Below, one piece after another: positions 1 to 64,000 of a stretch of 64,000 bases of DNA. The translations under genes and the position numbers were made by a program. The stretch is taken from NCBI GenBank assembly GCA_043717125.1, contig JAYSXP010000524.1, forward strand, positions 3,936 through 67,935, read 5' to 3'. Every line of letters begins with the position of its first letter. Within the stretch, counting starts at the first letter, position 1. Origin of the DNA: Polyangiaceae bacterium. GTDB taxonomy: Bacteria; Myxococcota_A; Polyangia; Polyangiales; Polyangiaceae. The notes beneath the pieces are model-generated. The model ran no database searches. It saw only the letters and a list, made by a program, of their open reading frames with translations, and was not told the DNA's origin.

Positions 1-1468
1 CGACGAAGCGGAAGCCTTCACCGCGATCGACGAGCTCCTGGTCCTTGCCGCACCGGAGGAGCACACGCGTCGGCCTTCGCGTCGGGTCCTCGAGCATCGT
101 GCGCGGTCGCACACTCGTCGCGCGTGGCACGATGTACCGAAGAGTACTGGCATCGATCTCGAGGCGCGCGTCGTCGAGCAAGCGCCGCACCGTCGCCCGG
201 CCACCTTGGGCCTGGCCCCCCTCGGTGCCCGGCGCGGACACCTCGAGGACTTGCTCGTGCTCTCCGAAGCGAACGACGACGCGACCGATCGACGCAAACG
301 GCGCGCCGCCGCGCGTCACCGTGGTGGCCTCCGAATGCGCGATGCGGGTGATGAGCTCCGTTGCGGCGTCCGCCTCGCCGCTCGTGAGGTCGCGATCCTC
401 CGGCGAGCGCAGGTGAAAGCCCGTGCCCTTGCGCGCGAGCTCGAGCGGCTTCCAACCCGGCTGCTCGAGGCGGAGCTCCTCGATCTCGTCCATGCGGAGC
501 GGCACCAGGTGCTTCTCGACGAGCGTGCCCGGAGTCGCGAGGAACGTCGCGACGACGTCCTTCGGCGCGCATGCGGCGCCGCGCGACGGTGTGCGTCGGA
601 GCACGATGACGTCCGCCGGATGCCCTGGGCATGCCTCGCCGAGCACGAGCTCGGCCGGCGGCTTGGTCGTGTCCTTCGGGGTGAGCTTCAACGTGACGGC
701 GGGGTGCGCGGTGAGCCGATCGATGTCGGCGTCGTTCGGGAAGGCCTCGGCGCGCATCTCCGAGAGCGCGGCCCACAGCTGCTCGACGCCCCTGCGCGAG
801 GCGAGCACTCCGACCTCGGCGACGCGGAGCGACTGGTCGTCGATGCGGTCCAGCGTGAATCCGCCGCCGTCGTGTCTCGCCTCGAACCGCGAGAGCTCGG
901 TCGCGAGGTAAGGAACGACGGTACGATCCCGGTACTTGTCCGCCGGAGCGAGGAGCGCCGCGGTGACCTCCTTCGACACGACGATCGGCGGATCGGTACC
1001 GACGCGCAGGTAGCTCGAGCCCTCGGGCGTCGGGGACGAGCCGCCAAGCATGAAGGCGACGTCGAGGCTACCCATCCACACGTGTCCCACGGCGCGTGGT
1101 GCTTCGAGACCGAGCGCCACGCCCGACCCGACCTTGCGCGCGACGGTCGCGAGCTCGAGCGTCGAGAGCAGGCGCTCGACCGCGACGGCGTCGGCGCGCT
1201 CCTGGCGCGGCGACGTCATGCGCCACTGCCCGTCCTTGCCCTCGCCCTTGGTCTTGTCCGCTGTGGGGCGATCGCGCTCCAGCACGATCGTCTCACCGTC
1301 GTGGGCGATGCTCACCTTCGTGAGCTCGTCGCGACGCCACACCGAAAAAGCGCTATTTTCTCGGCCTTTCCGCTCACTCTCGGTGATGCGATCGCGATCG
1401 AACCAGAGCCAGAGACCGAGGCCCAGCGCGAGGACGACGAGCACGATGGTCGCCGCGTGCTTCTTCAC
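1..1468 (-). CDS. DUF4340 domain-containing protein (3' end runs off the window)
   Basis: Not in ORF track (no stop inside window). Manual translation from GTG at 1468, overlapping the upstream TGA: VKKHAATIVLVVLALGLGLWLWFDRDR...WRMTSPRQERADAVAVERLLSTL. N-terminal TM anchor and a WxMxxP...AD...V..LL motif; last gene of a GldA/F/G-like operon. Confidence 0.75.
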   Translation of the reverse strand, partial: MKKHAATIVLVVLALGLGLWLWFDRDRITESERKGRENSAFSVWRRDELTKVSIAHDGETIVLERDRPTADKTKGEGKDGQWRMTSPRQERADAVAVERLLSTLELATVARKVGSGVALGLEAPRAVGHVWMGSLDVAFMLGGSSPTPEGSSYLRVGTDPPIVVSKEVTAALLAPADKYRDRTVVPYLATELSRFEARHDGGGFTLDRIDDQSLRVAEVGVLASRRGVEQLWAALSEMRAEAFPNDADIDRLTAHPAVTLKLTPKDTTKPPAELVLGEACPGHPADVIVLRRTPSRGAACAPKDVVATFLATPGTLVEKHLVPLRMDEIEELRLEQPGWKPLELARKGTGFHLRSPEDRDLTSGEADAATELITRIAHSEATTVTRGGAPFASIGRVVVRFGEHEQVLEVSAPGTEGGQAQGGRATVRRLLDDARLEIDASTLRYIVPRATSVRPRTMLEDPTRRPTRVLLRCGKDQELVDRGEGFRFV

Positions 1469-3075
1469 CCCGACTTCTTCTTTCCCTTGGCGCGAGCCGG
1501 CTTCTGGCCCTTGTCGGCCTTCACCGATGCGGCGCGGGGTCGGCCCTCACCGGCACGACGGAAGAGCGCAATCGCGATCCCCAGCAGCCCGACGGTCGCC
1601 GGCATGAAGAGCACGACATAGCGACGGATGGTGCTGCGCGACTCGTCGTCGACCCGCATCCCCGCGCCGACGATGGCCTTCTCGGGGACGTCGAGCACCT
1701 GAGGCTTGGCCGCGAGCCACGAGATCGCGCTCTCGGCGAAGAGCGCGCCACCGCGATAGGCCGGGAGCTCGCGAAACGCCTCGCCAGAGAGGACGCTCGC
1801 GGTCCCGACCACCACGACGCGTGGACCGTGAGGCGACGCCGACGAGATCCGCGGTCGCTCGGCACCCATGGCGACGGAGAGCGGCCCCGCGAGATCGCCG
1901 GGGCGCTTCGCGGGCGTGTCCTTCCAGTCCGCGGCGCCCTCGATGCCACGCAGGCCGTAAGCGCTCGCCGACGTACCGAGGAGCTCCGCGGGATTGACCG
2001 CGCCGGGCTCGGTCGCGCGATGCATCGAGCGCGTGAGGCTGACGACGGTGCGCGGGACGTCGCGAGACTCCTTCGTCTTCACGAGCGCGGTCGTCACCGG
2101 GTGCTGGCGCGGCTGCGCCACGAAGCGGAAACCGCCGCTGTCGGGCAGCGCGACGTCGGCCTCCTGCTCGGTGACCACGACGTCGTCGAGCGCGATGCCG
2201 AACGGCCCGAGCACCCGCTCGAGGCCGACGGGGCCGCCGAGCGGGCTCGCGGCAAGCAGCAGGTTCCCACCTTCGAGCAGCCACGTGCGGAGGCGCTCGG
2301 CCTCTTCCTTCGCGAAGGGCGCGTGCAGACCAGCGACCACGGCGACGGCGCAGTCGTCGAGCGGCTTCGCGGCGGTCGCTGGGCCGAGCGCGGCGAGGTC
2401 GACGAGCGCAACGGCGTAGTTGTCCTTGTCGAGGACGTCTTTGAGGACGCCCGCGCCGCGCTCTCCGGTGTCCGCGGGAGAGAGCTCGCCGTGGCCGGTC
2501 GTGAAGCAAATTTTGGTCTTCGCCCCGCCGAGGACACTGCGAATCGCACCGGTGATCGCGCGCTCCTCGCGAGGACGCACCTTGGTCTCGTCGCCCGCGA
2601 CCTCGATCATCTCGCTCGCCGTGACGAACCAGTGGCGGTCACCGCGGGCCACGACGAGGACGGCATCCGCGACGACGTGACCGTCCTCGGTGCGACCGGT
2701 CTCGATCTTGAAGCGCTTGCGCACGTCCTCGAGCGCGACGGTGTCGCGGTCGGGGTCGATGTAGCGGATGTCGAGCTTGGTCGTCTCTCCCTGGTAGGCG
2801 ACGAGCAGCTGCTTGACGCTCTGCTCGAGCGGGTCGGCGGTGCCGAGGAGCACCCAGACCTGCACCGGCTCGGGCAGATCATGAAGCGTCTGGACGGTGG
2901 CCGGCGACAGCGAATAGCGCTTGCTCGCGGTCCAGTCCCAGCGCGTGAAGCGCCGCGCCACGGCCACGTTGAGCAACACGACGACCGCCATCGCCGCGAC
3001 CACGCCCATCAGCTGCGAGAGATGCCCCGGGTCGATCGACGGGAGCCACCGCTTCTTGTCGGATTTGCCGGTCAT
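1465..3075 (-). CDS. GldG-family ABC transporter auxiliary/periplasmic component
   Basis: ATG at 3075 coupled to permease stop (TGATG). RWDWTASKRYSLSPAT, IDPDRD and FTTGHGE motifs; N- and C-terminal TM helices. Confidence 0.85.
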   Translation of the reverse strand: MTGKSDKKRWLPSIDPGHLSQLMGVVAAMAVVVLLNVAVARRFTRWDWTASKRYSLSPATVQTLHDLPEPVQVWVLLGTADPLEQSVKQLLVAYQGETTKLDIRYIDPDRDTVALEDVRKRFKIETGRTEDGHVVADAVLVVARGDRHWFVTASEMIEVAGDETKVRPREERAITGAIRSVLGGAKTKICFTTGHGELSPADTGERGAGVLKDVLDKDNYAVALVDLAALGPATAAKPLDDCAVAVVAGLHAPFAKEEAERLRTWLLEGGNLLLAASPLGGPVGLERVLGPFGIALDDVVVTEQEADVALPDSGGFRFVAQPRQHPVTTALVKTKESRDVPRTVVSLTRSMHRATEPGAVNPAELLGTSASAYGLRGIEGAADWKDTPAKRPGDLAGPLSVAMGAERPRISSASPHGPRVVVVGTASVLSGEAFRELPAYRGGALFAESAISWLAAKPQVLDVPEKAIVGAGMRVDDESRSTIRRYVVLFMPATVGLLGIAIALFRRAGEGRPRAASVKADKGQKPARAKGKKKSG

Positions 3076-3824
3076 CAGCCCCACCTCCACGCGTCGACCG
3101 CGCGAACGGTGACGAAGAGCGGGAGAATCGCGCACGACCCGTAGAACACGATGCGACGCGAGTCGACGATGCCCGACGCGAAGTCGTTCATGTGCGCCCA
3201 CACCGAGACATGCGAGCAGATCGCGTGCATGAGCGTGCCCTCACGCGTGACGAACTCGCCGACGCCGAGGATGAAGAGACCGAGGACGACGAGCGCCGTC
3301 ATGATGAGCGCGAGGAACTGGCTCGTGGTGACGGCGCTCATGAGGAGCCCGAGCGACAGGTAGCCGGCGCCGACGAGGAACACCCCGAAATACGCGGAGG
3401 CGGCCACGCCCCAGTCGACCTCGCCGCTCCGCTGGAGGATGACGAGATAGAAGGCTGTCGGCGCCCACATCGCTACGTACGTCGTGAGGACCGATGCGTA
3501 CTTCGCGAGCACGACGCTCCAGCTCGACACCGGTGCCGTCATGAGCAGCTCGATCGTGCCGCTGCGACGCTCCTCGGCGAAGAGGCGCATCGTCATCGGC
3601 GGGATGAGCAGGAAGAGCACGAGGTAGAGGAGGACCGTGTTGCCGAAGAACGCTTGAATGGGCGTCTGATCGCTGGCGGCAGGGCCCATGCTCGCGAAGT
3701 GATCGACGAGCAAGAAGAAGTGCATGCCCTGCACGAACAGGAACACGGTGATGAGCACCCACGCGAGCGGCGTCACGAAGAAGGCGAAGAGCTCGCGCTT
3801 GTAGATCGGCCAGAAGCTCCTCAC
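3075..3824 (-). CDS. ABC-2 type permease (GldF-like)
   Basis: KRELFAFFVTPLAW and TMRLFAEERRSGTIELLMTAP motifs; about 6 TM segments. Confidence 0.9.
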   Translation of the reverse strand: MRSFWPIYKRELFAFFVTPLAWVLITVFLFVQGMHFFLLVDHFASMGPAASDQTPIQAFFGNTVLLYLVLFLLIPPMTMRLFAEERRSGTIELLMTAPVSSWSVVLAKYASVLTTYVAMWAPTAFYLVILQRSGEVDWGVAASAYFGVFLVGAGYLSLGLLMSAVTTSQFLALIMTALVVLGLFILGVGEFVTREGTLMHAICSHVSVWAHMNDFASGIVDSRRIVFYGSCAILPLFVTVRAVDAWRWG

Positions 3825-4849
3825 GGGGCGGCCTCGGGGTCGGGCGGAGCCTCGGCGTCGAGCGTTGCGGCCTTCGCGCCGCCCGTCAGCTCGGCGAAGA
3901 CCTCCTCGAGCGAGCTGCGGATCGCACGGACCTCGCGCACGAAGCAGCCTGCCGTCACGAGCGCGGCGACCGCCTGCTCGATGGCGCTCGCAATGCCTGC
4001 GTCCTCGAGCTTGTTCTGCCAGGCGCAGCGGAGCTCGTGCGTGTCGGCCGGCTTCGCGGCACCGTCGTCGCGTGTGACCTTCGCGATCCCAGGCACGGCG
4101 CGGACGGCCGCGAGCGCGCGCTCGAGATCACCGCGGACGACGAGGACGAGGCCGGCCGCGCGGCGCTTCCGCGACAGGTCGTCCATCGTGCCCTCGGCGA
4201 CGAGCTTGCCCTTCGCGATGACGACGACGCGACTGCAGCTCGCCTCGACCTCGCTGAGGATGTGCGTCGAGATGAGGACGGTGTGCTCCTTGCCGAGATC
4301 GCGGATGACCTCACGCACCTCGCGGATCTGGTTCGGGTCGAGCCCGGCCGTGGGCTCGTCGAGGATGAGGAGCGGCGGACGTGCGACGAGCGCATCTGCG
4401 AGGCCGACGCGCTGGCGGTAGCCCTTCGACAGGTTGCCGATGAGGACGTTGGCGACATCGTCGACGTTGGTCTTCTGCATCGCGTCGTCGACGAAGCCGG
4501 CGCGATCGCGGCGGGGCACGCGCTTGAGCTCGGCGCGGAACGCGAGGTACTCGGCGACGCGCATCTCCGGATAGAGCGGGACGGCCTCGGGCATGTAGCC
4601 GATCTTCTGGCGGGCCTCGAAGCTCTGCTCGCGGATGTCGTGGCCGGCCACGGTGACCTTGCCGCTCGTCATCCCGAGAAAGCCGGAGAGGATGCGCAGC
4701 GTCGTGCTCTTGCCGGCGCCGTTCGGGCCCAGAAAGCCGACGACCTCGCCCTTGTCGACCTCGAACGACACGTCGTCGACGGCGACACTTCCGGCGCCTC
4801 CGAGAGCGCCGGAGCCGTAGCGCTTGACGAGCTTCTGGACGGAGATCAT
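3821..4849 (-). CDS. ABC transporter ATP-binding protein (GldA-like)
   Basis: Walker A GPNGAGKS, signature LSKGYRQR, Walker B LILDEP, H-loop STH; likely start MISVQKL at 4849. Confidence 0.92.
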   Translation of the reverse strand: MISVQKLVKRYGSGALGGAGSVAVDDVSFEVDKGEVVGFLGPNGAGKSTTLRILSGFLGMTSGKVTVAGHDIREQSFEARQKIGYMPEAVPLYPEMRVAEYLAFRAELKRVPRRDRAGFVDDAMQKTNVDDVANVLIGNLSKGYRQRVGLADALVARPPLLILDEPTAGLDPNQIREVREVIRDLGKEHTVLISTHILSEVEASCSRVVVIAKGKLVAEGTMDDLSRKRRAAGLVLVVRGDLERALAAVRAVPGIAKVTRDDGAAKPADTHELRCAWQNKLEDAGIASAIEQAVAALVTAGCFVREVRAIRSSLEEVFAELTGGAKAATLDAEAPPDPEAAP

Positions 4850-4927
4850 CGTCGGACGACCGGGTTTTACCACGCCCGGCTCGTGAGAAGTTTCCCTCGG
4901 CGCCCGCCGCAGGGCACATTTAGCGCC

Positions 4928-5908
4928 GTGATCGTCCGTGCGCCGTGGTTCGTGGCTGGGTTTCTCCTCGCATCATCTGCGTGCCGCTCGGGCACATCCC
5001 CCGCGCCGGCAGGCTCGGCGGTGGCGCCCGAAGTGAGGACCTACGTACCGCTCGATGCCGCGACGGTCCCGGACGCGCCCCGGACGATCGCCGAGGTGGA
5101 CGCGGGCGCCGACGCCGTCGGTGATCGCGCGGGCGCAGACGCAGGCGCTCCCGAGGGCATGCTGCTCGTCGCCGGCGGGACGTTCACGATGGGCTCGGAG
5201 AGCGGCGGCGAGGGCGACGAGCACCCGGCGCATCTTGTGACGGTCGCGGCGTTCTGGCTGGAGCGCACCGAGGTCACGCAGACCGCGTACGACGCGTGCG
5301 TGGTGGCCAAGGTGTGTCCGCCCCCCGACGCGGCGATCCTCTCGACGTTCGGCGGTCTCTTCAAGGGGTCGAGCAAGCCGGTCGTCGGCGTGTCGTGGTT
5401 TGCCGCGCGCGACTACTGCAAGTGGACGGGCAAACGGCTGCCGCGCGAAGCGGAGTTCGAGCGTGCCGTGCGTGGCTCCGATGGACGACGCTTTCCGTGG
5501 GGCAACGAGGCCCCGACGCACGAGCGCACCGTCTTCGAGACCAACTCGACGGAGGACGTCGCGACGCACCCCACGGGTCGCGGGCCCTACGGGCACGAGG
5601 ACCTCTCCGGCAACGTCTGGGAGTGGATCGAGGATGACTACGATCCGATGGCGTACTCGCGCGCCGGTGTGGCCGAGGGCAAGCCCGGGACGTGCGACGA
5701 GATCACTGCGGCCCAGAACAAGCTGCGTGCGGAGAACAAACAGGGTTTCACGGGCTCGAACCCGATCCCGACGGAGTGCGAAAAATCGATCCGTGGCGGC
5801 GCGTACAACTACCCCGCCGCCGGCCTGCGGAGTACGAACCGCATCCATCATCCACCGAGCTTCAAGCTGCGGATGACGGGACTTCGCTGCGCGAAGGACG
5901 CGGGGTAG
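4928..5908 (+). CDS. SUMF1/FGE-sulfatase (C-type lectin fold) domain protein, probable lipoprotein
   Basis: FTMGS...DEHPAH, TEVT, KRLPREAEFE, RFPWG, DLSGNVWEW, RGG...GLRCA motifs; signal ending LASSAC; GTG start at 4928 inferred. Confidence 0.85.
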   Translation: MIVRAPWFVAGFLLASSACRSGTSPAPAGSAVAPEVRTYVPLDAATVPDAPRTIAEVDAGADAVGDRAGADAGAPEGMLLVAGGTFTMGSESGGEGDEHPAHLVTVAAFWLERTEVTQTAYDACVVAKVCPPPDAAILSTFGGLFKGSSKPVVGVSWFAARDYCKWTGKRLPREAEFERAVRGSDGRRFPWGNEAPTHERTVFETNSTEDVATHPTGRGPYGHEDLSGNVWEWIEDDYDPMAYSRAGVAEGKPGTCDEITAAQNKLRAENKQGFTGSNPIPTECEKSIRGGAYNYPAAGLRSTNRIHHPPSFKLRMTGLRCAKDAG

Positions 5909-5914
5909 CGCTGT

Positions 5915-6622
5915 TCAGCTCGGCAGCATGCTCGCCATGTCGGCTTCGAGCGTGCCCTCGATGTGCTTGATGGTCTTGCCGCGCATGCGCGCCTTGGTCG
6001 CGCCGTACGCCATCCTCGAGAGCCCGCCGAGACGCGCCGCCTCTTCCATTGCTTTGGCGAGGACGTCTCCGGCGGGGACGACTGCATCGAGGTAGCCGGC
6101 ATGCGAGGCCGACTCGGGATCGTAGATCTTGCTCTCGAGCGTCGCGCGTCCGAGCTCGGTCGTCACGATGCGATCACGCGCGAGCTCCATCGCGAGGACG
6201 GGCACCGGCAGGCCGATCGAGACCTCGTTCAGGCCGATCCGGAACGCGCCCGAAGCGCCGATGCGAACGTCTCCGGTGAGGAGTACGAGCGCGCCGCCCG
6301 CGAGCGCGTGCCCGGTGCATGCGATGACGAGCGGGATCGGCAGTCCGTAGAGCTTCATGAGCAGATCGGACCCGCGACGCAGCAGCGCCTTCGCGTGGTC
6401 GGGGCCGCTCATCATCACCTTCAGGTCGAAGCCGGCGCAGAAGCGATCGGCGCGCCCGACGAGCACCATCGCGTTCGCCTCCTTGTCGGCGCGTACGAGG
6501 GACGCGAGGAGCGCGTCGATCATCGCCACGGAAAGCGCGTTGGCCTTGCCGTCGTCCATGCGGACGACAGCGGTGGTTCCTTCGAGGGTGAAGCTGAGGG
6601 GTTCGGTGCTCACGGCGAGCAC
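5915..6622 (-). CDS. crotonase/enoyl-CoA hydratase family protein
   Basis: MDDGKANALS, FCAGFDL, GHALAGG and IGLNEVSIG motifs; true start may be GTG at 6613. Confidence 0.9.
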   Translation of the reverse strand: MLAVSTEPLSFTLEGTTAVVRMDDGKANALSVAMIDALLASLVRADKEANAMVLVGRADRFCAGFDLKVMMSGPDHAKALLRRGSDLLMKLYGLPIPLVIACTGHALAGGALVLLTGDVRIGASGAFRIGLNEVSIGLPVPVLAMELARDRIVTTELGRATLESKIYDPESASHAGYLDAVVPAGDVLAKAMEEAARLGGLSRMAYGATKARMRGKTIKHIEGTLEADMASMLPS

Positions 6623-6633
6623 GTTAGTCGAGA

Positions 6634-9279
6634 TCAGCTTTCGCGCCGAGGACGCTGCGTCGACGCCTTACGGCTGAGCGACCTGGCGAGACGGAAGCCG
6701 AGACCGCTGCCGCGCGTCAGCGCGTACCAGCCTCCGCGCGACGCGGAGCGCGCCCACTTGTGATCCTGGCTCCAGCTGCCGGAGCGGATCTCCCGCCACG
6801 ACGACTCCGCGCGCTCGGCGCTCTCCGCGGGCTCCGGCTCGGCGTCGAGCTCGGCGGCGGCCTTCTGTCCGACGATGTCACCGACCCACTCGCGCATCCC
6901 GCCCGCCATGTCACGTACGCCATACGGAGATTCGTCCGTCGGGAACGTGCCGACGGGCTCGGGCTGCTGCGCGAACGGCCGTGAGTCGCGCATCTTGCAG
7001 AACGTCGGGTCGAAGCGATCGCCCCACGGGTACGCCCTCCCGTCGACGCCCCGCGCGGCCTTTTCCCATTCGAGCTCCGTGGCGAGCCGGATCGGCGCGC
7101 CGGTACGCTTCGCCATCCAGCGGCAAAAGGCGCGTGCGTCGAACCAGTCGATGAACGACACGGGGACGTCCCAGTCGGACTCCCGCGGAAACATCTTGCG
7201 AGCCTCGCCTTCGACGAGCTGCTCGTACGGCATCCACCCGTTCGGCCCGAGGATGGCGCACATCCCCTCGGAGCCGCGCATGTCGGAGGGGGCGCGCTTG
7301 CGCACGAGAGCGGCGTCGCTCTTCTCGAGGTCGTCGAGAAACATGCAGTATTCACGGAATGTCACGGGCAGCTTCGCGATCGCGAAGTCGGCGATGTACG
7401 GCTCTTGCCGCGGGAGGACGTTGTACGCGTCGGAGTCGCCACCGATGATCGCGGTCCCGCCGGGGACGTACACGAAGGCCGGACCGATCTCCTCCTCCGT
7501 GTAGAGATTCAGCTCGCCCTTGTGCGATTCACCACGCCCTACGAGCACCGGGTAACGGATGTCGCGGTAGCCTGCGCTCTTCACGACGAGCTGGTAGCTC
7601 CCGGGCTCGAGCCGGACGTCCTCGATCGGGGTACGGCCCAGGTACCGCTCCTCGGAAGGGACGAGCACGCGTTCGTTCTCGTGGTAGCGCTGCGCGACGA
7701 CGTGCGCTCCGCTCGGATTCGTGCGCAGCGAGAGGCGGGCGTCCGCGCGCAGGAGCGCCGTGAAGGGGCCTCGATCGTGCTCCATCACGAGCGCCTCGTA
7801 ATAGACCTGCTGCGCGGCAGCTCGCTCCGTCTCGGCGGCGCGTGCGCGCGACCAGTAGAGCTGCGAGAGACCTGCGTGGGCCTCCTCGGAGTCCGCGTCG
7901 TAGCCGAGCGCCTTCGTGTAGAGCTCGATCGCCTCGGCGAGGACGAGCGCGGCGTCCTTCTCGGCGCGGACGGCCGCGTCCTCACGCTGCCAGCCGGGGC
8001 GCTTCTTGTCGATGGGCTCCCACCCGACGATGGGCTCGAGGAGCACCTCTGCTTCCTTCTTCAGACGCTCGCGATCCTCCTCGAGCGTCTCGAAACGCGC
8101 GACGATCTCCTGCGCGCGCAGGCAGAGCGTCCTCGCTTCCTCGCGGCGACGCTCGCGCTCCTTCGCGCCCTCGAGGAACTCCTCGATTTGCCGGGCGACG
8201 TCGTCGCACGACGGCGGTCGATCCTTCGGGTCCTTCGCGAGCATCTGGAGGCAGAGGTCTTCGAGGAGGAGCGGCGTCCCTGGGGCGAGCTCGCGCGGAG
8301 GACGCGGCTCCTTCGTGCACGTGGCGAGCATGATCTCGGGCGCGATCCGCCCGTCGAACGGCGCGACGCCTGCGAGCATCTCGTACATGACGACGCCGAG
8401 CGCGAAGAGATCGATCCGATGGTCGACGCTGTTCCAGTCGCCGCGAAGGACCTCGGGCGCCATGTAGCCGAGCGTGCCGGCCGGGCTCGACAGACCGGGG
8501 GGCGGCGTGGAGCCCTCGCCATGGATCTGGAGGGTGCTCTTCGCGTCGACGCGCGCGATGCCCCAATCGGCGAGATAAACCTCGCCGAAGTCACCGAGCA
8601 AGATGTTCTCCGGCTTCACGTCGCGATGGATCACGCCACGCGAGTGGGCATACGCGAGCGCGCGCGTGACCTGGAGGAACGCGCCAAGGAGGCGCACCAT
8701 CGTCCAGTTCTGGCGGAGCGCAGGGCTCGCGAGGAGATCGCGCAGCGTACGTTGCTTGACGACGCGCATCGTGTAGTAGGGCTGCCCGTCCTCGGCAGCG
8801 CCGAGGTCGTAGACAGGAATGATGTTCGGGTGCTCGAGCTGCCCGGTGATGCGAGCCTCCTCGACGAAGCGCGAGCTCGCGACCCAGTCGCAAGACTTGT
8901 GGCGCTGGAGCGTCTTCAGCGCGACGACGCGCCGGATCTCGCGATCGAGCGCGGCGACGACGTCGCCGGCGCCGCCCGACCCGAGCGTCTCGCGGAGCGT
9001 GTAACGCGGGCCGGCGATGCGCCCCGGCATTGCCTCGAGCGGGTCACTGGGAGGCGGGAGCGATGCGTCGAAGTCGCTCGCTTGCGTATCCAGCGACGCT
9101 CGCTCGCTCGACAGCGTGTTCAGCTTCTCGGTGTCGAGGATGCGCAGGAAGATGTCGTGCGCGTCGGCGTTGTTCCCCTGCACCGCCCATCGACAGGCGA
9201 CCGCCCAGACGTCTTGCGGTTTGATCCAGCCGCGCGCGGCGGCCTCCATTGCGATCGCGTGGACGTCCCGGATCTTCAT
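6634..9279 (-). CDS. Ser/Thr protein kinase fused to PEGA-like and FGE/SUMF1 domains
   Basis: GSGGAG, VALK, HRDVKPEN, DWG, GTLGYMAPE; TNPSGA...GRTPI (PEGA-like); WEKAARG..GRAYPWG, DMAGGMREW, GFRL (FGE); start MKIRDV at 9279. Confidence 0.9.
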   Translation of the reverse strand: MKIRDVHAIAMEAAARGWIKPQDVWAVACRWAVQGNNADAHDIFLRILDTEKLNTLSSERASLDTQASDFDASLPPPSDPLEAMPGRIAGPRYTLRETLGSGGAGDVVAALDREIRRVVALKTLQRHKSCDWVASSRFVEEARITGQLEHPNIIPVYDLGAAEDGQPYYTMRVVKQRTLRDLLASPALRQNWTMVRLLGAFLQVTRALAYAHSRGVIHRDVKPENILLGDFGEVYLADWGIARVDAKSTLQIHGEGSTPPPGLSSPAGTLGYMAPEVLRGDWNSVDHRIDLFALGVVMYEMLAGVAPFDGRIAPEIMLATCTKEPRPPRELAPGTPLLLEDLCLQMLAKDPKDRPPSCDDVARQIEEFLEGAKERERRREEARTLCLRAQEIVARFETLEEDRERLKKEAEVLLEPIVGWEPIDKKRPGWQREDAAVRAEKDAALVLAEAIELYTKALGYDADSEEAHAGLSQLYWSRARAAETERAAAQQVYYEALVMEHDRGPFTALLRADARLSLRTNPSGAHVVAQRYHENERVLVPSEERYLGRTPIEDVRLEPGSYQLVVKSAGYRDIRYPVLVGRGESHKGELNLYTEEEIGPAFVYVPGGTAIIGGDSDAYNVLPRQEPYIADFAIAKLPVTFREYCMFLDDLEKSDAALVRKRAPSDMRGSEGMCAILGPNGWMPYEQLVEGEARKMFPRESDWDVPVSFIDWFDARAFCRWMAKRTGAPIRLATELEWEKAARGVDGRAYPWGDRFDPTFCKMRDSRPFAQQPEPVGTFPTDESPYGVRDMAGGMREWVGDIVGQKAAAELDAEPEPAESAERAESSWREIRSGSWSQDHKWARSASRGGWYALTRGSGLGFRLARSLSRKASTQRPRRES

Positions 9280-9358
9280 GATCGCGCTGAGCCTACACAA
9301 AGACGAGCGCCCGCTCCGTGACTACGGGCGGGTGCGGGTCGCGTGGCTGGGGAGCTGG

Positions 9359-9904
9359 CTATTGCGCCGGAGAGATCGAGAGAGCGTCGCCGGTGGCGCA
9401 ATCGAAGCTGATGTCCGCCGAGCAGCTGTTGCGCGACATGTTCGCGAGGAGGACGAGGAAGCCCAGACCGTTGACGTGAACGACCTTGGCCGACTGCGCG
9501 ACGCGCGCATCCCAGGCCTTCGCGAGGCCCGAACAGGCCTGACGAACGGGATTGCCCGGCACGACGGGGTTGCCCGGCACGTGCGACGGGAGGTGGAGCG
9601 TGCGATCGGTGTGCTTGTAGAGCCCGAACGCGTTGCCGGCCGGGCTCGGGGCGATGCGGAGACCGTCGATGGTGGCCGCGTCGATGTTCACGTCGACCAG
9701 GGTGACCGTGTCGGTCTGGGCACCCGTGCATGCGGTCGCGGCGGCGCCGCTGACGCCCGCGCCGCTGACGCCCGCGCCGCCGACGCCCGCGCCGCCGAGC
9801 GCGCCCTTGCCGGTGCCCGTCGTTTCGTCGGTGTTGTCACTGGCCGCAGTGCAGGCGACAAGACCTGCAAACAGCACCGCCACCGGCATGATCCGCTTCA
9901 GCAT
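9359..9904 (-). CDS. hypothetical lipoprotein
   Basis: MLKRIMPVAVLFAGLVAC lipobox-type signal; GAGV(G/S) and PGNPV internal repeats. Confidence 0.6.
   Translation of the reverse strand: MLKRIMPVAVLFAGLVACTAASDNTDETTGTGKGALGGAGVGGAGVSGAGVSGAAATACTGAQTDTVTLVDVNIDAATIDGLRIAPSPAGNAFGLYKHTDRTLHLPSHVPGNPVVPGNPVRQACSGLAKAWDARVAQSAKVVHVNGLGFLVLLANMSRNSCSADISFDCATGDALSISPAQ
9737..9806. repeat. 15-bp tandem coding repeat (GAGVS/GAGVG)
   Basis: Units of gccgc(t/c)gacgcccgc repeated about 3-4 times. Confidence 0.75.
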
Positions 9905-10195
9905 TTGATTGGACGCTCCAAAGTGAGACGCAAGAGAGACTGCCAGTCTCGCACAAGCGCGACCGCGCGCCACTCTTGGGCTTCGAATCGTGGGAGACCT
10001 CGTCACGTCGTCCTCATCAGTCCTACATGCGCGCAGGCGCCGTCCGTTCGCGCGCGCCGGATTACCTCGCGCGACGCAGCGACTGGACGAGGGCGGCGCG
10101 ACGACCGGCGAGGATGTCGGACGGCCGGCCGCCCATCGTCGCCACCGCATATGGAAGCGTACGCAGTCGAGGCCGCGGAGGCGCGGCCGAGCACG

Positions 10196-10318
<123 letters not shown>

Positions 10319-10376
10319 GCGACCTCATCTTCGTATGGCACCGACCTGGAAGCTGAGCTACGACGCGACCCCAGCT

Positions 10377-11225
10377 ATGCAAAGTGCACAGAAGCGCGGT
10401 GTTCTGACCTCTCTCGGTCTGGCGGCTCTCGCGCTCCTCGCGCCCGGCGCAGCCCAGGCCGAGCGTGCGAAGAGCTTCACGACGGACGCGTTCTCGATCG
10501 CGCTCCCGAGGCCCGTGTGCTTCGCGGTGCCGGTGAGCCTTCGTGATACCGGAGCGTGCAAGGGTCTCCCGCCGGCGGGCGCGAACGACATCGACACGAC
10601 GCAGATCGGTCTCATCGCGGCGGGCGGCATCCGTCGCGCGGCGGGAGAGGCCAGCGCCCCGGGCACGCTGCCGATCGTCGGGCTCCTCCAGGTGTTCCAG
10701 GTTCCGGCCTCGAACGACAAGCAGCCGGAAGCCGCCCAGGCGGAGCGCGCCGCGCTCGACGCCACCAAGGCGATCCTCGCCACGCTCCCCTCCGAGGCCC
10801 ACCGCAGCAAGGTGATCGCGCACCTCCAATACGTCGAGGGCCTCGTCGCCGTCCGCACGACCGTCGACGTCGACGACCTCAGCCCCGGTACGCGTGCGAG
10901 CTTCTTCGGTCACATCGAGACGGCCACCGTCTTCGGCCGTGACGCCACGTACACCGTGGTGTGGTCGGGGCCGGCCGGCGAGGCGACCGCGATCGCGCTC
11001 GGCCACCTCGCCGACGACTCGACGAAGACGATGCACCTCGTCCCTTCGCAGCATCCCGAGCCGCGCGACGTCGCCCGCGCGAATGCGGGCGTGCTCGGCA
11101 GCGCGCTCCTTCCGCTCGGCGGTGTCGCCGCCTTCGGCGTCCTCGCGACGGCTCTCTATGTGCGAAAGCGTCGCGGCAAGAGCCAGCGGCTCCGCGCGGA
11201 GCTCTGGCCCGCGCACGGCGAGTAA
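10377..11225 (+). CDS. hypothetical exported protein with C-terminal membrane anchor
   Basis: Signal peptide (LGLAALALLAPGAAQA); C-terminal TM followed by basic tail LYVRKRRGK. Confidence 0.65.
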   Translation: MQSAQKRGVLTSLGLAALALLAPGAAQAERAKSFTTDAFSIALPRPVCFAVPVSLRDTGACKGLPPAGANDIDTTQIGLIAAGGIRRAAGEASAPGTLPIVGLLQVFQVPASNDKQPEAAQAERAALDATKAILATLPSEAHRSKVIAHLQYVEGLVAVRTTVDVDDLSPGTRASFFGHIETATVFGRDATYTVVWSGPAGEATAIALGHLADDSTKTMHLVPSQHPEPRDVARANAGVLGSALLPLGGVAAFGVLATALYVRKRRGKSQRLRAELWPAHGE

Positions 11226-11229
11226 CACG

Positions 11230-12675
11230 TCACGACAGCTCGATGACGCCGTCCTCGACCGCGCCGTAGCGGAAGCCGATAAGGTCGAGCAGGTAGTTCT
11301 GATAGAGCCGCCACGGCGCCTTCGGGCCCTGCTTCGGCAGGCGAGAGACCGCGCGCTGTACGTAGCCCGACGAGAAGTCGAGCAGCGGCTCCTGCGGTAG
11401 CCCGGCATCGGTGTGCGCGATGCACTTCTTCTTACCTGCCCTCTCCATGTGATTGAGGAGGCGGCACACGAACTCGCAGACAAGGTCGGCCTTGAGCGTC
11501 CATGACGCGTTCGTGTAGCCGAGCGTGATGGCGAGGTTCGGAACGTCGCTGAGCATCGCGCCGCGGTAGTTGGTCGTCTTGCCGACGTCGATCGCCTTGC
11601 CGTCGACCGTGAGCTTCACGTCGCCGAGCAAGAGGAGCTCGAGGCCCGTGGCGGTGACGACGACGTCGGCGTCGAGCGTCTTGCCCGAGCGAAGCTGAAG
11701 GCCCGTCTCCGTGAAGGTCTCGATGTGGTCGGTCACGATCTCCGCGCGACCGGACCTCACGGCCTCGAAGAGGTCGCCGTCGGGGATGAGACAGAGCCGC
11801 TGATCCCACGGGAAGTAGGTCGGCGTGAAGTGCGTGGCGATGTCGAAGTCGGGACCGAGGCTCTTCTTGACGTTGCCGATCATGAATTTCTTGGCGTGCT
11901 TCGGGAACCGCCGCGAGTAGTTGAAGAGCGCCATGCTGAGAACCACGTTCTTCCAGCGCGTCAGGCCGTAAGCGACCTCGCCGGGCAGCCTGCGCTCCAT
12001 CCACTTCGCGACGACGTCGACCGCGGGGAGCGAGAGGACGTACGAGGGCGACCGCTGGAGCATCGTGACGTGCGCGGCCTTCTTCGCGAGCTCGGGGACG
12101 AGCGTCACGGCGGTCGCTCCGCTGCCGATCACGACGACACGTTTTCCGGCGTAGTCGACGTCGTCGGTCCACTTCTGCGGATGGACGACGCGACCGCCGA
12201 AGCGCGCCGTCCCCGGGAAATCGGGCGTGTAGCCCGCGGCGTAGTCGTAGTAGCCGCTGCACATGAGGAGGAAGCGACACGTGAGCGTGACGTTCTCGCC
12301 CGTATCCGTCTTCTTCACATCGACGGTCCAGGTCGACGTCTTGCTCGACCACGAGGCGCGCTCGACACGGTGACCGAAGCGGATCTTCCTGTCGATGCCG
12401 TACTCGCGCGCCGTCTCCTTGATGTACGCGAGGATCGACGGCCCGTCGGCGATGGCCTTCGCGCCCTTCCACGGCCGGAACCCGAAGCCGAGCGTGTGCA
12501 TGTCCGAGTCGGAGCGGATGCCCGGATACTTGAAGAGGTCCCAGGTTCCGCCGATCGCGTCGCGACTCTCGAGGATCGCGTACGTGCGCGTCGGGCTCTT
12601 CGACTGAAGGTGATACCCGGCGGCGATTCCGGACAGACCGGCGCCGACGACGAGGACATCGAGAAATTCGCTCAT
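11230..12675 (-). CDS. flavin-containing Baeyer-Villiger monooxygenase (EthA-like)
   Basis: GAGLSG, GGTWDLFKYPGIRSDSD, FGGRVVHPQKW (BVMO fingerprint), GSGATA, PWDQRLC. Confidence 0.92.
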   Translation of the reverse strand: MSEFLDVLVVGAGLSGIAAGYHLQSKSPTRTYAILESRDAIGGTWDLFKYPGIRSDSDMHTLGFGFRPWKGAKAIADGPSILAYIKETAREYGIDRKIRFGHRVERASWSSKTSTWTVDVKKTDTGENVTLTCRFLLMCSGYYDYAAGYTPDFPGTARFGGRVVHPQKWTDDVDYAGKRVVVIGSGATAVTLVPELAKKAAHVTMLQRSPSYVLSLPAVDVVAKWMERRLPGEVAYGLTRWKNVVLSMALFNYSRRFPKHAKKFMIGNVKKSLGPDFDIATHFTPTYFPWDQRLCLIPDGDLFEAVRSGRAEIVTDHIETFTETGLQLRSGKTLDADVVVTATGLELLLLGDVKLTVDGKAIDVGKTTNYRGAMLSDVPNLAITLGYTNASWTLKADLVCEFVCRLLNHMERAGKKKCIAHTDAGLPQEPLLDFSSGYVQRAVSRLPKQGPKAPWRLYQNYLLDLIGFRYGAVEDGVIELS

Positions 12676-12699
12676 TGGTTGTTCCAGCGGCGTCGCGTT

Positions 12700-13167
12700 C
12701 TAGCCGCGGACGCGCCAGTTGCCGACGAACGTGCGCGCGAGCTCGTCGCACGTGGGGTCGGTCACGATGAGCTCGGGCCGACCGTTCCGGTTCACGACGA
12801 TCGTGTTCTGGCGGAACACGCGGCCGAACGCGATCGCCTCCTCGCGGTTCATGTCGTGAACGAGCCACGATGGCTCACGCCACGTGCCCTCGGGATCCTC
12901 CTCGTAGCCGACGCACTGCTCGACGCGGTAGCAGCCGAGGATGAGCATGTCGCGCAGCACCGAGTGGCGCGACTCGTTCACCTTCCGCGGCAGCAGCATC
13001 GACCGCGGGTTGAACGCCGTCAGGACCGTGAACGGACGGATGAGCAGCTCAGGCAAGCTCGAGAGATCCTGCACGACGTCGCCATCGAGCGAAACGCGCA
13101 GCGGTCCGCTCCCGGTCGGGAGATCGTAGACGGTCGAAAGGTACTGGCGGAGGAGGTTCTGATCCAT
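12700..13167 (-). CDS. DUF3293 domain-containing protein
   Basis: LTAFNPRS...N...WREPSWLV...AIAFGRVFRQNTIV pattern. Confidence 0.75.
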   Translation of the reverse strand: MDQNLLRQYLSTVYDLPTGSGPLRVSLDGDVVQDLSSLPELLIRPFTVLTAFNPRSMLLPRKVNESRHSVLRDMLILGCYRVEQCVGYEEDPEGTWREPSWLVHDMNREEAIAFGRVFRQNTIVVNRNGRPELIVTDPTCDELARTFVGNWRVRG

Positions 13168-13218
13168 GACGGACGCCTCCTTACTACCACGACTCGGAAG
13201 CCCGAGCCGCGCGCCCCG

Positions 13219-13941
13219 TCAGCCGTCGAAGCGGTACCCGACGCCGCGGACCGTCTGGATGTAGACGGGCTCCTGGGGGTCGGCCTCCAGCTTCGCGCGC
13301 AGCTGCTGGATGAAGTTGTCGACCGTTCGCGGTGTTCCGTGGTGTTTCGGGCCCCAGACACGCCGGAAGATGTCATCCCGTGAGAGCACCCGACCGCGCT
13401 CGTTCACGAGACACACGAGCACGTCGAACTCGCGAGCCGTCATCTCGACGGGCTCGCCGGCGCGCTTCACGTTGCGCGCTGCGACGTCGACCTCGACCTC
13501 GCCGAAGGCGATCCCCTTCCGAGGCGAGGGAGGAGGCGCCGCATGGCCTCGGCGCAGGGCCGCACGCACGCGGGCTAGCAGCTCCGCGAGGCTGAAGGGC
13601 TTCGCGACGTAGTCCTCCGCGCCGAGCTCGAGGCCAGCAACCTTGTCCATCTCGCCGGCCTTCGCCGAGAGGATGATGATCGGCATCGTGCGTCCTTCGG
13701 CGCGGAGCTCGTGCAAGACCTCGAGGCCGTTGCGCTTCGGCAGCATGACGTCGAGGACGATGAGGTCGGGGTCGACCGTGCGCGCAAGCTCGAGCCCGGT
13801 CTCGCCGTCCTCGGCGAGGTCGACGACGTACCCCTCGCTCTCGAGGTTGATCCGGAGCCCGAGCGCGATGCTCGGATCGTCCTCGACGACGAGGACGCGC
13901 TTGCCCGATAGATCGGCCGTTTTGCGCTTGGGTTCGAGCAT
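13219..13941 (-). CDS. OmpR/PhoB-family response regulator
   Basis: VLVVEDD, LDVMLP, KPFS; winged helix RTVDNFIQQLRAKLE...TVRGVGY. Confidence 0.93.
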   Translation of the reverse strand: MLEPKRKTADLSGKRVLVVEDDPSIALGLRINLESEGYVVDLAEDGETGLELARTVDPDLIVLDVMLPKRNGLEVLHELRAEGRTMPIIILSAKAGEMDKVAGLELGAEDYVAKPFSLAELLARVRAALRRGHAAPPPSPRKGIAFGEVEVDVAARNVKRAGEPVEMTAREFDVLVCLVNERGRVLSRDDIFRRVWGPKHHGTPRTVDNFIQQLRAKLEADPQEPVYIQTVRGVGYRFDG

Positions 13942-13998
13942 GAGCGGAGGACCATGGGCGATCTACCGCGAACGACGCGGCACGCGCCAGCGTTTCGG

Positions 13999-15075
13999 TC
14001 AGATCGCGCCCGCGCGGATGACCGTGGGGTCGGCCTCGACATCGGAGCGGGTGTCTCTCCGCTCGCTCCGCGCGTTCGACGGCTCACGCAAAATCGTCTT
14101 CGCTTCGCCCGCGGCGGGCGCGGGGGGAAGCACGATCGTGAAGCGGCTACCCTTGCCCGGCGCGCTCTCGACCGTGACGCGGGCATGGTGCGCGCGCGCG
14201 ACGTGTTTGACGATCGCGAGGCCGAGTCCTGAGCCTTCCTTCGTTCGCGAGAGGCGGTCGTCGATCCGGTAGAACTTCTCGAAGATGCGCCGCTGCTCCG
14301 GGCGCGGGATGCCCTCGCCGTTGTCGGTCACCGCGAGGCCGACCTCGCCCTTCGCGGTGAGCTCGGCGAGAAGGCGCACGGTGGGCGGCGTGCCGCCGTA
14401 CTTCTGCGCGTTCGAAACGAGGTTCACGAGCGCGTCGACGATCGCGGCGCGATCGACGACGACGTTCGGCAGGTTGGGCGCGACGATGACCTCGAGGTCG
14501 AGGTCCTTTCCGAGAAGCGTGCGCGGGGCGTAGGCGCTCAGCGTGTCGTCGATGATGTCTTGCACGCTCTCGAGGCGGAGCTCGTAGATCTTGCGGCCCG
14601 CGGCCATGCGTCCCCAGTCGAGCAGGCGCTCGATGAGCCGCGAGAGCCGCTCCGACTCGGCGACGAGCAGCGACGTGCACTTCTGCCTCGTCGCCGCGTC
14701 GTCGCCGGCGCGCTCGATCGTCTCTGCGAAGAGGCGGATGGCGGTGAGCGGCGTCCGAAGCTCGTGACTGACCTTCGACACGAAGTCGGCCTGGAGCTCG
14801 GAGAGGTTGGCCTCGCGACGGACGAACACGAGCACGAGCACGACGCCGGTGACGACGACGGAGACAAAGCTGACCGAGAGGATGCCGAAGAGAAGGTTGA
14901 TCCGCGCCTCGAGGAACATCTGGATGATGCCGATCGAGAGGAGGAGCACCGTGGGAATGATGACGAGGTAGACGAGCAGCTGGACGATGCGGCGATACCC
15001 CATCCGCTGGAGGTTCTTCGCGGCGACCTTCCGGATGTTCTTTCCGGGCACGGGCTGACTGGGCCGTTCGCTCAT
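13999..15075 (-). CDS. membrane sensor histidine kinase
   Basis: Two TM helices, H-box SHELRTPL, N-box NLVSNA, DNGEGI, GSGLGL; start MSERPS at 15075. Confidence 0.9.
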   Translation of the reverse strand: MSERPSQPVPGKNIRKVAAKNLQRMGYRRIVQLLVYLVIIPTVLLLSIGIIQMFLEARINLLFGILSVSFVSVVVTGVVLVLVFVRREANLSELQADFVSKVSHELRTPLTAIRLFAETIERAGDDAATRQKCTSLLVAESERLSRLIERLLDWGRMAAGRKIYELRLESVQDIIDDTLSAYAPRTLLGKDLDLEVIVAPNLPNVVVDRAAIVDALVNLVSNAQKYGGTPPTVRLLAELTAKGEVGLAVTDNGEGIPRPEQRRIFEKFYRIDDRLSRTKEGSGLGLAIVKHVARAHHARVTVESAPGKGSRFTIVLPPAPAAGEAKTILREPSNARSERRDTRSDVEADPTVIRAGAI

Positions 15076-15136
15076 CGTCCTTCCGCGTCCTTTAGCATCG
15101 CCGTCACGAATCGTCGCCCTGCTCCGATGTCTCCTC

Positions 15137-15817
15137 GTGACCCCCCGTTTTCGTCGCATTTTTCTCCTCCTCGTCGTCTCCTGCGCCGCGCCCCCCTCCC
15201 CGACCCCACCATCGGCCCCCACCCCTCTCTCCCACGTGCCCGTGCCCGTGCCCGTGCCCGTGCCCCCTCTCCCTCCCTCCACCCCCATCGTCTCCCGCGC
15301 GCGCCTCGAGGTCTCCCGCGCCGTCACCTACGACTCCTCCTACGCCTCTCTCGCGTACCCCAACGGCGATCCCTCCCCGGACCGCGGCGTCTGCACGGAC
15401 GTCGTCATCCGCGCCCTCCGCACGACAGGCACCGACCTCCAGGAGCTCGTCCACGACGACATCCTCCGCCGCCCCGCCGCGTACGCGACCGTCGCGCGTC
15501 CCGATCGCAACATCGACCATCGACGCGTCTCCCCCATGCTCGTCTACCTGCGCGCGCATGCCACGTCGCTTCCCACCACGTTCGAGGGCGCCGCGCTCGC
15601 GACCTGGCAACCCGGCGACGTCGTCGTCTGGGGCTTCCGCCCGTGCCCCGCGTGCACTCCGGATCACGTCGGCGTCGTGAGCGACGTGCGCGGCCCGCGC
15701 GGCCTCCCGCTCGCTCTCCACAACATCGGCCCGGTCCCGAGCGAGGACGACCGACTCGACGCATGGACCGTGCTCGGCCACTTCCGCGTGGCGGGCACGA
15801 CGCCGCGCCGGAATTGA
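15137..15817 (+). CDS. DUF1287 (YijF-like) domain protein, probable lipoprotein
   Basis: YDSSY...YPNGD...GVCTDVVIRALR, DLQELVH, DRNIDHRRV, WQPGDVV, HVGVVSD, HNIG. Confidence 0.85.
   Translation: MTPRFRRIFLLLVVSCAAPPSPTPPSAPTPLSHVPVPVPVPVPPLPPSTPIVSRARLEVSRAVTYDSSYASLAYPNGDPSPDRGVCTDVVIRALRTTGTDLQELVHDDILRRPAAYATVARPDRNIDHRRVSPMLVYLRAHATSLPTTFEGAALATWQPGDVVVWGFRPCPACTPDHVGVVSDVRGPRGLPLALHNIGPVPSEDDRLDAWTVLGHFRVAGTTPRRN
15236..15265. repeat. (GTGCCC)5 coding microsatellite (VP repeat)
   Basis: Five exact hexamers in the linker after the signal peptide. Confidence 0.85.
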
Positions 15818-15826
15818 GCCCCGCGA

Positions 15827-16287
15827 TCAGAACGCGTCGGAACGGACCCACGTCGGACGCGAGGCCGCGACGCCGTTACCGAGCGCCCCCTGATTCGCCG
15901 TGGACGAGCTGTCGACTGCGACCGTGCCGGCGCCTTCGTCGAAGCGCCAGTCGCCGACGAGCCCGATCTCGGTCCCCGTGAGCCGGACCCTCATCGTGGC
16001 GCCGATCTCCGCGGTCGTTCGAGCGACGTTCCAGACGCGGACCTCGTCGAGCTTGCCCTTGAAATGTGGCTATCGATGGTGTTGCCACCGATGTCGATGT
16101 TCGCAGGCGCGCTCAGCGCGGCGGTGCTGTTGCCGGTCGTCGTCTTCTCCTCCACGCCGTGGATGACCACGCGCATCGTTCCCGTCGAACGAATGCGCAC
16201 GGCCCCCATGTGCACCCAGGTGCCCCCCGTCAGCGTGGTGGTCGACAGGACCGTGAGCCTCGACCGCAGCGTCGTCGGGGCGCTCAC
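15827..16287 (-). pseudogene. 5'-truncated, frameshifted LamG/concanavalin-like domain gene
   Basis: Frame A TWVHMGAVR...IDIGGNTIDSH joins frame B FKGKLDEVRVWNVART.AEI...GLVGDWRFDEGAGTVAVDSS...PTW-stop; one base missing near 16065 (CAC AT TTC). Confidence 0.8.
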
Positions 16288-16341
16288 GAGCTAACCCCGC
16301 GTCGGACGGGAGCGTCCAAGCTCCGAAGAACGGGAGCGCAG

Positions 16342-17244
16342 CTACGAAATCGAGTCGTCGATCGCCGCGCGCATGATCGTGACCGGTGGAGAGAAACCGA
16401 GCCACAGCTCGAACGCGAGCGCCCCCTGGCGCGCGAGCATCCCGAGACCGTTATCGCAGGCGAGCCCGCGCTCCTTCGCACGCTCGAGGAAGGGCGTGCG
16501 TCTTGGCGAGTAAACGACGTCGAGCGCGACGGCGCCGCCCGGGACCTGGTCCCAACGCACGGCCTCGGCAACGACGTCGCCCGGCGCGGCGCCCTTCATG
16601 CCGCAGCTCGTGGCCTGCACGATCGCGACGAGACGCGGATCCTCCTTGTCCGGAGCGTGCAAACCGTCGGCGCCGAGCGCGACGGCCACGCCGCGCCCTC
16701 CTGCCGCCGCGAGGATGCGATCGATCTCCCTCACGTACGCGACGGCATGGCCCGTCTCGCCGAGCGAGCGACCCCGGATGAGCACGCGACCGAGCACGAG
16801 ATGCGAGGCCATCGCGACGATCGCGGCGCGCGCAGCGCCGCCGGATCCGATCACGAGTCCCACACCTCCGCTGAGCTTGGTCGCGCTACCCGCAAGGCGC
16901 AAGAGCTCCTCCGCCACGGCCGGAGTGTCGGTATTGTGCGCGCGCACGCGGCCGTCGGCGGTGCGCACGAGCGTATTCGCCGCGCCTGTCGCACGTGCGC
17001 TGGCATGCACCTCGTCGACGAGCTTCAGGACCTTCCGCTTGTGAGGAACGGTCACGTTGAATCCCGCGAAATCGCCGCGCCGCAGCGCCTCGATGCGCGC
17101 TGGGAGCTCGGCCTCGTTCGTCTCGAGCGTCTCGTACGTGTGAGGAAGGCCAAGCGCACGGTAGGCGGCGACGTGCATCGCCGGGCTGAGCGAATGAGCG
17201 ATCGGAGCGCCGATGACGGCGAAGCGCAACGGTGTGCTCGTCAT
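16342..17244 (-). CDS. aroE: shikimate dehydrogenase
   Basis: GAPIAHSLSP.MH, NVTVPHK, GAANT, NTD, GSGGAARA, DVVYSP, GLGMLARQG. Confidence 0.93.
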   Translation of the reverse strand: MTSTPLRFAVIGAPIAHSLSPAMHVAAYRALGLPHTYETLETNEAELPARIEALRRGDFAGFNVTVPHKRKVLKLVDEVHASARATGAANTLVRTADGRVRAHNTDTPAVAEELLRLAGSATKLSGGVGLVIGSGGAARAAIVAMASHLVLGRVLIRGRSLGETGHAVAYVREIDRILAAAGGRGVAVALGADGLHAPDKEDPRLVAIVQATSCGMKGAAPGDVVAEAVRWDQVPGGAVALDVVYSPRRTPFLERAKERGLACDNGLGMLARQGALAFELWLGFSPPVTIMRAAIDDSIS

Positions 17245-18872
17245 TTCTCGCTCCCGGGCTCGAGGTCCGTCACCTCGGCATCGAAGCTTCCGTTCCCGAC
17301 GCGGACGTGGACGGTCTCGCCGCGTGTGAGCTCGCTCGCACTGCGCACGGCGTGACCGTCCTTCGTGCGTGTCGCGATCGCGTACCCGCGCGAGAGCACC
17401 TTGAGCGGGCTCATTGCGTCGAGCCGGCCAGCCAGACCGGAGAGCTCACGATGGTCGTCACCGACGCGACGCCGTGTCGCCTCCGCGAGCCTACCGCGCG
17501 CATCGCTCACCTCACCGCGCGACGCGATCGCGCGCGCGCGCGCGATCTCGAAGAGCCGGGTCCGGAAGGCCAGCACCTGGCCCTTGTCGCGCGCAATCCG
17601 CTCGCGCGGATGCGCCGCGCCGAGCCTCGCGCCGAGGCGGTTCGCCGTCTCGCGGTCCTGCGCGATCATGCGCGTCACGACGCGCGACATGCGAACGACG
17701 TGCTCGTCGACGCGTTGCTGCGCGCTCGCGATGAGGAGGCGCGGATCGCCGAACGCGCTCGCGACCTTCGCGGTGCGCGCGCGCTCCTCGGAGATCCGGG
17801 CGTGCATCGCACGACGAAGCCTCATATCGCGCTCCTCGAGGAGGCGCCGACGAGCGGTTGCGTCGGGCACGACGAGCTCTGCGGCCTGCGAGGGCGTCGA
17901 CGCGCGGGCGTCGGCGGCAAAATCGACGAGGGTCACGTCCGTCTCGTGGCCGACGGCGCTCACCACCGGCACACGACACGCAGCGACGTCGCGCACGAGC
18001 TGCTCGTCGTGGAACGCGAGGAGGTCGTCCTGGGAGCCGCCGCCACGTCCGACGATGATGACGTCGACCTCGGGAACGCGCTGGAGCGCAGCGAGCGCAC
18101 GGCAGACCGCTTCGGCCGCGCCGAGGCCTTGCACCTGCGCCGGCGCGAGCAGGATGCGCGCGCCGCCACGCCGGAACGCGACCTTGCAGATGTCGTGGAT
18201 CACAGCTCCGCCCGCGCTCGTCACGACGCCGATGATGCGCGGCTCGTGGGGTAGCGGGCGCTTCTTCTCCGGCGCGAACAGGCCTTCGGCGCGGAGCTTC
18301 GCCTTGAGCTTCTCGAGCGCCTCGAGGAGCGCGCCCTTGCCCGTAGGCTCGACGCGATCGCCGATGATCTGCATGCGACCGCGCGGCGCCCAGAACGTGG
18401 GCTTGCCGCGGAGGCGCACGCGCGCGCCATCCTTCACGAGGAGCTTCGAGCGCGGCGTGACGTTCTGGCGATAGACGACGACGTCGACCGTCGCGTCCTC
18501 GTCCTCGTCTTTGAGGGAGAAATAGAGGTGGCCGCTCGAGGCCGGGCGCGCGCCGGTGACCTCGCCCTCGACCCAGACGGCGTCGGAGAAGGCGCGGTCG
18601 AGGGTGCGGGTGAGGATGCGACCGAGCTGGGAGACGGTGAGAACGGGCGGTGAGGTGGGGGCGGCCTTGGGCGGGGCCGGAGGGAGATCGGGCACGGGCA
18701 GGGGCACGGGCGAGACGTGCGCCACGGGTGACACCTCCGAGGATTTGGAGGGAGGCGCGCGCTTCGACGGAGGCGCGGGCTCCGACGGAGGCGCGGGGAA
18801 GGCGGCGTCGAAGTCGAAGGTGAGGGACTCGCCCGGGGGGCGGGGGTTGGCCCGCGAGCGCTTGTCGGTCAT
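17241..18872 (-). CDS. xseA: exodeoxyribonuclease VII large subunit
   Basis: VWVEGEV...SGHLYFSLKD, IGVVTS..GAVIHD, GRGGGS.DDL, SAVGHETD, TPSQAAE, SPLKVLSRGY; Pro-rich N-terminal extension. Confidence 0.95.
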   Translation of the reverse strand: MTDKRSRANPRPPGESLTFDFDAAFPAPPSEPAPPSKRAPPSKSSEVSPVAHVSPVPLPVPDLPPAPPKAAPTSPPVLTVSQLGRILTRTLDRAFSDAVWVEGEVTGARPASSGHLYFSLKDEDEDATVDVVVYRQNVTPRSKLLVKDGARVRLRGKPTFWAPRGRMQIIGDRVEPTGKGALLEALEKLKAKLRAEGLFAPEKKRPLPHEPRIIGVVTSAGGAVIHDICKVAFRRGGARILLAPAQVQGLGAAEAVCRALAALQRVPEVDVIIVGRGGGSQDDLLAFHDEQLVRDVAACRVPVVSAVGHETDVTLVDFAADARASTPSQAAELVVPDATARRRLLEERDMRLRRAMHARISEERARTAKVASAFGDPRLLIASAQQRVDEHVVRMSRVVTRMIAQDRETANRLGARLGAAHPRERIARDKGQVLAFRTRLFEIARARAIASRGEVSDARGRLAEATRRRVGDDHRELSGLAGRLDAMSPLKVLSRGYAIATRTKDGHAVRSASELTRGETVHVRVGNGSFDAEVTDLEPGSEK

Positions 18873-19333
18873 CCGGCCGACTCGATGTCGAGGACGCGGA
18901 CGTTGCGCTTCTTCTTCTCTTGCTCCGTCGAGTACCGGAGCTTCTCGTAGAGCGACATCACGTTGGTCTTGATGCCCACGATGCGAATCTCGGGCGTCGT
19001 CTTGTCCATCGCCTCGAGGATGATGTTGCCCGTCCCCATGATGCGCTGTCCGAACGGCCGTTCCACGACGTAGTCGACGACGCGGTAGAGATCGAGCTGC
19101 TCCATCCGTTTGGAGAACACCCCCTGCTCGATCACGACGCGCTGGCTCGTGATCTTGTAGTGCACTCCGCGCGTGCGGAACCACATGACGACGACCGAGA
19201 TCCCGAGCGTGAGGATCGCGAGGAGGAGCCCTCCGAGGCCCTGGATGAGCGCAGGCCGCCCGGAGAAGAGCAGCTCCTCGTCGGGGCCTGGCATCAGCCC
19301 ATCCATCTTCGGCTTCATGAGCTCCTGGGACAT
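18869..19333 (-). CDS. bacterial PH (bPH_2) domain protein
   Basis: TM segment, then YKITSQRVVIEQGVFSKRMEQLDLYRV...QRIMGTGNI; ATGA overlap with xseA start. Confidence 0.8.
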   Translation of the reverse strand: MSQELMKPKMDGLMPGPDEELLFSGRPALIQGLGGLLLAILTLGISVVVMWFRTRGVHYKITSQRVVIEQGVFSKRMEQLDLYRVVDYVVERPFGQRIMGTGNIILEAMDKTTPEIRIVGIKTNVMSLYEKLRYSTEQEKKKRNVRVLDIESAG

Positions 19334-19421
19334 GCCGACCAAGGTCGCCCTACGCGGGGCGAGATGCAAGGGACGCGAAAATAGTTCGATGGATCCGTCG
19401 GCCTCGCCCCAGGGGCCGGCC

Positions 19422-19914
19422 ATGAGCTTCCGACTCGCCTGCGCCGTCCTCTCCTCTCCTCTCTCTCCTCGCCGCCGCAGCATGTGGCGGCATCGCGCCG
19501 TCCTCGTCGAACGAGCCGAGCCTTCCTGCCACGGGCCCGTCTGCGAGCGAGCCCGTGCTCAGCGGGCCTGGTTCGCCGGAGAACCCTCCCGCGCCGAAGT
19601 ACCCGATCGGTCCCTACACCGGCGCGGTCGCAACGACCGACGTCTCGATCCTGTACCCGCTCCTCACGAATGCTCACGCGACGGATCTCGTGCGCGCCTC
19701 CGCGTCGGGCTCGCACGGTGCTCTTCTCCCGCAGTCGGTCGTAGACACGGTGCATCCGGGCGTCACGAACGTCCACGCGTTCGGCTACCTGCATCGCACG
19801 GTGTCGATCATGCAGCGGGCGGCGAACGAGTCGGTGCTCGTGGCCGACCGCGTGGCCGACCCTCATCGGACCGAAGTGAGCCCGACGCTGGTCGGCGCTA
19901 GCAATCCAGGGTAA
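19422..19914 (+). pseudogene. frameshifted lipoprotein gene
   Basis: ATG 19422 (MSFRLACAVL) is out of frame with LLAAAAC-GGIAPSS...TDVSILYPL...stop 19914; the shift falls in a TCCTC/CT tract at 19447-19470. Confidence 0.6.
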
Positions 19915-19926
19915 CCATCCGCCTCG

Positions 19927-21450
<1,524 letters not shown>

Positions 21451-21453
<3 letters not shown>

Positions 21454-21518
21454 GCGACCTTCGGGCCTGAGCGACCTTCGGGTCTTAGCGACCTGCGGGC
21501 CCGAGCGACCTTCGGGAG
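21451..21518. repeat. four 17-bp tandem repeats between convergent genes
   Basis: tgagcgaccttcgggcc / tgagcgaccttcgggtc / ttagcgacctgcgggcc / cgagcgaccttcgggag. Confidence 0.9.
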
Positions 21519-21519
21519 C

Positions 21520-22026
21520 TCAGTCGGCGTCGGTGCTGCCGTCGGTCGGCCCCGCATCGACCCCGCACTCCACCGGGCACTCGCCCTGCACGCACCCAAG
21601 GATGCGAAGCGCGTGGCTTCGCGTCTCCGACGTCACCAGGTAGTTCGCGAGCTCGATCGCGCAACCGAGCTTCTGCGTCGTCAGGTAGCACTCGAGCGCG
21701 CGGCCCACGATTCCCTGGCAAGGGCAGTCCACGGTGCACTTCGCGATCGCCTCGCCGCACCGGGCCTTCGTGCAGCCGATGCAGACACCCGTCGTCGATG
21801 CACCGTCGCCGATGGACGCGTCGTGGACCTTTGCAAACAGATCCGCCGTCCGGTCGCAGGGCAGCTCCGGCTCGCTCACGTCGGGCGTGCCTGAATCTCG
21901 AGTGCCGCTCTCCGCGGCGTCCGGCAGATCCGTCGAGGCGTCGTCGCGCGAGCTGCAGGCCTGAATGCAAAACGCGCCTCCGAGCAGTCCGGCCACCGTG
22001 AGGAGGACCAGGAGCCGGAGGCGCAT
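21520..22026 (-). CDS. Cys-rich lipoprotein (paralog 1)
   Basis: Signal ...IQAC; CD..AD...DA.I.DGAS..GVC.GC....C......C..DCPCQG pattern shared with the next gene. Confidence 0.75.
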   Translation of the reverse strand: MRLRLLVLLTVAGLLGGAFCIQACSSRDDASTDLPDAAESGTRDSGTPDVSEPELPCDRTADLFAKVHDASIGDGASTTGVCIGCTKARCGEAIAKCTVDCPCQGIVGRALECYLTTQKLGCAIELANYLVTSETRSHALRILGCVQGECPVECGVDAGPTDGSTDAD

Positions 22027-22038
22027 TCGCGTGCCTAC

Positions 22039-22566
22039 TCAGTTGGCGTCGGCGTCGTTGCCGGCGTCGGCAATGTTCGACGCCTGACACTCTTTATCGC
22101 AGTTGTTCGTCAAGCAGCCGGCGAGCGCGATGCCGAGCTGCTGCGTCGCCTTGGGCACGCCCTGGAACGAGGACGCACACGCGAATTGCTGCGCCTGTGT
22201 CTGCGCCTTCGCGACGCACTCGAGGCCCTTGGCCGCGATGCCCTGGCAGGGGCAGTCGGCCTTGCACGCGTCGATCTCGTTCGCGCACTTCACCTTCGCG
22301 CAGCCGAGGCAAACGCCGACCGACGATGCGCCGTCGGCGATCGCCGCGTCGGGCACGTCCTTCAGGATGTCCGCGTTCTTGTCACACGTCGGCGCAGCGT
22401 CGGCCGCGTCGTGAACGGACGTGTCCTTCACGGTCGCGTCGACCACGTCCTGACCGGCGTCGGTCGCGGCGGCGCTGTCGCTCTGCGTGCCACCGCAAGC
22501 CTGGACCGCGAAGCCCCCGGCGAAGAGAACCGCAGAAAAGCCAATGACGAAGAAGCGAATACGCAT
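22039..22566 (-). CDS. Cys-rich lipoprotein (paralog 2)
   Basis: Signal ...VQAC; same Cys skeleton; GGAGG RBS upstream. Confidence 0.78.
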   Translation of the reverse strand: MRIRFFVIGFSAVLFAGGFAVQACGGTQSDSAAATDAGQDVVDATVKDTSVHDAADAAPTCDKNADILKDVPDAAIADGASSVGVCLGCAKVKCANEIDACKADCPCQGIAAKGLECVAKAQTQAQQFACASSFQGVPKATQQLGIALAGCLTNNCDKECQASNIADAGNDADAN

Positions 22567-22662
22567 GATGCCGTCCTCCCGGAAACCCGCGACGTCTTTA
22601 CACGAGGGCCAGCGCGAGCGCTACTCGCCCTCGCGGGAGCCTCGGCGTAAGGTTCGAGGTCC

Positions 22663-25071
22663 ATGCGCGCGCGTCAAAGGCTCGTCCCGCTGCTCTCCTT
22701 TCTGGTGCCGGTCGTCGTCGCGGCCTCGGCCTGCTCGAGCGACCCGGCGGCGGCGCCCGCCGCAGAAAATACGGTGCACGCGCGATTCCGCCTCGGGACG
22801 GATCCCCTCCCCGGCTTCCTCGACGTCCCGTTCCCCTCCGATGCGTACCTCGAGGGCGGCCATTTCACCGCGGCACTTCCGGGCCTCGAGCGCACCTTCA
22901 AGAACAACTCGGGGGTCCTCGCCACGCAGCTCGCCCTGACGAGCGGCTGGTCTCGCATCGCCCCCGTGCTCTTCCTCGTCGACGACCCCGCGCTCCCCAA
23001 GCTCGACAACGGGGAAGAGACGGGCGCCGGCATCGACCGGATGACACTCCCGGCAGACGAGGATGCGTGCAAGGCCGATGGCAGCGCGGTGTTCCTGATC
23101 GACCTGGAGGCGACCGATCCCAGCTCCGCGCGCGTTCCGTGCCGCGCGACCACGCTCGACGAACGCGATCGCGAGAGCAGCCGCTTCTACGTCGCGATCG
23201 GTCCCGCGCGCGGTTTCGTACTGGCGGAGGGTCATCACTACGCGGCGGTCATGACGAGCCGTCTCAAGACCGAAGCGGGCGTCGCCCTCGGAGCCTCGAC
23301 CGACTTCCTCACGACTGCGGTGAAGAAGGAGGGCGCGCTCGGCTCCCTCTACGGCGCCGCCTACGACAAGATCATGGGCGCGATCGGCAGCGCCCTCGCC
23401 GCCGACAAGGCGCAGATCGTGGCGGTCGCGCCCTACACGACCCAGAAGGTCACGGCGGAGCTCTTCGCGGTCCGCGACTCGATGGAAAGCGCGCCCGCGC
23501 CGGTGCTCTCGTGGGACGCAGCGTCGGTCCTCCCGATGACCAACGCGAAGTTCGCGACGAAGTCGGGCGGCGTGCTCCCCACGGGTTTCGCAGCGAGCCT
23601 CGACGACTGGCTCGGCGTCGTGGCGGCGGGCGCGAAGCTACCGGACGGCAGCGACGACCCCGACGACTCCCTGCCCGTGCGCGCGCACGACAAGCTCGCC
23701 GCGGTCGGCACCGCCGTGTTCTCCGCGCCGAACTACCTGCGCGTCCGCCCCGGGAAATACGACGATCTCGAGCACGCGACGTTCGCGCGGGACGGAGCCG
23801 GAGTCCCCGTGGTCGCCCCCGAGAAGCCAACGTCGAAGATCTGGGTGACCCTCGCGGTCCCGACCGCGCCCATGCCCGCCGCGGGCTACCCCGTCGTCAT
23901 CGTGCAGCACGGGCTCAACGGCTCGCGCGAGTACCTGCTCTCGATGGCGAACCACATCGCGTCGAAGGGCTGGATGGCCGTCGCGATCGACAGCGTGACC
24001 TTCGGCGCGCGCGGCGCGGACCCGAAGTACCTCGTCGATGCCGTCAACGACAACGCGAAGGCGCCCGGCGCCGTGTACGCGGGCGGCGACGGCATCAACG
24101 ACCTCGTCGCGGGCGAGCGCGGCGGCAGCTTCGACTTCTTCGGCAGCCTGAAGAACCTCCTCGCGCTTCGCGATCAGCTGAGGCAGGCCGCGCTCGACAC
24201 GGTGTCGCTCGTGAAGGTCCTGCGCGCGAACCCCGATCTGTCGGCACTCACGACTGGGGCGACGGCACCGAAGATCGATCCCGCGCACATCGCGTACGTC
24301 GGCGACTCGCTCGGCGCGATCGAGGGCGCCCTCGCGGCCGCGCTCGAGCCGAACGTGAACGCGTGGACGCTCAACGTCGGCGGCGGCGGCGTCATCTCGG
24401 AGGCCGCGGCGCACGGGCCGGTGATCAACTCGAACCTCGCGCTCGCGGGCACGGTGAACTTCGGATTCGGCGCCACGCTCTACACCGAGGCGCATCCCGT
24501 CGTCGTGATCGCCCAGACGCTCATCGAGGCTGGCGATCCCATCGCGTTCGCCGACCGCCTCGTGATGAAGCCCGCGACGCTCGCGGGCGCACCGACGAAG
24601 GCGCGCAACATCCTCCAGATCTCGGTGCTGTTCGACGCGCTGGTCGCCAACGAGGCGAACGAGGCGCTCGCGCGCGCCGCCGGCTACGCGCTCGCGTCGC
24701 CCAACGTCGGGCTCAACTCGGGGATGGCCGACCTCACGACTCTCGCGCCGTATCGCGGCGGCGGGATCAAGCTCCCGATCCTGCCCGAGGCGCCCGGCGG
24801 CTATCATGACGTGCCCGTAGCGGGCTCGACGGCCATCCTCATCCAGGCCGCGCCCGCCCAGCACGGCGCGGACCTCGTTCGTGCGAAATGCGAGCGCACG
24901 TACCGCATCCCCTACAACGCGCCGGACGGGAAGCTCGACCTCACGGCCCAGGCTCCCGCACCGATCACGTGTCCGTACCTCGGCCTCCAGGACACCATGC
25001 TGCGGTTCTTCGGTGATGCGTTCGAAGGTCGCGTCCCCGTCGTGACGGGTTTCCCCATCCCGACACGCTGA
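22663..25071 (+). CDS. extracellular alpha/beta-hydrolase (lipase-like) lipoprotein
   Basis: Lipobox AASAC, PFPSD N-terminal motif, PVVIVQHG oxyanion region, nucleophile elbow YVGDSLG. Confidence 0.78.
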   Translation: MRARQRLVPLLSFLVPVVVAASACSSDPAAAPAAENTVHARFRLGTDPLPGFLDVPFPSDAYLEGGHFTAALPGLERTFKNNSGVLATQLALTSGWSRIAPVLFLVDDPALPKLDNGEETGAGIDRMTLPADEDACKADGSAVFLIDLEATDPSSARVPCRATTLDERDRESSRFYVAIGPARGFVLAEGHHYAAVMTSRLKTEAGVALGASTDFLTTAVKKEGALGSLYGAAYDKIMGAIGSALAADKAQIVAVAPYTTQKVTAELFAVRDSMESAPAPVLSWDAASVLPMTNAKFATKSGGVLPTGFAASLDDWLGVVAAGAKLPDGSDDPDDSLPVRAHDKLAAVGTAVFSAPNYLRVRPGKYDDLEHATFARDGAGVPVVAPEKPTSKIWVTLAVPTAPMPAAGYPVVIVQHGLNGSREYLLSMANHIASKGWMAVAIDSVTFGARGADPKYLVDAVNDNAKAPGAVYAGGDGINDLVAGERGGSFDFFGSLKNLLALRDQLRQAALDTVSLVKVLRANPDLSALTTGATAPKIDPAHIAYVGDSLGAIEGALAAALEPNVNAWTLNVGGGGVISEAAAHGPVINSNLALAGTVNFGFGATLYTEAHPVVVIAQTLIEAGDPIAFADRLVMKPATLAGAPTKARNILQISVLFDALVANEANEALARAAGYALASPNVGLNSGMADLTTLAPYRGGGIKLPILPEAPGGYHDVPVAGSTAILIQAAPAQHGADLVRAKCERTYRIPYNAPDGKLDLTAQAPAPITCPYLGLQDTMLRFFGDAFEGRVPVVTGFPIPTR

Positions 25072-25210
25072 CTCGCACCTACCTCCGCCGACTCCGTTCT
25101 CTCCTCCATGAGCTTTGACGGGGGCGCCGGCACCGGCGGGGTGCTAATTCTCATCGTTGCTCGCGGCTCTGCGAGTCGCTTCACCCAGACCAGACCCGGG
25201 GTCACTCGGA

Positions 25211-26260
25211 ATGCGGCGTCTCTCGTCCAGACTCGAACGCTGGCCCCTCTTGCTCGCGAACGTTCCCGTTCCCCCGAGCACACGAAGCCGTCGGATCGCC
25301 GCGACTGGAATCGGCATCGCTGGCCTCGCGCTGTCGGCGTTCCCCGACCTTCCGGTCCCGCTCGCGCTGCGGGTGACGCTCGGCATCGCGTCCCTTCTCG
25401 CGATCGTCTGGGCGGCGTTCGCGCGCCATCCGGCTCGATCGCGACGCCTGCCTAGCGGCACCTACCTCGAGGCCGACGACGACGGCATCACGCGCACCAC
25501 CAAGCTCGAGCCCGGCACCAAGAAGTCGATCCTCTCGTGGGATGCGCCGTTCGGCGTCGCGCTGCTCGCGTCGTACGGCCGGCCGACCGCACTGCTCGCC
25601 TTCACGACCCCCACCCAGACTCGCTACGTCCCCGCGCGCATCGATGACCGCAGCGAGGCCGATGACGAGCTCCTTGCCCGCATCGCGGTGCTCGCCGATC
25701 TCGACCTCGTCGACGGCGTCGCACACGACGCCGCCCTCACCTCGGCGGCGACCGCTTCGCTCGTGAGGCACGTGGAGGGTCGTGACAAGCACGCGCTCGG
25801 TCGCGTCTTCCTCAGCGATGGCAAGGGAATGCCGATCGCCCTCGACCGCGCCACCCTCGCGATCGGCGAGCGCACCTTCGACCTCACGAGCCAGCTCGAG
25901 TGGCGCCCGCTGATGTTCCACGAGTCGACGGGCCAGGCGGCCGCGCTCTACCAGGCGACGTGGATCAAGCAGGGGGGCTCCGAAGTCGTGCTCGTCGCGC
26001 CGATGCCCGCGTCGATCGTCCCCCGCGACGGCAGCGCGCACCGCGACGCCAGCGGCCGCCTCGGGCGGGCCCTTACCCGCGACCTGCGGCTCCTCCAGGC
26101 GCCCGCCGAGAATCCGCCCTCGCGCGACGTGCGCGTCGCCATCGACCGCCCCTTCATGATGGCTGTCCGCCGCGTGCTCGACGACGCACCGCTCGCCGCG
26201 CGGGTGCTGCCGGACCCGCCGCCGCGGCCCACGCCTACCCTGCGCGGCACACTCCCCTGA
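25211..26260 (+). CDS. hypothetical membrane protein
   Basis: Long ORF with two N-terminal TM helices, directly upstream of metG; start uncertain. Confidence 0.7.
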   Translation: MRRLSSRLERWPLLLANVPVPPSTRSRRIAATGIGIAGLALSAFPDLPVPLALRVTLGIASLLAIVWAAFARHPARSRRLPSGTYLEADDDGITRTTKLEPGTKKSILSWDAPFGVALLASYGRPTALLAFTTPTQTRYVPARIDDRSEADDELLARIAVLADLDLVDGVAHDAALTSAATASLVRHVEGRDKHALGRVFLSDGKGMPIALDRATLAIGERTFDLTSQLEWRPLMFHESTGQAAALYQATWIKQGGSEVVLVAPMPASIVPRDGSAHRDASGRLGRALTRDLRLLQAPAENPPSRDVRVAIDRPFMMAVRRVLDDAPLAARVLPDPPPRPTPTLRGTLP

Positions 26261-26287
26261 CCTCCATTCGTGCTAAGCCGTCCCGCG

Positions 26288-28294
26288 ATGGGACGCTTCT
26301 ACGTCACGACTCCGATCTACTACGTGAACGACGTGCCGCACCTCGGCACGGCCTACACGACCGTCGTAGCGGATGCGCTTCGGCGCTTCCATCAGGTCGT
26401 CGGCGACGAGACGTTCATGCTCACCGGGACGGACGAGCACGGCCTCAAGATCGAGCGTGAAGCGAAGGCCCAGGGCCTCGACCCGAAGACCTTCTGCGAC
26501 GGCATCAGCGCGCGCTTCCGCGAGGCCTGGCCGAAGCTCGAGATCACCCCCGACCGCTTCATCCGCACGACGGACCCCGACCACGAGGCCTTCGTCCAGG
26601 AGCTCTGGAAGACGATCGAGAAGAACGGCGACCTCTACGAGGGCGAGTACGAGGGCTGGTACTGCGTCGGCTGCGAGTCGCTGAAGACGGAGAAGGAGCT
26701 CGAGCCGGGCAACCTATGCCCCCTCCACAAGACGCCGGTCGAGCGCGTGAAGGAAAAGTCGTACTTCTTCAAGCTCGAGAAGTGGCAAGAGCGGCTCCTC
26801 AAGCTGTACGAGGACCACCCGAAATTCATCCAGCCCGAGTCGCGGCGGAACGAGGTGCTCTCGTTCGTGAAGAGCGGCCTCAAGGATCTCTCCGTGTCGC
26901 GCACCACGTTCTCGTGGGGCATCCCGGTGCCAGGCAACCCGAAGCACGTGATGTACGTGTGGTTCGACGCGCTCACGAACTACCGCAGCGCGCTCGGCAC
27001 AGGCGACCTCGCTCGGTTCTGGGCGCCGGACGCGAAGGTCGTGCACCTCATGGGCAAGGACATCCTTCGTTTCCACGCCGTGTTCTGGCCCGCGTTCCTA
27101 TTGAGTGCAGGATACACGGAAAAGCAGCTTCCCGACGTCATCTACGCGCATGGCTTCTTGACCGTCGACGGACAGAAGATGAGCAAATCGCTCCGCAACG
27201 CGGTCGACCCACTCAAGCTTGCCGCCGAGCTCGGGCCCGACGTGTTGCGCTATCACCTGCTGCGCGCGATCGCGTTCGGTCAGGACGGCGACTTCGATCA
27301 CGCAGCGCTCCTCGAGCGTTACAACGCCGACCTCGGAAAGAACCTCGGCAACCTGCTCTCGCGCGTCCTCGGGCTGTGCACGAAGATGACCGACAGCAAG
27401 CATCCGAGCGACGACGAGGCGACGGACGGTCCGCTCGAGGCGGAGCTCTTCGTCGCCTATGAGCAGAACGTGCGTTCTGCACGTGATGCGTGGCAGAGTC
27501 TCGCGCCGCACGCCGCGCTCGATCACGCGATGAAGCTCTCGAACGCCGCCAACCTCTATGTCGCGAAGGCCGAGCCGTGGAGCAAGAACCACGACCACGC
27601 GCGCGTGAGCAAGATCCTCTCGCGCATGCTGCGTGTGCTCGAGACGCTCAGCGTGATGCTGTGGCCCGCGATCCCGGCGAAGGCGGACGCGATGCGCGCC
27701 CAGCTCGGCCTGCCGGCGCTCGGCGTCGCTATCGGAAGCGACCTCTGGCCGGCGGCGCTTCCGCCGATTCGCGCGGGGCTCGCGCTGGCGGGCGCGGGGC
27801 CGCTGTTTCCGACCTATGACGACAAGGCGCAGAAGGAGCTGCTCGAGAAGCTCGTGCCGAAGGCGGAGGCGACCGCGACCGCGACCGCGACCGCGACCGC
27901 GCCTGCCGTCGCCGGAACCGCAACGGGGACGGGCACGGGCGAGACGATCGCCTACGACGACTTTGCGAAGGTGGACCTGAGGGTCGGACAGGTAGTGACC
28001 TGCGAGAAGGTGCCCAAAAAGGACAAGCTCCTCCGATTGACCGTCGACCTGGGGGAGGCCGAGCCGCGCACGATCGTCGCGGGGCTCGCACTCACGTTCA
28101 CGCCCGAAGCGCTCGTCGGCAAGAAGGTCATCGTGGTCGCGAACCTCGCGCCGCGCGAGTTCGGCTCGGCCGAATTCGACGGTAAGAAGGTGAAGCTCGT
28201 CTCCCACGGAATGCTCCTCGCGAGCGGCCCGTCGGAGGATCTGCGGCTGGCCACGGTCGACGGTGATGCCGCCCCGGGCTCACGGCTGAAATGA
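26288..28294 (+). CDS. metG: methionine--tRNA ligase with C-terminal tRNA-binding domain
   Basis: TTPIYYVN..PHLGTAY, TGTDEHG, YVWFDAL, GKDILRFH, KMSKS, and DDFAKVDLRVG OB-fold. Confidence 0.96.
   Translation: MGRFYVTTPIYYVNDVPHLGTAYTTVVADALRRFHQVVGDETFMLTGTDEHGLKIEREAKAQGLDPKTFCDGISARFREAWPKLEITPDRFIRTTDPDHEAFVQELWKTIEKNGDLYEGEYEGWYCVGCESLKTEKELEPGNLCPLHKTPVERVKEKSYFFKLEKWQERLLKLYEDHPKFIQPESRRNEVLSFVKSGLKDLSVSRTTFSWGIPVPGNPKHVMYVWFDALTNYRSALGTGDLARFWAPDAKVVHLMGKDILRFHAVFWPAFLLSAGYTEKQLPDVIYAHGFLTVDGQKMSKSLRNAVDPLKLAAELGPDVLRYHLLRAIAFGQDGDFDHAALLERYNADLGKNLGNLLSRVLGLCTKMTDSKHPSDDEATDGPLEAELFVAYEQNVRSARDAWQSLAPHAALDHAMKLSNAANLYVAKAEPWSKNHDHARVSKILSRMLRVLETLSVMLWPAIPAKADAMRAQLGLPALGVAIGSDLWPAALPPIRAGLALAGAGPLFPTYDDKAQKELLEKLVPKAEATATATATATAPAVAGTATGTGTGETIAYDDFAKVDLRVGQVVTCEKVPKKDKLLRLTVDLGEAEPRTIVAGLALTFTPEALVGKKVIVVANLAPREFGSAEFDGKKVKLVSHGMLLASGPSEDLRLATVDGDAAPGSRLK
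27869..27901. repeat. (GCGACC)5 coding microsatellite (Ala-Thr linker)
   Basis: Exact hexamer run in the metG interdomain linker. Confidence 0.85.
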
Positions 28295-28321
28295 TAGAAT
28301 CCATACCGTGGCCGGAGTTGC

Positions 28322-29956
28322 TTGACGGACCGTAACGCGCACGGCGCCTCGCTGGCCGCTTGCCAGCAGAACATGACGGCGCCGATTCGACCCGTCGTCG
28401 CGATCCACATCGCCTGTGAGATCGCGCGCCTCGTCGTCGGTGCGCACACCAAGGAATCGTCCCTCGGCAAGAAGGTCACGCACGTCTCGATCACCCCGGA
28501 AAACGTCTTCATCGGCTACGACGGCAACGTCGAGGTCCTCGGCATCCCGGGCATGCAGCGCCTCCAGGCGTCGGCCCCGAACCCGGCGTACTACGCCCCC
28601 GAGCAAGTCTCCGGCAGCTCGACGGATCTGCGTACCGAGGTGTTCGCGCTCGGCGTTCTGATGTGGGAGCTCTTCGCGGGAACGACCCTCTTCGGCCGCG
28701 CCACGCCCGGCGAGACACGCATGGCGATCACCGAGGGCCGCGTTCCGTACATCTGCGACTCGAACCTTGAAGTTCCGAAGCCGATCGCCGACACGCTCGT
28801 CACCGCGCTGCGCTTCGACAAGTCGGCGCGCTACGAATCGGTCGACGCGTTCGCCAAGGCACTCGTCGGCGCTCGCGCCGCAAGCGGCATCAGCGCCGCT
28901 GCCCACAAGATGGACGTCGCGACGTGGCTCACGGAGCGAGTACCGCGGGACGGCGACCCTGCCGCGAGCAAACCTCCTGCGCCGAAGGTGCCTTCGTTCG
29001 CTCCGCCGGTGCAGAGCCCGCCGCACCACGCGCCGCCGCCCGCGCATCCGCCGCCACACTGGGCGCAGCCGATGGTGCCCGACCTCGAGATCGCGCCGTC
29101 GACTCGCTCTCCGGTCGTTTCGGCCCCCCCGTCGGCTCGCGGAGTCGCCACCGCCTCGAACCAACCTCCGGCATCCGTGCGCACCGGGGCGACGCCGAGG
29201 GTCGACCCCACGGCGGCCATGGGCGCGGGCAAGACCCTCACGTTCGACGACGACGACGACGGCGGCATGTTCGACATGGAGATCGAGCGAAACGTCGCGA
29301 GCACCTCGTTCGTGCACGCGCAGGGCTCGCGTGGCCCCGCGCCCGAGGGTGGAGCGCGCCCGGGCGGGCGTCCGGGACTCGAGCTGGCCGCGCCCTCGCG
29401 CATGGCCCGCGAAGGCGCCGCCCGACCCCGCTACGCGGACGAGCCGGGCTTCGGCATGAAGCTCGCGGGGCTCGCCCTCTCTGTCGTGTTCGCTGGAGGA
29501 ATAGCCTTCTCGCTCTGGAAGTACGTGTATCGTGCAGGCGGTTTCGACGTGATGCGCAAGCTGCCGCATGCCTTCGACGGCACGTCGGCGACGCAGAGCG
29601 GTGCCGTCTCGATCGTCGCGCTGGGCGTCGCTGTCGTCCTCGGCTTCATCGGCTTCAAGCTGAGGCCCTACGCGTGGGCCATCGTCTCCGCCGGCGGTCT
29701 CACGCTTCTCCTCGCCATCGCGATGGTCACCGTCACCCTCGGCTCGACAGGCGAGAACGTCCCGCCCGACGGCGGCCTGCTCGTCCCTTATCTCCTCCCT
29801 GCTTCCGTTCTGCTCGTCTCGCTCGGGATCGTGGGTCGCGCGGGCCGCCGCTTCGCCGCCGGCTACGGCGCGCAAAAGGCGCTCGTGATTCCCTACGCCG
29901 CGATCGCCGGCGCCGTCGGCTACCTCGCGTTCGAGGTCAGTCGACTCGCTCGCTGA
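28322..29956 (+). CDS. membrane-anchored pseudokinase (kinase C-lobe only, Pro-rich linker, C-terminal multi-TM domain)
   Basis: HVSITPENVFIGYDG in place of HRD, YYAPEQ, DLRTEVFALGVLMWELFAG; no Gly-loop, VAIK or DFG; about 5 C-terminal TM helices; start TTG 28322 or ATG 28373. Confidence 0.75.
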   Translation: MTDRNAHGASLAACQQNMTAPIRPVVAIHIACEIARLVVGAHTKESSLGKKVTHVSITPENVFIGYDGNVEVLGIPGMQRLQASAPNPAYYAPEQVSGSSTDLRTEVFALGVLMWELFAGTTLFGRATPGETRMAITEGRVPYICDSNLEVPKPIADTLVTALRFDKSARYESVDAFAKALVGARAASGISAAAHKMDVATWLTERVPRDGDPAASKPPAPKVPSFAPPVQSPPHHAPPPAHPPPHWAQPMVPDLEIAPSTRSPVVSAPPSARGVATASNQPPASVRTGATPRVDPTAAMGAGKTLTFDDDDDGGMFDMEIERNVASTSFVHAQGSRGPAPEGGARPGGRPGLELAAPSRMAREGAARPRYADEPGFGMKLAGLALSVVFAGGIAFSLWKYVYRAGGFDVMRKLPHAFDGTSATQSGAVSIVALGVAVVLGFIGFKLRPYAWAIVSAGGLTLLLAIAMVTVTLGSTGENVPPDGGLLVPYLLPASVLLVSLGIVGRAGRRFAAGYGAQKALVIPYAAIAGAVGYLAFEVSRLAR

Positions 29957-29997
29957 GCGACCTCCAGGGGCGGTTCGGCTGTTCCCAGAAGACGATC

Positions 29998-30394
29998 TCG
30001 CCCTTCCGTGTCCAGGGCGCGCCACACGCGTGAGGGCGACGGGAGCTCCGCCGAGACCTCCGCGCCGAACCCGACGAGACCGAACCGCTTGTCGAGCACG
30101 ACGGCACCATCGCCCGCCGCAAGGTTGGCGATGACGCGGCTCCACTCGAAGACCGCCTGCTCCAGCTCCTCGAGGTTGGCACTCGCGCTCGACGCGAAAT
30201 CCGCCCGTCCCACCGACGCCTCCGGGGTGGCCGATGCCACGGCATCGAGGATCTTCTGCGAGCGCGCCTCGCTCGTTCGCACCGACGAGCTTGCCTGCGC
30301 ACCGCTCCGCCCCTCGAGGTCAACCCCGATCGGCGCGGCAGTGCTCCTCGACGTACTGCGCGAGGTCCGGGGGATAGGCGCGCGCGCACGCCAT
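29998..30394 (-). pseudogene. relic of a DisA_N/diadenylate-cyclase-like sensor-domain gene
   Basis: N-terminal MACARAYPPDLAQYVEEH-stop, then in another frame LEQAVFEWSRVIANLAAGDGAVVLDKRFGLVGFGAEVS...RALDTEG (DGA...GFG motif); middle and C-terminus appear missing. Confidence 0.6.
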
Positions 30395-30417
30395 GGTCGC
30401 AGCATAGGACGCGCCGT

Positions 30418-31731
30418 TCAGAGCGAGAGGCGATCGATCACGAGCGGCTTCGGAGCGGGCGCCGCATCGGCGTATGAGAAAGCACCTGCAATACGCTCGA
30501 GTACGTGGTCGGCGGCACCGCGCGTGCGTACGAAGATGCGCGCGACGACCTCCCCGACCTGGACCGGCTCGCCCGGCTTCCGGTCGATCTCGATGCCGAC
30601 CGCGGGATCGACCTTCTGATCCGCACGCGTCCTTCCCGCGCCCATCGCGACTCCAGCGAGGCCGATCGCCAGCGCGTCGATGTCGGAGACGAAGCCCGCG
30701 CGCGGCGAGCGAACCTCGACGATCTCCTTCGCAACCTCGAGACGCGACGGCTCGGCCACGACCTTGGCGTCGCCTCCTTGGGCCGCCACCATCTTCTCCA
30801 TCACGCGTATCGCCGCGCCGCTCGCGATCGCGGCACGAAGCGTGGCGGTGGCTTCGGTCGTGTCCTTGGCCTTGCCGCCGAGCACGAGCATCTCCGCGCC
30901 AAGCACCAGCGTGCACTCGACGAGGTCGGCGGGCCCCTTCCCGTGGAGAACCTCGAGCGCCTCGCGAGTCTCGTTCGCGTTGCCCACGCTCCGCCCGAGC
31001 GGCGCATCCATGCGCGTGAGCACCGCGACCACCTTCTTGCCTGCGCGCGTGCCGACGCGAACGAGCTTGTCGGCGAGATCCCTCGCGCGCTTCTCGTCCT
31101 TCATGAACGCGCCGCGCCCGACCTTCACGTCGAGCACGAGCCCGTCGATGCCCTCGGCGAGCTTCTTCGAGAGGATCGACGCAACGATGAGCGGGATCGA
31201 CTCGACGGTCGCGGTGACGTCACGGAGCGCATAGATGCGCTTGTCCGCCGGAGCGATGTCCTTCGTCTGCCCGATCATGCAGGTGCCGATTTCCCCCACG
31301 ATCCGGCTGAAATCAGCGGTCGACATGTCCGTGCGAAAACCGGGAATGGCCTCCAGCTTGTCGAGCGTTCCGCCGGTGTGCCCGAGCCCGCGTCCGCTGA
31401 CCATCGGTACCGGAACGCCGCACGCGGCGACGAGCGGCGCCAGGCAGATCGAGACCTTGTCACCAACGCCGCCCGTGGAGTGCTTGTCGACCTTCGTGCC
31501 GGGGACTGCCGCGAGATCGAGCACGCTCCCGGAATGAAGCATCGCCTCGGTGAGGGCGACGGTCTCGACGTCGTCGAGGCCGCGGAAGAACACCGCCATC
31601 AGGAACGCGGCCATCTGGTAGTCGGCGAGCGTACCGTCGGTGAACGAGGTGATCAGACGATGAACCTCCGCCTCGGCAAGGGTGCCGCCATCTCGCTTCG
31701 CCGCGAGGATCTCCACGAGCGTTCGGTCCAT
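30418..31731 (-). CDS. pdp: thymidine/pyrimidine-nucleoside phosphorylase
   Basis: KRDG, DKHSTGGVGDK, SGRGLGHTGGTLDKLE, RDVTATV, SILSKK, DVKVG.GAFM. Confidence 0.93.
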   Translation of the reverse strand: MDRTLVEILAAKRDGGTLAEAEVHRLITSFTDGTLADYQMAAFLMAVFFRGLDDVETVALTEAMLHSGSVLDLAAVPGTKVDKHSTGGVGDKVSICLAPLVAACGVPVPMVSGRGLGHTGGTLDKLEAIPGFRTDMSTADFSRIVGEIGTCMIGQTKDIAPADKRIYALRDVTATVESIPLIVASILSKKLAEGIDGLVLDVKVGRGAFMKDEKRARDLADKLVRVGTRAGKKVVAVLTRMDAPLGRSVGNANETREALEVLHGKGPADLVECTLVLGAEMLVLGGKAKDTTEATATLRAAIASGAAIRVMEKMVAAQGGDAKVVAEPSRLEVAKEIVEVRSPRAGFVSDIDALAIGLAGVAMGAGRTRADQKVDPAVGIEIDRKPGEPVQVGEVVARIFVRTRGAADHVLERIAGAFSYADAAPAPKPLVIDRLSL

Positions 31732-31796
31732 GGCGGATCATCGTAGTCCTTCTTTTGTGTAAGCTCACGGCCATGCTCGACCGCGCGCATCTCTTC

Positions 31797-32372
31797 ATGA
31801 ACGATTCCTCACGCATTCTTGCCACCACCTTCGTGCTCGTCGCCCTGACGGGCGCTTGCTCCAAGACCGAAGGCGGGACCTCCGGCATGTCGATGGCATC
31901 GACCGGTACGACGGCGCCGAGCGCGTCAGCGGCGCCGAGTGCGATGGCCGCGCCCTCGGCCAGCGCCTCGACGACCGCGACCGATCCGCCGCCGGCGTCC
32001 GCGTCCGCTGCCGCGCCGTCGACGAGCGCCGTGACGACCGCGACCGCGACCGCGACCGCGACCGCGACCGCCGCCGCCGCTCCCACGTGCGGAACGAAGC
32101 CGCTGCCCGATTGCCCGACCCAGGCCTGGATGAAGGCGAACATGAATCCGTCGGTCGCCGCCTCGGACTTCCCGGCCCTCGCGACCGCGCTCGACAAGGC
32201 CGCGACGTTAGCCCCTGCCGGCTACGTGACATGGGCCTCGATCGCGAAGGACGGCGCGAAGGCCGCGCGGGCGCAGGACATGCCCGCTACCAAGGCGTCG
32301 TGCCGAACGTGCCATGAGCAGTACAAAGAAAAGTTCAAGAAGGACACCGCGGCGCGCAGCAAGAAGATCTGA
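31797..32372 (+). CDS. monoheme cytochrome c lipoprotein (class II/cytochrome c'-like)
   Basis: Lipobox LTGAC, Ser/Thr/Ala linker, helical domain with C-terminal CRTCH heme motif. Confidence 0.75.
   Translation: MNDSSRILATTFVLVALTGACSKTEGGTSGMSMASTGTTAPSASAAPSAMAAPSASASTTATDPPPASASAAAPSTSAVTTATATATATATAAAAPTCGTKPLPDCPTQAWMKANMNPSVAASDFPALATALDKAATLAPAGYVTWASIAKDGAKAARAQDMPATKASCRTCHEQYKEKFKKDTAARSKKI
32037..32066. repeat. (ACCGCG)5 coding microsatellite (Thr-Ala linker)
   Basis: Exact hexamer run; same motif as the run in metG. Confidence 0.85.
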
Positions 32373-32385
32373 GCGGAGGCCGACC

Positions 32386-33474
32386 ATGCGGACGCTTCCC
32401 GGGCGGATCCCGAAGCCGCGGGCTTCCAAGGTAGGAAGACCCGAAGGGCGCTTCACGCAGCATCGTCGCCTCGACAAGCTCCGCGAGATTCTCGAACGCG
32501 AGCCTCGTGGCCTCACGCTCGACGAGCTCGCGCGGATGCTCCACGTCACGCAGCGCTCTGTGCGCCGCTACCTGCTCGAGATGGAAGGCAGCCGCAACCC
32601 AGGAAAATTTGGGCTCCTCGAGTCGATCGGGACCACCCCGGGCGGCGCTCACGTATGGCGCATCAAGCCGGGCGAGCGCGGCCGAACCGTGTCGCTCCGG
32701 CGCGCGCAGGCCTACGCGATCCTGGCGACACGGCCCGCGCTCGACATCCTCAAGGGCTCGGCGCTCTTCGACGAGGTCGATCTCGCGCTCGGTCACATCG
32801 AGACGGTCGCTCAGACGCCGTTCCGCGCGCAGGGTCGCGCGCAGATCTCCGGCGAGCAGGGCCTCGAGGGCCGCTTCTTCTGGCTTCCCCCCACCGCGCG
32901 CACGTACCGCGCGCGCGGTGAGGACATGGACGAGCTCTTCCGCGCCGTCGCCGACCTGCGCGAGCTGCGCTTCCGACCGCGCATGCCGGCGGGAGCTTCG
33001 CGCGCCGAGCCCGTCGTCTTCCATCCCTACGCGATGGTCGTGCACAAGGGCTCGATCGTCTGCCTCGGCGTGCAAAGCGGCACGCGCGCGGCCTCGGACA
33101 TCGAGGTCGTTCCCTTCGAGGCCATGACCGAGCTGCGCTCGAGCGAGACGGAGCACTTCGAGCTCCCCGCGACGTTCGACGTGACTCACTACGTTCACGG
33201 AGAATTCGGCCTCGGAAAGCCTACGAAGACCCGCGCGCTCGTCGAGTTCGACGCGCGCGTCGCGGACGAGATTCGCTCGAAGAAGCTACACCGCGATCAG
33301 CGCGTCGCCATGAGCCCCGACGGGCGCCTTCGCCTGTCCGTGCCGCTCGTCAACGTCGATGCCTTCATCGGATGGGTTCTCTCCTTCGGCGACACGGCCA
33401 CCGTCGTCGAGCCCCCGGAGCTCGTGCGCCAGGTCGCGAGCATCCTCGAACGCGCCGCCCAGAGGTACCTATGA
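32386..33474 (+). CDS. HTH-WYL-WCX transcriptional regulator
   Basis: N-terminal HTH (LDELARMLHVTQRSVRRYL), HPYAMV (WYL region), C-terminal WVLSFGD...VVEPPEL (WCX). Confidence 0.85.
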   Translation: MRTLPGRIPKPRASKVGRPEGRFTQHRRLDKLREILEREPRGLTLDELARMLHVTQRSVRRYLLEMEGSRNPGKFGLLESIGTTPGGAHVWRIKPGERGRTVSLRRAQAYAILATRPALDILKGSALFDEVDLALGHIETVAQTPFRAQGRAQISGEQGLEGRFFWLPPTARTYRARGEDMDELFRAVADLRELRFRPRMPAGASRAEPVVFHPYAMVVHKGSIVCLGVQSGTRAASDIEVVPFEAMTELRSSETEHFELPATFDVTHYVHGEFGLGKPTKTRALVEFDARVADEIRSKKLHRDQRVAMSPDGRLRLSVPLVNVDAFIGWVLSFGDTATVVEPPELVRQVASILERAAQRYL

Positions 33475-34721
33475 CCGCACGCGATCACGACATCGTCCTC
33501 TTCGGCGCAACCGGTTTCACCGGAAAGCTCGTCGCCGAATACCTCGCACGCCACGCCGGGACCAAGAGCGTTCGCTGGGCCATCGCGGGTCGCAACGAGG
33601 CGAAGCTCGAGTCTGTGAAGCGCGACCTCGTCGCCATCGACCCCGCGCTCGCCGAGCTGCCCGTCCTCGTTGCGGACGGCCACGACCAGGCGTCACTCGA
33701 CGCCATTGTCCCCAAGACGCGCGTGGTCTGCACCACCGTCGGTCCTTTCGGAGTTCATGGTCGCAAGCTCGCCTCTACCTGCGCTCGCAGCGGAACGCAC
33801 TACTGCGACATCACCGGTGAGGTCCCGTTCATCCGGGCGTCGATCGACGAGAACCACGCAAAGGCCATCGAGACGCGCGCGCGCATCGTCCACTGCTGCG
33901 GCTTCGACTCGATCCCCTCGGACCTCGGCGTGTTCATCCTCTGGGACCACGCCCAGAAGCAAGGCGGCTCGCTCTCGTGGACGAAGGGCTTCGTCGGCGA
34001 GATGAGCGGCGCCGCGAGCGGCGGCACCGCCGCCACGATGCTCGCGATCGTCGAAGAGGCCACGCGCGACCCGAAGGTGCGCAGGCTCCTCGGCAACCCG
34101 CACGCCCTCGACCCCGAGGTGCCGCGCGGTCGTGTCCGCGACCCCTTCGAGGCTGACGTGCGTGGCGTCGCGTTCGACAGCGACATCGACCGATGGACCG
34201 CGCCCTTCGTGATGTCCTCGATCAACACGCGCATCGTGCGGCGCTCGAACGCGCTCCTCCACTACGGCGAGCCGTTCCGGTACCGCGAGGCGATGAGCCT
34301 GCCGAAGGGGCCGAAGGGCCTCGTCGCGGCCTCGGTCGTCACGGCGGGCATGGCCGCCTTCACGCTCGGCGCCGCGCTTCCCCCGACACGCGCGCTGCTT
34401 GCCCGCTTCGTGCTCCCGAAGGCTGGCGAGGGCCCGTCGAAGGAGGCGCGCGACCGCGGTCACTTCACGCTGCGCTTCATCGCCGAGGGCACCACCGGCA
34501 AGGCTACGCCGCTCCGCGTCAAAGCCACGGTGAAGGGCACGAGCGACCCCGGCTACGGCGAGACGGCGAAGATGCTCGGACAGTCCTGCCTCTGCCTCGC
34601 GATGGACGCCGATGCGCTCGGGCCTCGCTACGGCGTGCTCACGCCGGCGAGCGCGATGGGAATCACGCTCGTCGATCGGCTTCGCCGCGAGGGAATGACG
34701 TTCGCCATCGAAGGTGACTGA
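33471..34721 (+). CDS. saccharopine dehydrogenase-like oxidoreductase (trans-acting enoyl reductase family)
   Basis: DIVLFGATGFTG, AGRN, TTVGP, YCDITGE, CGFDSIPSDLG, DPGY.ETAKM; ATGA overlap with the WYL gene. Confidence 0.9.
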   Translation: MTARDHDIVLFGATGFTGKLVAEYLARHAGTKSVRWAIAGRNEAKLESVKRDLVAIDPALAELPVLVADGHDQASLDAIVPKTRVVCTTVGPFGVHGRKLASTCARSGTHYCDITGEVPFIRASIDENHAKAIETRARIVHCCGFDSIPSDLGVFILWDHAQKQGGSLSWTKGFVGEMSGAASGGTAATMLAIVEEATRDPKVRRLLGNPHALDPEVPRGRVRDPFEADVRGVAFDSDIDRWTAPFVMSSINTRIVRRSNALLHYGEPFRYREAMSLPKGPKGLVAASVVTAGMAAFTLGAALPPTRALLARFVLPKAGEGPSKEARDRGHFTLRFIAEGTTGKATPLRVKATVKGTSDPGYGETAKMLGQSCLCLAMDADALGPRYGVLTPASAMGITLVDRLRREGMTFAIEGD

Positions 34722-34785
34722 AAGGCCCCAAAAAACCGGAATTGATGGGGTTGCGCCGTCGCCGTGGCCGTGGAATGGAAAAGGC

Positions 34786-36166
34786 ATGAGCGTGTTGAAG
34801 ATGCTGCCGAACGGGCCGTTCTTTCCGAAGAAGCCGACCGTCGATCCGTCGACGCTCGCGTACAAAGAGCTGCTGCGCGGCCCCTTCTGGCAGCGCATCC
34901 CAGCCTACGCGACGGTGACGGAGGAACAGTTCCTCGACCACAACTGGCAGGCGAAGAACAGCATCACGAGCCCGGCGAAGCTGCTCGCGGCGGTCCAGGA
35001 GCTCGTCCCCGCTGCGTTCATCCAGGACGCCGAGGAGGGCTTCAAGCACTCGCCCATGTCCGTACGCGTCAGCCCGTACCTGCTGAGCCTTATCGACTGG
35101 ACGAAGCCCTACGAGGATCCGCTCCGCATTCAGTTCATCCCGATGGGGTCGAAGCTGAAGGCCGACCATCCGAAGCTCGATCTCGACTCGCTGCACGAGC
35201 AGGCCGATGCCCCCGTGCCGGGCCTCACGCATCGCTACCAGGACAAGGCGCTCTTTCTCGCGCTCGACACGTGCCCCGTCTACTGCCGCTTCTGCACGCG
35301 CAGCTACGCGGTCGGCGTCGACACCGAAGAAGTCGAGAAGGTGAGCCTCAAGGTCTCGAGCGAGCGCTGGGCCCGCGATCGAGTACATCGCCTCGCGTCC
35401 CGAGCTCGAGGACATCGTCATCTCCGGCGGTGATGCCTACCAGCTGCGCGCCGCGCAGATCGAGGAGATCGGCGACGCCCTCCTCGCGATCCCGAACGTG
35501 CGGCGCATGCGCTTCGCGACGAAGGGCCCGGCGGTCATGCCGCAGAAGCTCCTCACCGATCACGCGTGGACGGACGCGCTCACCCGCGTCGTGGAGAAAG
35601 GCCGAAAGCTTCACAAGGAGGTGGTGCTCCACACACACTTCAACCACCCGAACGAGATCACGGGCATCACCGAAGACGCGATGAACAAGCTCATGGAGCG
35701 CGGCATCATCGTGCGCAACCAGAGCGTGCTCCAGCGCGGCGTAAACGACTCGCCCGAGACGATGACCATGCTCGTCAAGCGCATGGGGCACCTCAACGTC
35801 CACGCGTACTACGTCTACGTTCACGACCTCGTGAAGGGCGTCGAGGATCTCCGCACCTCGGTCGACACGGCCATCTTCGTCGAGAAGCACGTGCGCGGCT
35901 CGACGGCGGGCTTCAACACACCGACGTTCGTGGTCGACGCGCCGGGCGGCGGCGGCAAGCGCGACGTCCACTCGTTCGAGCACTACGACCGTGAGACGGG
36001 CATCAGCGTGTACATGGCGCCGAGTGTGAAGCAGGGGCAGTATTTTCTCTACTTCGACCCGCTTCACCAACTCTCGAAGGCCGTTCAGCGTCGCTGGGCC
36101 GACCCCGCCCAACGCGATCTCATGACCGGCGCGGCGATCGCGAAGGCCAAAGAACGCGTCCGCTGA
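34786..36166 (+). pseudogene. KamA-family radical SAM protein (lysine 2,3-aminomutase-like), frameshifted
   Basis: DPLRIQF, THRY, CPVYCRFCTR in the first frame; IEYI...DIVISGGD, HFNHPNE, NQSVLQRGVND, VVDAPGGGGK in the second; 2 nt missing near 35375 (TGG GCC CGC [GC]G ATC). Confidence 0.88.
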
Positions 36167-36222
36167 ATTCTCCACTGAGCCCCATGCTGGCCGCTGGCGA
36201 TCGAAGCTCGGTCCCATTGGGG

Positions 36223-36513
36223 TCATTTCCGAATCGGGGCGGTCGGGAGCGAGAGCGACGAGGGAGCGAGAGCACCACCTGGGTAGAAGTGAAGACCACG
36301 GGGATCTTCCACGGTCTGCTGCTGAAAAACTTCGAGGTTGTCGGTCGAGCCGACCGTGAACGGCTTCGACGGGCTCGCGGGCGACCTTGAAGACGGGCTG
36401 CTTTCCGTCGCCGGTCCGCGCGGCGGCGGCGGCGGGTCGAGCGACATCGTCTCACAACCGACCATCGTGAACAGAGCGCCGACCGCGAGACAGGCAACGG
36501 CTCTTTCGCTCAT
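36223..36513 (-). pseudogene. short inverted paralog (internally deleted copy) of the 36632-37291 lipoprotein gene
   Basis: Signal+C, LDPPPPP and SPSKPFT...L.VF.Q shared with the divergent gene; the middle is absent. Confidence 0.65.
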
Positions 36514-37187
36514 CAAGAAGGCTTAGGAACGACATCGCGCTTCGATCCCCACGTGCACGCGTCGCCCAAACGGACGCCGCTCCCGCGCGCTGCTGTTGCC
36601 TCTCTGCTGTTCTCGGGTACCTTTTTCAGAGATGAGGATCTTCTTCGCTGCCGCGATCGCGCTCGCCGGGATGGGCACGTCGAGCTGCAAGGATCTCGAT
36701 CCTCCCCCGCCTCCGCCTTTCCAGATCTTCATCCGGATCGACAGTGATCCAGGCCGCCCGATCGCCGGCGCCACGGTCTCCCGAAACAACAAGCCGCTCG
36801 GCACCACAGGCCCCGACGGGCGCGCGATGTTGACGGTCGTCGGGGCCGAGGGCGAGACCACTGACGTCACGATCAAGTGCCCGGATGCATTCACTTCTCC
36901 GGTGAAGGCGACGAGCATCCGCTTGACTCGATTCGCGGACAAATCGAAGGTCCCGGAGTACACGGTTTCGTGTCCGCCTTTGCTCCGGCGCGTCGTCGTC
37001 GCCGTGAAGGCCGAAAACGGCGCGAACCTGCCGGTCGTCTACCTGAACAAGGTCATCACGCGGACCGACATCTCCGGCGCAGCCCATTTTGCCCTGGAAA
37101 TTGCGCCGAATACGCAGTTCCAGGTGATGCTCGACACGACCGAGCACAGCAAGCTGAAGCCGGTGAGCCCGTCGAAGCCGTTCACGG
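36354..37187. repeat. 23-bp perfect inverted repeat pair (36354-36376 and 37165-37187)
   Basis: ccgtgaacggcttcgacgggctc is the exact reverse complement of gagcccgtcgaagccgttcacgg. Confidence 0.9.
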
Positions 37188-37291
37188 CTCCGGCGCACGA
37201 CGAGATCCTCGTTTTCGACCAGAAGTTCGACCTCGAGAAGGTCCGCGCGGTCGCGGCCCCGAGGCCCAACATCCCGAAGGCGCTCAACTAA
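36632..37291 (+). CDS. lipoprotein with carboxypeptidase-regulatory-like beta-sandwich domains
   Basis: Signal MRIFFAAAIALAGMGTSSC; PIAGATV...GTTGPDGRA and a second RTDISGAA motif. Confidence 0.72.
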   Translation: MRIFFAAAIALAGMGTSSCKDLDPPPPPPFQIFIRIDSDPGRPIAGATVSRNNKPLGTTGPDGRAMLTVVGAEGETTDVTIKCPDAFTSPVKATSIRLTRFADKSKVPEYTVSCPPLLRRVVVAVKAENGANLPVVYLNKVITRTDISGAAHFALEIAPNTQFQVMLDTTEHSKLKPVSPSKPFTAPAHDEILVFDQKFDLEKVRAVAAPRPNIPKALN

Positions 37292-37363
37292 TCTCCGCTT
37301 CGGGCCCGGCTGAGCTGCGCACAAATGGTGCGCATGTAGTCGAAACTATTCGTGTAGTCCGTC

Positions 37364-37440
37364 TGGGTGGATCAAGATCCACCCACCCAATCGGCTAGTC
37401 GACGATCCACCCACGGGAAAGTAGGAGTTCGTCCCACCCA
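37364..37440. promoter_or_regulatory. array of GATCCACCCA boxes upstream of the Flp pilin (candidate activator sites)
   Basis: TGGGTGGATC-aa-GATCCACCCA inverted pair at 37364-37385, direct copy at 37404, variant GTCCCACCCA at 37431. Confidence 0.55.
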
Positions 37441-37515
37441 TCGAAAATACGATGGAACGTTGCTCCGGAGACAACGCCTCGACCCCGGTTCCGTTCCCAG
37501 CGGTCAGGAACAAGC

Positions 37516-37531
37516 TGGCACCATTCGTGGA
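37516..37531 (+). promoter_or_regulatory. possible sigma54 promoter of the flp gene
   Basis: TGGCAC-cattc-GTGGA: perfect -24 element, -12 has GG instead of GC. Confidence 0.35.
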
Positions 37532-37617
37532 TATGTTGTCTGCGACGCAACGAGGCGGCGCAAACGGCGAGCGCGGCACTCAGCAACTCCCCACAGTCCA
37601 CGAAAGCGAGAACTCAC

Positions 37618-37788
37618 ATGTCCAAGGCCCAGACGCTCCTCTCCAAGACCCGCGGCGCCACCATCGTCGAGTACGCGATGCTCATCATCGCCGTCATGTT
37701 CATCGCGGCCGCGACGTTCCGCGTCCTCGGCAACAAGGTCAAGGACAACGCACAGAAGTCGACGGACGAAATCGGCAAGACCAGCTGA
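37618..37788 (+). CDS. flp: Flp-family type IVc pilin (56 aa, missed by ORF track)
   Basis: MSKAQTLLSKTRG|ATIVEYAMLIIAVMFIAAATFRVLGNKV...: G|XXXXEY Flp motif and hydrophobic helix. Confidence 0.92.
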   Translation: MSKAQTLLSKTRGATIVEYAMLIIAVMFIAAATFRVLGNKVKDNAQKSTDEIGKTS

Positions 37789-37906
37789 TTCGGGCCTCGT
37801 GGAAGCGTCGTGCTCGCGAGTGCATGCCTGAAGAGTGCACTCCGAGCCGCGCTGGGATATTCCTGACGGCAGGCGGGCGACAGTCGCCCGCACGAGACGA
37901 AGCCGG

Positions 37907-38461
37907 ATGTACGAACCGCTACCGCATCAGCACGTTGTTTTCATCGTTGCGATTGCGGTAGCCGCGCTTGCGGCTCTCTCGGACTGGCGACGCGGAGAGA
38001 TCCCGAACTGGCTCACCTACGGAGCACTGGGCGTAGCCCCGCTGCTCCACGTCGGCCGGATGCTCGCGGCGCACAACGCCGTAGAGAGCGCGCTCACGGA
38101 GGGCGGCTACTCGCTTCTCGGAGCGCTCGTCGCCGTGATTGTACCGGCGATGCTGTATCGGCAGGGCGCGATCGGCGGAGGAGATCTCAAGCTCCTCGCA
38201 GCTCTGGGAGCGCTCCTCCAGACCACGCTCGGCATCGAGGCCGAGATGTACGGATTCTTCGCGGCAGCATTGTTCGCCCCTGCGCGCCTCGCGTACGAGG
38301 GAAAGCTCATCGTGACGGTGAAGAACGCCGCCACGATTCTGGTGAACATGTTCTTGCCGAAGTCGAAGCAACGACATGTGGAGGAGACAGCGCTCTCGTG
38401 GTTTCGACTCGGACCTCCGTTGTTCTTCGGAGTCCTACTGACGGTCTACTTGCACTGGTAA
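37907..38461 (+). CDS. cpaA: A24-family prepilin peptidase (CpaA/TadV)
   Basis: SDWRRGEIPNWLT and GAIGGGDLKLLAALG catalytic Asp motifs; multi-TM. Confidence 0.9.
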   Translation: MYEPLPHQHVVFIVAIAVAALAALSDWRRGEIPNWLTYGALGVAPLLHVGRMLAAHNAVESALTEGGYSLLGALVAVIVPAMLYRQGAIGGGDLKLLAALGALLQTTLGIEAEMYGFFAAALFAPARLAYEGKLIVTVKNAATILVNMFLPKSKQRHVEETALSWFRLGPPLFFGVLLTVYLHW

Positions 38462-38497
38462 GCCGTTTGCAGAGTGTTTGAAGTGGAGGGCTCGACG

Positions 38498-38665
38498 ATG
38501 TTGCGTTGGATGCGAGCAAGCCGTCGAGGCGCTGTCATGGTCGAGTATGCGCTCCTGCTCATGGCAGTGGGCGTTCCTGCCGTTGTCGGCCTCACGGCTG
38601 GCGGCGTGCAGATGTTGACGAACTACAAGGACGCGCGCAACGCGATGTTGGCGCCGTTCCCGTGA
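38498..38665 (+). CDS. flp: second Flp-family pilin
   Basis: MLRWMRASRRG|AVMVEYALLLMAVG; GGAGG RBS. Confidence 0.85.
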   Translation: MLRWMRASRRGAVMVEYALLLMAVGVPAVVGLTAGGVQMLTNYKDARNAMLAPFP

Positions 38666-38676
38666 AGCACCCCCTC

Positions 38677-39192
38677 ATGAAAAACGAGACCCTCAGCAAG
38701 CTGCATGGTGACAAGCGAGGCGCAGTCCTCGTGGAGTTCGCCGCCGCTTTCCTGCCGCTGATGATCACGTTCTCGTGCTTCGTCCAGGTTGCCCAGCTTG
38801 CGACGGCGAAGCTCGTCGTCAAGCACAGCGCCGTCGTCGGCGCGCGCGCGGCGGCGGTTCTCACGAACGCGAAGGGGAACACGCCCGACCAGAAGAAGGG
38901 CGAGAACAACGCCGATGTCACCGCCGGCGTGAGAGCCGCGATGGGCCCGTGGGCAAAGACGATGGACAGCGTGGACGTCACGATCAAGGACGAGTCGAGC
39001 TGCGAAGACGATGGCCAGTACGGGCTCGTCAGCGTGACCGTCAAGGCGCAGTACAGGTGCAGCGTGCCGTTCGGCAGCCGCCTCCTCTGCGGTGCGTTCC
39101 ACGCGACGCGTAACTTCGAGCAGACCTACGGATTCCCCCATCAGGGAGCTCGCTACAAGGGCGACGGCGGCAGCTGCGGCGGCGGCAAGTAG
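38677..39192 (+). CDS. TadE-family minor pilin
   Basis: KRG|AVLVEFAAAFLP...HSAVVGARAAAV; alternative GTG start 38662 overlaps the flp stop. Confidence 0.85.
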   Translation: MKNETLSKLHGDKRGAVLVEFAAAFLPLMITFSCFVQVAQLATAKLVVKHSAVVGARAAAVLTNAKGNTPDQKKGENNADVTAGVRAAMGPWAKTMDSVDVTIKDESSCEDDGQYGLVSVTVKAQYRCSVPFGSRLLCGAFHATRNFEQTYGFPHQGARYKGDGGSCGGGK

Positions 39193-39209
39193 CACGAGGT
39201 GCAAGACAC

Positions 39210-40817
39210 ATGAGCGCCAAGACCAGCCTCCAAGACCTTCATCACGACAAGCGCGGAGCGATCATGCTGATCGGACTCTGCATGTCGTGTTTTCTGATCG
39301 GCTCGCTCTGGTTCCTCATCGGCATCGGTGACGCGATTGTCTTCCGCGACAGCATGCAGGAAGCCACCGACCACGCGACGTTCACGTCCGCGGTGCTGCA
39401 CGCGAAGGGGATGAACTTCATCTCCGCCTGCAACCTCATCATGCTCGCGCTGATCGCCGTTCACATCATCCTCGGGATCATCCACGACCTCGCGCTCGCG
39501 GCCTGCATCATCTGGTTCTGGACGTGCGGCGTCTGGATCCAGGCCCGGCGCGTCTACACGACGTACGCAAAGATTTTCAAGCCGGTCTGCGGTGCGATCC
39601 ACTTCGCAGAGCTCGGAGCGGCGTACGGCTACCCACTCCTCGCGGCGTACAAGGGCTACAGAATCGGCGCCGATTACGGAGAGTTTTCACCAAAGAAACA
39701 CGACGTAACCATGATCGTGATCAGCCCGTCGATCATCCCGGGCAGCTTGGTGTCGGCCGGCCTCAACAAGGCACTCACCAGCAAAGGCACGGGCAAGCCC
39801 GACAAGGACGGCAAGCCGACCGACGACAAGAGCCTCACCAGCACGAGCGAGACGAAGAAGGGCCTTCCCGTCGAGTCGAAGAAGTTCAACACCGTCTGCG
39901 AGAAGCTCGGCAGTGAGGTTGTCAGCGCAATCTTCGGCGCCCTCGGCGCAACCGGCACGGTGGCCAACAAGGTCGCGGGCTGGATCGGCAAGGGCGTCAA
40001 GTGGCGCTACTGCAACGACACGGGCTCTTCGACCCTCGACGGCGGATTCACCGGCGGCATTGCCGACGGCAACAACGGGATCGCCAAGCAGAACGCGGAC
40101 ATCGATAAGCAGAACGCAAAGGCCCCCAAGGGCTCGACGCCGCAGACCAAGCTCGACTCGGTGAGCGCGGGCAGCGGCAGCGGGACCGGGAGCGGCGGGT
40201 CGTGCATGAAGGACAACAGCAGCCTCGACCCGGGCTTCGACTCCTGGTGGGGCTGCCCCGGTCCGCTCGTCCCCTGGGGTGGCAGCGAGAACGGCAGCCC
40301 GTGGATGCAGGTCTGGGGCATCAATCTCCATCCCGACTTCAAGGACCATTCGGAGCACCGCGTGGGCGTCGCTCAGCGCAAGACGGGCGTGTCCTCGAGC
40401 GCCGAGGAGAGCATCTACTTCTCGCAGGCCGAGTTCTACTTCGATTGCAAGCAGGACTGGAAGCACGAGGAGTGCAACAAGGACGACAACGCTGGCTACT
40501 CGATCCAGTGGCGCGGTCGGCTCCGGCGCCTCGAGTTCCCGCAGATCGGCCAGATGATCAGCAGCTTCGCTGGGGAGTTTCTCGGGGGCCTGACGGCCTA
40601 CAAGGATTTCCAGAAGCTCATCGGGAACGGCGGAAAGGAGCCCGAGAAGGGGCCTGACGGAAAGGAGCCCGAGAAGGGACTCGCGGCGAAGGGCTTCGAG
40701 GCCCTCGTCGACAAGGCCTTCGAGAAGTTCGTCACCGACCCCCTCAAGGGCGTCATCAACAAGGCGGGCAAAGGCGCGGACAAGCTGCTCGACCCCGATC
40801 TCGGCGCCTACCACTGA
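39210..40817 (+). CDS. TadG-like large pilin / candidate tip protein
   Basis: KRG|AIMLI + TM, QEATD.A..TSAV..AKGMN Tad N-terminal motif; Cys-containing C-terminal domain; duplicated GKEPEKG. Confidence 0.7.
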   Translation: MSAKTSLQDLHHDKRGAIMLIGLCMSCFLIGSLWFLIGIGDAIVFRDSMQEATDHATFTSAVLHAKGMNFISACNLIMLALIAVHIILGIIHDLALAACIIWFWTCGVWIQARRVYTTYAKIFKPVCGAIHFAELGAAYGYPLLAAYKGYRIGADYGEFSPKKHDVTMIVISPSIIPGSLVSAGLNKALTSKGTGKPDKDGKPTDDKSLTSTSETKKGLPVESKKFNTVCEKLGSEVVSAIFGALGATGTVANKVAGWIGKGVKWRYCNDTGSSTLDGGFTGGIADGNNGIAKQNADIDKQNAKAPKGSTPQTKLDSVSAGSGSGTGSGGSCMKDNSSLDPGFDSWWGCPGPLVPWGGSENGSPWMQVWGINLHPDFKDHSEHRVGVAQRKTGVSSSAEESIYFSQAEFYFDCKQDWKHEECNKDDNAGYSIQWRGRLRRLEFPQIGQMISSFAGEFLGGLTAYKDFQKLIGNGGKEPEKGPDGKEPEKGLAAKGFEALVDKAFEKFVTDPLKGVINKAGKGADKLLDPDLGAYH

Positions 40818-40837
40818 GCCCGGCGAGGAACACGAAG

Positions 40838-41416
40838 ATGTCGATTCTCACCAAAGCAGCAAAGCTCAGGAGCCGCTCACGCCGCGCCTCGCGTGGCGCG
40901 GCGCTCGTCGAAGCCGCGGTCGTCATCCCGGTCATGTTGGTCTTCGCTGGCCTCACGATGTTCAGCTACCGCTCGTACGAGATGAAGTTCGACAAGCAGA
41001 TGGGAACGCGCGCCGGCACCCTTTACTACGCGTCGCACAGCTGCACGGGTGACATGCCTGCCAGTCTGGTACCCCCCTCAAAGCCAGTCGATGAGAGCGC
41101 GGATCCTGGCGGTGACCCGCTCCCGGGCGGCAACGCGACGGACCCGAGCCGACTCGGCGGAGACCAGGGCAGCATGGCGGGCGCCTCCGCCGGGCTGAAG
41201 AAGTCGGTGAGCTATGCGAAAAGCCAACCGAAAGACTCGCCCGTCTTCGCGAGCGTCGTCAACGACCGCAAGTCCGTGCCTCTCAATCGGATGATCAGCG
41301 CGGAATCCGAGGTCGCTTGCAACGAGAAGTCGTATCCGAACAAGTGGTCCGCCATGTTCAAGTTCCTTGTCGGGTTCGCGCAACAGGGCGGCGGACTCTC
41401 CAGCCCTCCGGAATAA
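40838..41416 (+). CDS. TadE-family minor pilin
   Basis: SRG|AALVEAAVVIPVMLVF prepilin-type N-terminus. Confidence 0.8.
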   Translation: MSILTKAAKLRSRSRRASRGAALVEAAVVIPVMLVFAGLTMFSYRSYEMKFDKQMGTRAGTLYYASHSCTGDMPASLVPPSKPVDESADPGGDPLPGGNATDPSRLGGDQGSMAGASAGLKKSVSYAKSQPKDSPVFASVVNDRKSVPLNRMISAESEVACNEKSYPNKWSAMFKFLVGFAQQGGGLSSPPE

Positions 41417-41428
41417 CGAGGAGAAGAG

Positions 41429-42469
41429 ATGTTTATCAGCCGTAGTTCGCGGAAGAACATGAAGCACGTCAAGGGACTCGTGCGCGCGGGCGCATACGTC
41501 CTCTGCGTCACCGCGGTCTTCGGCGTGGTCCGCGTTCGCTCCGCCCGCGCAGAGATGGCAGACCGCACCGTCGTCCTCGGTCGCCAAATGCTCACCCTCG
41601 CGAATGCGTCGACGCACGAAGTCAACAGGGTCGTGATCAACGGTCAGCCGATGTGGCTCGGTAACTCGATCGCCCACGACACAGGCAAGAATATCCTCGA
41701 TCGCTATCAGGCCTACTGCGAGTCGAACACGGCACAGTCCGCCGAGGACTGGCGCGCGGTCGCCACCGGCCCGAAAAAGGCGCCTGAGTCGAAGCTTGCG
41801 CCGACTGGCGTGATGCGTGGCGGCTCGGACAGCGAAGGCAGCGTCCTCTGCTTCACGAAGACGCCCAAATCGAAGCCGTCGCTCCTCGAGGCGATGAAGT
41901 CCTTCGAGGCGACCGGTGACCTCGGCGCATTGGGCGCTGCGCGGTACACCTACGTGAAGACGACGGAGCAGGGCAACACGCACGTCCTCACCGCGTGGAC
42001 GGACGACACGTTCAACGTCTCCGAGCTCGTCGGTGACGAGACGAAGGACGCACCCGGTATGGACTTCGGCGGTGACATCCCCCGCGTTCCCGACTCGCGC
42101 CGTGCGTTCTCCGCCCGCCTCGACGAGTCACCGTTCGGCGTGAACGTCTATCACGGCAAGGAGACGCCCTCGAAGACCCTGGGCTTCTACGATGGCGTCA
42201 TGCAGCAGGCCGGCTGGGCGGCGGTCGACCCCGAGCTCGAGAAGCGCGCGGAAGGCGGCAAGTCCGTGGCTCGCCTCTACGAGAAGGACAACGTCGTCCT
42301 CACCGTGGCCTCGACGCCGATGTCGGACGACCCGAAAGAAGGCTCGATGACGGTCCTCGGCATCGCCGGCGCATCCGGGCCGGGCGTCAATGCGGGCGCG
42401 AAACCCGGCACCGAGTCGGGCGCATCGTCGAAGTCGACGAACGTAACCCGCGAGACGAAGCAGGACTGA
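41429..42469 (+). CDS. hypothetical exported/membrane-anchored protein in the Tad locus
   Basis: N-terminal hydrophobic segment, GAGGAG RBS, no recognised family. Confidence 0.7.
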   Translation: MFISRSSRKNMKHVKGLVRAGAYVLCVTAVFGVVRVRSARAEMADRTVVLGRQMLTLANASTHEVNRVVINGQPMWLGNSIAHDTGKNILDRYQAYCESNTAQSAEDWRAVATGPKKAPESKLAPTGVMRGGSDSEGSVLCFTKTPKSKPSLLEAMKSFEATGDLGALGAARYTYVKTTEQGNTHVLTAWTDDTFNVSELVGDETKDAPGMDFGGDIPRVPDSRRAFSARLDESPFGVNVYHGKETPSKTLGFYDGVMQQAGWAAVDPELEKRAEGGKSVARLYEKDNVVLTVASTPMSDDPKEGSMTVLGIAGASGPGVNAGAKPGTESGASSKSTNVTRETKQD

Positions 42470-42548
42470 CGCTCGAAAGCGCGGCACTTATCTCTGCCGC
42501 AGCACGAGCCTTCCCGCGATCGCGGGCGACGTGTACCATCCACCAGGG

Positions 42549-43340
42549 ATGAATCGTCGCGCGTTACTCATCGCCGTCATCGTCGGCATCTTGGGCGTGT
42601 TCCTGCTGCTCCTCTACCAGCGCCGGTTCGAGCTCGAGGCGTCTGGCGGTGAGAAGGTGAAGCTTCTCATCGCCGTGCGGCGTCTCGAACGCGGCAAGCC
42701 GATTCCGGATGATGCGATCTCCGTGCGTGAGGTGCCCATCGCCTACGTCGACGATCGCTCGATCCGCGAGGTCGACAAGAACAAGGTCCTCGGCCTGCGC
42801 CTCGGCACCACGATTCGCGAGCAGCAGCTCCTCCTCTGGACCGACCTCGCCACCGGGTCCGACGAACGCAAGGAGCTGAGCTCCCTCGTGCTTCCTGGCT
42901 ATCGCGCAGTCTCGATCCGGGCGGCCCGCGACGACACGAGCATCACCCTCCTTCGCCCTGGGGACTACGTCGACGTCATCGGTGTCCTCGGCGCCCAGGG
43001 TGCCGAGGCGAAGAGCGCCGTCGTGCTCCTGCAGCGCGTGCTCGTCCTGGCCATGGGCAGCGAGACGTCTCCTGATGCCATGGATCAGAAGGACAATCGC
43101 AACAACGCAGAGAACCTCCTCACGTTGAGCCTGACCCTCTCCGAGGCGCAGATCATCGCGCTCGCCGCTGAGCGCGGACGCCTCGCCGTCGCCGTCCGTC
43201 ACCCCGACGACCAGCAGAAGGCAGGCGTCACGGACATCAACTTCGACTCCATTCTCGACCCGAAGAAGCGCGGCGAGATCCGAGGCGTCCGCGGCGGCAG
43301 CACGGCGCCCGTCAACATCACGGGCGGAGGCAGTCAGTGA
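42549..43340 (+). CDS. cpaB: Flp pilus assembly protein CpaB/RcpC
   Basis: N-terminal TM, SAF-like domain, PGYRAVSI, LLRPGDYVDVI, LLQRVLVLA, LTLSLT..EAQ. Confidence 0.9.
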   Translation: MNRRALLIAVIVGILGVFLLLLYQRRFELEASGGEKVKLLIAVRRLERGKPIPDDAISVREVPIAYVDDRSIREVDKNKVLGLRLGTTIREQQLLLWTDLATGSDERKELSSLVLPGYRAVSIRAARDDTSITLLRPGDYVDVIGVLGAQGAEAKSAVVLLQRVLVLAMGSETSPDAMDQKDNRNNAENLLTLSLTLSEAQIIALAAERGRLAVAVRHPDDQQKAGVTDINFDSILDPKKRGEIRGVRGGSTAPVNITGGGSQ

Positions 43341-44701
43341 GGGTTTGCTCTCTGGCGACTCTGCGCGGACGTGCAGCTCGTTCGTTCGCCGCGCGCGTCC
43401 TTGTCGCCCTCGCGGTGGGCGTGCCCGCCACGGCAGCCATGCTCGTCTCGAGCGAGGGCATGGCGCTCGCGCAGAAGGGCAAGGCCGGAGAACACGACGA
43501 GATCGCCCTCGCTGTCGGCGAAACGAAGACGCTCCCCGCCGGCGGCGTGAAGGAATACTCGGAAGGCGTGAAGGGCATCGTCGACGTCGTGCCGACGCCG
43601 GACGGCAAGACCTTCGTGCTCACCGGCAAGAAGCCCGGCACGACGACGCTCCTTCTCATCAAGACCGACGGCTCGCAGGTCACCTTCGACGTCTCCGTCG
43701 CGAATCGCAACCCGCAGCAGGTCGAGCGCGAGATCCAGCAGCTTCTCGAGCCGTTCCCCGGCGTGAAGAGCCGGCGCGTCGGATCGCGCATCTTCGTCGA
43801 AGGCGCGGTCCCCACGGACCAGGACTACAAGCGCATCCAGCAGATCGTGACCGTCTACGGCGGCCAGGTCGATTCGCTCGTCACTGTGGGTGTCGCCGAG
43901 CGCAAGCTCCTCATCCGTCTCGACTTCTTCTTCGTCCAATACTCGAAGACGTCCGGTTACAACGTCGGCGTCGGCTGGCCGGGCAACATCGGCGGGACGA
44001 CCCCGGGCGGGCAGCCCATCGTCAACAGTACGTACAGCTACGACTTCGTTTCGCGCACGACCCAGACGGCCAACGCGTCGGTGGTGAACCAGCCGCTTCC
44101 GCGTCTCGACATCGCGGCCCGTCATGGGTGGGCGAAGGTGATGAAGCAATCGAGCGTCATCACGGCGAACGGCAACGAGGCGACGTTCCAGAACGGCGGC
44201 GAGTCGAACTTCCTCATCTCCGGCGTCGGCGCCGCTGCCCTCGTCAGCGTCAAGTTCGGCACGAACATCACCGTGCTCCCGCGCTACGACTCGAACTCGC
44301 GCGACGTCGATATCAAGCTGGTCGCGGATGTCGCCGACCTCACGCCACCGAGCAGCGCGGCCGGTCCGCCCGGACGCTTGACCACGAAGCTCGAGACGCA
44401 GGTCACCCTGAAGCTCGGCCAGGCGCTCATCCTCTCCGGCATCAAGACGTCGGCGCAGCAGCGCAACGTCGCGGGTCTGCCCGGGCTCAGCGAGATCCCT
44501 GTCCTCGGTCTTCTCTTCGCGACGCACGCGCAGGAAAAGCAGGACGTCGAGGGCGCCGTCTTCATCGTCCCCAGCGTCGTCGACACGGTGCCAAAGAGCG
44601 CGCTCGAGCTCATCAACAACGCGATGGGGACCTACCGCGAGTTCGCTGGCGAGATCGAATACGTCGACACATTCCCCAAGACCCCGCCGTCCGCGAAGTA
44701 G
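43337..44701 (+). CDS. cpaC: Tad secretin CpaC/RcpA
   Basis: LTGKKPGTTTLL N-domain; NGNEATFQNGGE, KFGTNITVLP, GLPGLSEIPVLGLLF secretin signature. Confidence 0.88.
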   Translation: MRVCSLATLRGRAARSFAARVLVALAVGVPATAAMLVSSEGMALAQKGKAGEHDEIALAVGETKTLPAGGVKEYSEGVKGIVDVVPTPDGKTFVLTGKKPGTTTLLLIKTDGSQVTFDVSVANRNPQQVEREIQQLLEPFPGVKSRRVGSRIFVEGAVPTDQDYKRIQQIVTVYGGQVDSLVTVGVAERKLLIRLDFFFVQYSKTSGYNVGVGWPGNIGGTTPGGQPIVNSTYSYDFVSRTTQTANASVVNQPLPRLDIAARHGWAKVMKQSSVITANGNEATFQNGGESNFLISGVGAAALVSVKFGTNITVLPRYDSNSRDVDIKLVADVADLTPPSSAAGPPGRLTTKLETQVTLKLGQALILSGIKTSAQQRNVAGLPGLSEIPVLGLLFATHAQEKQDVEGAVFIVPSVVDTVPKSALELINNAMGTYREFAGEIEYVDTFPKTPPSAK

Positions 44702-44712
44702 CGGTAGGCAAG

Positions 44713-44734
44713 CACGTGTACAGGCGTACACGTG
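44713..44734. other. intergenic perfect inverted repeat (9-bp arms)
   Basis: CACGTGTAC-aggc-GTACACGTG between the secretin and ATPase genes; no U-tract. Confidence 0.6.
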
Positions 44735-44769
44735 TAGACGCGTGACGGAGAGGTTGCCGGATCCCCAAC

Positions 44770-46689
44770 ATGCACTTGCAAGTCGTCGTCCAATCTGACG
44801 ATGGGATGCAGCGAACGGAGCTCTACCCGGCGAACGGTCCCCTTACGATCGGGCGCCATCCGCAGTGCTCGCTCCGCCTCGACAGCGATCTCGTCTCCCG
44901 CCAGCACGCCGTGATCCAGGCCGGTCACGGCACGCTGCGCGTGGAGGACGTGTCGACGAACGGGACCATCGCCGGCGACCTGCTCCTCCGTCGCGATTCC
45001 GTCGAGGTGCCGTACGGGACGCCGATCGTCGTGGGCGACTTCACGGTCTTCGTCTACCCGGGCGATCAGCAGAACGCGGCTTCGCTCGCAGCCCAGCATC
45101 CAAGGACGAACCAGCAGGTCCCCGGGCAGGGTTCGCAGCAGGGGATCGACACGCGACCGCGCATGGGCGGCTCGCCCAACCAGGGCGTCGCGCACCCGCC
45201 GGGCTCCCCGCAGCACATGGCGAACGTGCACGGTATGGGTCCCCCAATGCCGCCCGGCGCCAACGGAATGATGGCGCGCACGGGGACAGGCCCGTACGGC
45301 GCGACGGGCGCCATTCCGGCCGTGAGCGGCATGAACCCCGTCATCGCTCACGTCGGCTCGCAGCCCGGTCCGCAGGGCGTGCACCTGCCGGTCGCGATGC
45401 GCAACGACGACGCGAAGCTCAAGGCAGAGGTCGAGCTCCGTCGCGAGATCCACAAGCTCCTCCTCGAGCACCTCGACCTCGCGACGATCGACGCCAAGAA
45501 GCTCGACGATCCGTCGATGCGTCCGAAGGTGCTCAACGCGCTCCGGAGAATCGTCGCGAGCCTCGAGTCAAAAATCCCGAAGGAGGTGCAGCCCGACACG
45601 CTGATCGGCGAGCTCGCCGACGAGGCGCTCGGTCTCGGCCCGCTCGAGCGCTTCCTCGCCGACCCGACCATCAGCGAGATCATGGTCGTCGATCCGAACA
45701 CGATCTACATCGAGCAACACGGCAAGATCACGCTCTCGCACGCGCGCTTCACCGACGACGAGCGCGTCCGCGCGGTCATCGAGCGCATCGTGACGCCGCT
45801 CGGACGCCGCATCGACGAGTCGTCGCCGCTCGTCGACGCGCGACTGAAGGATGGCTCGCGCGTGAACGCCGTCATTCGCCCGATCGCGCTCCGCGGCTCG
45901 TGCATCACGATCCGAAAATTCGCGAAGATCCCGATCACGCTCGAGAAGATGGTCTCGTTCGGCACGCTGACGGACCGCATGGGACGCTTCCTCACGCGAT
46001 GCGTCCACGCGAAGAAGAACATCGTCATCTCCGGCGGTACCGGCTCCGGAAAGACGACGCTGCTCAACATGCTCTCGGGCGCGATCCCCCCCGAGGAGCG
46101 GATCGTGACGATCGAGGACGCCGCCGAGCTCCAGCTGAAGCAGCCTCACGTCGTCTCCATGGAAACGCGCCCCGCCAACCTCGAAGGGCGCGGCGAGTAC
46201 ACCATCCGCGATCTCGTGAAGAATGCGCTTCGCATGCGCCCCGACCGCATCGTCGTCGGCGAGTGCCGCGGCGGCGAGGCGCTCGACATGCTCCAGGCGA
46301 TGAACACCGGCCACGACGGCTCGCTGACGACGACCCACGCCAACTCGCCGATGGAAGCCGTCAGCCGCCTCGAGACGCTCGTCCTGATGGCAGGCCTCGA
46401 GCTTCCGATGCGCGCCATCCGCGAGCAGATTGCCGCCAGCGTTCACGTCATCGTTCAGCAGAGTCGTCTGTCCGACGGCTCACGCAAGATCACCGCCATC
46501 AGCGAGATCGTCGGCATCGATCGCGAGTCGAACGAGATCGAGATGCGTCCCATCTTCGAGTTCATTCGCACCGGCACCGGCGACAACGGCAAGGTCGAGG
46601 GCGAGTTCCGCGCGACCGGCTACCTGCCTTCGTTCATTCCGACCTTCATCGTCATGGGCCTGGTCAAGCGCGGAGAGCCTTACCTGTGA
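44770..46689 (+). CDS. cpaF: FHA-domain-fused CpaF/TadA pilus ATPase
   Basis: FHA: IGR...VSRQH...STNGT; Pro/Gly/Gln linker; GLGPLE, DARLKDGSRVN, GGTGSGKT, IED..EL, RPDRIVVGE, MNTGH. Confidence 0.93.
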   Translation: MHLQVVVQSDDGMQRTELYPANGPLTIGRHPQCSLRLDSDLVSRQHAVIQAGHGTLRVEDVSTNGTIAGDLLLRRDSVEVPYGTPIVVGDFTVFVYPGDQQNAASLAAQHPRTNQQVPGQGSQQGIDTRPRMGGSPNQGVAHPPGSPQHMANVHGMGPPMPPGANGMMARTGTGPYGATGAIPAVSGMNPVIAHVGSQPGPQGVHLPVAMRNDDAKLKAEVELRREIHKLLLEHLDLATIDAKKLDDPSMRPKVLNALRRIVASLESKIPKEVQPDTLIGELADEALGLGPLERFLADPTISEIMVVDPNTIYIEQHGKITLSHARFTDDERVRAVIERIVTPLGRRIDESSPLVDARLKDGSRVNAVIRPIALRGSCITIRKFAKIPITLEKMVSFGTLTDRMGRFLTRCVHAKKNIVISGGTGSGKTTLLNMLSGAIPPEERIVTIEDAAELQLKQPHVVSMETRPANLEGRGEYTIRDLVKNALRMRPDRIVVGECRGGEALDMLQAMNTGHDGSLTTTHANSPMEAVSRLETLVLMAGLELPMRAIREQIAASVHVIVQQSRLSDGSRKITAISEIVGIDRESNEIEMRPIFEFIRTGTGDNGKVEGEFRATGYLPSFIPTFIVMGLVKRGEPYL

Positions 46690-46696
46690 GGCGCAC

Positions 46697-47569
46697 ATGA
46701 AGCACCCCGTGATCCACACGCTCGACGTCATGCGCTGGGGCAGCGTCGGGGCGACCGCGCTCTGTCTCACGGTCGGAGCGTGGGCCATCGTCGACGACGA
46801 GACGGGCCTGCCGTACCGGTACTGGGCGCGTTACTGCGCGATGCTCGAGCGGAAGATGCGCTCGATGTTCAACTTCACGCCGGGGCGTCTCATCGCGCTC
46901 GGGCAGCTCGCGGTGATGTTCCTGATCGTCGCGGCGCAGCTCACGTTCGACATCCCGGGCTGGTACCTCGGCATCCTGCTGACCGCCATCGGCCCGACCA
47001 TCTACCTCGAGTCGGAGCGCCGCAAGCGCATCCTCCAGATTGAAGACCAGATCGACGGCTTCATGCTGGCGCTCGCCAACGCGCTCAAGGCGACGCCGAG
47101 CATCGGCGCCGCGTTCAACGGGGTCGTGACCGTTCTCCAAGAACCGATCCGATCCGAGGTCGATCTCGCGCTGAAGGAGATGCGCGTCGGCTCGACGCTC
47201 GATCAGGCGCTCCTCCACATGGCTGCGCGCGTCGGTAGTCATCAGCTCGACTCGGCGCTCTCGGCCATCCTGATTGGCCGGCAAGTCGGTGGAAATCTCC
47301 CGAAGGTTCTCGAGACGACCGCGACGACGCTCCGCGAGATGAAGCGCCTCGAAGGCGTCATCCGCACGAAGACGGCCGACGGCCGCATGCAGCTTTGGGT
47401 CATCGGCGCGATGCCGATCGTCGTCATCGTCTGCCTCGGTACGCTGTGGCCCGGCTACTTCGATCCGCTCACATCCAGCCTCGCCGGCTACGGCATCACC
47501 GCCTTCGTCATCACCGCGTGGGTCTCGGCGCTCGTGCTGGCCCGCAAGGTCCTCTCCGTCGACATCTGA
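46697..47569 (+). CDS. tadB: TadB inner-membrane platform protein (T2SSF family)
   Basis: ANALKA, EMRVG...AL, RQVGGNL, R.KTADGR; multi-TM. Confidence 0.88.
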   Translation: MKHPVIHTLDVMRWGSVGATALCLTVGAWAIVDDETGLPYRYWARYCAMLERKMRSMFNFTPGRLIALGQLAVMFLIVAAQLTFDIPGWYLGILLTAIGPTIYLESERRKRILQIEDQIDGFMLALANALKATPSIGAAFNGVVTVLQEPIRSEVDLALKEMRVGSTLDQALLHMAARVGSHQLDSALSAILIGRQVGGNLPKVLETTATTLREMKRLEGVIRTKTADGRMQLWVIGAMPIVVIVCLGTLWPGYFDPLTSSLAGYGITAFVITAWVSALVLARKVLSVDI

Positions 47570-47578
47570 GAAGAAGCC

Positions 47579-48502
47579 ATGGACCTCAAGCTCAGCGGCG
47601 TAAGTCTCATCGTCCTCCTCTATCGCTTCGGCGCGGCTGGGGCGTTCTTCTTCGCGCTCGCCATCGCGACCTACAGCGTCACGAGCGCACCTACGCGCGT
47701 CGCGAGCAGGCTCGGCCTCCGCGGCCTGAAGCGCCAGCGTGCCCTCGCGAACAACGACGCCTGGGCCGCGATCGAGCCGCTCGTGCGCTGGCTCGGCGTG
47801 CGCGTCAGCGGGATCCCCACCGAGGAGCAGCGCGCTGCGCTCGACAAGCAGCTCTCGCTCGCGGGCGACTACCTCGGCCTCACCCCTGAGGAATATCTCG
47901 CGCTCTTCATCGTGTCGGCCGTCGGCGGCCTCGTCGTCGGGCTCGCCGGCGGCGCCTTCTTCGACATGGTCGTCCTCCTCAGCATCGTCGGCACGGTCAT
48001 CGGCGGGGTCGCGCCGTACATGATCGTCAGCGGCGAGGCTCAGGAGCGCATCAAGAACATCAGTCGCGGCCTGCCGTACGTCATCGACCTCATGGCGCTC
48101 GCGATGAGCGCTGGTCTCGACTTTCCAGGCGCGGTTCGCCAGGTCGTCGACAAGTCCTCCAACCCCGAGGACCCGATCGTCGAGGAGTTCACGCTGATTC
48201 TCCAGACCCTGAACCTCGGTCGCACCCGAAAGGATGCCCTCGTCGCGTTCTCCGAGCGTGCCCCCACCATCACGGTGTCGGAGTTCGTGAGCGCCCTCGT
48301 GCAGGCCGAAGAGCGCGGAAACCCTGTCGCAGACGTCCTCCTCATCCAGGCAGGAACGTCCCGGAGCCGCCGCTCGATCCGTGCCGAAGAGCTTGCCGCC
48401 AAGGCAGGCGTCAAGATGACGGGACCGCTCGCACTCATTCTCTTCGCCGTCCTCGCGTTGGTCCTCGGACCTGCGATGATGGGTATGACCAACAACCTCT
48501 GA
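47579..48502 (+). CDS. tadC: TadC inner-membrane platform protein
   Basis: LPYVIDLMALAMSAGL, LGRTRKDAL, QAEERG, AEELAAKAGVKM..PL. Confidence 0.9.
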   Translation: MDLKLSGVSLIVLLYRFGAAGAFFFALAIATYSVTSAPTRVASRLGLRGLKRQRALANNDAWAAIEPLVRWLGVRVSGIPTEEQRAALDKQLSLAGDYLGLTPEEYLALFIVSAVGGLVVGLAGGAFFDMVVLLSIVGTVIGGVAPYMIVSGEAQERIKNISRGLPYVIDLMALAMSAGLDFPGAVRQVVDKSSNPEDPIVEEFTLILQTLNLGRTRKDALVAFSERAPTITVSEFVSALVQAEERGNPVADVLLIQAGTSRSRRSIRAEELAAKAGVKMTGPLALILFAVLALVLGPAMMGMTNNL

Positions 48503-48506
48503 GCCC

Positions 48507-49373
48507 ATGCGACACCTCAGATTCCAGATAAGACTGCACACCGGGCAGGTCGATCAGCTCACGATGGAGGCCGAACGCGTCCTCATCGGAAGCGGCGCCC
48601 ATTGCGAGATCAGGCTCCCCGTCGATCAGGCGCGCGTCGAGCATGTCGCGCTCGAGCTCGGCGCCGCGGGCATCTTTGTCCGCGCGCTGAATTTCGAGCC
48701 GCCTCCGACGATCAACAACATCCCGTTCCAGCAGGCGCCGCTCCCCGCGGGGTCGGTCCTCGGCATCGGCGGCTGCCAGATCCAGGTCGAGATCACCGAG
48801 GGCGGCGGCGAGGCTGCCGGCAAGCAGAAGAAGAAGACGAGCCCGATCATGCTCCTTGCGATGGCGATCATCGTCCCCGCGGGCATGTACATGATGTTCG
48901 CCGAAGAACCGGAGCGGGCAGAGAAGGTCTCGCCCAAGCTGGCGCCTGAGCTCTGGCAGGCCCCCGTCACGTCGTGCCCGTACACTGGGGGTCAGGCGCT
49001 CGCCTTTGGTCGAGAAAAGATGGCCCTCGCAGACGCCAAACGCGAGCGTCGACCGTTCCATGTCCAGGACGGCGTTCAAGCCGTTCCCACGTACGAGGCC
49101 GCTGCGGTATGTTTCCGGGCCGGCGGGGACGCCGCCTCAGGAAGTCTTGCCGAAGAATCGGCCAAGTTCCTTCGCCGTGATATCACTGTTGATTTCCGGA
49201 CACGGCGCGTCAGGCTCGACCATGCGATGGCGACCGAGGACTTCGCAAGCGCCCAAAAAGAGGTCCGGGTTCTCCTACAATTCTGCGAGGGCAAGTCCGG
49301 CGACTACGTCACATGGCTCTCCAATCTCGAACGAAAACTGAAGCTAAGGGGCGACGCGACGAAAAAGTCGTAG
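48507..49373 (+). CDS. membrane protein with degenerate N-terminal FHA-like domain
   Basis: VLIGSGAHCEIRL....VEH...INN...G..L.IGG (FHA-like fold lacking GR/SxxH), TM, helical C-terminal domain. Confidence 0.65.
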   Translation: MRHLRFQIRLHTGQVDQLTMEAERVLIGSGAHCEIRLPVDQARVEHVALELGAAGIFVRALNFEPPPTINNIPFQQAPLPAGSVLGIGGCQIQVEITEGGGEAAGKQKKKTSPIMLLAMAIIVPAGMYMMFAEEPERAEKVSPKLAPELWQAPVTSCPYTGGQALAFGREKMALADAKRERRPFHVQDGVQAVPTYEAAAVCFRAGGDAASGSLAEESAKFLRRDITVDFRTRRVRLDHAMATEDFASAQKEVRVLLQFCEGKSGDYVTWLSNLERKLKLRGDATKKS

Positions 49374-49375
49374 CC

Positions 49376-49945
49376 TTGTGGGTGGCTTGCGCCTGCATGC
49401 TCGGTCTCGTGGAGACGCGTTGTGGTCCCGCGACCACCGCGGAAAGAGCTCAAGCCGACATGGCTACCCTCCGCACAGAGACGACCACGGACAAGTTGCT
49501 CGACCGCGGCAAGGCTTTCGCGGCCATCGGGGATCACACACGCGCAGAGGAGTACCTCGCAGCGGCCCTCGACCAAGGTGCCGACCCACGTGAGACCTTA
49601 CCGCTGCTCCTCAACGTCTGCGTCCAGACGGGTCGATACCGGTCCGCGATCCAGCATGCCGAGAACCACCTGCGGAAGCACCCGGACGACGTGCGCACGC
49701 GCTTTGTCGTCGGAACGCTCTACGCTGCGATCGGCGAGACGAAAGACGCCAAGAGCAACCTGGAGACCGTCGTGAGCGCGCGTCCCGATGACTCGAAGGC
49801 GCACTACACGCTCGGCGTCCTCGCCCGCGACAGCGAGAACGACCTCGTCGGCGCCGACCGTCACTTCCGCGAATATCTGCGCATCGAGCCGAACGGGTCT
49901 CACGCCGAGGAAGCCCGCGCTTCGCTCCTGAAGAGGATGCCTTGA
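49376..49945 (+). CDS. TPR-repeat protein (TadD/pilotin-like)
   Basis: TPR-like helices (AHYTLGVL, FREYLRIEPNG..AEEAR); start uncertain (49313, 49376 or 49397). Confidence 0.72.
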   Translation: MWVACACMLGLVETRCGPATTAERAQADMATLRTETTTDKLLDRGKAFAAIGDHTRAEEYLAAALDQGADPRETLPLLLNVCVQTGRYRSAIQHAENHLRKHPDDVRTRFVVGTLYAAIGETKDAKSNLETVVSARPDDSKAHYTLGVLARDSENDLVGADRHFREYLRIEPNGSHAEEARASLLKRMP

Positions 49946-51090
49946 GCAGTGACGTCATCCCCAAAGAGGTCTTCGAGGAAACGCTCCTCCAGTTCCTCGC
50001 GCCGATCCGCCCGTTCCTCGATGACCCGGCGGTCAGCGACATCATGATCAACGGCCCCTTTCAGATCTACGTCGAAAAGAAGGGCCAGCTCCACCTCACG
50101 AACGCGCGCTTCGAGACGCGGGAAGCGCTCGTCGCCGCGCTCCGCAATGCTGCGCAGTTCGTCGGTAAGCACATCGACGAGCTCAAGCCGATCCTCGAAG
50201 GTCGCCTCCCGGATGGCTCGCGTATCGAGGCCGTCCTTCCGCCCGCCGCGCCCGACGGACCGTGCGTGTCGATTCGCCGGTTCTTCAAGGAGACACTCAC
50301 CGTCCAGCGCCTCGTGAACTTCGGCGCCCTCACGCCCGACGTCGCGAGCACACTTCAGGCGCTCGTCGTCTCGAAGCTCAACATCCTGATCGCGGGCGGT
50401 ACCGGAAGCGGCAAGACGTCGATGCTCAACGCGCTCTCGTCGTTCATCCCCGAGGGCGAGCGCGTGGTCGTCATCGAGGACTCGCGCGAGCTCCAGCTGC
50501 AGCGACAGCACATCTGCATGCTCGAAGCGCGCCCGCCGGATCCGAAGGGCCGCGGCGAGGTGACGATTCGCGATCTCTTCCGCGCGACGCTGCGTCTGCG
50601 CCCCGATCGCATCGTCGTCGGCGAAATCCGCGGCGGAGAGGCGCTCGATCTGATCCAGGCCATGACCTCGGGTCACGGTGGATGCATGTCGACGCTCCAC
50701 GCGACCTACCCGCGCGATACCACCTCGCGCCTCGAGACGATGGCGATGATGAGCGACGTCGAGATGCCGCTCACGGCGCTGCGAAGTCAGCTCGCCTCGG
50801 CGGTCAACATCATCTGTCAGGTCTCGCGCCTGCAGGACGGCAGCCGCAAGATCACGCACATCACCGAGGTGCTCGGCTTCGACCCCAACAAGGCAGAATA
50901 TTTGCTCCAGGACATCTTCGAGCGCCAGTACCACGGCTTCGACGACAAGGGCGCGATCCTCAGCGACATCGTTCCGTCGGGGATCTTGCCGCGATGCTTG
51001 CCGCAGCTGCACGAGCACGGCGTCGACTTGCCTGCGTCGGTGTACGAGGCAGCCAAGAACGCGGAGACCGGCCAGAATCGTTATGGCTAA
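49942..51090 (+). CDS. cpaF: second CpaF/TadA-family ATPase
   Basis: DIMING, GRLPDGSRI, GGTGSGKT, IEDSREL, RPDRIVVGE, MTSGH; TTG start overlapping the TPR gene stop. Confidence 0.92.
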   Translation: MSSDVIPKEVFEETLLQFLAPIRPFLDDPAVSDIMINGPFQIYVEKKGQLHLTNARFETREALVAALRNAAQFVGKHIDELKPILEGRLPDGSRIEAVLPPAAPDGPCVSIRRFFKETLTVQRLVNFGALTPDVASTLQALVVSKLNILIAGGTGSGKTSMLNALSSFIPEGERVVVIEDSRELQLQRQHICMLEARPPDPKGRGEVTIRDLFRATLRLRPDRIVVGEIRGGEALDLIQAMTSGHGGCMSTLHATYPRDTTSRLETMAMMSDVEMPLTALRSQLASAVNIICQVSRLQDGSRKITHITEVLGFDPNKAEYLLQDIFERQYHGFDDKGAILSDIVPSGILPRCLPQLHEHGVDLPASVYEAAKNAETGQNRYG

Positions 51091-52660
51091 TCCGCAGACG
51101 ACCCACGTCATCGAGATCGAGACGGGCATCGGAGAGCCCGCCTTCATCCCGCTTTCCATGGGTCATGAGCTCCAGCCCATCAGCGTCGGCAAGAAGGGCA
51201 TGTGGCGGATCGAGTCGGCGCGCGTGCTCGACGTACACGCGTTCGTCTACTTCGACGGGTCATCGCTGTTCTTGCAGAGCGCGGACGAGCAGAACGCCGC
51301 GAGCGTCGACGGCTACCGTGTCGGCAAGGCGTGGACCGAATTGCATTCACCATGCAAGATCGAGATCGGCAACGCGCGCCTGCGGTATCGGTCGCTGATC
51401 GCGGACGCCGACAACCAGCCCACGATGATGGCGCAGGCGCCTCCCGTGCAGGCGGGTCCTGGCGGGCCCGGCAGCCCGCTCGGTGGTCCCGGTCCGAGCG
51501 GCTCGAGGCCCGGCGGCGGCCCGGGCGCCTCGATGCCCGTCGCCGGCGCGCCTCCGCCTCCAGCCGGCAGCGCTCCATGGCTCTCGTTTCCGAAGGCAGA
51601 GCGTCCCTTCAAGCCGGGGGAGTTCTCCTCCGCCTCGGATACGGACGAGTCGACGCGCATCGCTCCGCTAGATGCGACCGGCGGAGGTCGCGTCGCGTCG
51701 GGCTCTCATCCGAGACCCGCCGCGGGGCAACCGGGCGACGACTTTTCGACGCGCTCCGAAGCCGTGCGCGTGATGCGCGGACAGAGCGGTGCCGTGCCGG
51801 CGATCGGAGGCCCGTTCGACGGAACGGGCATGCAAGGAGCGCCCGGCAATCCGATGCAATTGGGCGCGTTCCCGCAGCAAGGCTACCCGCCGCCGCAGCA
51901 GCAGTTCGCGAACCAGTTGTATCCGGGCGCGGCCGGCTCCGGCCAGTACGGTGTCGTCTCCGGACCGTCCGGTATGCCCGGACCGATGGACCCGAGCATG
52001 CCGCCGCCGGGTGGCTACGGCTCGATGACGCCCTTGGGCGGAATGCATCAGCCCGGTGCACTGCAGGGCGCGACGAACGACGCGAAGAAGAACACGTCGA
52101 TCCCGAAGATCGTCGCAAGCCTCCTCTTCATCGCGGGCAGCATCCTTTATCTCGCCGTGGACGACGACCCGCAGCCCGCGAAGAAGAAGCCCGTCGCCTC
52201 GGCCGACGCCGGCTCGGTTGGGACCGGGGTCGCAGTTGGCAACGGTACCGGCGCAGCGCCAGCAGACGCGAGTGCCGGCACGGCCGTTCCCCCCGTGATG
52301 GGACAAGCCCAGACCGTCGCGCCGGCGTGGCCGCCGGGAGTCCCCTGCCCTCCGCCGAACTGGCCCCCGAACACACCGCTCCCCTGCATGCCGAACGGCA
52401 TCAGCAGCACGCCCGATCGAAACCCTCCCGACAGGGGTGGCAAGGACGGCGGCGCCAGGAGCAGCTCCGACAAGGATGCGGGCACGCTCCCGGCCGGCTC
52501 CAAGACGCTCGAGCGTCAGGCTGTCGACTACGTGGCCGCGGGCGAGATTGCGAAGGCTGCTGCGGCCTACGAAGAGCTCGTGCGGCGTGACCCGAACAAC
52601 AAGGTCTACGCGGAGGCTGCGCGCATCCTACGCGGCAAGCTCGACGCCGGTACGCCGTAG
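51083..52660 (+). CDS. FHA-like / Pro-Gly-rich / TM / TPR protein
   Basis: ISVGK...VLDVH...VDG...IEIG FHA-like N-terminus, low-complexity linker, TM (IVASLLFIAGSILYL), C-terminal AAYEELVRRDPNN TPR-like. Confidence 0.65.
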   Translation: MANPQTTHVIEIETGIGEPAFIPLSMGHELQPISVGKKGMWRIESARVLDVHAFVYFDGSSLFLQSADEQNAASVDGYRVGKAWTELHSPCKIEIGNARLRYRSLIADADNQPTMMAQAPPVQAGPGGPGSPLGGPGPSGSRPGGGPGASMPVAGAPPPPAGSAPWLSFPKAERPFKPGEFSSASDTDESTRIAPLDATGGGRVASGSHPRPAAGQPGDDFSTRSEAVRVMRGQSGAVPAIGGPFDGTGMQGAPGNPMQLGAFPQQGYPPPQQQFANQLYPGAAGSGQYGVVSGPSGMPGPMDPSMPPPGGYGSMTPLGGMHQPGALQGATNDAKKNTSIPKIVASLLFIAGSILYLAVDDDPQPAKKKPVASADAGSVGTGVAVGNGTGAAPADASAGTAVPPVMGQAQTVAPAWPPGVPCPPPNWPPNTPLPCMPNGISSTPDRNPPDRGGKDGGARSSSDKDAGTLPAGSKTLERQAVDYVAAGEIAKAAAAYEELVRRDPNNKVYAEAARILRGKLDAGTP

Positions 52661-52721
52661 CCGGCGCGCGGCGCGGACCCGCGCTGACGATTCGCGCGCC
52701 AGTGCGACGACGAGTGAAAGA

Positions 52722-53588
52722 TCAGCGCGCGAGTGCGTGATCGGGATAGCGACGGCGCAGAACGAGCTCGGCACCGGCCGCCTCGTCTGCGCGGCCGAGC
52801 GCACGCAGCGCGCGAGCCTCGAGGCCGAGCTCCTCGGGCTCGAGCGAACGCGTGCCGAGTCTGCGCGTCGCCTGCACGAGCGAGAGGGCGCGCGCGGCGT
52901 CGCCGGCGACCAGCGCATTGCGCGCGGCGGTGAGGAGCCGCGCCTCCTGACCGAGATCTCCCGCCGGGCTCGCCACGGTGTTCGCGTTCGGCTTGGCGTC
53001 GACCTTCGGCTTGGCGTCGACCTTCGCCCTCGCGTCGGCGATCGCCTTGGCGTCGACCTTCGCCTTGGCGTCGGCGATCGCGATTTCGTCGGCGTCGTCC
53101 TGAACTTCCATGTCGACAGCGGACGCGGTGCTCGCGGTGTCTTGGGCCGGCGCAACGAGCACCGCCAGCTTCGCGGCGGGTGACGCCGCCGTTGGCGCCG
53201 TGACCGCGCTCGCCGCTCGCGTGCTCGCGTGCGACGCATCGGGCGTCGAGGTCAAACCCAAGGTCATCGCCACGACGACACCGAGCGCGGAGCTGACGGC
53301 ACCGAGCGCGACGCCGAGCGCGAGCAGCTTGGAACCGATCGCGAAGGCGGCTGGCGAGGCGGCGGCGGCAGAGGTCGCCGCCGTGCCTGCAGACGTGGAC
53401 GCCTGCGCAGCAGCAGCGGCAACGCCCGCGGTGCTGACCGACGGTACGAGCGTGAGCACCGTGGCGCCGGCGGCGATCCCGGTCGACACGGCGATCTTGC
53501 GGAAGAGCGCGTCGCGATCGGTCGAGTCGGGACCGTCGTCGCGACCCGCGGCGAAGAGAGCACGCGCGTCGGTCGGGGGAGCGCTCAT
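52722..53588 (-). CDS. putative anti-sigma factor (TM + C-terminal TPR-like domain)
   Basis: Coupled to the ECF sigma gene (ATGA); TM; C-terminal LGQEARLL.AAR.AL..GD...AL...YP motif. Confidence 0.72.
   Translation of the reverse strand: MSAPPTDARALFAAGRDDGPDSTDRDALFRKIAVSTGIAAGATVLTLVPSVSTAGVAAAAAQASTSAGTAATSAAAASPAAFAIGSKLLALGVALGAVSSALGVVVAMTLGLTSTPDASHASTRAASAVTAPTAASPAAKLAVLVAPAQDTASTASAVDMEVQDDADEIAIADAKAKVDAKAIADARAKVDAKPKVDAKPNANTVASPAGDLGQEARLLTAARNALVAGDAARALSLVQATRRLGTRSLEPEELGLEARALRALGRADEAAGAELVLRRRYPDHALAR
52985..53080. repeat. about five 18-bp imperfect coding repeats (DAKAKV/DAKPKV)
   Basis: cttggcgtcgaccttcg(g/c) units encoding DAKAKVDAKAIADARAKVDAKPKVDAKP. Confidence 0.75.
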
Positions 53589-54277
53589 CGGCCTGCCTCC
53601 TCGTCACGCGCCGTGTCGGCGCTCGAGAGCCGCGCGAGCTCCGCGTCGAGGTCGACGCGCGCGACCCGAAGGCGCGAGTAGACAGTATTCAGGGGCAATT
53701 CGAGCGTGCGCGCGATCTCCGGCGCCGTCATCTGCTCGATCTCGTGGAGGACGAGGACGGCGCGACGTCCCATGTCGATTGATCCGAGCGCGCGGTCGAG
53801 CAAGTCAAGAGCCTGCTTGCGCGCGACCACCGCGGCCTGCGGAGCCTCGATCGACTGCCGGTCCTGGGCGATGCCACCGTCGGGATCGACGGGATGACGT
53901 CTCCGATGTCGCCGCGCATCGGACGCGACGCGGAGCACAATCTGGAAAAGCCACGCGCGCGGCCCGTGTCCGCGGTCGGCGAACTCCTCCCAGCGTCGGT
54001 GGGCTACGACGAACACTTCCTGACACTTGTCCTCGACGTCGCGGTCCATGACGCCGAGCCGGCGAAGGTTTCTCCACACGAACGCGACATGCGCGTCGTA
54101 GACGGTCCGGAACTGTCGAGCGCGATCGGCGCGGTCGGGCGACAGCTCGCGAGCGACGACGACGCTCTTGATGCCGCTTTCGGGGGCCTCGGGCGCAACG
54201 CGCGCGTCGGCGCACTCGAGGGCAGCGATGATCTCCGCAGAGCTGTGGAAAGAAACACTGTCGTATGCAGCGCTCAT
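53585..54277 (-). CDS. ECF-family RNA polymerase sigma factor
   Basis: FVWRNLRRLGV...VED..QEVF, RAWLF.I, RRAVLVLHEIE.M...EIA..L..PLNTVYSRLR.AR. Confidence 0.92.
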   Translation of the reverse strand: MSAAYDSVSFHSSAEIIAALECADARVAPEAPESGIKSVVVARELSPDRADRARQFRTVYDAHVAFVWRNLRRLGVMDRDVEDKCQEVFVVAHRRWEEFADRGHGPRAWLFQIVLRVASDARRHRRRHPVDPDGGIAQDRQSIEAPQAAVVARKQALDLLDRALGSIDMGRRAVLVLHEIEQMTAPEIARTLELPLNTVYSRLRVARVDLDAELARLSSADTARDEEAGR

Positions 54278-55368
54278 GGCAACCTCACGGAGACGCCGAT
54301 CTCGGCTGCGGCGAAGAGCAACGGAGGCTGGCCTCCGTCAGGGAGCAGAGGAGAGAGAAGAAGGTTCGCGCCAAGCAGCCCGCGCACTTCCAGCGCGACA
54401 CCCCACCCGAGCTCCCCACGGAGTGTCGCCGAAGGGCCCACACCGATGCGACCGGCGTTCGCGCCTCGTGCGGACGGTCCGGTTTGCGTCGTGACGACGC
54501 CGCCCTCCAGGCCGGCACAAAGGTCGGCCTCGATCCCGCGACGCTCGATGTAGTTCCCGGGGACGCGCCGGCAGATGTCGGCGCGGCCCGCGAGCTGGTT
54601 GATGACCGTGGGCGACGCCTGCGTCGACCGACCGACCGCCAGCGACGGCCGAAAGATCCACGCGTTCGCGAACTCGACGGCGATGAAAGGTGAGATGCCG
54701 CTCACTGCACCCGAAGCCATCGCCCCATTCCGCAGGTAGACGGTCGTGCCCACCTCGAACGCTCGTGGAGCACGGGTCGTCTCGATACCCTCGGCGAGCG
54801 ACGCCGTGTCGCGGGTGGGACGCGACCCTAAGGAGAGTGCCACAGCGGACGCCGCCGGCGAGCTCTCACCGCCGAGTGCCGGAGGAGGGGCCGTGGGCGC
54901 GCTCCCGTCGTCGTCCTTCGCGCGGAGCATCTCGGCGTCGAGGACGAGCGAAGCCCACGCGCCGACGGCGCGTGCGAGCGGCACGCAGGTGCGCGCAGTC
55001 CGGTCGGTCAGCGTCCTCTGCGCAACGATGGTGCCGGCGTCATCGACGATGACGGCCTCGACCGACGTGCCCGCAGGCTTCGACGTGGCGGGTCCGTCCG
55101 ACGCGCGCGCCGGCCCGACGCTCATCCTCACGGTCCAGTGGGCGAGCGACGAGGCAGGGCTGGTCGGAGGTGCCCCACGCGGGCGGCGGCCCCCATGAGC
55201 GGGGGCGCTGGCCGCGACCAGCGCCTCGCCCAGTGCGGCGCGCGCGCGGTCACGGTCCGAGCACTCGGCTCGATCCTCGACGACCATCTCGGCTTCGACG
55301 ACGACGGCTTCCACGACATCCACAGAAGCTGACGATGGCCGGTCGTGCGCGTCTCCGTCGCGCCACAC
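54274..55368 (-). CDS. hypothetical protein upstream of ECF sigma (possible outer-membrane beta-rich C-terminus)
   Basis: Coupled to the sigma gene (ATGA); C...C N-domain, C-terminal beta-strands ending IGVSVRLP; 5' end unclear, no signal peptide seen. Confidence 0.55.
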   Translation of the reverse strand: MWRDGDAHDRPSSASVDVVEAVVVEAEMVVEDRAECSDRDRARAALGEALVAASAPAHGGRRPRGAPPTSPASSLAHWTVRMSVGPARASDGPATSKPAGTSVEAVIVDDAGTIVAQRTLTDRTARTCVPLARAVGAWASLVLDAEMLRAKDDDGSAPTAPPPALGGESSPAASAVALSLGSRPTRDTASLAEGIETTRAPRAFEVGTTVYLRNGAMASGAVSGISPFIAVEFANAWIFRPSLAVGRSTQASPTVINQLAGRADICRRVPGNYIERRGIEADLCAGLEGGVVTTQTGPSARGANAGRIGVGPSATLRGELGWGVALEVRGLLGANLLLSPLLPDGGQPPLLFAAAEIGVSVRLP

Positions 55369-55758
55369 TGTGAATTTGCACTGCTGCTGAACCGATCCAT
55401 CGATGGAAAGGTACGCATGTACCCACGCTTTCCGCGTACCCGCGCGAGTCGTGGATCGGCGAGGAGGTGGTGGCTGGCGCCCCTAGGGGCGTAGGCGGTG
55501 GCCCCCTAGGACCTTCCATGATCCATGAGGGTGCAGGGGTTTGCGACGACGCCATCGAGGTCGAGACGCGACGCGGCCCCAGTGGAAAATCTCCGACGTG
55601 ATGTGCCTTGCGAAGCGCGAAAGAACGGCACCGGCGGATTTTTCGCGTTCGACCATGGTTGACGGCGCATCCATCGACGGAGGAGGACGGGATCCAGAGC
55701 GAACAAAACATACATGTAGGTTATCAATTTCCTTCAGGATTTCCGATGCTGCGCAACC

Positions 55759-55774
55759 TGGCCCGCGACCTGCT
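55759..55774 (+). promoter_or_regulatory. sigma54 (-24/-12) promoter of the cytochrome lipoprotein operon
   Basis: TGGCCC-gcgac-CTGCT with correct GG-N10-GC spacing, about 30 nt before the ATG; AT-rich TATCAA (IHF-like) tract upstream. Confidence 0.6.
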
Positions 55775-55802
55775 TCCTTCCTCGCGCTCGCGAGGAACTT
55801 AC

Positions 55803-56999
55803 ATGGCGAACAACCGTCTCACCGCACTGACTCTCGGACTCGCAATCGCCGCGGCAGGAGCGGCGTGCTCGGACGACGCTGCCGACAAGCTTGGCGGCCG
55901 TAATACCGGCGCCAGCAGCGGGAGCAGCGGCGGAAGTAGCGGAGCCAGCGGTGACGGGGGCCCAGGCTCGAATCCCGGCGGGCCCCCTGCCGAGGAGCTC
56001 CTGTTTCGCGCTGTAGAGCCCGATCTCAAGGCGAAGTGCGGTAACGCCTGCCACGATCTCGCCACGTACAAGCCCACTCCGCCCGCGTTTCTTGCGGGGC
56101 CTGACGCCTACAAGTCGATCAAGGCCGAGCCTGGCGCCATCGTCGCCGATTACTACCAGAGCAGCCTGCTCCAGAAGGGCTCTCACGCGGGTCCCGCCGT
56201 CGGCAGCGATCCGACGTTCGAGGCGAAGGTCATCGAGTGGCTGAAGATGGAATCCGCGGTCATCCAGAGCCAAAAGAAGCCGTCGACGGACGCCGTCGCG
56301 CTCGTCGCTGGCCCCAACGACCTCGACATGACGAAGGCGTGTGTCGGCGGCCTCACCGGCGTGCACCTGAAATTCGATGCTTCGCTCATCGGCGGCATCC
56401 TTTCGCTCAACAACATCAAGGTGGTGGCGGCGGCGGGCACCGACGTCCACGTCTACAAACCGAAGCTCATTAAAGTGCTCGCGAAGGCCAACGCGAGCCA
56501 GCAGACCGAGATCCCCGACGGTGCCGAGACCTTCTCGAATACCGATCAAACCGTGCCCGGCGGCGCCGAGACGGTGCTGGCCCCCGGCTCCGCCTTCATC
56601 ACGGCCGCAGGCTGGACGCCCTTCGATTTCGCGAGCGACAAGGTCCGTATCGAGGTCGAGAAGCTCGAGCCGGGCAAGGTGCAGGTCATCGAGGCCCCGA
56701 AGGTCTGCAAGAGCGTCGCGAACTTCACCGCGAACGTCCTGCCGAGCCTCCGTAACGCCGGCGGGTTCAACCTGAATTGCGCGGGCTGCCACGGCAACGG
56801 CCTCGCGGGGCTCTCGCTCAATGGCGCGGACCAGGCCGTCGTGTGCAACCAGGTCCTCGGGAAGCTGAACGCGGCCGACATCACGAAGAGCCTGATGATC
56901 ACCCATCTCGCGGCGAACGGCGGGCACGGCGGCGGCCCCATCACGGATACCGCCGGCTGGACGACCTTCTGGACGAACAACAAGGCCGTCTTCTACTGA
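55803..56999 (+). CDS. lipoprotein with two candidate c-type heme motifs
   Basis: Lipobox AGAAC; CGNACH (CX3CH) and CAGCH; downstream His in KGSHAG and GGHGGG as possible axial ligands; GAGGA RBS. Confidence 0.72.
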   Translation: MANNRLTALTLGLAIAAAGAACSDDAADKLGGRNTGASSGSSGGSSGASGDGGPGSNPGGPPAEELLFRAVEPDLKAKCGNACHDLATYKPTPPAFLAGPDAYKSIKAEPGAIVADYYQSSLLQKGSHAGPAVGSDPTFEAKVIEWLKMESAVIQSQKKPSTDAVALVAGPNDLDMTKACVGGLTGVHLKFDASLIGGILSLNNIKVVAAAGTDVHVYKPKLIKVLAKANASQQTEIPDGAETFSNTDQTVPGGAETVLAPGSAFITAAGWTPFDFASDKVRIEVEKLEPGKVQVIEAPKVCKSVANFTANVLPSLRNAGGFNLNCAGCHGNGLAGLSLNGADQAVVCNQVLGKLNAADITKSLMITHLAANGGHGGGPITDTAGWTTFWTNNKAVFY

Positions 57000-57074
57000 A
57001 GTTTTTCGGCGCGGCCGCTGGCTCGCTGATTGCAGCTCTACGATTCACTCATGTCGAAGAAAGGTAGGCAGACG

Positions 57075-58331
57075 ATGCGACTGCGAAACTCCGCGTCAAC
57101 GCTGGCTGCGTTCGGCCTTGCGGTCGCCCTCTCGGGGTGCGGTAGCTCCGAGGATCCGAACACGGTCAACAACGGCAGCAGCGGCGATCCGAGCAACCCC
57201 GGGTACAACCCGCCGGCAGGCGCGGGCACCGCGACGACCCCCAAGACACCCGAAGAGCAGGTCAGGCAGATCCTGGATGCGCGCAAGGCGGATTACGGCG
57301 AGGCCCTCCGCACCGCGAGCCTCAAGCTCCGCGACGCGCTCCCGAGCATGGCCGAGATCAAGACGATCGAAGCCGCTCCGGACGACGCCGCGAAGAAGGT
57401 CGCCTACGAGAAGCTCGTCGACGACATGCTCGCCGGCCCCGAGTTCACGCTCGTGATGGTGAAGTTCTGGAAGGACGCGTTCCGCACCGGTCAGGTCGGC
57501 GCGGTCCAGATGGGCGCCGCCAACCGCGACACCGCCGCGACGTTCGCCGCGCAGGTCGTCGTCGAGAGCCGCAACTACAGCGAGCTCTTCACGCAGACGG
57601 CCAACACCTGCCCGACCTACGATCCGGTCGCCAAGACGTTCACGCCGGCCGCGTGCGCAGCGGGCCCCGTGGCCACTCCGACCGCGGGCGTCCTCACCGA
57701 CCCCGGCCTGATGTCCCAGTACTTCGCGAACATGGCCTTCCGCCGCGTTCGCTTCATCCAGGAGACCTTCGCGTGCTCGAAGTTCCCCGCGGAGTACTCG
57801 GCCACGCCGAAGCCGCTCGGTAATGGCACGTTCACCGGCGCGTTCCCGTACGAGAGCATCACCGGCAAGGTCAACACGCCGACGGCGAAGATCGATTTTC
57901 AGGACACGTCGGCCGTCATCTGCGCGAACTGCCACGTCAATCTGAACCGCTTGGCGCCGATGTTCACGAACTTCGACGACAAGGGCTTCCTCCAGGCGGC
58001 CAGCCAGGTCGAAGTGCCGATCCCGGGTGCGCCGAAGGCGGCTCGCATCGACTACCTTCCCGCGGCCGAGGGTTACGCCTGGCGCGCCGGCAAGCCCGTC
58101 ACTGACATTCCGACGCTCGGCGCCGCCATCGCGGCGGACCCCGAGGTGGGTCGCTGCGCGGTCAACCGCGTGTGGAACTACGCGATGTCGCGCGGCGACA
58201 TCGTCAACGACCTCGCCACGATCCCGAACGCCGTCACCGACGGCTTCACCAAGGACTTCGCCGCGAATGGCGGGAAGCTCAAAGAAACCATCCGCGGAAT
58301 CTTCAAGAGCGAAGATTTCGTGAAGTTCTAA
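57075..58331 (+). CDS. heme-motif lipoprotein resembling planctomycete-type cytochrome DUF1549/DUF1588/DUF1585 proteins
   Basis: Lipobox LSGC; LRTASLKL...PS..E, VDDMLA.PEF, AGVLT, CANCH...APMFTNFD, C-terminal RCAVNRVWNYAM...F..NG..LK..IR.IF.S..F. Confidence 0.7.
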   Translation: MRLRNSASTLAAFGLAVALSGCGSSEDPNTVNNGSSGDPSNPGYNPPAGAGTATTPKTPEEQVRQILDARKADYGEALRTASLKLRDALPSMAEIKTIEAAPDDAAKKVAYEKLVDDMLAGPEFTLVMVKFWKDAFRTGQVGAVQMGAANRDTAATFAAQVVVESRNYSELFTQTANTCPTYDPVAKTFTPAACAAGPVATPTAGVLTDPGLMSQYFANMAFRRVRFIQETFACSKFPAEYSATPKPLGNGTFTGAFPYESITGKVNTPTAKIDFQDTSAVICANCHVNLNRLAPMFTNFDDKGFLQAASQVEVPIPGAPKAARIDYLPAAEGYAWRAGKPVTDIPTLGAAIAADPEVGRCAVNRVWNYAMSRGDIVNDLATIPNAVTDGFTKDFAANGGKLKETIRGIFKSEDFVKF

Positions 58332-58355
58332 AGCAGGGAAGGGAGTCAGAAAATC

Positions 58356-59057
58356 ATGAAACGCATTGCTCTCACCCTGATTGCCGTCGCAGGGGTCGCA
58401 CTCGCGGCCTGTAGCGACGGAACGTCCGACAGCCTCTCGAACGGCGGCGGCGCTGCTGGCGACCCGAACGGGACCGCCGGTAACGAGAACACCACGTTCA
58501 ATCACTCGAACGACCCCGGTGGCGCGGCTCCCGGAGCCGACTTCCAGCCGCCTGAGCCCGGCCAGGTCAAGCTGATCGGCTCTCCCGAGATCTCGTCGCG
58601 CCTCCACGCGTGCGGTAAGCTTTCGATCAAGTCGCTCGGCGACATCCTCACGAGTCGCGGCCTCACGGGCGGCGGCACGCGTCCGGCAGGCGCGCTCAGC
58701 GGCCAGGCGATCTTCAGTCAGGGCGCGACGGCTGCAGCCTTCGGTGGCGCCAACTACAACGGTCGCGTTCCGGAAGCGCCGTTCGCCTCCACGTCCGCCA
58801 TGGCGAAGATGTTCGATATCTTCACGATGGCTTCGTACGATGCGGTTACCGCGAACTGGACCTCGCCGGCATGTCCGGGTGTGAAGGTCCTCGGCGCCGA
58901 CGGCAAGTTCACTCAGGACGGTCTCACCTGCCTCATGGGCAAGACGGCTCACCCCGAGCATCTCGCGATCGCGAACGACGCCATCGCAAAGAACCCCACC
59001 GACGGCGCCAAGATCGCCATTGCTGCGCTGCTCTCCGCCGCGCACACCTGCCAGTAA
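58356..59057 (+). CDS. hypothetical Cys-containing lipoprotein
   Basis: Lipobox LAAC; TF.H, RLHACGK, TCLMG and terminal AAHTC. Confidence 0.72.
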   Translation: MKRIALTLIAVAGVALAACSDGTSDSLSNGGGAAGDPNGTAGNENTTFNHSNDPGGAAPGADFQPPEPGQVKLIGSPEISSRLHACGKLSIKSLGDILTSRGLTGGGTRPAGALSGQAIFSQGATAAAFGGANYNGRVPEAPFASTSAMAKMFDIFTMASYDAVTANWTSPACPGVKVLGADGKFTQDGLTCLMGKTAHPEHLAIANDAIAKNPTDGAKIAIAALLSAAHTCQ

Positions 59058-59069
59058 GGAGTTCGAGTC

Positions 59070-60461
59070 ATGGTCGACCAGCGATTGAAAGAGCTCCGTG
59101 GCCCGGGACGCCGTGAATTTCTCCGTTGGAGCGCGACGGTTGCAGCGTGTCTCGGTCTCGAGCGCGCCCGCTTCCTGAACGTGCTCGGCGATACGGCGGG
59201 CATTGCCGCCGCTGACACCGCAGCGTGTGCGAACACGAACCGCCTCATCAGCATCGTCGACGGCAACGGTGGCTTCTCGAACTGGACGCAGGTGTTCCCG
59301 TTCACGAAGGTGATCGGCTCGACAAACGCCGCGTATTCGCACTACGCGCTCGGCAAGGGCATCCCAGGGACGGGCTTCGACAAGCCGTGGACCCACGCAC
59401 CGGATTCCCCCTGGCAGACGAACTCCAAGTGGAAGATGTCGGCGTTCGTCGCGGGCAACAACGAGACGCACACGGCCGCGCCCGTCAGCGCGATCAGCCT
59501 CGGCGGGAACGGGATGCTGGCCTCGGCCGCGGCCATCCAGCAGGCGAACCCCACGCTGCTTCCGGTCCTCGCGGTCGGCGGCATCCAGTTCGGTGCAGCG
59601 CCGGGAGCTCCCGCCGTCGCGGCCGTCGGTGCAGCGAACCAGCTCGTCGATCTGTTCAACAGCGCGGCGTCTCGCGCGCTCTTGCAGCAGCCCGAGAATG
59701 GCGGACTCGCCGAGGCGTACTACAAGGCATTCATCGGCCTCAACGCGGCTGCAGGTCGGACGACGATCGCGAAGCAGTACGGCGTCGGCAAGGTCTCGAT
59801 GAACCTGCTCTCGAAGAACCTCGCGGCGCAGCTCACGCCAACCGCGAGCGATCAGGCTCTGTTCGGCCTCACCGGCACCACGCCGGGCGCAGTCACGAAC
59901 ATGTCGAACGCGATGATCACGACCGTGAAGGCCTTCTCTCTCGGCCTCACTTCGATGCTCGTCATGCGCGGCTTCAACAATGACCCGCACGGGATGTTCG
60001 CCAACGGCGACGCGATGGCGACGACCACCGCGGTGGCGATGGGCAAGATGCTCAACGGCCTTCACGACCTCGCGAAGTCGAAGGCGGACCCGTCGTGCTC
60101 GGCCAAGACGCTCGCGGACAGCATCGTGATGTCCATGAGCGGCGATACGTTCAAGGCGCCCTTCAACCGCAACGGCTGGGGCGACGGCACCCCGAACGGC
60201 TCGAGCCTCCTCTACGTCATGGGTGCTGGTCACCTCAAGACGGGCTGGTTCGGCGACATGGATCCGGCGGCCGGCGCGGCCGGCTGGGACCAGGCGAGCG
60301 GTGCCACGGGCGGCGCGTACACCGGTCGCGGAGCTGAGCTCGGCACATCGGCAGCGGCAGCGCTGCTCTTCGCGGTCTCGAAGGGCGACACCCGCCGCGT
60401 GCGCGACTTTTACAACGGCAAGCCGATCGATGGCGTGACCAACATCAACCTCACGGGCTGA
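59070..60461 (+). CDS. Tat-exported protein, DUF1501/DUF1552-like
   Basis: Twin-arginine GRREFLRW signal; AAGGAG RBS; ETH and NDPH His motifs; last gene of the operon. Confidence 0.62.
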   Translation: MVDQRLKELRGPGRREFLRWSATVAACLGLERARFLNVLGDTAGIAAADTAACANTNRLISIVDGNGGFSNWTQVFPFTKVIGSTNAAYSHYALGKGIPGTGFDKPWTHAPDSPWQTNSKWKMSAFVAGNNETHTAAPVSAISLGGNGMLASAAAIQQANPTLLPVLAVGGIQFGAAPGAPAVAAVGAANQLVDLFNSAASRALLQQPENGGLAEAYYKAFIGLNAAAGRTTIAKQYGVGKVSMNLLSKNLAAQLTPTASDQALFGLTGTTPGAVTNMSNAMITTVKAFSLGLTSMLVMRGFNNDPHGMFANGDAMATTTAVAMGKMLNGLHDLAKSKADPSCSAKTLADSIVMSMSGDTFKAPFNRNGWGDGTPNGSSLLYVMGAGHLKTGWFGDMDPAAGAAGWDQASGATGGAYTGRGAELGTSAAAALLFAVSKGDTRRVRDFYNGKPIDGVTNINLTG

Positions 60462-60480
60462 TCGTCATTCGCGAAACGAC

Positions 60481-60523
60481 CGAGAAACCCTCGCTTCGGC
60501 AAGAAGCGGGGGTTTCGCGTTTA
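60481..60523. terminator. intrinsic terminator hairpin between convergent operons
   Basis: GAAACCCTCGCTTC-ggcaa-GAAGCGGGGGTTTC followed by gcgtttat. Confidence 0.75.
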
Positions 60524-60540
60524 TAGCCGTCGCGAGGCGC

Positions 60541-61179
60541 CTACGGAAAATCGGTGGCGGTCTGGCAACTGCGGAGCGCGTTTGCGGAGAGCTTTGCACG
60601 CTGCGCCAGCGGGATTGGCGTTCCGTCGCCCTGGACGACCGGGATCTGCAGCCAAGCAACGACGCAACGGTAACCAGGGTCGTCCTCGGCCATCGCAGGG
60701 CCGCCCTTGTGACGCTCGATCTTGAGCGGCTTGCGCAAAAAGAGCAGCTGGTTTGGGTTCTCGCCCTGCCGCGCCATGAGCCGGGACATCTCCTCCGGCT
60801 CGAGCGAGACGAGCGCCTGGAAGTTCGCGCGCTGCTCCTCGGGCTGCGTCGGCTGCTGACCCGAGACGAGGCTTCCGTCCTGGAGCGTGTAGAGGCGATA
60901 GCCCTCGCGGCTGTAGATGCGGTACGCGCGGCCCGGCTGACCGTGACAATCGAGCGAGCCGCAGCGGCGCGTGAGGTACGCGTCGACGCTCGCAACGTAC
61001 GTGGCGAAGTCGGGCGTGATCACGACGGTGAGGCGGTTCTCGTCCGGCGCCGACGCGCACGCCGCCATCGCGAGCAGGCCGCAGGCCGCGCCTCCGACTC
61101 CGAGCACCACCGCCGCGCGGATCGCGTTCACAGCCGGTCCTCCGGGCATAGCGTGACGGGCGGGTCGTCGTTCGGACAC
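60541..61179 (-). CDS. lipoprotein with atypical CX4CH motif
   Basis: Lipobox MAAC; RRCGSLDCHG and LRKP....HKGG; likely start GTG (VNAIRA) near the upstream stop. Confidence 0.68.
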   Translation of the reverse strand: MSERRPARHAMPGGPAVNAIRAAVVLGVGGAACGLLAMAACASAPDENRLTVVITPDFATYVASVDAYLTRRCGSLDCHGQPGRAYRIYSREGYRLYTLQDGSLVSGQQPTQPEEQRANFQALVSLEPEEMSRLMARQGENPNQLLFLRKPLKIERHKGGPAMAEDDPGYRCVVAWLQIPVVQGDGTPIPLAQRAKLSANALRSCQTATDFP

Positions 61180-61802
61180 TGCGCCGGGATGGGCGGCTTC
61201 GCGATGTCGACCTCGCTCTCCGTATCATACAAGCGAATTTGGCCGGGTGAGCCAAAGTCGCGGAGCCCGAGGATGTGACACGTCGCACAGGAAGCCTCGC
61301 GGCCGATGTGACTCGACATGCGGCGCGCCCGAATCGACTTTTCGGCGTCGGGCCCCTTGCCCTGCGGATCGATGACGCGTTCGACCGACACGAGCAGCGG
61401 GAACTTCAGGTTCTGGTAGTCCGCGCTCTTGACGAAGAAATTGCCGTTGCAGTTCGTGACGAAGCACTGCGTCGTCTTCTCGGGTCCGCCGATGCGCACA
61501 TAGGCCTTGTCGACGCGGCGGTCGTAGCGGTCGGGCCCCCAGAAGATCGTGCCGGCGAGGACGAACACCGAGTCCGCCGGACCGGCAGCTGAGTGGCAGA
61601 GCGCGCACGGCTCGCCGGGCCGGTGGTAGGCGCTCTCCGGCGGGTAGAGCGCGCCCTGCTCGCCGCCGAGGTTGTTCACGCCGGCGCGGTGCACCGGGTC
61701 GAGATTGCACGAGCTGCCCATGCTCCCGACGAGAGCCACACCGGCGAAGAGCATGAGGCTCTTGCCGAGTCGTTCGCGAAGCGTGTGAGGGGGACGATTC
61801 AT
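61128..61802 (-). CDS. di-heme-motif lipoprotein
   Basis: Signal ...GSSC; HRPGEPCALCH and SCATCH; TNCNGNF. Confidence 0.72.
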   Translation of the reverse strand: MNRPPHTLRERLGKSLMLFAGVALVGSMGSSCNLDPVHRAGVNNLGGEQGALYPPESAYHRPGEPCALCHSAAGPADSVFVLAGTIFWGPDRYDRRVDKAYVRIGGPEKTTQCFVTNCNGNFFVKSADYQNLKFPLLVSVERVIDPQGKGPDAEKSIRARRMSSHIGREASCATCHILGLRDFGSPGQIRLYDTESEVDIAKPPIPAQCPNDDPPVTLCPEDRL

Positions 61803-61803
61803 C

Positions 61804-63978
61804 TCAAAACTCCACGTCAAATCCTACCGAGCCGTACACGGCGGTGCGAGTGGTCACGTAGAGAGACTTCAGATAGCGCGTGTACATGACGTCGCCGACC
61901 AGCGTGATGCCGTATTTTATTTCACCTTCGGGCTCGCCAAGGCCGATGCGTACGCCGCCACCGCCCGTTCCAGTCAATAGGGGCGCGAGCTCGCGATCGC
62001 CAGTCCGGTAGAGCGGAAGCGTGATGCCGCCGTTGGGATCGAGGAGCGCAGAATAGGCGAGCTGGAAGAAATTCACTCCCGACTGGGCGTGGGCGCGCAG
62101 GTGCGGCCAGACGCGGAGGTGGCGCGAGAGATCGACCATGTAACGAGCGTCCGTAGACGTCGCCTTGAGGCCCCACGTGTCGTAGTAGAAGCGCTGCTCG
62201 AGGCGGAGCGTCGCGTTGTTGAGGCGCTTGTTGAAGCGCGCGCCGATGGCGAAGCGGTCGCGCTCGGTCGGGAGCTGCTCGAGCGGCCGAACCGGAAGCC
62301 GCGTACGGTTCACGAGGTCGACCGTGGCACCGTTGGGCACGAAGGGCGCGACCTTGTCCGGGTCGAACATCGGGACGTAGCGGTAAGGCTGAGATTGGTC
62401 GCCGCGCTCGAACTGAGCCGTTCCGCCGATGAGCAGGATGGCAGTCGGCGACATGATGAACGTGATGCCGGCTTCGACCTCGTGGGTGGTGAGCGCGCCT
62501 TTCAGCTCGTTGTAGTCGTGCTGGAAATTCTTCGGGCCACGACCGATACGGTCGTACGCATACGAGTACCCGAGCGTCGGCGTGATGAGCTTGTCGTTCA
62601 GGTCCGCGGTCAGGCGGAGGCCGCCGCTGTACGAGACATAGTCGACGGCTGACGAGATGCTGCCCGTGGCCTGCGCTCCGTAGAGGCCGGGCTTGTAGCC
62701 GGCCGTCAGGCCGCCGCCGTAACGGAACTCCTCGAAAGGTGGCGACGCGGTCGAGACGATGTCCGGCGATGCGGCGCTGACCGCATCGAGGATGAAATTA
62801 CCACCGACGTTCCAGCCGGCCGTCGGCGACGCGATCGACGCATTGATGCCCGGCGTGTACACGGCCACCGCGTTCGTGTCGGAGTATGCGGAGAGATCGA
62901 CCGCGGCGCGGATGACGATGTTCTTGCGGTTCTGTGGAAGGCACTTCTGGACGTCCTCCTGGCTCTTCGCCGCAAGCATGCACTTGATCTGGCCGGGCGT
63001 GATGTAGTCGTTCGCCGGCGGCTTCAGCGTGATGCGGACGGTGATGAACTCCTTCTCCTTGATGTCGTACTCCTCGTCGAACGTCGCAGGAAAGCCGTTC
63101 ACGCCGCCCTCGGCGACGACCTTGTGCTTGCCCGGATCGACCGAGAACTTCTTCGTCAGAGCATCGAGCGGAACCGGACGATCATCGAATTTTACCGAGA
63201 GATCCTGGACGCCCGGCGGCGGCACGAACGTGACGTGAGGGATGCGATCGAGCAGCTCCTTCACGCGCGTGCGCGCGACCTTCATCACGCCGGCGTCCTT
63301 CTTCTGGATGCCGAGTTCGAGGGCGCGCTGCGCGTCCTTCAGAGCGTCGACGAGCTTGCCGCTGCGGCTCTCGCACGACGCGAGGTGGAGACGGGTGCGC
63401 GGCTGCTCCTCGATCTTGAGGGCCGCCTTGTCCTTCTCGATGCACTCGTCGAGGCGCCCCTCCTGGTCGGCCTTGAGCGCCTCCATCATCAGCTTGATCG
63501 CGGCGGCGACGCCTCCGCCGGCGGCCGGAGTCTCTTCGTCACCGGCGCCGGCGGCCTCTCTACCCGAGCCCGTCGCCTCCTCGAACTGAGCCTTCATCGC
63601 CGGCGTGGCGTTGCCGGGGAGCTTGGCGTTCGGATCGGAGGACGCAGCGCTCTTGAAGTTCTGCTTCGCCTCGTCGGCCTGGCCGAGCTGCGACGAGACC
63701 ATGCCGAGCGCGACGTAGACCTCGCCTTTGACGGCCGGCCCGCAGCCCTTCTTGAGGCAGTTGCCGAGCTGGTCCTGGAGCTTTTTCTTCGCGGGCCCGA
63801 GGCTACTTGGGTAGTCCTCGGTCATGATCTGCTGCACCGCCTCGCGGATGGCGGCATCCTCGCCCGCAGCGCTGGCCGTCACGGGAGCCAAGAAAAGCGC
63901 GAGCCCGAGGCCGAGAGCGAGGACCACAGCCGCGAGGTCGCGTCCCAGACGTGCGCGCGTGAGCGGGCGCAGGATCAC
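61804..63978 (-). CDS. DUF3570 outer-membrane beta-barrel with N-terminal TPR/PEGA-like extension
   Basis: Signal peptide; TPR-like helices; YSDT..V.V.TP, DAVSAASPD.VSTAS, DY.S, GDQSQPYRYV, EQLP..R.R, RFYYDTWG; terminal Phe (GFDVEF). Confidence 0.8.
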   Translation of the reverse strand: MILRPLTRARLGRDLAAVVLALGLGLALFLAPVTASAAGEDAAIREAVQQIMTEDYPSSLGPAKKKLQDQLGNCLKKGCGPAVKGEVYVALGMVSSQLGQADEAKQNFKSAASSDPNAKLPGNATPAMKAQFEEATGSGREAAGAGDEETPAAGGGVAAAIKLMMEALKADQEGRLDECIEKDKAALKIEEQPRTRLHLASCESRSGKLVDALKDAQRALELGIQKKDAGVMKVARTRVKELLDRIPHVTFVPPPGVQDLSVKFDDRPVPLDALTKKFSVDPGKHKVVAEGGVNGFPATFDEEYDIKEKEFITVRITLKPPANDYITPGQIKCMLAAKSQEDVQKCLPQNRKNIVIRAAVDLSAYSDTNAVAVYTPGINASIASPTAGWNVGGNFILDAVSAASPDIVSTASPPFEEFRYGGGLTAGYKPGLYGAQATGSISSAVDYVSYSGGLRLTADLNDKLITPTLGYSYAYDRIGRGPKNFQHDYNELKGALTTHEVEAGITFIMSPTAILLIGGTAQFERGDQSQPYRYVPMFDPDKVAPFVPNGATVDLVNRTRLPVRPLEQLPTERDRFAIGARFNKRLNNATLRLEQRFYYDTWGLKATSTDARYMVDLSRHLRVWPHLRAHAQSGVNFFQLAYSALLDPNGGITLPLYRTGDRELAPLLTGTGGGGVRIGLGEPEGEIKYGITLVGDVMYTRYLKSLYVTTRTAVYGSVGFDVEF

Positions 63979-64000
63979 GCGCCGATGCTACCGGAAGTCG

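Follow-up and report, generated by a model that had tools for sequence, protein, structure and literature searches.

What does a Tad-type pilus locus with two ATPase genes do for a bacterium of the Polyangiaceae, and is it a prey-killing machine equivalent to the Kil system of Myxococcus xanthus? The original prediction placed the window (the whole stretch of 64,000 nucleotides) in a Polyangiales host, which is confirmed; the organism is Labilithrix-like. It also listed 16 co-directional genes between 37618 and 52660. All 16 open reading frames exist, all on the + strand, with intergenic gaps of -61 to +118 bp (36 bp or less in 12 of 15), and profile matches back the main assignments. The list nevertheless missed a seventeenth gene, upstream, encoding a lipoprotein that is part of the system. 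The genes are as follows.

36632..37291, + strand: lipoprotein, 219 aa, conserved, without a Pfam family
37618..37788, + strand: Flp pilin 1, 56 aa, G|ATIVEY motif, single hydrophobic helix; likely the major pilin
37907..38461, + strand: CpaA/TadV prepilin peptidase, KilA counterpart (PF01478, A24 peptidase, E 1e-15)
38498..38665, + strand: Flp pilin 2, 55 aa, G|AVMVEY motif; also conserved in Labilithrix luteola (L021)
38677..39192, + strand: TadE-like minor pilin, G|AVLVEF; linked by an iterated profile to KilL/M-type pilins and to proteins annotated as TadE
39210..40817, + strand: TadG/KilN-like large minor pilin (tip backbone); a profile of its N-terminus picks up proteins of KilN type and others annotated as TadG
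40838..41416, + strand: TadE-like minor pilin, G|AALVEA motif, by iterated profile
41429..42469, + strand: membrane-anchored conserved protein with a predicted DcrB/PA1624-type C-terminal domain, by family alignment
42549..43340, + strand: CpaB/RcpC, KilB counterpart (TIGR03177, 126.9 bits; cut-off 71)
43337..44701, + strand: CpaC/RcpA secretin, KilC counterpart (PF00263, E 1.4e-24; PF13629, T2SS-T3SS_pil_N)
44770..46689, + strand: CpaF1, FHA, linker, three-helix bundle and ATPase (PF00498, FHA, 8.6e-12, fused to PF00437, T2SSE)
46697..47569, + strand: TadB/KilG platform protein (PF00482, T2SSF)
47579..48502, + strand: TadC/KilH platform protein (PF00482, T2SSF)
48507..49373, + strand: gene 13, degenerate FHA-fold, TM helix and helical C-domain (Yop-YscD_cpl, E 8.7e-5, below cut-off)
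49313..49945, + strand: TPR lipoprotein, start codon uncertain, matching TPR families; orthologues have a signal peptide and then Cys; likely a TadD-type pilotin
49942..51090, + strand: CpaF2, second T2SSE ATPase, without a three-helix bundle; orthologue of MXAN_0759
51083..52660, + strand: gene 16, degenerate FHA-fold, Pro-rich linker, TM and C-terminal TPR; KilD-like architecture

The components of a Tad (type IVc) system are present, namely Flp pilins, A24 peptidase, RcpC/CpaB, secretin, TadA, TadB, TadC and TadE/G pilins, and the locus is a genuine Tad surface pilus gene cluster, related to the Myxococcus Kil pilus. Neither the Flp nor the TadE-like pilins give a Pfam match above the cut-off. 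The pilins carry G|xxxxE prepilin motifs, except the TadG-like protein, which is without E5, and local iterated profiles link the TadE/TadG-like pilins to annotated TadE/TadG proteins. The model of the DcrB/PA1624-type protein (pLDDT 75) aligns with 6td9 over 106 residues (VIA-align Z 11.1, rmsd 3.0), and this protein has a homologue in a Rhizobium locus (HHalign 93.5%). Gene 13 (TM 114-132) is the positional equivalent of MXAN_4649, directly after kilH. Gene 16 (TM 340-358, weak TPR match) overlaps the cpaF2 stop by 8 bp, and the profile of its N-domain picks up FHA domains of the KilD type (1e-11 to 1e-30).

The upstream lipoprotein accompanies both the locus and CpaF2. Its homologues adjoin the locus in several relatives (L019-L023, L035-L037, L046-L049) and on another contig of the same genome (C430), and adjoin the detached CpaF2 gene in L010-L012, so that it remains beside CpaF2 where CpaF2 has left the core locus. 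Among five closed genomes of the same family, the lipoprotein occurs in the three that carry the ATPases, and was not found in the two without them.

Kil homologues in Labilithrix have already been published. The locus is common to all 24 same-genus genomes searched, and CpaF2 is present in 24/24, 83-98% identical across the genus; neither ATPase was found in two other genera of the family (0/6 and 0/14 genomes). The host genome has at least three further paralogous copies, partial, on contigs C655, C144 and C430, which the original prediction did not list. The locus had been called a consolidated form of Kil, which is probably the reverse of what happened: the contiguous gene order recurs across Polyangiales and several other families, and is thus likely to be the older state, as far as unrooted trees allow.

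The relationship to Kil was analysed using a concatenated tree of CpaF1, TadB, TadC, CpaB and CpaC from 30 loci, eight of them canonical and all from outside Caulobacter and Aggregatibacter. The best tree puts the window in one clade with loci of other Polyangia, of Bradymonas-type bacteria and of Myxococcaceae (Kil), at a modest SH of 89, and grouping with the eight canonical TadZ-type loci is rejected (p-AU 1.5e-8), which favours the predicted placement in the Kil lineage. The tests likewise reject a clade made up of Polyangia and Kil alone (p 1e-4). When CpaF1 is analysed by itself, its position beside Myxococcaceae KilF varies between trees (SH 95 in one, unresolved in another). Orthologues of the Kil core, KilA, B, C, F, G and H, are present, including the FHA-fused ATPase, and CpaF1 is likely to be the KilF counterpart. 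From its sequence, CpaF1 is a class III CpaF, with the same FHA-IDR-3HB-NTD-CAD architecture (PMC12019362).

The likeness to M. xanthus Kil (MXAN_3102-3108 and MXAN_4648-4661; PMC8460266, PMC12075869) extends to the Tad core, the lack of TadZ, a TadE/TadG/TadE trio, a membrane protein with an FHA fold encoded immediately downstream of tadC, and a protein of FHA-TM-TPR layout whose gene follows that of an ATPase. However, Kil is encoded in two clusters and the window has one contiguous locus; the second ATPase lies inside this locus, whereas in M. xanthus it is the unlinked and unstudied MXAN_0759; and the TadE/G/E trio is different. The Bradymonas sediminis Kil-like locus (DN745_00680-00700; PMC8460266) is nearer to the window than is Myxococcaceae Kil in the concatenated tree. 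It has a contiguous cpaB-cpaC-FHA cpaF-tadB-tadC-FHA gene series, a second CpaF and a lipoprotein homologue, but its CpaF2 module is detached and the membrane partner has a pseudokinase-like domain rather than an FHA fold. The Tad system of Bdellovibrio bacteriovorus (bioRxiv 10.64898/2026.07.08.737194) belongs to a predator; it too lies among FHA/TPR genes and has further tadA paralogues, one of which, tadA3, stands alone, but unlike the window it has a TadZ-TadA fusion and polar assembly.

As the original prediction noted, no CpaE/TadZ gene was seen. There is none in the locus, and seven TadZ/CpaE tblastn queries, which do find each other, gave no match at E<=1e-4 in the host genome (77% complete). 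Four closed relatives gave only ParA-level matches, at E 7e-8 or weaker; PF16968 was uninformative for TadZ. The suggestion that FHA modules replace TadZ is weak, because only the FHA domain of CpaF1 retains the phosphothreonine-binding motifs (GR, SRxH and NG). Iterated profiles identify genes 13 and 16 as FHA-fold proteins, but degenerate ones, the motifs being lost in gene 13; the accessory FHA proteins of Kil (KilD, MXAN_4648 and MXAN_4649 types) thus have counterparts here in position and architecture, but without the motifs that the Myxococcaceae proteins keep.

In a tree of 50 ATPases obtained by a careful search, the CpaF2 clade has 100/100 support on a stem of 0.57, and takes in a protein of M. 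xanthus DK1622 (ABF88515/Q1DE98) and the second Bradymonas CpaF. Origin by duplication within Polyangiales (p 2e-83) or within Myxococcaceae (p 1e-25) is rejected, and on its sequence CpaF2 is an ancient paralogue. Both ATPases share the NTD-CAD core and catalytic motifs of Caulobacter CpaF (PDB 8rjf, 8rkd, 9e24), with the Walker A/B, Asp and His boxes intact in CpaF2. The alignment of CpaF2 begins only at residue 148 of Caulobacter CpaF, and its model (pLDDT 88) has a single short N-terminal helix. The three-helix bundle is part of the minimum CpaF architecture (PMC12019362), and because it is without one, CpaF2 fits none of classes I-III. Of the 43 rows of the CpaF2 clade, none has the G-x-G hinge pair, all have Asp in place of the central-loop Asn, and three retain the Glu that corresponds to E331 of CpaF; in 50 CpaF1 and canonical rows these positions are 94-100% conserved. 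The central loop of the CpaF2 clade has instead a conserved D-x-x-G-[RK]-G pattern. In Caulobacter, where a single CpaF suffices, mutation of the hinge and loop positions blocks pilus function, and models place the central loop on CpaG/H (PMC11300603). In one Rhizobium locus (L082) the core genes are present but the annotation shows no second ATPase within 12 kb, so this version may work without CpaF2.

Kil had been credited with two ATPases, but the Kil papers name only one, and deletion of kilF alone abolishes Kil pili. Nevertheless, given the unlinked M. xanthus orthologue, the two-ATPase guess may turn out to be right, and is best treated as an open prediction. MXAN_0759 is an expressed orphan, with no clear rise with prey (values of 52-69 after 2 h and after 6 h, both in the presence and in the absence of S. 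meliloti), and we found no link between it and Kil in the literature searched. A hand count of 81 genomes of the M. xanthus family gave 60 with both KilF-type and CpaF2-type ATPases, 7 with only KilF-type, 3 with only CpaF2-type and 11 with neither. The Myxococcaceae CpaF2 gene is far from both kil clusters, with no lipoprotein homologue nearby.

We infer motor roles and interactions from gene content and order, conservation, phylogeny, ATPase motifs and the losses in CpaF2. The reading that we favour, at a probability of roughly 60%, is that the locus encodes a full Tad (type IVc) pilus apparatus, without TadZ and of Kil lineage, whose two ATPases diverged anciently; CpaF1 is likely the platform motor and CpaF2 likely an accessory motor acting on or beside CpaF1. 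CpaA would mature the pilins. CpaF1 would be recruited when its FHA domain recognises a phosphothreonine signal, and would then engage the TadB/TadC platform and drive an Flp pilus with a TadE/TadG/TadE tip out through the secretin. The gene 16 protein and the lipoprotein would anchor CpaF2 at the membrane, where it may boost retraction or dismantle the machine, by analogy with PilU, which works through PilT. The pilus most probably serves to attach the cell, on contact, to other cells or to surfaces.

It is doubtful that the same anatomy serves as a contact-dependent prey-killing machine, functionally equal to M. xanthus Kil. The Kil-lineage phylogeny, the FHA-ATPase and post-tadC FHA gene, the relatives in Bradymonas, the host genome's set of up to four copies, whose tip pilins diverge, and the reported presence of Tad(kil) genes in predatory Polyangiales but not in Sorangium or Polyangium (PMC10196010) would fit such a role. 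However, L. luteola, the only cultured Labilithrix, has two copies (L021, L022) and is described in a review (PMC9556981) as non-lytic towards E. coli, M. luteus and yeast. The partner of Kil in M. xanthus is a needle-less T3SS* cluster. A search with 20 kb of that cluster found none of nine cluster-specific ORFs (flhB/sctU-sctV) in the 77%-complete host genome or in the L085-L087 regions, and Herrou's Supplementary Data 1 gives NA for Tip1-4 and KilP in Labilithrix, Minicystis, Sandaracinus and Chondromyces. An intact locus is present in a 1.8-Mb genome (its ATPases named Pajaroellobacter abortibovis by NCBI) with no SctV/FlhA match, and a homologous locus occurs on 89 rhizobial plasmid records, counted by marker gene. 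Killing would need extra parts, none of which were found here.

It is unlikely that CpaF2 is a dedicated retraction motor, the Tad counterpart of PilT, which replaces CpaF1 on TadB/TadC through a rewired interface. PilT is without the N-terminal domains that PilB has, and the N-terminal loss in CpaF2 is parallel; Kil pili do retract, the catalytic motifs are intact, and the central loop is replaced rather than decayed. However, the residues lost are the platform-facing ones conserved in all other CpaF, and Tad systems are described as having a single bifunctional motor. A trans-envelope signalling or positioning module of CpaF2, gene 16 and the lipoprotein, standing in for TadZ or serving another process and not a motor at all, is improbable. 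It would account for the Bradymonas-type trio of ATPase, membrane pseudokinase-like protein and lipoprotein apart from the core, for the CpaF2-clade protein fused to cNMP, MshEN and FHA domains (L050), and for the absence of free TadZ from CpaF2-bearing loci, but CpaF2 keeps the full hexameric-ATPase motifs, and two genomes with a TadZ-TadA fusion (G053, G281) also carry a CpaF2-clade gene, so that this gene does not strictly take the place of TadZ. An ordinary canonical Tad locus for adhesion, in which the ATPase has a recent or decaying duplicate, can be dismissed, for although the core gene set is the ordinary one, this reading is refuted by AU tests under the models used, no TadZ was found, the paralogues are only 47% identical and CpaF2 is highly conserved.

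The related loci in the reportedly non-lytic Labilithrix, in a reduced-genome relative and in rhizobia call for caution in equating the presence of kil genes with predation. Tad pili serve as the standard example of a single ATPase that drives both extension and retraction, with a three-helix bundle described as indispensable; a bundle-less second ATPase conserved in Polyangiales, Bradymonas-type bacteria and Myxococcaceae challenges both points. The contiguous locus supplies a guilt-by-association link that has been lost in M. xanthus, and so names MXAN_0759, in a host that already has a pilus-labelling assay. More tentatively, and with the odds somewhat against it, we propose that the Kil-lineage Tad was ancestrally two-motor, that CpaF2 represents a fourth, bundle-less CpaF class for retraction, and that MXAN_0759 is the missing Kil component for pulling on, or withdrawing from, prey. 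If true, Tad systems would gain their first example of ATPases that share out the work as PilB and PilT/PilU do.

All sixteen co-directional open reading frames of the original prediction are present at 37618-52660 on the + strand. They are tightly packed: three overlaps are short (4-8 bp), and a fourth, of 61 bp, involves a gene with an uncertain start. Profile searches identify a peptidase, CpaB, a secretin, an FHA-fused ATPase, two T2SSF platform proteins, a TPR protein and a second ATPase. Prepilin motifs are found in the pilins, and the larger pilins reach annotated TadE/TadG via local profiles. Scans for sigma-70 promoters and for terminators gave no more sites than expected by chance (0 against 1.1 and 8 against 9.1, respectively). 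The genes discussed individually are:

36632-37291, lipoprotein of 219 aa (a seventeenth gene), with homologues found with the locus and with CpaF2
41429-42469, + strand, gene 7
44770-46689, + strand, CpaF1, the FHA-fused ATPase
48507-49373, + strand, gene 13, FHA-fold/TM protein
49942-51090, + strand, CpaF2, the second ATPase
51083-52660, + strand, gene 16, FHA-fold/TM/TPR protein

Because homologues of the lipoprotein adjoin the locus in 13 of the loci or contigs fetched, and go with CpaF2 where CpaF2 has moved away, it is part of the system. No homologue was found in two closed genomes of the same family that lack the ATPases. Gene 7 is a membrane-anchored protein for which a DcrB/PA1624-type domain is predicted. 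It matches the protein at the MXAN_4657 position weakly (HHalign 9.7%, E 0.003), and a Foldseek search gave no match at E<=0.001.

Directly after the locus lies a convergent three-gene unit (52722-55368, - strand) that encodes an ECF sigma factor, a membrane protein that is probably anti-sigma-like and a third, unknown protein. An ORF at 35498-36166 matches KamA-family radical SAM aminomutases over their C-terminal half. Across 36001-52000 the G+C content drops to 0.63-0.67, against 0.67-0.70 upstream, with its minimum over the pilin genes.

The original prediction credited Kil, the Tad-like prey-killing system of Myxococcus xanthus, with two ATPases. The Kil papers, in the parts available, name one, KilF (PMC8460266, PMC12075869). 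It consists of FHA and P-loop domains, with KilD following KilF and two FHA genes following kilH (Seef 2021, PMC8460266). In the available text of Herrou 2025, KilF is the polymerisation/depolymerisation ATPase (PMC12075869). FHA-fused CpaF proteins form class III (PMC12019362).

Myxococcaceae genomes for comparison were reached via one genome, G384. Among the fetched loci, L051 has the gene order of kil cluster I and L071 matches kil cluster II, its kilH (891 bp) and kilG (846 bp) having the same lengths as in M. xanthus. In an unrooted five-gene tree of 30 loci, for which two gene assignments were corrected and two genes dropped before concatenation, the window groups with Polyangia, then with Bradymonas-type loci, then with Kil (SH 89). 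Grouping with eight canonical loci is rejected (p-AU 1.5e-8), and an exclusive clade of Polyangia and Kil is rejected as well (p 1e-4); the concatenated tree and all AU tests are LG+G4 quick trees, which are more prone to long-branch joins. The ATPase and locus trees are unrooted, with long rhizobial branches. CpaF2 forms its own clade in the ATPase trees (SH 99 with 95 rows; 100/100 with 50 rows, a subset of the 95 with the long rows C472 and L040 omitted). In the same trees CpaF1 groups with WP_111331211, listed by Herrou as the Bradymonas KilF, while its link to Myxococcaceae KilF has SH 95 in the 95-row tree and is absent from the resolved part of the 50-row tree. A recent duplication of the ATPase was rejected (p 2e-83 and 1e-25).

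Close homologues of CpaF2 carry the names Labilithrix sp. and L. luteola. CpaF2 is present in 24 of 24 genomes of the same genus, with 83-98% identity (one copy, at a contig end, is partial). Among single genomes of the order's other families, an ATPase match was found in 11 of 16. The recurrence of gene order across Polyangiales, suggested earlier as a check, is borne out: cpaB-cpaC-cpaF1-tadB-tadC-FHA/TM-TPR-cpaF2 is found in all ten same-order loci, which were picked for having an ATPase match, one with an insertion. The same core order is seen in three of four same-class loci, and in families f27, f38 and f53 without a TPR lipoprotein match. Since CpaF2 is genus-wide and the gene order recurs, the locus is a lineage-wide system and not a local oddity. 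Neither ATPase was found in two genera of the window's own family (0/6 and 0/14 genomes). For Labilithrix, Minicystis, Sandaracinus and Chondromyces, Herrou Supplementary Data 1 already has kilB, F, G and H matches that lie almost consecutively, and its accessible entries show no Tip1-4 for these four (PMC12075869). Tad(kil) genes are recorded in the same four genera and, in the portion available, not in Sorangium or Polyangium (PMC10196010).

Three more paralogous copies, partial or rearranged and with divergent tip pilins, lie elsewhere in the genome on contigs C655, C144 and C430, and two of them also have CpaF2. Further flp-like genes are found on C62 and C643. Another genome, G389, with a single KilF-type ATPase, has fragments of cpaB besides five matches of nearly full length. 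At the Rhizobium locus L082, no second ATPase is annotated within 12 kb.

The reported lack of a CpaE/TadZ gene was upheld, seven TadZ/CpaE queries giving no tblastn match at E<=1e-4 in a genome that is 77% complete. It has ten AAA_31 matches; the nine listed presumably are Soj, ArsA, Wzc, FlhG/MinD, CooC and Ffh proteins, which they resemble in sequence. Four closed relatives gave ParA-level matches only. The TadZ_N profile PF16968 was silent in the genome, and was dropped as a test because it was silent in all 14 controls too. TadZ-TadA fusions, like the TadZA fusion that accompanies an isolated tadA3 in the accessible account of Bdellovibrio Tad (bioRxiv 10.64898/2026.07.08.737194), occur in L018 (9165-11417, with a Pfam check), L041 and L044, of families f31 and f48. 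Two genomes (G053 and G281) have a CpaF2-clade ATPase elsewhere besides such a fusion.

Phosphothreonine-binding FHA domains are marked by GR, SRxH and NG. CpaF1 keeps all three in the six Polyangiales rows shown. In gene 13, GR and NG are missing from 5/5 Polyangiales rows, and in gene 16, SRxH and most of the remaining marks are missing from 6/6. As the marks are intact just in CpaF1, phospho-control is plausible for CpaF1 alone, judging from these residues, and genes 13 and 16 are more likely scaffolds. This differs from Kil, where the accessory FHA proteins keep the marks: they are retained in KilF, KilD and the MXAN_4648/4649-type proteins. A review, in the part available, gives the functions of Kil FHA proteins as unknown (PMC10433427). 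The idea that the FHA ligands are acidic-Thr motifs, either of gene 16 or of the Myxococcaceae CpaF2 tail, found no support, the pattern being absent from the window protein and rare elsewhere.

The alignment of CpaF2 to Caulobacter CpaF begins only at residue 148, and its model (pLDDT 88) has one short helix at the position of the three-helix bundle, which is part of the minimum CpaF architecture (PMC12019362). Walker A, Asp box, Walker B and His box are all intact. However, none of the 43 CpaF2-clade rows has the hinge G-x-G pair, the central-loop Asn is Asp in all, and the Glu matching Caulobacter E331 is kept in three, whereas 50 other ATPase rows show 94-100% conservation at the same positions (groups were taken from the tree, with some rows near-identical and C472 and L040 omitted). 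Caulobacter CpaF no longer functions with G147A/G149A or with E331K in the loop, and the central loop is modelled against CpaG/CpaH (PMC11300603, seen in part). Residues needed there are thus lost in CpaF2, which would make it a conserved ATPase whose usual platform contact is rewired or lost.

Several variants were noted. In L050 (8651-10852) a CpaF2-clade ATPase carries fused cNMP-binding, MshEN and FHA domains, which may connect it with cyclic-nucleotide signalling. Protein P0095 has a CpaF1-type FHA and linker directly on the body of a CpaF2, whether through natural fusion, internal deletion or an artefact of assembly. In the Bradymonas-type loci L010 (11610-15857), L011 and L012, the gene after CpaF2 encodes a membrane protein in which a weak kinase-like domain is seen, and a lipoprotein homologue comes next.

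CpaF2 also has a counterpart in M. xanthus. Of the 81 genomes in the G384 family, 63 show a match that begins beyond the three-helix bundle. By hand count, 60 have both types, 7 the KilF type only, 3 the short type only and 11 neither, these genomes being non-independent kin, many of them MAGs, and the 60 including the unpublished G427. ABF88515/Q1DE98 of M. xanthus DK1622 belongs to the 90% cluster of a Myxococcaceae short-type ATPase and lies inside the CpaF2 clade. It is MXAN_0759 (1797 bp), adjoining ung as in L052, and in the accessible transcriptome table its expression is of the same order as that of kilF, with no clear rise with prey (PMC9548883). The Myxococcaceae versions have an added Pro-rich C-terminal tail. 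In G426 the CpaF2-type gene is about 18 kb from a TadE/TadG/TadE trio, which we take to be Tip2 from its position.

We favour CpaF2 as an accessory motor, with a probability of roughly 0.6 for the reading as a whole. A stand-alone retraction motor is doubtful. That CpaF2 forms a separate signalling module is more improbable still.

Separate from the role of CpaF2 is the question of whether the machine kills prey, which we consider possible but rather unlikely. Kil ancestry, the Kil-like machine in Bradymonas, and Sorangium being recorded without Tad(kil) genes (PMC10196010, in part) speak for killing. Against this, L. luteola, with two copies (L021, L022), is described as non-lytic on E. coli, M. 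luteus and yeast (review PMC9556981, in part). Specific ORFs from 20 kb of T3SS*, the needle-less partner cluster of Kil, gave no matches in the 77% complete genome or the L085-L087 regions, and the export-gene matches look flagellar or orphan. The locus is also complete, from lipoprotein and cpaA to gene 16 (L020, 1978-17090), in the strongly reduced 1.8-Mb genome G127, which has no SctV/FlhA match and whose ATPases NCBI names Pajaroellobacter abortibovis, a genus name absent from the papers among the matches listed. Lastly, Rhizobium leguminosarum plasmid pRL23b5 has a secretin-less, TadZ-less relative of the locus (L028, 2232-14444), which includes ATPases of both types, an FHA protein and a gene-7 homologue and may stem from an old horizontal transfer; its marker gene is on 89 plasmid records.

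Contig C288 (5880-7769) and the relatives L087 and L086 each have an SctV/FlhA-like gene without further export-gene matches nearby; flagellar-type export genes are on C331, C369 and C633, separate from it.

Literature searches, whose coverage excluded most subscription papers, found no description of a bundle-less second ATPase and no mention of MXAN_0759. A text search for MXAN_0745-0749, 0752 and 0755-0760 returned nothing, while MXAN_3107 did match; two-ATPase Tad wording retrieved unrelated matter only. The locus is a Kil-lineage Tad pilus whose occurrence in the genus is already on record. Its second, bundle-less ATPase, with a membrane partner and a lipoprotein, and the resulting link to MXAN_0759 of M. 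xanthus, appear to be undescribed so far.

What the first reader, a model, noticed from the sequence alone, without database searches (positions are those of the whole stretch)
55803..63978. Convergent heme-lipoprotein / Tat protein / DUF3570 beta-barrel cluster: candidate uncharacterised envelope redox system
Seen: seven genes, all predicted exported. The plus operon has a CX3CH+CXXCH lipoprotein, a CXXCH DUF1549/1588/1585-like lipoprotein, a Cys lipoprotein and a Tat substrate. The minus operon has a DUF3570 barrel, a 2xCXXCH lipoprotein and a CX4CH lipoprotein. The two operons meet at one hairpin. Known: DUF3570 usually occurs with DUF4266, a thioredoxin and ApbE flavinylation genes; none of these lies downstream of it here. 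Inference: a porin-cytochrome-like or cofactor-loading module linking an outer-membrane barrel to small c-type cytochromes and a metal-binding Tat enzyme.
Basis: partly seen in the sequence, partly recalled or inferred. Interest (0 to 1): 0.8.

Follow-up and report, generated by a model that had tools for sequence, protein, structure and literature searches.

The report
Haem-capped outer-membrane barrel beside cytochrome operon
Two facing gene sets in a predatory myxobacterium encode an outer-membrane channel predicted to carry a small haem protein on its outer face and a separate cytochrome-plus-enzyme module; they sit side by side in many but not all relatives and likely move electrons across the cell envelope, for a purpose still untested.

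Summary
The seven genes, their motifs and the hairpin are real. An eighth gene, DUF4266, lies just beyond the window; apbE and tlpA are not nearby. There are two modules.

Minus strand: DUF4266, a DUF3570 protein modelled as a 16-strand outer-membrane barrel, a dihaem lipoprotein (g6) and a CX4CH lipoprotein (g5). g5 is predicted to bind the barrel's long loops (score 0.73, best control 0.00). The two flavin-attachment motifs lack their glycine.

Plus strand: a dihaem lipoprotein built from g5-type domains, a split PSCyt2/PSD-like pair (g2, g3; fused in 3 relatives) and a Tat protein with an alkaline-phosphatase fold, distantly DUF1501-like.

The modules are neighbours in 40 of 67 relatives (18 of 35 genera), with two different barrel clades in two layouts, but each also occurs alone. 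Best reading: a haem-extended variant of the DUF3570/DUF4266 envelope redox system, loosely coupled to a PSCyt/DUF1501-type redox enzyme. It is not an MtrAB-type porin-cytochrome. The scan noted this cluster before on other DNA (e1-9582041, e1-9505595). I found it in no paper.

The parts
55803..56999 (+). g1: lipoprotein with two homologous haem c domains (CX3CH with H128; CX2CH with H375; bis-His ligation inferred) around a middle domain; same domain family as g5
   Evidence: hhalign g1N-g1C prob 97%, g5-g1C 83%, g5-g1N 63%; motif spacing varies CX2/CX3/CX4CH across genera
57075..58331 (+). g2: monohaem lipoprotein of the PSCyt2/PSCyt3/PSD2 (DUF1549/1588/1585) kind
   Evidence: PSCyt2 30.6 bits vs cut-off 29.8; PSCyt3, PSCyt2, PSD2 hits in 24, 23, 22 of 24 members
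58356..59057 (+). g3: Cys-rich lipoprotein without Pfam match; likely the split-off C-terminal partner of g2
   Evidence: g2-g3 fusions in 3 of 150 listed relatives and g1N-g3 fusions in 2; nearest Atlas models with a family are PSCyt/PSD proteins, TM 0.41-0.50, under the naming bar
59070..60461 (+). g4: predicted Tat substrate with alkaline-phosphatase/sulfatase fold, distant DUF1501-like; invariant H134, D305, H307, D359, W370, D372
   Evidence: model pLDDT 82; Z 12.1, rmsd 4.1, 241 aligned to choline sulfatase; hhalign to a rough DUF1501 profile prob 56%, E 1e-4, reversed control E 0.39; Atlas DUF1501 lead
60484..60516 (.). 14-bp hairpin between the convergent operons; likely bidirectional terminator
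   Evidence: z -3.24; 1 of 200 shuffles as good
60541..61131 (-). g5: CX4CH monohaem lipoprotein (likely start GTG 61131 overlapping the g6 stop; longest ORF starts 61179); predicted cap on the barrel's long loops
   Evidence: C, C, H and distal H invariant in 49 aligned sequences; complex 0.73 vs best control 0.00
61128..61802 (-). g6: dihaem lipoprotein (2 x CXXCH; invariant H60 and M162 as likely axial ligands), with a possible carboxypeptidase-regulatory-like middle domain
   Evidence: CarboxypepD_reg hits in 4 of 31 members
61804..63978 (-). g7: N-terminal TPR-containing region plus DUF3570, modelled as a 16-strand outer-membrane barrel (aa 352-724)
   Evidence: model pLDDT 92, 16 long strands; Z 19.2, rmsd 3.8, 289 aligned to BcsC
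62743..62787 (-). two tandem ApbE-like motifs lacking the canonical Gly: D398-A-V-S-A-A-S and D406-I-V-S-T-A-S, at the end of strand 3 and in loop 2
   Evidence: motif definition from PMC12052999 and PMC8238504 (passages)
63979..64000 (-). part of the 56-bp spacer between g7 and the first gene of the minus operon, a 70-aa DUF4266 lipoprotein ending GGGGGCGCN that lies just outside the window (G000:C473:67970-68182; 64035-64247 if window numbering is extended)
   Evidence: (E 3.5e-13)

Best explanation
The locus holds two conserved modules that likely work as one loosely coupled envelope electron-transfer chain: a predicted 16-strand outer-membrane barrel (DUF3570) predicted to be capped outside by the haem lipoprotein g5, and a cytochrome-enzyme unit (g1-g4) that would take electrons from it. 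Inferred steps: (1) reducing power from the periplasmic thiol pool (DsbD is elsewhere in the genome) reaches the C-terminal CxC of DUF4266, which would sit in or under the barrel; (2) it crosses the membrane through one or two FMN groups attached in trans by the unlinked ApbE at the D-x-x-S-x-A-S sites, or through the thiols alone if those sites are no longer modified; (3) g5, with the dihaem g6, carries the electrons at the surface; (4) g1, made of two g5-type domains, relays them to the g2/g3 haem protein, which serves the metal site of the Tat enzyme g4. Shown here: genes, motif conservation, domain homologies, fusions and gene linkage. Predicted by models: the barrel, the g4 fold and the barrel-g5 contact. 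Not shown: haem or flavin loading, direction of flow, substrate, and any contact between the two modules. My odds: barrel-g5 complex about 0.75; some functional coupling of the two operons about 0.55; the whole chain as written about 0.4.
For: Barrel-g5 complex: score 0.73 (runs 0.70, 0.73, 0.78), best of 3 controls 0.00; that mark was reached by 116 of 157 solved and 2 of 215 mismatched pairs (counts only rough with my own alignments); runs agree in at least 82% of contacts, partner pLDDT at least 79. Neither family has a solved relative by sequence. The interface is barrel residues 183-217 and 285-306, the long loops, which are the outer face by standard barrel topology (own knowledge). Linkage: barrel or DUF4266 within the fetched 20 kb of g4 in 40 of 67 genomes (61 informative), 18 of 35 genera, including 13 of 13 informative genomes of six other families, against roughly 1-2% by random placement. 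The linked barrels fall in two separate clades with SH-aLRT 100 and lie downstream/convergent in one group and mostly upstream in the other; one clade is rejected, p-AU 3e-55. g1 and g5 share a domain. All 56 g4-positive genomes of 301 also have DUF4266, against 164 of the other 245 (read). All 94 distinct barrel matches keep a D-x-x-[ST]-x-A-[ST] site, and Gly-to-Ala leaves about 50% flavinylation in a model substrate (PMC12052999, passage). ApbE is in 78 of 80 genomes; cytochrome c assembly and DsbD genes in 5 of 5.
Against: The link is facultative: 21 of 61 informative genomes and 14 informative genera have g1-g4 with no barrel or DUF4266 in the fetched stretch; only 25 of 80 g2 loci are linked, and 0 of 5 Haliangiales/Kofleriaceae-named loci, of which 2 have full flanks. 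This genome has three more barrel-g6-g5 sets without g1-g4. DUF4266 is in 220 of 301 genomes but g4 in only 56, so most barrels need no g1-g4. Kin are not independent and genome size confounds the co-occurrence. Only 12 of 94 barrel matches have the canonical Gly, and a clade without haem neighbours also lacks it, so loss of Gly does not track haem partners. ApbE already has known-type substrates in all 5 well-assembled genomes checked: a canonical SGAS barrel in 4 and a DUF2271 in the fifth. No thioredoxin-like WCxxC gene lies within 3.5 kb upstream of DUF4266 in 21 of 21 linked loci (four of them have under 3.5 kb of flank). If g5 is outside and g4 periplasmic, step 4 needs g1-g4 at the surface or the flow reversed.
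Confidence: 0.42

Rival explanations
1. Two independent systems. The barrel-DUF4266-g6-g5 unit is a self-contained envelope redox device and g1-g4 is a self-contained PSCyt/DUF1501-type enzyme; they are neighbours through ancestry and clustering of co-regulated haem lipoprotein genes, and exchange nothing.
For: Each occurs alone; convergent operons with a hairpin between them; up to 8 kb of other genes inserted between them within the genus.
Against: Linkage with two different barrel clades in two layouts across seven families; in G049 the g5+g6-type barrel is on another contig and in G214 about 20 kb away, while the other clade is the direct neighbour; shared haem domain.
Confidence: 0.3
2. 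The barrel is an import channel with a lipoprotein lid, in the manner of SusCD or BtuBG (names recalled; BtuB-BtuG and SusC appear among fold hits). g5/g6 bind and reduce or oxidise an outside solute such as a metal complex, and g1-g4 process it in the periplasm.
For: g5 is predicted on the outer loops like a lid; an ECF sigma and anti-sigma-like pair lies divergent from g1 in the genus and beside barrel modules at two other loci; 25 canonical clusters carry a VIT1 iron transporter (PMC8238504, passage).
Against: 16 strands with no plug domain in the model; no TonB-dependent receptor or transporter among the 12 window proteins scanned; no ECF match beside g1 in the loci outside the genus examined.
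Confidence: 0.16
3. A polymer export and modification system: g7 (TPR plus 16-strand barrel) works like BcsC/PgaA/PelB and g4 like a BcsG/EptA-type transferase.
For: Top fold hits of the barrel are BcsC, a polysaccharide secretin (4y25) and PelB, Z 18.6-19.2; g4 matches BcsG and EptA at Z 9.5-10.
Against: Sequence identity 5-9%, and CymA ties at Z 18.6; two of the four barrels in this genome and the second linked clade have no TPR region; six haem sites and the CxC peptide are unexplained; no synthase among the 12 window proteins scanned.
Confidence: 0.07

Closest known systems
DsbD / thioredoxin-like / DUF4266 / ApbE-flavinylated DUF3570 clusters (Meheust et al. 2021, PMC8238504; passages read)
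   Same: DUF4266 with C-terminal CxC directly before DUF3570; two tandem D-x-x-[ST]-x-A-[ST] sites, at the place where canonical SGAS barrels of the same order have theirs.
   Different: No apbE, thioredoxin-like or dsbD gene in the cluster; both motifs lack the Gly; two haem lipoproteins follow the barrel; N-terminal TPR region; a PSCyt/DUF1501-like operon next door. The passages read do not describe DUF3570 as a barrel or mention haem partners.
PSCyt1/PSCyt2/PSD1 + DUF1501 modules of PVC bacteria (PMC3542564 and PMC5615132; passages read)
   Same: A PSCyt2-like monohaem protein upstream of a twin-arginine protein with DUF1501-like core motifs; proposed there to be a membrane-targeted electron-transfer module of unknown function.
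   Different: Split into three lipoproteins (g1, g2, g3); g4 is too divergent for Pfam DUF1501 and has Gly where DUF1501 has the His of its D-H motif (weak alignment); no carbohydrate-binding modules found; frequent link to an outer-membrane barrel.
Porin-cytochrome conduits (MtrAB, Geobacter Pcc, Verrucomicrobia porin-MHC; PMC5615132 passages)
   Same: Outer-membrane barrel encoded with c-type cytochromes, one predicted at the outer face.
   Different: 16 strands rather than 20 or more; mono- and dihaem partners rather than 8-10 haems; g5 is predicted on the loops, not inside the lumen; MtrB ranks 42nd among fold hits (Z 13.2, rmsd 8.4).
Alkaline phosphatase / sulfatase superfamily
   Same: g4 fold, Z up to 12.1 with 55 chains at Z 8 or more.
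   Different: 5-12% identity; the first strand ends in GxGG with no conserved Asp, and no conserved Cys/Ser nucleophile motif is evident in the alignment; activity unknown.

Membership tests
ApbE/DsbD-type DUF3570-DUF4266 flavinylation cluster | DUF3570 domain | tested here: met
   PF12094 71.8 bits, cut-off 25
ApbE/DsbD-type DUF3570-DUF4266 flavinylation cluster | adjacent DUF4266 with C-terminal CxC | tested here: met
   56 bp upstream, ends GCGCN
ApbE/DsbD-type DUF3570-DUF4266 flavinylation cluster | two [S/T]GA[S/T] motifs | tested here: not met
   SAAS and STAS; Asp, first Ser, Ala and acceptor Ser kept
ApbE/DsbD-type DUF3570-DUF4266 flavinylation cluster | apbE in the gene cluster | tested here: not met
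   own apbE pieces on contigs C492 and C377; none of the apbE places in 78 genomes falls in a fetched barrel locus (one search read by eye)
ApbE/DsbD-type DUF3570-DUF4266 flavinylation cluster | thioredoxin-like gene or dsbD in the cluster | tested here: not met
   0 of 21 linked loci have a WCxxC ORF within 3.5 kb upstream of DUF4266 (motif test only); dsbD on another contig; own contig ends 439 bp past the window
ApbE/DsbD-type DUF3570-DUF4266 flavinylation cluster | covalent FMN on the barrel | not testable with these tools
   needs co-expression with ApbE or mass spectrometry
Porin-multihaem cytochrome conduit (MtrAB/Pcc) | outer-membrane barrel encoded with c-type cytochrome genes | tested here: met
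Porin-multihaem cytochrome conduit (MtrAB/Pcc) | barrel of 20 or more strands with a multihaem (8-10) cytochrome inside | tested here: not met
   16 strands; at most two haem motifs per protein; g5 on loops
PSCyt/PSD + DUF1501 module | PSCyt2 (DUF1549) haem protein | tested here: met
   30.6 bits vs 29.8; 23 of 24 members hit
PSCyt/PSD + DUF1501 module | PSD1 (DUF1553) domain | tested here: inconclusive
   E 0.06 in g2; g3 vs PSD1-like profiles prob 0.1-3.8%; g2-g3 fusions exist
PSCyt/PSD + DUF1501 module | adjacent protein scoring as Pfam DUF1501 | tested here: not met
   0 of 32 g4 homologues hit PF07394 at E 0.1; remote likeness only
PSCyt/PSD + DUF1501 module | twin-arginine signal on the DUF1501-like protein | tested here: inconclusive
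   RR followed by hydrophobic residues in 28 of 32 aligned sequences; weak TAT_signal hits in 21 of 32; h-region atypical
Alkaline phosphatase superfamily | alpha/beta core fold | tested here: met
   Z 12.1, rmsd 3.9-4.1, 233-244 aligned; Foldseek E 2e-4 to a sulfatase
Alkaline phosphatase superfamily | canonical metal ligands and nucleophile | tested here: inconclusive
BcsC/PgaA/PelB polysaccharide secretin | TPR region plus 16-strand barrel | tested here: met
BcsC/PgaA/PelB polysaccharide secretin | polysaccharide synthase genes in the locus | tested here: inconclusive
   none among 12 window proteins from 49942-63978; the rest of the window was not scanned

The most novel reading that the evidence does not exclude
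A new type of trans-outer-membrane wire: a narrow 16-strand barrel that passes electrons by thiol (DUF4266) and flavin to surface mono- and dihaem lipoproteins, and that is the missing electron source or sink for the widespread, uncharacterised PSCyt/DUF1501 enzymes, recruited twice in Polyangiales.
Probability: 0.3. Interest if true: 0.85.

Novelty: new variant of a known kind. Interest (0 to 1): 0.62.

Why it matters
DUF3570/DUF4266 and PSCyt/DUF1501 are two common envelope systems with no known function. This locus ties them together and gives a concrete, testable structure: a haem lipoprotein on the outer loops of a DUF3570 barrel. If right, electrons can cross the outer membrane without a multihaem wire, in a group of myxobacteria not known for it (own knowledge). 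A cultured strain carries the linked locus (L219, Labilithrix luteola DSM 27648), so haem staining, flavinylation and pull-downs are feasible.

Tried and rejected
NCBIfam names none of g1-g7. Pfam names no member of the g3, g4 or g5 alignments; g6 gives mostly generic haem-motif hits. No solved structure matches g4, g5 or the barrel by sequence. g4 against single DUF1501, DUF1501-like and HXXSHH proteins was not significant (E 0.09-0.22). g3 against PSD1-like profiles was inconclusive. The idea that loss of the motif Gly marks haem-partnered barrels was rejected, because a haem-less clade lacks it too. The idea that the variant barrels must be ApbE's only substrates was rejected: FMN_bind was not found in 5 of 5 genomes, but each has a canonical barrel or DUF2271. 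No sigma-70 promoter was found. Expression: one RNA run held 5% of the words; its contigs cover parts of g1-g4 at mostly under 99% identity and little of g5-g7; contigs of relatives cannot show expression or rank genes, so this is not used. The careful tree search did not finish; trees are quick searches with SH-aLRT only (one search gave no tree). No complex of g1/g2 with g4, g5 or g6, or of DUF4266 with the barrel, was tested (one job only). g4 was not searched against the 50% representative library; g3 was.
Full report
WHAT IS THERE. The window is part of contig C473 of a 6.6-Mb, 77% complete, 68% GC genome; close homologues of g4 carry Labilithrix or Myxococcaceae labels, so the organism is a Polyangiales myxobacterium (inference). 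The seven ORFs, the motifs and the hairpin are as described. Genes within each operon are 1-75 bp apart or overlap. The contig runs 439 bp past the window and holds a DUF4266 gene ending GCGCN, 56 bp upstream of g7. ApbE and DsbD are on other contigs.

MODULE A, MINUS STRAND. The C-terminal 373 residues of g7 fold with pLDDT 92 into 16 strands, long loops on one side and short turns on the other, ending in Phe; the best fold matches are outer-membrane barrels (BcsC Z 19.2, rmsd 3.8; the secretin 4y25, PelB and CymA 18.6), and MtrB is far down (Z 13.2, rmsd 8.4). PMC8238504 (passages) showed that DUF3570 is flavinylated at two [S/T]GA[S/T] motifs and usually lies with apbE, a thioredoxin-like gene and DUF4266. 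Here the motifs read DAVSAAS and DIVSTAS. All 94 distinct barrel matches collected keep at least one D-x-x-[ST]-x-A-[ST]; 12 have the Gly. A review reports that Gly-to-Ala leaves about half the flavinylation in a model substrate (PMC12052999, passage), so modification in trans is possible but unproven. g5 has an invariant CX4CH plus a distal His in 49 aligned sequences; g6 has two invariant CXXCH plus invariant His and Met. The barrel-g6-g5 order recurs at three more places in this genome, none with g1-g4 on the same contig, and at all three barrels of G313. Of 40 high-scoring DUF4266 loci taken without regard to g4, 37 had a barrel and 11 of those had a g5-type gene within 6 kb (these 40 were picked from the top 150 of 589 matches, so they are not a random sample). 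The one complex job, barrel plus g5, scored 0.73 against a best control of 0.00; the mark was reached by 116 of 157 solved and 2 of 215 mismatched pairs (rough for my own alignments); runs agree in at least 82% of contacts and partner pLDDT is at least 79. The model supports binding; it does not show it. The contact is on loops 183-217 and 285-306, which by the usual topology face outward (own knowledge), so g5 would be a surface cytochrome.

MODULE B, PLUS STRAND. g1-g2-g3-g4 keeps its order in Polyangiales and in Haliangiales/Kofleriaceae-named records; g4 was found in 56 of 301 genomes of the order. g1 has two homologous haem domains (prob 97%) of the same family as g5 (83% and 63%); its first motif varies between CX2CH, CX3CH and CX4CH while Cys and His stay. 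g2 is PSCyt2/PSCyt3/PSD2-like. g3 has no family, but 3 of the 150 listed relatives are clean g2-g3 fusions and 2 are g1N-g3 fusions (a g3-g4 join in P0330 looks like a frameshift and is not counted). g4 folds (pLDDT 82) as an alkaline-phosphatase/sulfatase superfamily protein (Z 12.1; Foldseek E 2e-4). It aligns weakly with a rough DUF1501 profile built from 21 ORFs, some of them probably mis-picked (prob 56%, E 1e-4; reversed control E 0.39), and 16 of 30 Atlas hits for a homologue fall in clusters carrying DUF1501 (best such cluster: 42% of members). Module B therefore works like a split PSCyt/PSD + DUF1501 unit (PMC3542564 and PMC5615132, passages), though g4 fails the Pfam test.

ARE THEY ONE SYSTEM? 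I counted stretches of up to 20 kb around g4 in 71 loci from 67 genomes (left out: seven divergent g4 paralogue loci L041-L046 and L050, two contig-end loci L048-L049, the own genome, two fragmentary hits and eight g4-positive genomes that I did not fetch). A barrel or DUF4266 lies in the stretch in 40 genomes; 61 are informative. By group: 18 of 20 in the own genus (a 19th, G010, has the module just beyond the stretch, L061); 9 genomes in 7 other genera of the own family; none in 14 further informative genera; 13 of 13 informative genomes in six other families. For several of the last group I shifted the stretch after seeing DUF4266 coordinates, which may favour finding the link. Random placement would give about 1-2%. 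In the own family the neighbour is the SAAS/TAAS barrel with g6 and g5, downstream and usually convergent; in the other families it is a different clade (TSAS..TAAT), with a g5-like gene and DUF4266 mostly upstream of g1. Both clades have SH-aLRT 100; holding the linked barrels together is rejected (p-AU 3e-55; 35 of the 90 rows, LG+G4, group named after an earlier tree was seen). This fits two recruitments or one barrel replacement; no root was established. Against a fixed unit: only 25 of 80 g2 loci from a separate scan are linked, with four Polyangium genome records (L251, L253-L255) and 5 Haliangiales/Kofleriaceae-named loci unlinked (this set overlaps the first). All 56 g4-positive genomes have DUF4266 somewhere, against 164 of 245 others (tallies include two unpublished genomes, G154 and G325; confounded by kinship and genome size).

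MECHANISM. I commit to a thiol/flavin/haem path across the outer membrane ending on g5/g6, with g1 relaying electrons to the g2/g3/g4 enzyme (0.42). Rivals: independent neighbours (0.30), lidded import channel with periplasmic processing (0.16), polymer export (0.07). Direction and substrate are inferred, not shown.

LITERATURE. Seven full-text searches: DUF3570 occurs in 5 papers (4 listed); in the listings and passages seen, none describes haem partners or a link to DUF1501/PSCyt genes. I read passages only of PMC8238504, PMC5615132, PMC3542564, PMC12052999, PMC11334425 (no DUF3570 mention) and 10.1101/2023.06.07.544157. I did not open supplements; the cluster tables of PMC8238504 could list such loci. 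Most subscription journals are not covered. The scan's own notes describe the same cluster or its barrel triad in other genomes; I saw them after my tests and they are not independent support.

VERDICT. A real, conserved and apparently undescribed variant joining two known but unexplained envelope systems. The firmest new result is the predicted barrel-g5 complex; the coupling of the two operons is probable but facultative. Interest 0.62.

Noticed in passing
window 52722-55368 (minus): A 364-aa protein, an ECF sigma factor and an anti-sigma-like protein lie divergent from g1 and are kept there in most genomes of the genus. A similar sigma/FecR-like triad sits beside barrel modules at G000:C351 and L202 (the FecR label is my reading).
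   Followed up: partly
window 49942-52660 (plus): TadA/CpaF-like secretion ATPase followed by a Pro/Gly-rich protein with weak FHA and TPR hits; the second gene is conserved next to the locus in the genus.
   Followed up: no
G000:C351:8265-9212: A three-motif haem lipoprotein (CAGCH, CNQCH, CNKCH) lies directly upstream of DUF4266 in a paralogous barrel operon; g6-like pieces also occur alone on C158 and C406.
   Followed up: no
L107, L108, L110-L112, L114, L142: A separate DUF3570 clade (single TSAS site, no haem neighbours) lies in a fixed context after a UvrB-like gene (label by eye) and a 600-770-aa protein.
   Followed up: partly
L103-L106, L109, L113: Another barrel clade is flanked by one or two CX4CH lipoproteins, mostly followed by a CXXCH protein of about 250 aa.
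   Followed up: partly
L034:2835-5213, L035:2818-5685: In the upstream layout the g5-like gene is followed by a long CAVCH protein with a C-terminal GCGC, hydrophobic, Arg-rich tail resembling MYXO-CTERM (pattern from 10.1101/2023.06.07.544157 passages).
   Followed up: no
G019, G132, G155, G081, G313: ApbE is present but no FMN_bind domain was found in any of these five well-assembled genomes; DUF3570 and DUF2271 may be the main ApbE substrates in Polyangiales.
   Followed up: partly
P0041 Atlas hits: Two of the three best clusters for a g4 homologue are commonest in Bdellovibrionota, another predatory group; their gene context was not examined.
   Followed up: no
L044-L046, L050: Distant g4 paralogues lack the twin-arginine start, three of them with a lipoprotein-type N-terminus, and stand without g1-g3 matches.
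   Followed up: no
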